From an uncultured Pseudomonadota bacterium (GTDB lineage: Bacteria; Pseudomonadota; Alphaproteobacteria; Acetobacterales; Acetobacteraceae): 24,000 bases of DNA. Each line of letters starts with the position of its first letter. Position 1 is the stretch's first letter. The position numbers and the translations under genes were made by a program. The notes below the pieces were generated by a model. That model was not told where the DNA came from and did no database searches. It worked only from the letters and a program-made list of their open reading frames with translations. Below, in pieces: positions 1 through 24,000 of this stretch. Where the stretch lies: positions 279,906-303,905 of the forward strand of contig CAWFTU010000024.1 in NCBI GenBank assembly GCA_963818725.1, read 5' to 3'.

Positions 1-353
1 GCGTGCGCACGTTCCTTGGCGGCTCTGGCAACACGGAGACAGGATGTCGACGGAAGGCCATGCGAACGCCGATTTAGCCTATCCGGTGGCTGCCCACGGT
101 TGCCTCCCGTATTCCTTTGCAACCGCGGTCTGCGGTCTCGATTTCAATAGCATCAAGCACAATGAGGTATTGCGCAAGCGCAAACTCACGCGCGAAACTG
201 CTGCGGGTCCGCGCCTGCGGCCGTCGGGTCGAGCACCGCAGGACCGTCCAGACCTTGACTTTGATCATGTCAACCACCTTGTAAGCCTCGATCGACCAGT
301 TGGAACGTCTCCAGCGGATTCATCGAGCTCTGCATTCCATGCAGGAGAGACAT

Positions 354-727
354 ATGTTCCTTACACATGCGAGATATCTCGGCCGAGCCTGACGCTGCCG
401 ATTGCCTGCCTGGGCTTGGCACTTGGGCTTGGGGGCGCTGCGTACGCGCAGCAGCAGCAACCCCGCAATCCAGCTCATAACACCGCCAGATGTAGTCAGA
501 AATCGGATTCGGAGCAGTTGGGCAACGCCGACCAACTTCCGTCGCAGCGGGCTGATCAGGAGCAGGCGGGCTCCGGCTCGTCCTACAAGCCGCAACGGAC
601 GCAGGGCTTGCCGCCAGGATTGTACGCGCAAGCGCAACCGCATCCGACTTTCCCGCAGGATCAATCGCGGACGGCTTCAAACGGGCGCTCTGGCGCCGCG
701 TCTTCGACCAACGGCCCCTGCGGCTAA
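354..727 (+). CDS. Candidate small secreted Gln/Pro-rich protein; start unresolved, possibly frameshifted near 378-383
   Basis: The 3' part of track ORF 44-727 encodes a Sec-signal-like segment (SRPSLTLPIACLGLALGLGGAAYA then QQQQ, with an A-x-A cleavage motif) followed by a low-complexity Q/P/S-rich tail. Third-codon positions there are mostly G/C. No in-frame ATG/GTG lies near the signal segment. A strong AGGAG (343-347) plus ATG (354) sits in a different frame and opens only a 12-codon ORF (MFLTHARYLGRA, stop 390-392). A GC-rich hairpin follows the stop at 745-775. No family recognised. Confidence 0.25.
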
Positions 728-744
728 GCCTCGACGTTCAGCGC

Positions 745-775
745 AGCCGGCGCCCGCCGGGGCGGTGCGCCGGCT
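745..775. terminator. GC-rich hairpin between convergent ORFs; possible bidirectional terminator, no U-tract
   Basis: AGCCGGCGC (745-753) pairs with GCGCCGGCT (767-775). The intervening CCGCCGGGGCGGT can extend the stem (CCGC/GCGG). It lies 18 nt after the stop at 727 and 75 nt beyond the DegP stop at 850. No T-run on either side, so function is uncertain. Confidence 0.3.
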
Positions 776-849
776 AGCCCTCGCAGGTGCGGGACGACCG
801 ACACTTGCATATGCGACCAAGCCCGCGGATGCCCGGCGAGCCGACGTCG

Positions 850-2259
850 CTAGGGTCTGATCTGCAAGGCCCGCCACTCCGGTCCGGGGCGGGTCTGCTT
901 CTGCGGCATCACCAGCAGCAGCGCGAACTGCCGGTGCGCGGCGCGCGCCGCGTCCAGCGCGGGGACAAAGTCGACCGGCGCGTGCATGACGCGGTCCTGC
1001 ACCCGCAGGATCGCGTCGCCCGCGACCCACCCGCGCCAGGCCGCGTCCGTGCCGGGCGCGACCGCGGTGACAAGGATACCGGGCACTTGGGGGCCGAGGT
1101 GGAGCCTGACGCGCGGCGCATCGAGCAGCGGCGCCACGGTCAAGCCGAGGTCGGGTGAGATGGCCTGCGTCACCTTCACCGGCGCGATCGGTGCGTCGAA
1201 GCTCTCCCATTGCTGGCGCGGCCACTCGCCCACCGTCGCCGCGACCTCCTTCGTCTCGCCCCCGCGCAGGACTGTGAGATTGACGCGGGTGCCCGGCGCG
1301 GTCCCGGCGATGTCGCGCAGCAGGGCGCGCTCGTCGCTCGGCGGCGTCCCGTTGAAGTCCAGCACGATGTCGCCAACCTGCAGGCCGGCCGCCGCCGCGG
1401 CCCCACCCTCGGTGACGTAGGCCACGATCGAGCCGCGCGGCTCCCCCATCCCCAGCGCCGCGGCCATCTCCGGGGTGATCTGCTGCACCTTGAAGCCCAG
1501 CCAGCCGGGGCGCAGCCAGCCGAAGCGGCGCAGCTGGCCAATGACGAAGCGCGCGTCCGCCGCCGGGATCGCGAAGCCGAGCCCGGCCGAGCCGGCGGTC
1601 GGCGAGATGATGGCGGTGTTGATGCCGACCACCCGCCCCTGCATGTCAAACAGCGGCCCGCCGGAATTGCCGTGGTTGATGGGCGCGTCGGTCTGGACGT
1701 AGTCGTCGTAGGGCGTCTCCATGATGTTGCGGTTGAGCGCGCTGACAATCCCGCCCGTGACCGACAACCCCACCCCGAGCGGGTTGCCGATCGCCAGCAC
1801 CGGGTCGCCGACCCGCACCGCGTGGCTGTCGCCCCATTGCGCCGCCTTCAGCGGCGCGGGCGGCGCGACCTCGAGCAGCGCGATGTCGGCCAGGCGGTCG
1901 GCGGCGGCGACCTTCGCCGCGAGCTGGGCGCCGTCGGAACACGTGACGACGATCTCGTAGGCGCCGTCGATGACGTGGTAGTTGGTGACGATCTCCCCCT
2001 TGGGGTCGATGACGAACCCCGACCCGAGCTGGCGCTTCTGCTCGGACGACGACAGGCCGGGACCCGTCGCGCCCGCCATCTGCGGCGCGGGGGTCTTGGC
2101 CACGACCAGGGCGGTGACGTTGACCACCGTCGGCAGCAGGCTGCGCACCAGGCCCGAGCGGTCGAACTGCATCTCCTGCGCGCCCGCCGGCGGGGCGCCG
2201 GCGAGCAGGCAGGCCAAGAGCCAGGTCAGGAGAACTGAAAACCGCATATGTCCACCCAT
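850..2259 (-). CDS. DegP/HtrA (Do-family) periplasmic serine endopeptidase with PDZ domains
   Basis: 469-codon ORF. Signal-peptide-like N-terminus (MRFSVLLTWLLACLLAGAPPAGA), then trypsin-fold triad motifs TNYHVIDGA (His), ADIALLEV (Asp) and HGNSGGPLF (Ser). Two C-terminal PDZ-like segments (GWLGFKVQQITPEMAAALG..., GILVTAVAPGTDAAWRG...GDAILRV). Start is ATG 2259 or the ATG at 2247 (MRFSVLL), which has a purine-rich GGGTGGA just upstream. Confidence 0.9.
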   Translation of the reverse strand: MGGHMRFSVLLTWLLACLLAGAPPAGAQEMQFDRSGLVRSLLPTVVNVTALVVAKTPAPQMAGATGPGLSSSEQKRQLGSGFVIDPKGEIVTNYHVIDGAYEIVVTCSDGAQLAAKVAAADRLADIALLEVAPPAPLKAAQWGDSHAVRVGDPVLAIGNPLGVGLSVTGGIVSALNRNIMETPYDDYVQTDAPINHGNSGGPLFDMQGRVVGINTAIISPTAGSAGLGFAIPAADARFVIGQLRRFGWLRPGWLGFKVQQITPEMAAALGMGEPRGSIVAYVTEGGAAAAAGLQVGDIVLDFNGTPPSDERALLRDIAGTAPGTRVNLTVLRGGETKEVAATVGEWPRQQWESFDAPIAPVKVTQAISPDLGLTVAPLLDAPRVRLHLGPQVPGILVTAVAPGTDAAWRGWVAGDAILRVQDRVMHAPVDFVPALDAARAAHRQFALLLVMPQKQTRPGPEWRALQIRP

Positions 2260-2467
2260 CTAGCAAGCCTCCGCCGCGGCCACGTATGATCCGAAGTCAG
2301 CGACCTCCGATTGTGCGTGGACTCTGCCGCGGCCCGCTCAGAGCTTTCCTCGCTCGACGCGATTTCACCGAATACAATCCCAATGAGCCGGGCATTGAAG
2401 GTCGCCCAAGGCGCGCGCTTTCGCAAGGCCGCCTCCCATGATCGCGCCAGGCCACGACAGGCCGGTA

Positions 2468-5400
2468 TCAGTGCGGACCCCGCACCGACACCGGGCTCCG
2501 GGGCGCCATGGTGCCGAGCGTGGCGTCTTCCGACTCCCCCCGGATCGGCCGCCGCCGGCTTGGCCGGGCGACCCAACGGGCGAGCACGTAGAACACCGGG
2601 GTGAACAGCAGCCCGAACAGTGTCACGCCTAGCATCCCGGCGAACACCGCCGTACCGAGGGACTGCCGCATCTCGGCGCCGGCGCCGGTCGCGACCGCCA
2701 GCGGCACGACACCGAAAATGAAGGCGAGCGAGGTCATCAGGATCGGACGCAGCCGGGTGCGCGCCGCCGCCACCGCCGCCTCAAAGCGCGTCATCCCTTG
2801 TTCCTCGGCCTGCTTCGCGAACTCCACGATCAGGATCGCGTTCTTCGCGGCGAGGCCGACCAGCACCACCAGCCCGACCTCGACCAGGATATTGCGGTCG
2901 AGCCCGCGCGCGTTCACGCCGAGCATCGCGGCGAGGATGCACATCGGCACGATCAGCACCACGGCCAGCGGCAGCAGCCAGCTTTCGTACAGCGCCGCAA
3001 GCAGGAGATAGACGAACACGACGGCGAGCCCGAAGGCGACGATCGCGGTGTTGCCCGCGAGCTTCTCCTGAAGCGCAATCTCGGTCCACTCGAAGCCGAA
3101 CCCCGGCGGCAGCCGTTCGCGGGCGATCGTCTCGACTGCCGCGATAGCCTGCCCGGTCGAAAAGCCGCGGTTAAGGGTGAGCTGCACCTCCGCCGCCGGA
3201 TAAAGGTTGTAGCGTGGCACTCGGAACGGACCGGTGGTATCATGGAAGCTCGCCACTGCTCCGATCGGCACCATGTCGCCAGCGCTGTTGCGCGTCTTGA
3301 GGTTCTCGACATCACGCAGGGTCAGGCGAAACTGGTTGTCCGCCTGGGCATTCACCTGGTAGGTGCGGCCCAGCAGATTGAAGTCGTTGATGTATGCCGA
3401 GCCCATGTAGGTCGACAGCGCCTCGAACACGTTGTCGATCGGCACGCCCAGCAGCTCGGACTTCGTGCGGTCGATGTCGGCGTAGACCTGCGGCGTGTGG
3501 GTGTTGAACAATGTGAAGGCCTGGCCGAAGCCCGGCGTCTGCGCCGCCGATCCCGCGACGATCCAGGTGGCCTGTTCCAGCGCCGGCAGCCCGCGGCCGG
3601 CGCGATCCTCCACATAGCCCTTCAACCCGCCCCCCGTGCCGATGCCGGGAACCGGCGGCGGATTCAGCACGATCGGGAAGGCATCGGACAGTTGGAACAG
3701 GTGCTGCTGGACATCGGCGTGGATACGGGCAGCGGTCAGCCCGCGCGGCACGCGGAACTCGAAGGGCTTTAGGGACACGAAGATCACGCCAGTGTTCGGC
3801 GCGTTGGTGAAGGTCGCGCCGTCGAACCCGACGAACGCCACCGAGCTTTGCACCCCAGGCCGCTCTAGGATGATCTCCGAGGCACGGCGGATCACCGCGT
3901 CGGTGCGGCTCAAGGAGGCGCCGGGCGGCAATTGGAACGCGGCGATCAGGTAGCCGCGATCGAGCTGCGGAATCAGCCCTGTCGGGGTCTTCGCCAAGCG
4001 GTCATACGCAAGGTAGATCAGCCCCGCATAGACCACCAGCACGACCACGCCAAGCCGTACGAGGCGGCGCGTGAGTGCGCCGTAACCGGCCGACAGGCGG
4101 TCGAATGCCCAGTTGAACCCCGCAAAGAACCAGCGCAACGGGGCCGACAGGCGCCGCAGCAGCGTGGGCCGCGGCGCGGGCTCGTGCGCCTTCAGCACGA
4201 TCGCGGCAAGCGCCGGCGACAAGGTGAGCGAGACGAAGCAGGAGATGACAGTCGCCGCGGCGATGGTGATCGCGAACTGACGGTAGAACGAACCTTGCAG
4301 CCCGCTGATGAACGCCGTAGGGATGAACACGGCGCACAGCACCAAGGCGATCGCGACCAATGCGCCGCCGACCTCGTCCATCGTCTTGTGCGCCGCCTCT
4401 TTCGGCGACAAGCCCTGGCGCAGGTAGCGTTCGACATTCTCCACGACCACGATGGCGTCATCGACCACGATGCCGATCGCCAGCACAAGGCCGAACAGCG
4501 ACAGCGTGTTGAACGTGATGCCGACGGCCTCCATGACCACGAAGCAGCCGATCAGCGAGACCGGGATGGCGACAACCGGAATGATCGCCGCCCGCCAGGT
4601 CTGCAGGAACACGATCACCACGACGGCAACGAGGAGGATCGCTTCGTACAGGGTCCGGATCACCTCGTTAATCGATTGCTGGATGAACTCGGTTGGATTG
4701 TAGACCACCGTGTAGTCGACGCCCGACGGGAAGGTTCTTTTCGCCTCCTCCATTGCGTGCTTCACCGCGGCGGCGGTGGCCAGCGCATTGGAACCGGGCC
4801 TCTGATAGATCACGATGGCGGTCGCCACATCCTTGTTCAGGTAGGCGTTGATGGTGTAGTCCTGAGCCCCGAGTTCGACGCGCGCGATGTCGCGCACGCG
4901 CACGTAACCGCCCCCTGGGTCGGCGCGCACGACGATATTGCCGAACTGGTCGACGTCCGTCAGCCGCCCCAGTGTCTGCACCGAGAGCTGGAATGCGCCC
5001 GGCGAGGCCGCCGGGGGCTGGTTGATCGCCCCCGCTGCCACCTGGAGGTTGGCCGCACGCAGCGCGTTCACCACGTCGCCCGCGGTCAGGCCGCGCGCCG
5101 CCACCTTGGCGGGATCGAGCCAGATCCGCATCGCGTAGTCGCGCGCCCCGAAGATGTTGACGTCGCCCACGCCGTCGACGCGGGCCAGCGCATCCTTGAT
5201 GTGCAGGGTCGCGTAATTGGAGATGTACTGCTGGTCGCGGCTGCCGTCCGGCGAGATCATGTGCACGACCATCATCAGGTCGGGCGAGGCCTTCCGCACC
5301 GTCACGCCGAGGCGGCGAACGTCGTCGGGCAGCCGCGGCTCCGCCACCGAGACCCGGTTCTGCACCAGCACCTGAGCCGTATCGATGTTGGTTCCCGGCT

Positions 5401-5689
5401 TGAACACCACGTCGATCGACAGGGTGCCGTCGCCGACGGACTGCGAGGTGACGTACAGCATGTTGTCGACGCCATTCACCTCCTGCTCGATCGGAGTCGC
5501 CACCGTCGCGGCCAGAACTTCGGCCGATGCGCCCGGATAGGTCGCGCGGATGTTCACAGTCGGCGGCGCGATCTCCGGGTACTCAGAGATCGGCAGGCTC
5601 TGCTGCACGATCGCGCCCGCAATGATCAGCAGCAACGACAGGACCGTCGCGAAGATCGGCCGGTCGATGAAGAAGTGCGAGAACCGCAT
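2468..5689 (-). CDS. RND multidrug efflux pump, inner-membrane permease (HAE1 / AcrB-MexB-like)
   Basis: 1073-codon ORF. N-terminus MRFSHFFIDRPIFATVLSLLLIIAGAIV...LPISEYPEIAPPTVNIRATYPGASAEV is the canonical HAE1 start. Proton-relay region is GIVVDDAIVVVENVERY. It has large periplasmic loops and a repeated 6+6 TM layout. ATG 5689 is preceded by GGGAG with a 6-nt spacer. It lies 35 nt downstream of the adaptor gene. Confidence 0.95.
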   Translation of the reverse strand: MRFSHFFIDRPIFATVLSLLLIIAGAIVQQSLPISEYPEIAPPTVNIRATYPGASAEVLAATVATPIEQEVNGVDNMLYVTSQSVGDGTLSIDVVFKPGTNIDTAQVLVQNRVSVAEPRLPDDVRRLGVTVRKASPDLMMVVHMISPDGSRDQQYISNYATLHIKDALARVDGVGDVNIFGARDYAMRIWLDPAKVAARGLTAGDVVNALRAANLQVAAGAINQPPAASPGAFQLSVQTLGRLTDVDQFGNIVVRADPGGGYVRVRDIARVELGAQDYTINAYLNKDVATAIVIYQRPGSNALATAAAVKHAMEEAKRTFPSGVDYTVVYNPTEFIQQSINEVIRTLYEAILLVAVVVIVFLQTWRAAIIPVVAIPVSLIGCFVVMEAVGITFNTLSLFGLVLAIGIVVDDAIVVVENVERYLRQGLSPKEAAHKTMDEVGGALVAIALVLCAVFIPTAFISGLQGSFYRQFAITIAAATVISCFVSLTLSPALAAIVLKAHEPAPRPTLLRRLSAPLRWFFAGFNWAFDRLSAGYGALTRRLVRLGVVVLVVYAGLIYLAYDRLAKTPTGLIPQLDRGYLIAAFQLPPGASLSRTDAVIRRASEIILERPGVQSSVAFVGFDGATFTNAPNTGVIFVSLKPFEFRVPRGLTAARIHADVQQHLFQLSDAFPIVLNPPPVPGIGTGGGLKGYVEDRAGRGLPALEQATWIVAGSAAQTPGFGQAFTLFNTHTPQVYADIDRTKSELLGVPIDNVFEALSTYMGSAYINDFNLLGRTYQVNAQADNQFRLTLRDVENLKTRNSAGDMVPIGAVASFHDTTGPFRVPRYNLYPAAEVQLTLNRGFSTGQAIAAVETIARERLPPGFGFEWTEIALQEKLAGNTAIVAFGLAVVFVYLLLAALYESWLLPLAVVLIVPMCILAAMLGVNARGLDRNILVEVGLVVLVGLAAKNAILIVEFAKQAEEQGMTRFEAAVAAARTRLRPILMTSLAFIFGVVPLAVATGAGAEMRQSLGTAVFAGMLGVTLFGLLFTPVFYVLARWVARPSRRRPIRGESEDATLGTMAPRSPVSVRGPH

Positions 5690-5724
5690 GCGGCGCTCCC
5701 GAGGGAGGTGGCGACGAGGCCGCC

Positions 5725-6987
5725 TCAGTTGGCGGCTGGCTTGCCGGCGGGTTTCGACTGGGTGCTGATCGTCACCGCGGGTGGCTTCATATCAGGAGGC
5801 TGCGGAGCGGCCGGCGTGCTCTCAACCGCCTTGATCTCGCCCGGCTGCGGCTGGACCGTGGCGCCTGGGCGAACAAATGGATTTGCCAGGCCACCGATGA
5901 TCACCTTGTCGTTCGCCGCGAGGCCGCCCGTCACCGCGCGCAGCCCGAGTGCGATACCAGCAGGCGTGATCGTCTTCGGGACCACCTTGTTGTCGGAGGA
6001 GAGCGTGTACAGGATCTTTTGCGCCTGGTCGGATACGATCGCGGCGTCTGGCACGAGCAGCACGTCCTCGTAGCCACCGAACAGGCGCAATCGCCCGAAC
6101 GTTCCCGGCGCGAAGAAGTAGTCCTTGTTGTCGAACACGGCGCGGCCGCGGATCGTGCCCGAGCGGGCATTCACCTCGTTGTCCACGAAGTTCATATGGC
6201 CCGTGTGGGTCCATTCCGCCTCATCGGCAAGCCGCACCTGAACCGGGTTCTGGGTGTCCCGCGAGGAGTGGCGCTGACCACTGGCGTTCAGGCGGGCGTA
6301 GCGGATGTAGTCGGCCTCCGAGCCCTCAAACACGAAGTGGATCGGATCAAGGCTGACAATGGTAGTCAGCAGGGTGGCGTCTCCGGTGCCGGAGACCAGA
6401 TTGCCGACATCCACCTTACGATCGGAGATGCGGCCAGGGATCGGGGCGACAACGCGGGTCCACTCCAGGTTCAGTTCGGCGTTACGCAGCGACGCCTCAG
6501 CCGACATCTCCTGGGCTCGGTCGACCTCCAGGGTGGCCCGGCGCTGGTCCAGGTCGCGCGCTGTCGTGGTCGCCGTCTTGACCAGTTCCTGGGCCCGCGC
6601 GAAGTCGACCGTGGCCTGATGCACCTGAGCCTGGGTGCGCACCACGTCCGCGCGGGCCTGCTCAACCGCGATCTCGTAAGGGCGCGGATCGATGGTGAAC
6701 AGCAGATCGCCCTTCGCCACGATCGCCCCATCCGTGAAATGGATCTGGGCGATGTAGCCTGAGACACGCGGCCGCACCTCCACGCGCTGCACCGCCTCGA
6801 ACCGCCCCGTGAACTCGTCCCACTGGACAATGCGCCGCGCGAGCGGAGCGGCGACGGTGACGACAGGTGCCGGCGGGCCGCCCTGCGCGGCCGCGCCATC
6901 CGGCCACGCAAGCAGAGCGAGGGCGAAGGCGGCCAATGAAGCGGACAGCCAAGCGGCCGTACGGCACGGCGCAGGGCGCATTCTCAT
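5725..6987 (-). CDS. RND efflux periplasmic adaptor (membrane fusion protein, AcrA/MexA-like)
   Basis: Signal-like N-terminus (MRMRPAPCRTAAWLSASLAAFALALLAWPDGAAA). Lipoyl/hairpin motifs VRPRVSGYIAQIHFTDGAIVAKGDLLFTIDPRPYE, a coiled-coil segment, beta-barrel and MP domains, and a Pro/Ala/Lys-rich tail. Track ORF starts at 7014, but ATG 6987 has AAGGAG 6 nt upstream, so it is preferred. Confidence 0.9.
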   Translation of the reverse strand: MRMRPAPCRTAAWLSASLAAFALALLAWPDGAAAQGGPPAPVVTVAAPLARRIVQWDEFTGRFEAVQRVEVRPRVSGYIAQIHFTDGAIVAKGDLLFTIDPRPYEIAVEQARADVVRTQAQVHQATVDFARAQELVKTATTTARDLDQRRATLEVDRAQEMSAEASLRNAELNLEWTRVVAPIPGRISDRKVDVGNLVSGTGDATLLTTIVSLDPIHFVFEGSEADYIRYARLNASGQRHSSRDTQNPVQVRLADEAEWTHTGHMNFVDNEVNARSGTIRGRAVFDNKDYFFAPGTFGRLRLFGGYEDVLLVPDAAIVSDQAQKILYTLSSDNKVVPKTITPAGIALGLRAVTGGLAANDKVIIGGLANPFVRPGATVQPQPGEIKAVESTPAAPQPPDMKPPAVTISTQSKPAGKPAAN

Positions 6988-7157
6988 GGACTGCTCCTTC
7001 CCGTTCAATTGCATCGCAAACGGGCGGCGTCAAACGGGAGGCACTCGCCTCCGTGGGTCAGGCGGATACTGCATCACGAATTTGATTTCTTGCAAGTGCT
7101 TCGCCACCTAGCCAGTTGTCCGGGGGAAGACGCGTGATCCGCCGATCTTCAGATTTC

Positions 7158-7787
7158 TCATTGTGCGTCCTCCGCCGTCGGGGCGCGCGCGGGCAGGAAG
7201 AACAAGACCGGCACCGCAAGCTGTAGCGCGACCGACACCGGCACCGAGACCTGTGCCGCCACCATGGCGGCGAAGTAGAGCGCTGGACCGAGAAGACTCC
7301 GCCGCAATGACGCGTTCGCGAGGGCGCGGTACTCCGGCTTGAACAGCTTTGCGTGCCGCGTGGCGTACCAGCGCATCAGTGAAAAAGACGAGGCCGTCAG
7401 GAACATGGCAATGCTGAGGAGCGTCGCCGAAGCCGACCGGTCGGGATAAAGCCCGAGCAGGGCGGTCGGGAAAGGCGTGAAGGAAATCACCAGCAGGAAC
7501 AGCCCGTTGAGCCAGAGCAGCCCGCGATCCGCATTGGCAAGCTGACCGAACAGATAGTGGTGCGAGACCCAGAACACGAGCACGAAGAAGAAACTCAGCG
7601 CCCAGGCGCCCAGCATCGGCAGTTGCTGGATGAGCGCCTGCCACAGCGCCGCGTTGCCGTCAGCGACGTGCTCCGGGATTTTTATGTTGAGCACCAGCAG
7701 GGTTATGACGATCGCGAGCACGCCGTCGGAGAACGCCTCCACCCGGCCAGTCTCGGCCTCTCCGCTGCGCAGAATGCCGCGCCGCAT
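7158..7787 (-). CDS. TMEM175 / DUF1211-family membrane protein (putative K+ channel family)
   Basis: Contains the family signature RVEAFSDGVLAIVITLLVL in the first TM helix, followed by about 5 more hydrophobic helices. The track start at 7811 is a TTG. The first ATG (7787, MRRGILRSGE...) is taken as the start; the start remains uncertain. Confidence 0.8.
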   Translation of the reverse strand: MRRGILRSGEAETGRVEAFSDGVLAIVITLLVLNIKIPEHVADGNAALWQALIQQLPMLGAWALSFFFVLVFWVSHHYLFGQLANADRGLLWLNGLFLLVISFTPFPTALLGLYPDRSASATLLSIAMFLTASSFSLMRWYATRHAKLFKPEYRALANASLRRSLLGPALYFAAMVAAQVSVPVSVALQLAVPVLFFLPARAPTAEDAQ

Positions 7788-7821
7788 TGTCTCAGGGCTC
7801 CGCCAGGGCAAGAAGATACAT

Positions 7822-7838
7822 CCGGCTCGACAAGCCGG
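7822..7838 (-). terminator. Putative intrinsic terminator after the reductase/Hsp31-like gene pair
   Basis: On the minus strand, CCGGCU-ugucg-AGCCGG (6-bp stem, 5-nt loop) begins 28 nt after the TAG at 7866-7868. It is followed by the U-rich AUGUAUCUUCUU. The stem is short, so confidence is moderate to low. Confidence 0.35.
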
Positions 7839-7865
7839 GCGCGCCGACGTGATCGAACATCGCGG

Positions 7866-8633
7866 CTACTCCCCAAGCGCCCGGATCAGGGCCTCGGCGG
7901 TCTCCATGCCGGAAAAATTCTGCTGTTCGGTGAGCAGGTTGCCGTCGCGGACCGCGAAGCCGCGCCACAGTCCCGCCTGGACATAGTTGGCGCCGATGCG
8001 CCGCATCTCATCCTCGATGCGCCAGGGCATTACGTTCCTGTTGCGCGGCAGCAGACCCATGCTCCAGACCGCGTTGTCCGCGAACGCCTCCTCCACATTG
8101 GCGAAACCAGTGACCGTCTTGCCGGCCGCCAGATAGCTTCCGTCGGACAGCTTCGCATAGCGGAGGATGGCGACCCCGTGGCACAGCGCCGCGGCGAGCT
8201 TCCCCGCCTCGTAGAACGCCACGAATGTCCGGTGCAGCCCGGTGGCGGTTTCCAATCTAAACATCGGCGCCTAGCCGCCAGCGACCATGATCGCGTCGAA
8301 ACGGTCCAACACGATCTCGGACACGGGCTTCGTGCTCTCGACCAGCGCGGCAAGGTTCGGCGTCGCGATGAACCCCATGCTGATGAGGTCGGAGGACGAG
8401 TAGCCGGACGCGTCGCGCGGGTCGCTCATCGCGTCGGCCTCGCACCGGCCGCCGGCGGGGCTGAATACCTCGACCTCATAGCCCTTCTCGGTGAGCGCGA
8501 AGTAGGGGTGCGTCAGCTCGCTCCACCAGAAGCCGACTGGCCAGCCGGTCGTGGTCGAGACCGCCGGGTTGGAGATCACGATGGCGACGCGTTTGGGCCG
8601 CTTGGCGACGGGATTGGCGTCCTTGAGGCTCAT
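7866..8633 (-). pseudogene. Hsp31/DJ-1/PfpI-type class-I glutamine-amidotransferase-fold protein, interrupted by an in-frame TAG at 8271-8273
   Basis: N-terminal half is MSLKDANPVAKRPKRVAIVISNPAV...GWPVGFWWSELTHPYFALTEKGYEVEVFSPAGG...DAIMVAGG. Then comes TAG, then in the same frame APMFRLETATGLHRTFVAFYEAGKLAAALCHGVAIL (nucleophile-elbow Cys-His)...TGFANVEE...LLTEQQNFSG. Frame continuity was checked base by base: GGC GGC TAG GCG CCG ATG. ATG 8633 overlaps the upstream gene's TGA (ATGA). Confidence 0.8.
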
Positions 8634-9247
8634 GGAGACCAGCCCTTGCGCTGCAAAGAGAAGGCGAAGTTGGAGCCGAGTCCCCGCTTGCGGGCCAGTT
8701 CGATCCAAAGCATGGCTAAAGGTTCGAGCAGCCGCGCGGCACGCAGGCCGCCGGCGTCGACCGCCTCGAACCCGGCATCGCCGATCAAGCTGAGCACTAC
8801 GCGCTTGCCCGCCTCGTCGTCGCCGGCAACGAACATCACCGGCCGGGAGGGATAGGCACGGGCATCCGCCATGTTCTCGAATCCGGTCTGGTTGAAGGCC
8901 TTGAACACGCGCGCCTGCGGCGCCAGCGCAGCGACTTGCTCGGCGCCGGATGTCTCGAATCCCATCGTCAGCGCCAGTCCCGTCTCGCCCATGCCGAGCG
9001 GATTGGTCGCATCGACGAGAATCGTGCCGGCGAAGCCCGAGGCCGCCGCGACAACGTCCCTTACGGCGTTGAACGGAACGGCCAGGATGGTCGCGTCGGC
9101 CGAGGCGACCGCCTCGGCGATGGCGCGCTCCTGGGGGTTGCCGGCCTCGGGCGCCCGCACCCCGAACGTCACCTGGTGTCCGGCGCGTCCAAGCGCCTGA
9201 GCCAGCGCTCCGCCAACGTTGCCGGAGCCGATGATCGCGATACGCAT
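8630..9247 (-). CDS. NADP oxidoreductase, F420-oxidoreductase fold (NADPH-dependent F420 reductase-like / ProC-like Rossmann protein)
   Basis: N-terminal Rossmann motif MRIAIIGSGNVGGALAQALGRAGHQVTFGVR, then ILAVPFNAV and VDATNP motifs typical of the F420_oxidored family. The track start at 9253 is a TTG. ATG 9247 has GGAGG 8 nt upstream. Its stop overlaps the start of the downstream Hsp31-like gene. Confidence 0.85.
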   Translation of the reverse strand: MRIAIIGSGNVGGALAQALGRAGHQVTFGVRAPEAGNPQERAIAEAVASADATILAVPFNAVRDVVAAASGFAGTILVDATNPLGMGETGLALTMGFETSGAEQVAALAPQARVFKAFNQTGFENMADARAYPSRPVMFVAGDDEAGKRVVLSLIGDAGFEAVDAGGLRAARLLEPLAMLWIELARKRGLGSNFAFSLQRKGWSP

Positions 9248-9450
9248 TGGCAAGGCCTCCGTACCCGGTTCGGTGAAGTGTCAGGCTCATGATATGATGG
9301 CAATTGAAGTCCACGGATTGAAATCGCCTCATGGCCAGGTTCGATGACGCTCAACCTCGCCGGCGCGATCTTACTTTATGGCCGGCAACCCTCTCTTGTT
9401 CCCGCGTTCTGAGTGCTTAGGTTGCCTCTCAGGCTCGTTTTAGCGGGCTG

Positions 9451-10305
9451 ATGGGGGCCAGCATGGACACTGATGTTGGAACGACCACGTTGCCCGGCGT
9501 GGAAGCAAGCCTTGTTTATCTCGCGCCGATGGCCGAGCGTCCGTACAATCTCACCTATGAGCCGCCGCCCGGCACGCCCCGCACCAACGTGGTGCAGGAA
9601 GCGCACCGGGTGAAGATCAGCGACGCCCGGCCTATCACTGACGAATTGAGCCTGGATCGCGAGGGTTTTGCCCTGGTGCGGCGCCACAGCGCCGTGCGCG
9701 ACTTTTATGACGAGGACGAGCTGCGCCGGGTCTACTATCCAGAAGCCGAGCAACTTGTTGCCCAAGCAACCGGGGCCTCAAGGGTGATCGTGTTCGACCA
9801 CACGATCCGGCGGCGCGTCTGGGGCTCGGAGGACCGCAGCGCCGGCACGCCGCGCCAGCCGGTTAGCCGCGTCCACAACGATTACACCGAGATCTCGGCG
9901 CCGCAGCGCATTCGCGACTTGATGGGCGAGGAAGCCGAGGCGCTGCTCCAGCGCCGCTATGAATTCATCAACGTGTGGCGACCGATCCGTGGCCCGCTCC
10001 GGGACTCGCCGCTCGCGATGTGCGATGCCCGCAGCCTCGCGCCCACAGATCTGGTCGCCTCTGACCTGGTGTACCGCGACCGCAAGGGTGAGACGTACGC
10101 TGTGCTCTACAACCCGGCGCATCGCTGGTTCTATGTGCCCGACATGCAGCCCGACGAGGCGTTGCTGCTGAAATGCTTCGATTCGGCGCGCGACGGCCGT
10201 GCGCGGCTGTCTCCGCACGGGGCATTCGTCGATCCAACGGCGCCGGCCGACATCTTGCCACGCGAGAGCATCGAGCTGCGCACGATTGCCTTCCACGCGG
10301 CGTGA
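9451..10305 (+). CDS. CmcJ/NvfI-family oxidoreductase (AsaB-like hydroxylase/desaturase family)
   Basis: Motifs match my memory of this family: LVYLAP...RPYNLTYEPPPGTPRTN...HRVKISDARP, VIVFDHTIRRR, VHNDYT, FINVWRPI, PLAMCDARS, YNPAHRWFYVPDMQPDEALLLKCFDS and RESIELRTIAF. Alternative start is ATG 9463. Confidence 0.8.
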   Translation: MGASMDTDVGTTTLPGVEASLVYLAPMAERPYNLTYEPPPGTPRTNVVQEAHRVKISDARPITDELSLDREGFALVRRHSAVRDFYDEDELRRVYYPEAEQLVAQATGASRVIVFDHTIRRRVWGSEDRSAGTPRQPVSRVHNDYTEISAPQRIRDLMGEEAEALLQRRYEFINVWRPIRGPLRDSPLAMCDARSLAPTDLVASDLVYRDRKGETYAVLYNPAHRWFYVPDMQPDEALLLKCFDSARDGRARLSPHGAFVDPTAPADILPRESIELRTIAFHAA

Positions 10306-10412
10306 TTCATGTCACCTGCCGGCTCCGTCTCGGCGAGTTGAGGAGAGTTTGCCGGCGCGGGAGAGTGCTCGCGAAGCACGCGCAGCACGGTTTATACCGC
10401 TGGCCGAATCTG

Positions 10413-10625
10413 CTCCACGACGACCGTTCGCCTTTTCCCGTCGATTTCGATCTCGGCCTCGTCTTCCGCCCGCAGCCCGAGAATCGCCACGGCGAGAGGA
10501 GAGGTTGGAGCGATCCGGGTGCGCCCATCCGCCAACCCGTCCGCCACGATCCGCAGCATGAGCGATCGCGCTCTACCGTCTGCATAGCGCACCACCACGG
10601 TATCACCCACTTCTATCCGCCTGAC
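10413..10625 (-). other. GreA/GreB C-terminal-like (Rnk-like, FKBP-type fold) domain at the extreme C-terminus of the helicase-nuclease gene
   Basis: VRRIEVGDTVVVRYADGRARSLMLRIVADGLADGRTRIAPTSPLAVAILGLRAEDEAEIEIDGKRRTVVVEQI. This follows the Gre C-terminal pattern V-x-x-G-[ST]-x-V ... IV-x-x-x-[ED]A[DN] ... I[SA]-x-x-SP[LI][GA]-x-A[LI]LG-x-x-x-x-[DE]-x-[VI]-x-[VI]. Recognised by eye only. Confidence 0.55.
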
Positions 10626-10832
10626 GGCGGGGGAAGAGATGCCGCCTGACTCCCACTGTTCAAACAGCGGCATCGCTCCGACGGCCGGAGTTGCTGCCGC
10701 CTGCTGGTTCGCTTCGGCGCGATGGCGAACGGCGCGGAACTCCACCGGCATCGGATCGCCGCCGGAAACGGTGCCGATAGGCGTGATGCCGTGGCGCTCC
10801 AGCGTCGCGACAAGGTCGCGGAACGTCGCCTC

Positions 10833-11093
10833 CTTGTCGGCCTCCCACTCCGAGGCCCAGCACCGCCAGAATGTCCACCCGACCCGCTCCAGCGCCTTCT
10901 GCCGATTCACGTCCTGCGCCCAGCGGTCCGGGCCGTGGAATGCGTCCCCGTCCAGTTCCACGGCGAGGCGGCGATCGTCGGCGCCTTCGATCACGAAGTC
11001 GATTTTGTACCCGCCTGTCGGAACCTGCGCGCGCAGCCGATAGCCCGCCTTCAGGAGACGCGCGCCGACGTCGCGCTCGAAGCCGGAGTCGCA
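10833..11093 (-). other. DUF559 / Vsr-fold (REase_MTES_1575-like) endonuclease domain of the helicase gene
   Basis: CDSGFERDVGARLLKAGYRLRAQVPTGGYKIDFVIEGADDRRLAVELDGDAFHGPDRWAQDVNRQKALERVGWTFWRCWASEW. This follows the E...(I)D...E-x-D-G...H...D..R...L...GW...R.W pattern of this PD-(D/E)xK-related domain, which is commonly found C-terminal to large SF1 helicases. Confidence 0.75.
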
Positions 11094-11229
11094 CGCGGCC
11101 AAGACATCGTCGCCTTGGCCGATCCGCCCGCCCGCCATTGGGTTTTGGAAATGCCGCAACACGTCCAGCTTGATGTCGCCCTCCTTCAGCATCGACAGCG
11201 TGACCGAACGGACCAGAACCATGCGGTCC

Positions 11230-11242
11230 CGCGCGCGCGCGC
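11230..11242. repeat. Alternating CG dinucleotide run (13 nt) at the helicase frameshift site
   Basis: Plus strand 11230-11242 reads cgcgcgcgcgcgc, flanked by ccc and cac. It encodes Ala-Arg-Ala-Arg in both reading frames that meet here. Confidence 0.9.
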
Positions 11243-14200
11243 CACGTTATAGCGCTGCTCGTACAGTCGGCTCGATTGCTTCGACGCCGTCGCCTCGTCG
11301 TGGACCATAGACAGGAACATGATATCACGCTCCTGGCCCTGGAAGGTGGCGGCATCGCCGCACATGATGCGATGGTCGCTCATAGCCTCGGGACCGACGG
11401 CCTGGATGAGCCGGTCGTAAATCAGCTTGGCCTGCTTGTCAGCGTGCAGCGATATCACGCCGATGCTGCGCTTGCGGGAGGCGTTCAGCACCGGATCGGC
11501 GATGGCGCGCTTGATTTCCTCGACGATCACCTCGGCCTCGGGCTCGTTCACGTTGCCCCGCCGCGTCCCGTCCTTGACGAGGATATCCACAAGTGGCGGG
11601 TCAATGCGCTCGCTCGGCTTCGGCAGGCGGAGCGGCACCAGACGGCCGTCATAGAAGCGGGAGGAGAAGCGGATGATCGGCTCGACGCAGCGGAAGTGCT
11701 CGCGCAGGACGACCACCCTCCCCGGATACATCATGCCGCCCACCTCATAGAGCGATGTCGCCGGGTCGATCTGCTGCGCCAAGGGTTGGCCCACGAGGTA
11801 CGTATTGCGCAGCCGGCTGATGGCAGCGTCCTCGATGCCCACCGCGACCGGGCTCACCTGCCGGTCGTCGCCGACAATGAGCAGCTTCTTCCCGCGCAGC
11901 ACGACCGGCAGCGCCAGGATGTTCGACTGGCTCGCCTCGTCGATGATGACGAGGTCGAAGCCGCCCAGCTCCGGCGGAAGCTGCTCGGCAACCCGCCATT
12001 CCGGCATGATCCAGCAGGGAATCGCCTTCACGGCGCGTTGCAGGCTGTCGCGCAGGATGCGCCTCTGCCGGACCGCCGTGACGGCACCCGCCGTCTTCGG
12101 CAATTGCGCGAGGGCCGAGAGGAACTGCCGCAGCGCCGCCTGCACGTTCTCCGTCAACCGGGGGTGCAGCCCAAGGTAGGTCAGCGCCTCGATCGCTTCT
12201 AGGAAGTGCCGCTCCCGCGAGGCCGTCAGTTCGGCGTGCTCGTTGGTCAGCGCTTGGACCACGGCGCGGTTGGCGACGCGGGCCAGGAAGCCTGCCGCGC
12301 GCGCGTAGTCCCAGGCGTCGCGCCAGTGCGCGGGAAGGATGGACGTGTCGTCGGTGTCCGGCACAAGCTCGATTCGCGCCGCCCATTCCTCCGCGCCGCT
12401 GTCGCGAACGAGGGCCGCCAGCGCCGACAGCCTGCGGAGGTCGTCGCGTCGCCCGGCCAAGCGATCGGCCTCGGCCTGGATGTCGCGCCAACCCGCGGCG
12501 ATCTCGGCATCGTCGATGCCCCGCGTGCCAAGCGCCTCCGTCATCTGCCGAAGCGCCGCGCCCAGGTCTCCGCCGGCCCGGTCGCCGGCTTCACGAAGCC
12601 CGCCGCGCAGCCGCTCTGCCTCCGCCGCGTCCGCCTCTCCCAGGTTGGCCCGAAGCGAGTCGACGGCCACCGAGACCTCGATCCGCAACACAACCAAGTC
12701 GGCTTCCAGCCCGTAGGGGAACAGCGCCCGCAGCCGCGCCAGCCGAGCCTGGGCCTGGTTCAGCAGGGTCAGCATCTCGAAGGCCGGCTTGCCGAGGGCG
12801 CTCAGAGCCCCGCGCGCCGCCGCCGCATGGTCCTCGGGCAGCCGCGTCAGGCCATGCTGCGCGGCGAATGCGTTCCATCGGGCGACGAAGCCGCGCGCCT
12901 CCCGGCGCCATGCATGAAGCTCGGCCAGCTTCGCCCAGGAGGCCGCGTCGCGCGGCGGTTCGGCAGCGATCCGGGCTGCCTCGATCGCATCCTTGATCGG
13001 GCTGCGCCGGAAGCCCTCGAAGAAGCCAAATGGCCGTCGGCCGGCCGCGAGGTTCTCGAGCGCCTGGCCCAGCCCATCCGAGTGTGGGATGTCCGGCAGT
13101 TCCAACGCGTGCAGCGCGAGCGTGTCGCCCTGCTCGGCGAGTCGCGCCGCTTCCGCCAGCATCGGACGCAAGCCCTCGGCGTCGAGCCGCCCCCAGGGAC
13201 GCCCCTCTGCCAGCGCCTCCCAGGCCGCCGTCATCCAGGCATGATTGAGGCAGCCGTCCCGCCAGGACGCCAGCCGCTCCAGCCACGCGAGCAGCTCCGC
13301 CAGCTCGCCCGGCTTGGCCGCCGAGAGGTCTGGGCGAGGCAGACTGCCCTCGCGTTCCTGTAGCCGCCGCTCCGCCGCACCGCGCAGGACACGGTGCGCC
13401 GCGACCACGGCGCCAAGGCTGGGCAGGGCCTCCGATCCCCCGGGAAGATCATCGGCGCGGTAGCGTATGTCCTCGCCAACCCGGCTTCGCAGCGCGCGGG
13501 CCTCGGTGATCTCGGCTTCCCCGAAGCGCGGCTCGTACCGGAGCGTGAGATCGAGCCTGTCGGGAAACCAGGCGTGACGCTGGCCCTGGGCGGCGGCCCA
13601 CGCGGCGATTTCTTGCGGCAGGGCACTGGCGCCGCGCCAAGGAACCTTCGTCAGATTCGCGCGCGCCACGGCCGTCAGCTCGGCGTCGATCTCGGCGAGA
13701 CGCGCATCCGCCTGGGTGATGGCGCGAAGCAGATCCTCGGCCCGCCGCTCGGTTTGCCATGGGTTGATGGACTGCGCCCGCTCCGCGAGCGCTGACACCG
13801 CTGCCTCCAACTGCCGCGCGCCCTCACGGTCGCTGTGCGTCACCGCGATCGCTAGGTTGCGCAGCGCGGGCGGCAGCTTCTCGCGGATCGCGCTGAGCGC
13901 CTCGGCTGTATGGGCGGCGACGAGGACGCGGCGCCCCTTTGCCATCGAGTGCCCGATGACGTTGGCAATGGTGTGCGTCTTGCCGGTACCAGGCGGCCCC
14001 TGCACCACCACACCATGCACGTCTTTCTGCTCCAGCCGGCGGGCGAGTTCCTCCTGCTCCTCATTGGCGGGAAGAGGAAAGAAGAGCCACTCGCGACGCG
14101 CCTCGCGACGTTCGTCGCCAGAGGCGCCGATCCAGCCGCCGGGCGTTGTCCCGGACGCGGAGCTAATCAGGCGATCTGGGTCGAACGGCGTGCCGTCGTC

Positions 14201-15448
14201 GGGCGCCACATCCGGCGGCGGCACAACGAAGCGGCGGGCCGTTTCCGGCAACGATGTTGCATCCTGTTTCACGATCTCGGACAATCGGCCGATGTCGTCG
14301 CGCAGCACGTCACTGCGGCGAGGGCGGACGATCACGCAGAGGCTGGGACTGATGCGCAGCCATTCCCCCGCCGGTCCCAGCTCCTCACCGGGCGCCAGCA
14401 CCGCGCCGCTGGCACCCAGGTGCGCGGCGCAGGTCTCGAGCACCTCGCGAAAGCTGGCCGGATGACACGGGCCGAAAGGCCGATTCGGATCCCTGGCGAT
14501 GTCCTCCAGCCGCCTCGCCAAGTCGCGCTGCAAACGCGACGCGGCGTTGATGCCAAGGTCCAGAAAAGGATGCAGCGCGGGCGTGGGCGGCACGCTGCGC
14601 GGCAGGATCGCCAGCGTGCCGTTTGACTCGTCCAGCTCGAACTCGGCGCGCTGCTCGATCAACGGCACGTTCACGCGCTGGCCGTTATAGTTCCAGCGCG
14701 CGAGTCCAAGGCCGACCACGAGTTCCTGTCCGCCCTCGCCGCCCGCCGCCGCGATCTGCGCCTGGGCCTTGTACAGCACCTCGTAGAGCTTGATCGCCTC
14801 GCGCCTGGGCGCTTCTTCGATCGCCCACGCCTGCCAAGGCCCTGCCGTGTAGGATGCCAGTGCCTCGACGATTTCCAGCAAGTCCGCCGGGCGGAGTGGC
14901 ACGGCCCATTGCTCGGCCTCTCCGGAGGTGCCGGGCACACGGGCGATCGCATCGGCGGTGGCGAGGCCGACTTCGATCAGGTCCGTCGCCTCCTCGGGCG
15001 TGATCCGCACGACCCGCTCGGCCAGGAGAACGGGAGGCTTGGCCGGCGTGGGACGCGCCTCCGGCCTCAACCAAGGCTCAAGCCGCGCGCCAGGCTGAGG
15101 CGGGGGCTGCTCCTGAAGGCGCGCGAACGACAGCCACACGTCTTCCGCCGGGCCGATAGTGACGCCGGGCAGCGGGTCGCCGTTCTTTCCCCGTAAATCC
15201 GACTCCGTCAGGTGGATCGGATAATCCACGATATCGAAGATGACCCGATCGCGCGTGGCCAGGAGTTGTTCGGTAAACTGGAGGAGGTTTCGAAGGTCTT
15301 CGCGGACCTGGGCATCCTCGGGCGCAAGTCTGTCATCGGGCATCGCGGCGCTGGTTGCCTCCGGGCGGATCGCAGCGAAGATGCCCTGTTTCGAACCGGA
15401 ATTGAAAGCGAATGTTGCGGGAGCGTTTTCCTGCCCTGTAACCCTCCC

Positions 15449-18400
15449 CTACTCGGCTGGCGACCCGATCCCGCCCGGCGTCTCCGCAGCCCGCGCTTGG
15501 TCGCCGCCCAACGCGCGGCGGGACAGCCGGCCCGCGACGCGCGAGAGGTCGCCCATCACCGTGTAGAATGACGGCACGAACACCAGTGACAGGGCGGTGG
15601 AGACGAGCAGGCCGCCGATCACGCCGATCGCCATCGGGGCGCGGAACTCGCCGCCATCGCCCAGGCCCAGCGCGCTCGGCACCATGCCGGCCACCATCGC
15701 GATCGTCGTCATGACGATCGGCCGCGCCCGCTTGCGCCCGGCGTCCACCACCGCCTCGCGCGCCGCCACGCCGCGCCGCTCCCCCTCCGCCGCGAAGTCC
15801 ACGAGCATGATCGCGTTCTTCGTCACCACCCCCATCAGCATCAGGATGCCGATGACGACCGGCATGCTGATCGGGTTGCCGGTCACGAGCAGCGCGAGGA
15901 TCACGCCGCCCAGCGAGAGCGGCAGGGAGAACAGGATGGTCAGCGGCTGGAACACGTCGCCCAGCAGCAGCACCAGCACCGCGAGCACCAGCATCAGCCC
16001 CGCGCCCATGGCGGTGGCGAAGCTGCCGAACACCTCGGCCATGATCTCGGCGTCGCCCCCGTCGCGCAGCCGCACGCCGGCCGGCAGGGCCTGCGCCGCC
16101 GGCAGCGCGTGAACCCGCGCGGTCGCCGCGCCGAGCGGAAGGCCGGGGGCGAGGTCCGCTCCGATCGTGACCTGGCGCGCGCGGTCGAAGCGCTCGATCG
16201 AGGACGGCCCGGTGCCGAAGCCGATATCGGCCACCGCCAGCAGCGGCACCGCCTGTCCCATCGCGCCGGTAACCGGCAGGGTTCCGAGCGCGCCGAGGTC
16301 GGCGCGGGCGCCGGTCGCCACCTGCACCCGGATCGGCACCAGCCGCTCGCCCAGCTTCAGCTTGGCCAGCTCCGCCTCGGCGTCGCCGATGGTCGCGACC
16401 CGCACCGCCTCTGAAATGGCCTGTGTCGAAACCCCGAGCCGGGCGGCGTCATCCAGGCGCGGCGTGACCAGCAGCTCCGGCCGAGGCACCCCGGCGCTGG
16501 CAGCGACATTGGAGAAGCCCGGGAGGTGGCGCATCGCCGCCTCAAGTGCCGCGACTGCCTGATCGAGTGCCGCCGGATCGTCACTGAGCAGGCCGACCGT
16601 CAGCTCCCGCTCGCCGCGATCGTTCACGAACCAGCCGCGCAGGTCGGGAATCGCCGCGAGGCGGCGCGTGACCTCGCCCTCGATCTGCTTCTGTTTCCGC
16701 GCACGCGCGCTCTTCGGCACAAGCTCGACGACCATGGCCGCGCGGCGCACCTCCTTGCCCTCGCCGGTCGGCGTCGTGCCGCCCGTGACGAGGACGTGCC
16801 GGACCTCCGGGATGGCGCGGAAGGACCGCGCGGCGGCGTCGATGCGCGCGCGCGTGTCCTCGAGGGTCGAGCCGGGCGGCAGCTCCAGCGAGACCACGAT
16901 GCGGCTCTCATCGCCGGGCGGAATGAAACCGGTCGGCAGCAGCGTGGTGGACCAGATCGACAGGCCGAACAGCGCAAGGCCCGCGAACACCGTCACCCAG
17001 CGCCAGGCCAGCGTGGCCCGCAGGAAGCGCGCGTAGAGCCGCGTGACCCATCCCTCGCGCGCGACGTGCTGTCGATGGGGGCGAAGCAGGTAGGCGGCCA
17101 TCAGCGGCGTCAGCAGCCGGGCGACGAGCAGGGAGGCGAGCACCGCCGCCGCGGCCGTCAGGCCGAACTGCTTGAAGTACTGCCCGGCGATCCCGCCCAT
17201 GAAGCTTACTGGCGCGAACACCGCGACGATCGTGAGCGTGATCGCCACCACGGTCAGGCCGATCTCGTCCGCCGCCTCGATCGCCGCCCGCCAGGCGCCC
17301 TTGCCCATCGGGATGTGGCGGACGATGTTCTCGATCTCCACGCTCGCGTCGTCCACCAGGATGCCGACAACGAGCGTGATCGCGAGCAAACTCACGAAGT
17401 TGAGCGAGAACCCCATCGCGCTCATCGCGAAGAACGCCGGGATGATCGACAGGGGCAGGGCCACGGCGGCGAGCAGCGTCGCCCGCCAGTCGCGCAGGAA
17501 CAGCAGCACGACCAGCACGGCCAGCGCCCCGCCCTCCAGCAGGGCGTGCATCGCGGAGAGATAGCTCCCCTGGCTCGCGCGCACGCCGTCGTCGATGAGC
17601 GCGAAGCCCACATCCGGGTGCGCCTGGTGCAGCGCCGCGACGCGCGCGGCAACGCGCCGGGCCACGTCCACGTCGCTCGCGCCCTTGGCGCGGTAGATCG
17701 CGAAGGCGACGATCGGCGTGTCGCCGTCGAGTCGGGCGAAGCCGCGCGGCTCCTCGACGGTGTCGCTCACCGCGCCAAGGTCGGCGAGCCGCACCTCCCG
17801 CCCGCCTGGCAGCACGATGCGGGCGTCGCGCAGCGCCGCCACGCTCCCGGCCTGGGCCAGGGTGCGGATCGCCTGCTCCTGTCCGCCCACCTCGCCCCGG
17901 CCGCCCGCGAGGTCCACGTTGGTGTCGCGCAGTTGCCGGCTGACGTCGCCCGCCGTGATGCCGAGGGCGGCGAGCCGGTCCGGGTCGAGCGCCACCCGGA
18001 TCTCGCGGGTGACGCCGCCGATCCGCTCCACGCGCCCGACGCCGGGCGCGGCTTGCAGGTCGCGCAGCACGGTGTCGTCCACGAACCATGAGAGCTGCTC
18101 CGGCGTCATGCCGGGCGCGGTCGCGGCGAAGGTCTGGATGCTCTGGCCGACCACGTCGACGCGCTCGATCACCGGCTCGTCGATGCCGCGCGGCAGATCG
18201 GCGCGGATCTTGGCGATGGCGTCCTTGACGTCGTTCAGGGCGCGGTCGGAGCTGACCTCCAGGCGCAGCTCGATGATCGTGCTCGAGAGCCCGTCGGTGA
18301 TGGTGGAAGAGACGTGCTTGACGCCCGCGACATCGGCGACGGCGTCCTCCACCCGCTTCGTCACCTGAGTCTCCAGCTCGGCGGGTGCGGCCCCCGGCTC

Positions 18401-18556
18401 GGTCACGGTCACGGAGACGATCGGGATGTCCACGTTGGGCGCGCGGGTGATCGGCAGCACGTGGAAGGCGAACAGGCCGAGCACGGTCAGCACCGCGAAG
18501 AGCACGAGCGGCGGGATCGGATGACGGACGGCCCAGCCGGAGACGTTGAGCGCCAC
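15449..18556 (-). CDS. RND efflux pump, inner-membrane permease (AcrB/AcrD/AcrF family, divergent from pump 1)
   Basis: 1035-codon ORF. MALNVSGWAVRHPIPPLVLFAVLTVLGLFAFHVLPITRAPNVDIPIVSVTVTEPGAAPAELETQVTKRVEDAV; proton-relay region GILVDDASVEIENIVRHI; 12-TM layout. The start is a GTG at 18556, 5 nt after the adaptor's TAG (18562-18564). Confidence 0.95.
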   Translation of the reverse strand: MALNVSGWAVRHPIPPLVLFAVLTVLGLFAFHVLPITRAPNVDIPIVSVTVTEPGAAPAELETQVTKRVEDAVADVAGVKHVSSTITDGLSSTIIELRLEVSSDRALNDVKDAIAKIRADLPRGIDEPVIERVDVVGQSIQTFAATAPGMTPEQLSWFVDDTVLRDLQAAPGVGRVERIGGVTREIRVALDPDRLAALGITAGDVSRQLRDTNVDLAGGRGEVGGQEQAIRTLAQAGSVAALRDARIVLPGGREVRLADLGAVSDTVEEPRGFARLDGDTPIVAFAIYRAKGASDVDVARRVAARVAALHQAHPDVGFALIDDGVRASQGSYLSAMHALLEGGALAVLVVLLFLRDWRATLLAAVALPLSIIPAFFAMSAMGFSLNFVSLLAITLVVGILVDDASVEIENIVRHIPMGKGAWRAAIEAADEIGLTVVAITLTIVAVFAPVSFMGGIAGQYFKQFGLTAAAAVLASLLVARLLTPLMAAYLLRPHRQHVAREGWVTRLYARFLRATLAWRWVTVFAGLALFGLSIWSTTLLPTGFIPPGDESRIVVSLELPPGSTLEDTRARIDAAARSFRAIPEVRHVLVTGGTTPTGEGKEVRRAAMVVELVPKSARARKQKQIEGEVTRRLAAIPDLRGWFVNDRGERELTVGLLSDDPAALDQAVAALEAAMRHLPGFSNVAASAGVPRPELLVTPRLDDAARLGVSTQAISEAVRVATIGDAEAELAKLKLGERLVPIRVQVATGARADLGALGTLPVTGAMGQAVPLLAVADIGFGTGPSSIERFDRARQVTIGADLAPGLPLGAATARVHALPAAQALPAGVRLRDGGDAEIMAEVFGSFATAMGAGLMLVLAVLVLLLGDVFQPLTILFSLPLSLGGVILALLVTGNPISMPVVIGILMLMGVVTKNAIMLVDFAAEGERRGVAAREAVVDAGRKRARPIVMTTIAMVAGMVPSALGLGDGGEFRAPMAIGVIGGLLVSTALSLVFVPSFYTVMGDLSRVAGRLSRRALGGDQARAAETPGGIGSPAE

Positions 18557-18561
18557 GGCGC

Positions 18562-19710
18562 CTAGCTCGACGGCACGGCCGAGACGCGGTCGCCGTCGCG
18601 CACGAAGCTGCCCGAGACGGCGACGACGGATTCGCCCGGTGCCAGCCCCGCCGTGATCTCGACCTGGCCCTCGGCGCGCAGTCCGGTCTGGACCGGGCGC
18701 GTCATGACCGTGCCGCCAGAGACGACCTGGACACGCGCGCCCGCCGGCCCGAACAACACGGCCGAGAGCGGCACGGTCACGCCGTCGCGCCGCCCGGTTT
18801 CGACCTTGCCCCGCGCGTAGCTGCCGATCGTGAGCCCCTTTGAATCATCGAGCGCGATCCGCACCCGGCCGAGACGGGTCACGGGGTCAATCTCGGGCGC
18901 GACAAGGCGGACATGTCCGGCCCGCTGGCCCAGCCCCGCAGGCAGGATGGTCGCGGGCTGGCCCGGACGGAGGCGGGCCAACAGAATCTCGGGCACCTGC
19001 GCGTTCAGCTCCACGGCACCATCGGCGACGATCCGGAACAGCGGATCGCTCGTGGCACCGACCACGGCGCCGAGGCGGGCCGTGCGGCGGCTGATCCGGC
19101 CGGCAACGGGCGCGCGCAACGCGGTGCGGGCGATCCGCACCGTCAGCTCGTCGCGCTGGGCGAGCGCGAGCGCGCGGTCGGCCTCGGCGGCGCGCAGCGC
19201 GGCGTCCGCGCTCGCCACCTTGGCGTCGGCGACGTCAGCAGCCATGCGGCGCTGCTCGAACGTCTCGCGCGAGTTGGCGCCGGGGCCAACCAGCGCGCGG
19301 GCACGGACCAGGGCAGCCTCGGCTTGCACCCGGCTTGCCTCGGCCTCGGCGGCCGCGCCCTGCGCCTCGGCGATCGCCGCCTGGGCGCGGGCGATCTGGG
19401 CGGTGTTCTGGGCCAGCGCCGTGTCGAGCTGCTCGCGCGAGAGCCGGGCGAGCACCTGCCCGGCGGCGACCGTGTCGCCCTCCTCGGCCAGGATCGCCGT
19501 CATCGCGAGGCCGTCCACCTGCGGCGTGACCAGCGCCTCCTCCCGCGGGACGAGCGTGCCGGTGAGGCTGAGCCAGTCCGCGAGGACGCCACGCCCGGCG
19601 GCCACGACAGTCACGGCGGGCGGGCGCGGCCCCTCCTCCACCGGGGCCGCCGCGAAGGTCGGCCCCGCCAGGAGCACGAGAAGCAGGGCGAGAGCATCGG
19701 GCCGTCTCAC
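18562..19710 (-). CDS. RND efflux periplasmic adaptor (membrane fusion protein)
   Basis: Signal-like VRRPDALALLLVLLAGPTFAAAP, lipoyl motif LVTPQVDGLAMTAILAEEGDTVAAGQVLARL, an Ala-rich coiled-coil hairpin, and beta-barrel/MP domains. Track ORF extends to 19851 but would overlap the tetR gene by 145 nt. The in-frame GTG at 19710 overlaps the tetR TGA (GTGA) and has GGGGAG 9 nt upstream, so it is preferred. Confidence 0.85.
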   Translation of the reverse strand: MRRPDALALLLVLLAGPTFAAAPVEEGPRPPAVTVVAAGRGVLADWLSLTGTLVPREEALVTPQVDGLAMTAILAEEGDTVAAGQVLARLSREQLDTALAQNTAQIARAQAAIAEAQGAAAEAEASRVQAEAALVRARALVGPGANSRETFEQRRMAADVADAKVASADAALRAAEADRALALAQRDELTVRIARTALRAPVAGRISRRTARLGAVVGATSDPLFRIVADGAVELNAQVPEILLARLRPGQPATILPAGLGQRAGHVRLVAPEIDPVTRLGRVRIALDDSKGLTIGSYARGKVETGRRDGVTVPLSAVLFGPAGARVQVVSGGTVMTRPVQTGLRAEGQVEITAGLAPGESVVAVSGSFVRDGDRVSAVPSS

Positions 19711-20324
19711 GCGCCGGCACTCCCCGAGGGGGGACGGAAGAAGCGAAGCAGCAAGGCGCGCAGCACCGGACGCAGCCGCTCCGGGTCGAGCGGCGGGCCG
19801 AACGCCTGGTGCGCGCACAACCCGTCGCCGAGCGCCATCACCACTTGGCACGCGGTCGCGACGTCAAGATCAGGATCAACCAAGCCCGTTGCCTGACCAC
19901 GCCGGAGCGCGGCCGTCACCGCAGCGCGCGCCTCGGCGGCATTGCGCTCAAACATTGCGCGCACGGCGGGGTTGCGCGTGGCCTCCGCGATCGTCTCGGC
20001 GAGAAGCGCGCGGCCGGTATCGGCCAGCACGGTCTCCAGCGTAGCGATGCCAATGGAGGCGAGCGCCTCGACCGGGTCGTCCGCCTCGGCCAGCCGGGCA
20101 AAGAACGCCGCGTGGCGTTCGCGCTCGGCCTCGGCGATGGCGGCGATGATGGATTCCTTGGAGGGAAAATAGCGGTAGAGCGCGCCGGCGCTCATGCCCG
20201 CCTCGGCGCAGATCTCGCCCATGCTGGCGCCGTGAAAGCCCGAGCGGGCGAAACAGGTGATCGCCGCGTCCAGGATGCGCGCGCGCTGTTGCCCGGCCGC
20301 CGACCTCGTCCTGCCCTCGCTCAT
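19707..20324 (-). CDS. TetR/AcrR-family transcriptional regulator, first cistron of efflux operon 2
   Basis: N-terminal HTH: ARILDAAITCFARSGFHGASMGEICAEAGMSAGALYRYFPSKESII. About 200 aa with an all-helical C-terminal ligand domain. ATG 20324 is preceded by AAGGAGG with a 7-nt spacer. Confidence 0.9.
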   Translation of the reverse strand: MSEGRTRSAAGQQRARILDAAITCFARSGFHGASMGEICAEAGMSAGALYRYFPSKESIIAAIAEAERERHAAFFARLAEADDPVEALASIGIATLETVLADTGRALLAETIAEATRNPAVRAMFERNAAEARAAVTAALRRGQATGLVDPDLDVATACQVVMALGDGLCAHQAFGPPLDPERLRPVLRALLLRFFRPPSGSAGA

Positions 20325-20343
20325 ACATCCCGCCTCCTTGCGA

Positions 20344-20359
20344 GCGAATGTTCATTCGC
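20344..20359. promoter_or_regulatory. Perfect 16-bp palindrome GCGAATG-TT-CATTCGC; candidate TetR operator
   Basis: 7-bp perfect inverted arms with a 2-bp spacer. It lies 20-35 nt upstream of the tetR ATG, immediately 5' of its Shine-Dalgarno. It is AT-richer than its surroundings. Size and geometry are typical of TetR-family operators. Confidence 0.5.
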
Positions 20360-20476
20360 ATGGGCCGGGGACGAAATCAAGCGGATTGGTCGCGCTCTCG
20401 TTCAGGAACCAGGGACACCCTCAAGAGTATTGGAGCTGATGCCAATTTTATCTGCCTCTGCGAAAGGTTAAGGAAA

Positions 20477-20707
20477 ATGGGCGAGGGATTTGAAAGCCAC
20501 TGGGATCCGAGCTGGTTTCGGCACAAGGCGCTGCAATGTCGGCAACTGGCGTCCTGCGTCCCGGATCAAAGCATTCGCGCGACGCTAGAGGAGATGGCGG
20601 CTGATTTCGACACCCAAGGCAATGTCGCGGAGGAGGCTGCGAAGTCGGTTCCCAGGCGCAAGGGAGCCGATGGCGCGCGGCATGACATTGGCGACGCTCC
20701 GCGCTGA
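20477..20707 (+). CDS. Small hypothetical protein (76 aa)
   Basis: ATG 20477 is preceded by AAGGA. MGEGFESHWDPSWFRHKALQCRQLASCVPDQSIRATLEEMAADFDTQ... resembles a recurrent small alphaproteobacterial hypothetical pattern (R-x-K/R-A-x-x-C-R-x-L-A...D...R..L..MA). The part of track ORF 20348-20707 upstream of 20477 overlaps the tetR palindrome and is discounted. No function assignable. Confidence 0.4.
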   Translation: MGEGFESHWDPSWFRHKALQCRQLASCVPDQSIRATLEEMAADFDTQGNVAEEAAKSVPRRKGADGARHDIGDAPR

Positions 20708-20717
20708 CTTACACAAA

Positions 20718-21952
20718 TCAGGGGTGCCGACGACCTCCGCTCTTCCAAAGTGAACGACTGGCCAAGCTGGCGCCCTGCGTCAGCGCCTCCAGCTTCGCCC
20801 ACGCGATGTCCGAATGCACCCGGCCGCCGAGGCCGCAATCGGTCGCGGCGATCACCCTCTCCTTCCCGACCAGGCGGGCGAAGCGGGTGATACGCTCCGC
20901 CACCAGCTCCGGGTGCTCCACGACGTTCGTGGCGTGGCTGACCACGCCCGGCAGGATGAGCTTGCCCTCGGGCAGCTTCGTCTCGCGCCAGACGGCCCAT
21001 TCGTGCTCGTGGCGCACGTTCCCCGCTTCGAGTGAGTAAGCGCCGCAGTTGATCGCCAGCATCACGTCGATGATGTCGCGCATGGGGATGTCGGTCGTGT
21101 GCGGGCCATGCCAGCTTCCCCAGCAGAGGTGGAAGCGGATCCGGTCCTCGGGCAGTCCCTTGATCGCGGCGTTGAGCGCCTCGACCCGCAGCATCGAGAA
21201 GGCCCGGTACGCCTCCACGGTCGGCTCCGGGTTGATCATGTCCCAGTTCTCGGCGATCGAGGGATCATCGAGCTGGAGGATCAGGCCCGCGTCGATAATG
21301 GCCTTGTACTCTTCCCGCATCGCCTCGGCGCAGGCGAACAGGAACGCCTCTTCGGTCTTGTAATGGACGTTGCCGATGCGCGCCGCGCTGCCGGGCGCGA
21401 CGGAGGACATGAAGCCCTCCGCCACCCCGTTCGCCGCTAGCGCCGCCTTGAAGTTGGCGATGTCGCGCCCGATCGCCTCGTGTCCAACGTAAGTGAGCGG
21501 ACCCACGCAGACCGGCCAGGCCGCGGCGCGCGGCCCGGTGGTGATGCCCGAGTCCGGATCGGCGTAGGCCGCCGCGAAGCGCTGCCGGTCGCGGCGGTCG
21601 GCGAAGCTTGTCAAGACGGCCTCGCCCGGACGCGCCCGACGCGCCGGGATCTCGTACAGGCCGGGGCCCGCGAGGTCGAGGCCGCCGAGACGCTGGAAGG
21701 AGTAGCTCCACCAGGCGCCGTAATTGACCCGGTGGCCCATGGCCTTGCCGTACTCGCCATCGCCGGGACATCGATGCCGAGTTCCCTCTGGCGCCGCACG
21801 ACGTCGCCCACGGCTGACGCCAGTTGCGCCTGGAACGCCGCCTCGTCCGCGTCCCCGCCCGCTTGGCGCAGTCGGTTCGCCTCGATCAGCGAATTGGGGC
21901 GCGGCAGGCTGCCGGCGTGGCTGGTGAGGATGTGGGTGTCGCTGCGCCGCAT
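20718..21952 (-). pseudogene. Cobalamin-independent methionine synthase C-terminal-like (Meth_synt_2 / MetE-like) protein with a 1-nt frameshift near 21763-21767
   Basis: N-terminal frame: MRRSDTHILTSHAGSLPRPNSLIEANRL...VRRQRELGIDVP. The sequence then switches frame to (GDGEYGKA)MGHRVNYGAWWSYSF.... Later Zn-ligand regions are RIRFHLCWGSWHGPH and VIAATDCGLGGRV. The span is 1235 nt, one short of a multiple of 3. ATG 21952 has GGAGGG about 9 nt upstream. Confidence 0.8.
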
Positions 21953-22048
21953 CGTCCGTCCCTCCCCCAGCGCTTGCCAGTGGCCGCCCATGTCTTAATC
22001 TGCATGGAACTGGCTTCCCGCACCACCGGGGAAAGGAGAAACGTCACC

Positions 22049-22636
22049 ATGGCGACGAACCGCGGACCGATCACGCCGGCGGGCCTCAACCATCTCGTCC
22101 TCAACGTGCGCGACATCGAGGAGTTGCACACGTTCTGGACCGAAATCCTGGGGTTCAAGCAGGTGGGCGAGCTGCACGCCACGCCGCAGCGGCCGAACCC
22201 GCCGAAGATGCGCTTCTACAGCGGCGACCACGGCGACGGCATGCTGAACCACCATGACGTCGCCTTGGTGGAGAACCCCAACCTGCCGGCGCCCCCGGCG
22301 GAGTGGAGCATGTTCGGCACACCCTGTGCGATCAACCACATCGCCATCACGCTGCCGAGCCGCGACGCGTGGCTGAATCAGCTCGCCTACTTGCAGGAGC
22401 GCGGCGTGACCTTCAACCGCCGCGTGGAGCACGGCATGACGCACAGCCTGTACATCCACGATCCCAACGGATATGGTGTCGAGCTGCTGTACGAGCTGCC
22501 GCGGGAGGTGTGGGAAGGCGACATCGACGCCGCCCTGAACTACGCCCTCCCGGTGCCGACCGAAGGCAAGAAGGCCCTCGCCGATCGCGCCGAGGACGTG
22601 CCGGTGTTCGGCCGGGCGCAGCCGGCACCAGCCTGA
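22049..22636 (+). CDS. VOC-family protein (glyoxalase / bleomycin-resistance / extradiol dioxygenase fold)
   Basis: AAGGAG lies 9 nt upstream of ATG 22049. GLNHLVLNVRDIEELHTFWTEILGFKQV and HIAITLPSRDAWLNQLAYLQERGVTF...HSLYIHDPNGYGVELLYE are the paired beta-alpha-beta-beta-beta modules with metal-ligand His/Glu positions. Confidence 0.85.
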   Translation: MATNRGPITPAGLNHLVLNVRDIEELHTFWTEILGFKQVGELHATPQRPNPPKMRFYSGDHGDGMLNHHDVALVENPNLPAPPAEWSMFGTPCAINHIAITLPSRDAWLNQLAYLQERGVTFNRRVEHGMTHSLYIHDPNGYGVELLYELPREVWEGDIDAALNYALPVPTEGKKALADRAEDVPVFGRAQPAPA

Positions 22637-22647
22637 TCGGAGCGCCC

Positions 22648-23034
22648 ATGCCGCACCGACGGAGCGTGAACGGGTCGCGCGCGCGCCACGAGAACCCGAT
22701 CCCGAACGCCAGCCGCGTTGGCAACATCGTCATGTCCAGCGTGATCGGTGGCGCCACTCCCGGAACGCGCGACCTGCCGCCTACGCTGGAGCAGCAGGTC
22801 GCCAACGTGTTCAGCCACATCCGGCACGACATCGAGGCGGCGGGCGGCAGTGTCGATGACATCATCAAGGTCACGTTCTGGGTGAAGGACCCGGCGAGCC
22901 AGCGCGCGGCCCTGAATGACGCGTGGGTCAAGATGTTCCCGGACCCCGAGTCGCGCCCGGCCCGCCACACCCTGCCCCTGCCGGCGAATAGCCGGGCGCT
23001 GGTGCAGGCCGACTTCACGGCGGTCCTGTCCTGA
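22648..23034 (+). CDS. RidA/YjgF/TdcF-family protein
   Basis: About 128 aa. GNIVMSSVIGG..., LEQQVANVFSHIRHDIEAAGGSVDDIIKVTFWVKD..., NDAWVKMFPD...PARHTL...LVQADFTAVL fit the RidA family layout. ATG 22648 lies 11 nt after the VOC stop. Confidence 0.85.
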   Translation: MPHRRSVNGSRARHENPIPNASRVGNIVMSSVIGGATPGTRDLPPTLEQQVANVFSHIRHDIEAAGGSVDDIIKVTFWVKDPASQRAALNDAWVKMFPDPESRPARHTLPLPANSRALVQADFTAVLS

Positions 23035-23042
23035 CCGTGTCA

Positions 23043-24000
23043 GTGCCGGTGAAGTTCGGCGTGGGCCAGCCTTTGCGGCGCTTCGAGGATGTCCGCCTGC
23101 TCGCGGGACGGGGCCGCTATCAGGACGATGTCACGCTGCCCCGGCAGGCCTACGCCGTCTTCGTCCGCTCGCCGCACGCGCACGCGCGGATCCGCGCGAT
23201 CGACACGCGCGCGGCGTCGCGCGCCCCTGGCGTCCTTGCCGTCTACGCCGGCGCGGACTACGCGCGGGACGGGCTCGGCATGCCGAAGGCCGTCATGCCG
23301 CGCAAGAAGGCCGACGGATCGCCGATGTTCGCGCCGCAGCGCCCGGCGCTGGTGGCCGACCGGGTGCGCTACGTGGGCGATCCCGTCGCGATGGTGGTGG
23401 CCGAGACGCTGGCGCAAGCCAAGGACGCGGCGGAGCTGGTCGCGGTCGAGTACGAGCCGCTGGCCTCGGTGACGTCTGTGGCGGAGGCGGCGCGGTCCGA
23501 CGCGCCACGCGTCTGGGACGAGAACCCCGACAACGTCTCCCACACCTACGAGCGCGGCGACCGCCAGGCGGCCGAGGCCGCCTTCGCCCGCGCCGCGCAT
23601 GTCGTCACGCGAAGCTACGTCATCACCCGCGTCCACGCGCAGTACATGGAGCCGCGCGGCGCGACCGGCCTCTACGACCCGGCGGAGGACCGCTACACGC
23701 TCTACGCCGATGTCAACTATCCGCACCGCGTTCGCAACATGCTCGCCAACGCGGTCTTCAAAGTGCCGGAGAGCCAGGTTCGTGTCATCTGTCGCGACGT
23801 CGGCGGCGGCTTCGGCGCCAAGGGCTGGCAGTATGTCGACCACCGCCTCGTGCTGTGGGCGGCGCGCAAGCTGGAACGGCCGGTGAAGTGGCGGTGCGAG
23901 CGCTCGGAGGCGGTCCTCGCCGACGAGCACGGGCGCGACAACGTGGGCACGATCGCGCTCGCCTTCGACGAGAACGCCCGGATCATTGGCCTGCGCCTGC
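23043..24000 (+). CDS. Xanthine dehydrogenase / aldehyde oxidase / CoxL-family molybdopterin-binding large subunit, 5' partial (continues beyond the window)
   Basis: Not in the ORF track because there is no stop inside the window. My translation of the frame starting at GTG 23043 reads VPVKFGVGQPLRRFEDVRLLAGRGRYQDDVTLPRQAYAVFVRSPHAHARIRAIDT...APGVLAVYAGADY...RVRYVGDPVAMVVAETLAQAKDAAELVAVEYEPL...ITRVHAQYMEPRG...VICRDVGGGFGAKG...ERPVKWRCERSE. These are hallmark motifs of this family. Start is ambiguous among GTG 23037, 23043 and 23049. The antisense track ORF 23040-23930 is a shadow. Confidence 0.85.
   Translation, partial: MPVKFGVGQPLRRFEDVRLLAGRGRYQDDVTLPRQAYAVFVRSPHAHARIRAIDTRAASRAPGVLAVYAGADYARDGLGMPKAVMPRKKADGSPMFAPQRPALVADRVRYVGDPVAMVVAETLAQAKDAAELVAVEYEPLASVTSVAEAARSDAPRVWDENPDNVSHTYERGDRQAAEAAFARAAHVVTRSYVITRVHAQYMEPRGATGLYDPAEDRYTLYADVNYPHRVRNMLANAVFKVPESQVRVICRDVGGGFGAKGWQYVDHRLVLWAARKLERPVKWRCERSEAVLADEHGRDNVGTIALAFDENARIIGLRL

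What the first reader, a model, noticed from the sequence alone, without database searches (positions are those of the whole stretch)
10392..15343. Giant helicase-nuclease with a Gre-factor-like tail: candidate single-gene nucleic-acid surveillance/defence module
Read as one gene, the two overlapping minus-strand ORFs give a ~1,650-aa protein. In order it has: (i) ~440 aa with no motif I recognise; (ii) a Upf1/DNA2-like SF1B helicase core (GPPGTGKT, DEASQ, GDDRQVSP, LREHFRC, FQGQERD, NVA-RAR); (iii) a ~610-aa helical insertion inside the helicase; (iv) a DUF559/Vsr-fold nuclease; (v) a GreA/GreB-C-like terminal domain. As I recall, a single polypeptide with helicase plus Vsr-type nuclease is the architecture of the Hhe antiphage gene (Gao et al. 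2020) and of DUF4011/DUF3320-type proteins. The very large insert and the Gre-like tail are not part of those descriptions as far as I know. The gene is functionally unrelated to its neighbours (efflux, oxidoreductases). It is convergent with the CmcJ-like gene and has its own 105-bp upstream region. This is the best candidate in the window for an undescribed or variant system.
Basis: partly seen in the sequence, partly recalled or inferred. Interest (0 to 1): 0.8.

Follow-up and report, generated by a model that had tools for sequence, protein, structure and literature searches.

The report
Broken Hhe-like helicase-nuclease with Gre tail
This is a frameshifted copy of a roughly 1,650-residue helicase-nuclease from a large, horizontally spread and unstudied family that is related to known single-gene antiphage proteins (Hhe, ProA) but ends in the RNA-polymerase-docking domain of Gre transcription factors.

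Summary
Two minus-strand ORFs (11186-15343 and 10392-11222) are the halves of one gene. HMM and structure tests confirm an SF1B Upf1/Sen1/DNA2-like helicase, a Vsr-fold MTES_1575 nuclease and a Gre-factor C-terminal domain.

The gene is broken here. Every one of the 43 fetched loci in which motif VI could be located reads NVA[LAMV/S]SRA[RK]. The window lacks 4 nt there, which removes Leu-Ser and shifts the frame. This is probably a recent pseudogene; an assembly error is possible.

Intact single-polypeptide homologues of 1,640-1,700 aa are numerous. The N-terminal domain alone matches 1,835 clusters at 50% identity. They occur patchily across at least six phyla and on plasmids. They share no synteny and have no conserved partner gene. 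Several sit beside or inside mobile elements, toxin-antitoxin pairs, restriction-modification genes or TIR genes.

The family belongs to the Hhe / ProA / PDC-S37 superfamily but is not a member of any of these: 164-199 bits against cut-offs of 1,500-2,000, no DUF4011 and no DUF3320.

The large helical insertion is not new; it aligns colinearly with ProA. The Gre-C tail is typical of this family and swaps with other tails.

Best reading: a single-gene defence or surveillance enzyme whose tail docks it on RNA polymerase. Function is inferred, not shown.

The parts
15344..15448 (-). 105-bp upstream intergenic region, with a GGAGG about 12 nt before the ATG
   Evidence: Sequence read. No sigma-70-like promoter was found by the consensus scan.
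14159..15343 (-). Family-specific N-terminal alpha/beta domain (residues 1-395); no known family or fold. Proposed sensor or regulatory module.
   Evidence: AlphaFold pLDDT 87.3. No significant PDB match: best E 0.011, probability 0.13. No Pfam hit in 19 members. The profile finds 1,835 50%-identity clusters; in the best 150 listed hits of ~1,500-1,900 aa the domain mostly lies at the N-terminus.
13709..14068 (-). Helicase RecA-like domain 1A, first part, with Walker A GPPGTGKT at 13976-13999
   Evidence: Pfam AAA_11 residues 427-541, AAA_30 and AAA_19. Motif coordinates.
12080..13708 (-). Conserved helical insertion of about 545 aa (residues ~546-1088) between Walker A and Walker B
   Evidence: The AAA_11 match is split. 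59 columns are conserved at >=90%. The region aligns colinearly with the ProA profile. Its structure was not modelled.
11234..12079 (-). Rest of helicase domain 1A and domain 2A: DEASQ 11927-11941, GDDRQVSP 11849-11872, LREHFRC 11687-11707, FQGQERD 11324-11344
   Evidence: Pfam AAA_12 residues 1204-1371. Motif coordinates. PDB profile hits to Sen1, Upf1, IGHMBP2 and DNA2.
11231..11242 (-). Lesion: a (GC)6 run left by a 4-nt deletion in helicase motif VI. NVA-LS-RARDR has become NVA-RAR followed by a frameshift.
   Evidence: Homologues read NVALSRARDRMVLVRSV. All 43 loci in which motif VI was found carry NVA.SRA[RK]. Restoring 4 nt (e.g. TGTC) recreates GCG CTG TCG CGC. tblastn shows the frame change -3 to -2 at residues 1370/1373.
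10800..11081 (-). Vsr-fold PD-(D/E)xK endonuclease (MTES_1575/DUF559): KIDFVIEG 10983-11006, VELDGDAFHGP 10929-10961, RQKALERVGWTFWRCW 10857-10904
   Evidence: Pfam MTES_1575 4.4e-29 and DUF559 1.5e-10. All family-invariant residues are present. Foldseek matches 3hrl and 3r3p.
10632..10775 (-). Poorly conserved linker, predicted disordered
   Evidence: pLDDT below 50 at ORF2 residues 154-157 and 170-197. Lowest conservation of all regions.
10395..10625 (-). Gre-factor C-terminal-domain-like tail (ORF2 residues 200-276), with SPLAVAILG at 10476-10502; stop codon at 10392-10394
   Evidence: Pfam GreA_GreB 31.5 bits, above the 26.9 cut-off. Family profile against PDB sequences: GreA E 0.0014, Rnk 0.01. 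Foldseek top 13 hits are Gre, Gfh1 and Rnk, probability 1.00.

Best explanation
**What it is (shown).** The locus is a frameshift-disrupted copy of one gene. In intact relatives that gene encodes a polypeptide of about 1,650 aa. In order it has:
1. a family-specific N-terminal domain;
2. a Upf1/Sen1/DNA2-like SF1B motor split by a conserved helical insertion of about 545 aa;
3. a Vsr-fold MTES_1575 endonuclease;
4. a disordered linker;
5. a Gre-factor C-terminal domain.

The family is a distinct branch of the superfamily that holds the single-gene antiphage proteins Hhe, ProA and PADLOC candidate PDC-S37. It is accessory, horizontally mobile and stand-alone.

**How it most likely works (inferred).** The protein is a one-gene nucleic-acid surveillance or defence enzyme.
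- The Gre-C tail docks it on the beta' rim helices at the RNA-polymerase secondary channel. This is what that domain does in GreA, GreB, Gfh1 and Rnk.
- The 5'->3' motor translocates on single-stranded DNA or RNA near transcription complexes.
- The N-terminal domain and the insertion gate the enzyme.
- The Vsr-type nuclease cuts once a foreign or aberrant substrate or state is met.
- Other family members replace Gre-C with DUF3320/wHTH or other tails. The tail is therefore an exchangeable targeting module.

**State in this window.** The 4-nt deletion destroys motif VI and uncouples the nuclease and tail from the motor. The gene is most likely non-functional.
For: **Architecture.**

**Single polypeptide in relatives.** One search lists more than 100 proteins of 1,640-1,700 aa that cover 99-100% of the repaired query.

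**Lesion.**

**Superfamily relation without membership.**

**Accessory and mobile.**
- None of 12 window neighbours is syntenic in 47 loci; only two weak unrelated hits.
- Hosts range from Acetobacteraceae and Azospirillum to Verrucomicrobiota, Planctomycetota, Chloroflexota and Clostridium.
- Full-length copies lie on a Microvirga megaplasmid and on a contig titled 'plasmid unnamed2' of Azospirillum sp. 412522.
- One copy sits inside an ICE trb operon next to type I R-M and HipA.
- Other copies lie next to TacA/GNAT plus FitA/PIN pairs, two TIR proteins, IS110/IS256, and a prophage-like terminase and recombinase.

**Stand-alone.** No family recurs in more than 3 of 104 nearest neighbours. About 8 of the 104 hit PADLOC models.

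**Tail modularity.**

**Gre-C role.** The globular domain of Gre factors binds the beta' rim helices, and GreA S121P weakens binding (PMC7527559). The family keeps the matching I[SA]xxSPL[AG]xA[IL]LG motif.
Against: - No member of this family has been tested, so a defence role rests on homology and context only.
- Many contexts are housekeeping, including Rhodospirillum rubrum and this window.
- The enrichment for defence genes is modest and was not tested statistically.
- RNAP binding by the tail is inferred from fold and motif alone.
- The tail lacks the Gre N-terminal coiled coil.
- The tail profile also gives weak S1-repeat matches.
- The insertion's structure was not modelled.
- The mechanism of Hhe itself is unknown (10.1101/2024.10.10.617714).
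- The frameshift could be an assembly artefact.
Confidence: 0.55

Rival explanations
1. **Housekeeping factor.** The protein would be a transcription-coupled genome-maintenance factor rather than immunity. It would be an RNAP-docked Sen1/HelD/Mfd-like motor that removes stalled polymerases or R-loops and nicks DNA for repair.
For: - The Gre-C fold is confirmed.
- The closest solved helicases are Sen1, Upf1 and IGHMBP2.
- HelD is a precedent for an SF1-like NTPase that uses a Gre-like element on RNAP (PMC7749165 and 10.1101/2020.07.20.211821, listed).
- Several loci have only housekeeping neighbours.
Against: - The phyletic distribution is patchy and there is no synteny even within Acetobacteraceae.
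- Copies occur on plasmids, in an ICE, beside IS elements and beside TA pairs.
- The tail is exchangeable.
- The closest named relatives are antiphage proteins.
- The copy in this genome is disrupted, so the gene is dispensable here.
Confidence: 0.2
2. **Assembly artefact.** The frameshift would be an assembly or base-calling error, and the genome would really encode an intact 1,650-aa protein.
For: - Both halves keep every family-invariant residue and have no other lesion.
- Identity to P0002 is similar on both sides of the break: 77% and 73%.
- Several related loci, including several 'MFD' metagenome bins, also show frame changes. The three junctions inspected (L008, L010, L018) lie at short single-base runs, which is typical of sequencing error.
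Against: - The lesion here is a 4-nt loss that removes two codons' worth of a non-repetitive motif (CTG TCG). It is not a homopolymer slip.
- The same truncated 1,385-aa product is what the public record carries (P0001).
Confidence: 0.25
3. **Working two-gene system.** The split would be functional: a helicase (ORF1) plus a separately translated nuclease-Gre protein (ORF2). This would resemble helicase and effector pairs such as CnuH/CnuE.
For: - ORF2 begins with an in-frame ATG, the conserved Met of RDRMVLV.
- Related helicase families do use separate effector proteins (PMC10542128).
Against: - ORF1 loses the conserved Ser of motif VI and the following core strand MVLVRSV of domain 2A. It ends in 14 out-of-frame residues.
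- No Shine-Dalgarno sequence precedes the ORF2 ATG.
- Apart from frame changes in nine loci (L008, L010, L018, L020, L023, L027, L034, L035, L039), which look like lesions or sequencing errors, the homologues are fused.
Confidence: 0.05
4. **Selfish mobile unit.** The gene would itself be mobile, inserting by means of its own Vsr-type nuclease in a homing-like way.
For: - In two unrelated loci the gene sits tightly inside an operon. In one it lies between TrbG and a 161-aa VirB4 N-terminal fragment. In the other it lies between a 95-aa DctM fragment and a second dctQM.
- The nuclease fold matches the homing endonuclease I-Bth0305I.
Against: - There are no terminal repeats or target duplications around the window copy.
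- The dctQM repeat flanking the gene in L056 is only 88% identical. That points to import by recombination with donor DNA rather than to fresh target duplication.
- There is no recombinase or transposase domain.
- A 5-kb helicase is unnecessary for homing.
Confidence: 0.05

Closest known systems
Hhe (Gao et al. 2020 single-gene antiphage helicase-nuclease; NCBIfam NF042953, PADLOC PDLC02194)
   Same: - One polypeptide with an SF1B AAA_11/AAA_12 motor followed by an MTES_1575 Vsr-fold nuclease and a C-terminal adaptor domain.
- The HMMs align over the second half of the helicase and the nuclease.
- Some members of the present family even carry Hhe's DUF3320 tail (P0058).
   Different: - Scores 164 bits against a cut-off of 2,000.
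- The N-terminal domain is not DUF4011.
- The tail is Gre-C instead of DUF3320/wHTH.
- Hhe has been tested against phages; this family has not.
ProA (NCBIfam NF058533 'anti-phage protein ProA'; source paper not found in the library)
   Same: Best-scoring named family. It is colinear from Walker A through the insertion to the nuclease (420-1517 against 644-1705 of 1,903).
   Different: - Scores 199 bits against a cut-off of 1,500.
- ProA's ~640-position N-terminal region and its ~200-position tail are not matched.
PADLOC candidate PDC-S37
   Same: Best PADLOC hit: 199 bits for the intact homologue, covering part of the insertion, the helicase and the nuclease.
   Different: - Only profile positions ~720-1340 of 1,550 are matched.
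- The DUF3320-tailed variant P0058 matches to the end of the profile, so PDC-S37 appears to have that tail rather than Gre-C.
- PDC-S37 is a candidate only, and no paper was found.
CoCoNuT type III-B CnuH-Vsr (Bell et al., PMC10542128 / PMC11090510)
   Same: A Upf1-like SF1 helicase with a large helical insertion after Walker A, fused directly to a Vsr-like nuclease.
   Different: - CnuH works with McrB/McrC-like CnuB/CnuC encoded next to it. No such partner recurs here.
- No Gre-C tail is described for CnuH.
Gre factors, Gfh1 and Rnk
   Same: The tail has the fold and signature motif of their C-terminal globular domain, which binds the beta' rim helices.
   Different: There is no N-terminal coiled coil with an acidic tip. 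The tail therefore cannot stimulate transcript cleavage and is at most a docking module.
HelD (RNAP-recycling SF1-like NTPase of Gram-positive bacteria)
   Same: An SF1-type NTPase that carries a Gre-derived element to engage the RNAP secondary channel (PMC7749165, abstract).
   Different: - HelD uses a Gre-like N-terminal coiled-coil arm and has no nuclease.
- Here only the Gre C-domain is present, at the far C-terminus, after a Vsr nuclease.
- No sequence relationship was tested.
MTES_1575 protein of Microbacterium testaceum (Anantharaman et al. 2013, PMC3710099)
   Same: It combines an SF1 helicase with the same Vsr REase family, described in the context of conflict systems.
   Different: That protein adds transglutaminase and HEPN domains and two wHTH (DUF3320) domains. 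None of these is present here.

Membership tests
Upf1/DNA2-like SF1B helicases (Pfam AAA_11 + AAA_12) | Both Pfam domains score above gathering cut-off, and motifs I, II, III, IV, V and VI are present | tested here: met
   AAA_11 65.5 bits and AAA_12 41 bits against cut-offs of 27. Motifs located. Profile hits to Sen1, Upf1, IGHMBP2 and DNA2. Motif VI is intact in homologues but broken by the 4-nt deletion in the window.
Hhe | Score at or above the NCBIfam equivalog cut-off (2,000 bits) | tested here: not met
   103.7 + 41.5 bits for the two window ORFs. 164.5 bits for the intact homologue P0002.
Hhe | DUF4011 N-terminal region | tested here: not met
   No DUF4011 hit at E<=0.1 in ORF1, nor at E<=1 in 19 N-terminal domains.
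Hhe | DUF3320 (wHTH) C-terminal tail | tested here: not met
   The tail is Gre-C. DUF3320 occurs only in a minority of family members such as P0058.
Hhe | Helicase and Vsr-fold nuclease in one polypeptide, acting as a stand-alone gene | tested here: met
   Intact homologues are single polypeptides. There is no recurrent neighbour. In the window itself the two parts are separated by the frameshift.
ProA (NF058533) | Score at or above the equivalog cut-off (1,500 bits), with end-to-end coverage | tested here: not met
   129 + 54 bits for the window ORFs. 199 bits for P0002, covering profile positions 644-1705 of 1,903 only.
PADLOC PDC-S37 | Full-length match to the PDC-S37 HMM | tested here: inconclusive
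   199 bits; the best stretch covers 720-1340 of 1,550. The tool gives no curated cut-off. The N-terminus and the tail are not covered.
MTES_1575 / Vsr-fold PD-(D/E)xK nucleases | Pfam score above cut-off, Vsr-like fold, and conserved D...ExD...H / RQxxLExxGW residues | tested here: met
   100.8 bits against 38.2. Foldseek 3hrl TM 0.71 and 3r3p TM 0.80 on the target. All family-invariant residues are present in ORF2. Catalysis was not tested.
Gre factors (GreA/GreB) | C-terminal globular domain | tested here: met
   PF01272 31.5 bits against 26.9. Profile against GreA 1grj gives E 0.0014. Foldseek top 13 hits have probability 1.00.
Gre factors (GreA/GreB) | N-terminal antiparallel coiled coil with acidic tip residues that reach the RNAP active site | tested here: not met
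   The ~50 residues before the tail are predicted disordered and poorly conserved. There is no GreA_GreB_N Pfam hit.
Gre factors (GreA/GreB) | Binding to the RNAP beta' rim helices | not testable with these tools
   Only the motif I[SA]xxSPL[AG]xA[IL]LG is seen to be kept. Binding needs a pull-down or a co-structure.
CoCoNuT type III-B | CnuH-Vsr encoded next to McrB-like CnuB and McrC-like CnuC | tested here: not met
   No AAA_5/McrB or McrC family appears among the 25 most frequent Pfam families listed for the 104 nearest neighbours, none of which recurs in more than 3, nor in the annotated contexts.
Mokosh (MkoA/MkoC) | Full-length match to the MkoA or MkoC helicase, with a PLD-type nuclease | tested here: not met
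   Only the C-terminal helicase half matches (80-117 bits). No PLD domain was found in Pfam.

The most novel reading that the evidence does not exclude
Intact members of this family are immune or surveillance enzymes that ride on RNA polymerase. The Gre-C tail competes with Gre, DksA and Rnk for the secondary-channel rim. From that position a Sen1/Upf1-like motor and a Vsr nuclease inspect and cut the DNA or RNA of transcription complexes, for example on phage genomes, on phage-modified RNAP, or at R-loops. This would be a previously undescribed way of coupling bacterial immunity to the host transcription machinery. The exchangeable tails (Gre-C, DUF3320, others) would define where each variant patrols.
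Probability: 0.3. Interest if true: 0.75.

Novelty: new variant of a known kind. Interest (0 to 1): 0.5.

Why it matters
How Hhe-type single-gene helicase-nucleases sense infection is still unknown.

This sister family is large. Its unique N-terminal domain alone defines 1,835 clusters at 50% identity. It spans many phyla, including Akkermansia-related MAGs and plant-associated Azospirillum. No curated model names it as of NCBIfam release 20.

Its usual tail is a domain with one well-understood job: docking on the RNA-polymerase secondary channel. This gives a concrete, testable idea for how such enzymes are targeted.

The natural tail swaps (Gre-C, DUF3320, others) provide a ready-made comparison set.

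For this particular genome the finding is modest, because the copy is broken.

Tried and rejected
**Look-ups and searches that returned nothing.**
- The window's own contig and a neighbour protein were looked up to test presence or absence at this locus. Neither was on record.
- The window's genome was not among the genome-contig hits, so empty-site comparison was impossible.
- Literature searches for ProA, PDC-S37 and any helicase-Vsr-Gre fusion found nothing relevant.
- There are no Rfam families in the window and no promoter-like site upstream.
- Phage genomes hold no real relative.

**Ideas rejected.**
- Membership of Hhe, ProA, Mokosh or CoCoNuT III-B was rejected because defining features were not met.
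- A conserved partner gene was rejected.
- Phase variation at the (GC)6 run was rejected. The run is itself the product of the deletion and is absent from all homologues.
- Terminal repeats or a transposon structure around the window gene were rejected.

Full report
**1. Observation.**
The two minus-strand ORFs are real: 11186..15343 (1,385 aa) and 10392..11222 (276 aa). They overlap at AACGTG-(GC)6-GGGACCGC-ATG.

Pfam places the expected domains, all above gathering cut-offs:
- AAA_11, AAA_30 and AAA_19 at residues 427-541;
- AAA_12 at residues 1204-1371;
- in ORF2, MTES_1575 (4.4e-29), DUF559 and GreA_GreB C-terminal (31.5 bits against 26.9).

The window has 64-76% G+C and shows no compositional break at the gene.

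**2. The junction is a lesion in a catalytic motif.**
Close homologues read ...EQRYNVALSRARDRMVLVRSV... as one chain. In all 43 related loci where the motif could be located it is NVA[LAMV/S]SRA[RK].

The window reads GCG C|G CGC GCG CGG GAC. This is exactly the homologous GCG CTG TCG CGC GCG CGG GAC minus 4 nt. The loss removes Leu-Ser of motif VI and shifts the frame. ORF1 therefore ends after 14 out-of-frame residues, and the rest of domain 2A, the nuclease and the tail fall into ORF2.

Both halves otherwise keep every family-invariant residue. Their identity to P0002 is similar, at 77% and 73%. The event is therefore recent, or it is an assembly error.

Frame changes in other loci, including several 'MFD' metagenome bins, were also seen. 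The three junctions inspected (L008, L010, L018) lie at short single-base runs. The window's 4-nt loss in a non-repetitive motif looks different. I put about 25% on an artefact.

**3. The family.**
A search with the repaired protein found more than 2,000 relatives. More than 100 listed proteins of 1,640-1,700 aa cover 99-100% of the query at 39-76% identity. Most carry the same precomputed Pfam set, often including PF01272. Some are auto-named 'very-short-patch-repair endonuclease/transcription elongation GreA/GreB family factor'.

Sixty-five of 68 aligned members have the Gre-like tail, whether or not Pfam flagged it.

The N-terminal 395 residues form a confident alpha/beta model (pLDDT 87.3). 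It has no PDB fold match (best E 0.011, probability 0.13) and no Pfam family, DUF4011 included. Its profile hits 1,835 cluster representatives at 50% identity (909 at E<=1e-10). Among the 150 best listed hits, those of ~1,500-1,900 aa mostly carry the domain at the N-terminus.

The insertion between Walker A (residue 449) and Walker B (residue 1135) is about 545 aa. It is rich in Ala, Leu, Arg and Glu and is as conserved as the N-terminal domain, with 59 near-invariant columns.

**4. Domain tests by structure.**
The ORF2 model has pLDDT above 90 in two globular parts. They are joined by a disordered linker at residues 154-197.

Foldseek against PDB gives GreA, Gfh1, a Nitrosomonas GreA/GreB protein, Rnk and GreB as the 13 best matches. 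Probability is 1.00, E runs from 2e-5 to 1.6e-3, and rmsd is about 2.2-2.8 A over 70-77 aligned columns in the tightest matches. The next matches are the DUF559 protein 3hrl and the Vsr-like homing endonuclease I-Bth0305I.

A profile of 26 tails hits E. coli GreA residues 85-143 (E 0.0014) and Rnk (0.01). It aligns the family motif I[SA]xxSPL[AG]xA[IL]LG with GreA LISVNSPIARGLIG.

The globular domain of Gre factors binds the beta' rim helices, and GreA S121P weakens binding (PMC7527559). There is no Gre N-terminal coiled coil, so the tail can dock but cannot act as a cleavage factor.

The full-length profile's best solved relatives are Sen1, Upf1, IGHMBP2 and DNA2.

**5. Relation to named systems.**
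The window ORFs and the intact homologue P0002 hit ProA, Hhe, PDC-S37 and the Mokosh helicases, but far below curated cut-offs:
- ProA: 199 bits against 1,500;
- Hhe: 164 bits against 2,000.

The ProA alignment runs in one stretch from Walker A through the insertion to the nuclease (420-1517 against 644-1705). The large insertion is therefore a shared superfamily trait. The CoCoNuT paper likewise describes a large helical insertion after Walker A in Upf1-like CnuH helicases, and a direct Vsr fusion in type III-B (PMC10542128).

DUF3320, Hhe's tail, overlaps a wHTH (PMC3710099). A minority of the present family carries it (P0058, P0061). Others have Gre-C plus a further domain (P0042, P0049), that further domain alone (R. 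rubrum P0040), or yet another tail (P0013, P0014). The tail is therefore a modular adaptor.

No paper on ProA, PDC-S37 or a helicase-Vsr-Gre fusion was found. Hhe's own mechanism is still open; T7 class II genes 1.4-2 and 2.8 are proposed as indirect triggers.

**6. Genomic setting.**
The window's neighbours are two RND efflux operons, an HtrA-like protease, a TMEM175-like channel and a MetE-like gene. None is a mobile-element or defence gene.

None of 12 window neighbours is conserved next to the gene in 47 related loci.

Hosts include:
- Acetobacteraceae;
- Azospirillum, including a contig titled 'plasmid unnamed2' of Azospirillum sp. 412522;
- Methylocaldum and Zobellella;
- Pirellulales and Planctomycetaceae;
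- Verrucomicrobiota, including Akkermansia-related MAGs;
- Caldilineaceae and Desulfobacterales;
- more distantly, Clostridium.

Annotated contexts vary:
- TacA/GNAT and FitA/PIN pairs on both sides;
- inside an ICE trb operon beside type I R-M and HipA;
- beside a prophage-like terminase, ParB-methylase and recombinase;
- beside two TIR proteins;
- beside IS110 and IS256;
- inside a TRAP-transporter operon;
- plain housekeeping surroundings in R. rubrum.

Among the 104 nearest ORFs of 26 loci no Pfam family recurs more than three times. About eight hit PADLOC models: RmrA, mad3, mad8, AriA, PDC-S03/S04 and SoFic.

Relatives occur in 102 plasmid records. Four of these are near full-length. None occurs in phages.

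This is the pattern of an accessory, horizontally moving, stand-alone gene with a moderate association to mobile and defence DNA. It is not the pattern of a syntenic core repair gene.

**7. Mechanism.**
*Shown:* the domain composition, the conservation of catalytic residues, the stand-alone and mobile distribution, and the lesion in the window.

*Inferred:*
- The SF1B motor translocates 5'->3' on single strands, as its solved relatives do.
- The Vsr-fold nuclease is the effector.
- The N-terminal domain and the insertion regulate or sense.
- The Gre-C tail recruits the enzyme to RNA polymerase.

The main rival is a housekeeping transcription-coupled role (about 0.2).

**8. Verdict.**
The locus is a correctly read but disrupted copy of an uncharacterised sister family of Hhe and ProA. 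Its novelty is that of a variant: a new N-terminal domain and a Gre-C adaptor on a known chassis. The interest lies in the family and its testable RNAP-docking hypothesis rather than in this broken locus.

Noticed in passing
L051:9392-15449 and L052: A 65%-identical homologue (P0009) lies in opposite orientation exactly between TrbG/CagX and a 161-aa VirB4/TrbE N-terminal fragment of an ICE trb operon. It seems to replace trbE-trbF. A type I R-M system, HipA and DUF3037 lie 3-10 kb away.
   Followed up: partly
L056:7088-7387 and 13229-13528 (also L057): The homologue P0096 is flanked by a direct repeat of at least 300 nt, at only 88% identity. The repeat covers dctQ and the start of dctM, leaving a 95-aa DctM fragment upstream. 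This looks like import with donor flanking DNA rather than target-site duplication.
   Followed up: partly
L008, L010, L018, L020, L023, L027, L035, L039: About nine of some 35 near-full-length loci show frame changes within the gene. The three junctions inspected (L008, L010, L018) lie at single-base runs, and several affected loci are 'MFD' metagenome bins. Two are isolate genomes (Falsiroseomonas sp. E2-1-a4 and Chenggangzhangella methanolivorans). It is unclear how many are real pseudogenes.
   Followed up: partly
P0040, P0042, P0049, P0013, P0014, P0058, P0061 (C-terminal 170-430 residues): The C-terminal tail is modular within the family. Variants are Gre-C alone; Gre-C plus an extra '...GAWLQEAL...LNAWIHWYVRR...' domain; that extra domain alone (Rhodospirillum rubrum); DUF3320; and another unassigned tail. 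The extra domains were not identified.
   Followed up: partly
plasmid hits H14-H30 (Acinetobacter; Klebsiella in the organism summary): Acinetobacter plasmids (24 records, with 24 Klebsiella records in the organism summary) encode 'AAA domain-containing proteins' that match from residue ~418 onward (helicase, insertion and nuclease) but lack this family's N-terminal domain.
   Followed up: no
L007:15848-24430 and L053:13437-18719: Very large ORFs without precomputed domains (2,860 aa and 1,760 aa) lie immediately downstream of the homologue, in a Methylocaldum sp. GT1BB record (titled 'plasmid unnamed', 5.3 Mb) and in an Azospirillaceae metagenome contig.
   Followed up: no
window 9451-10305 (+), 8271-9332 (-), 44-727 (+): These three long ORFs gave no Pfam family at E<=1e-5.
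   Followed up: no
window 2468-7014 and 15449-19851: Two separate RND efflux pairs (an AcrB-type pump plus a HlyD-type membrane-fusion protein), both on the minus strand, bracket the region. The helicase-nuclease gene lies directly downstream of the second pair.
   Followed up: no
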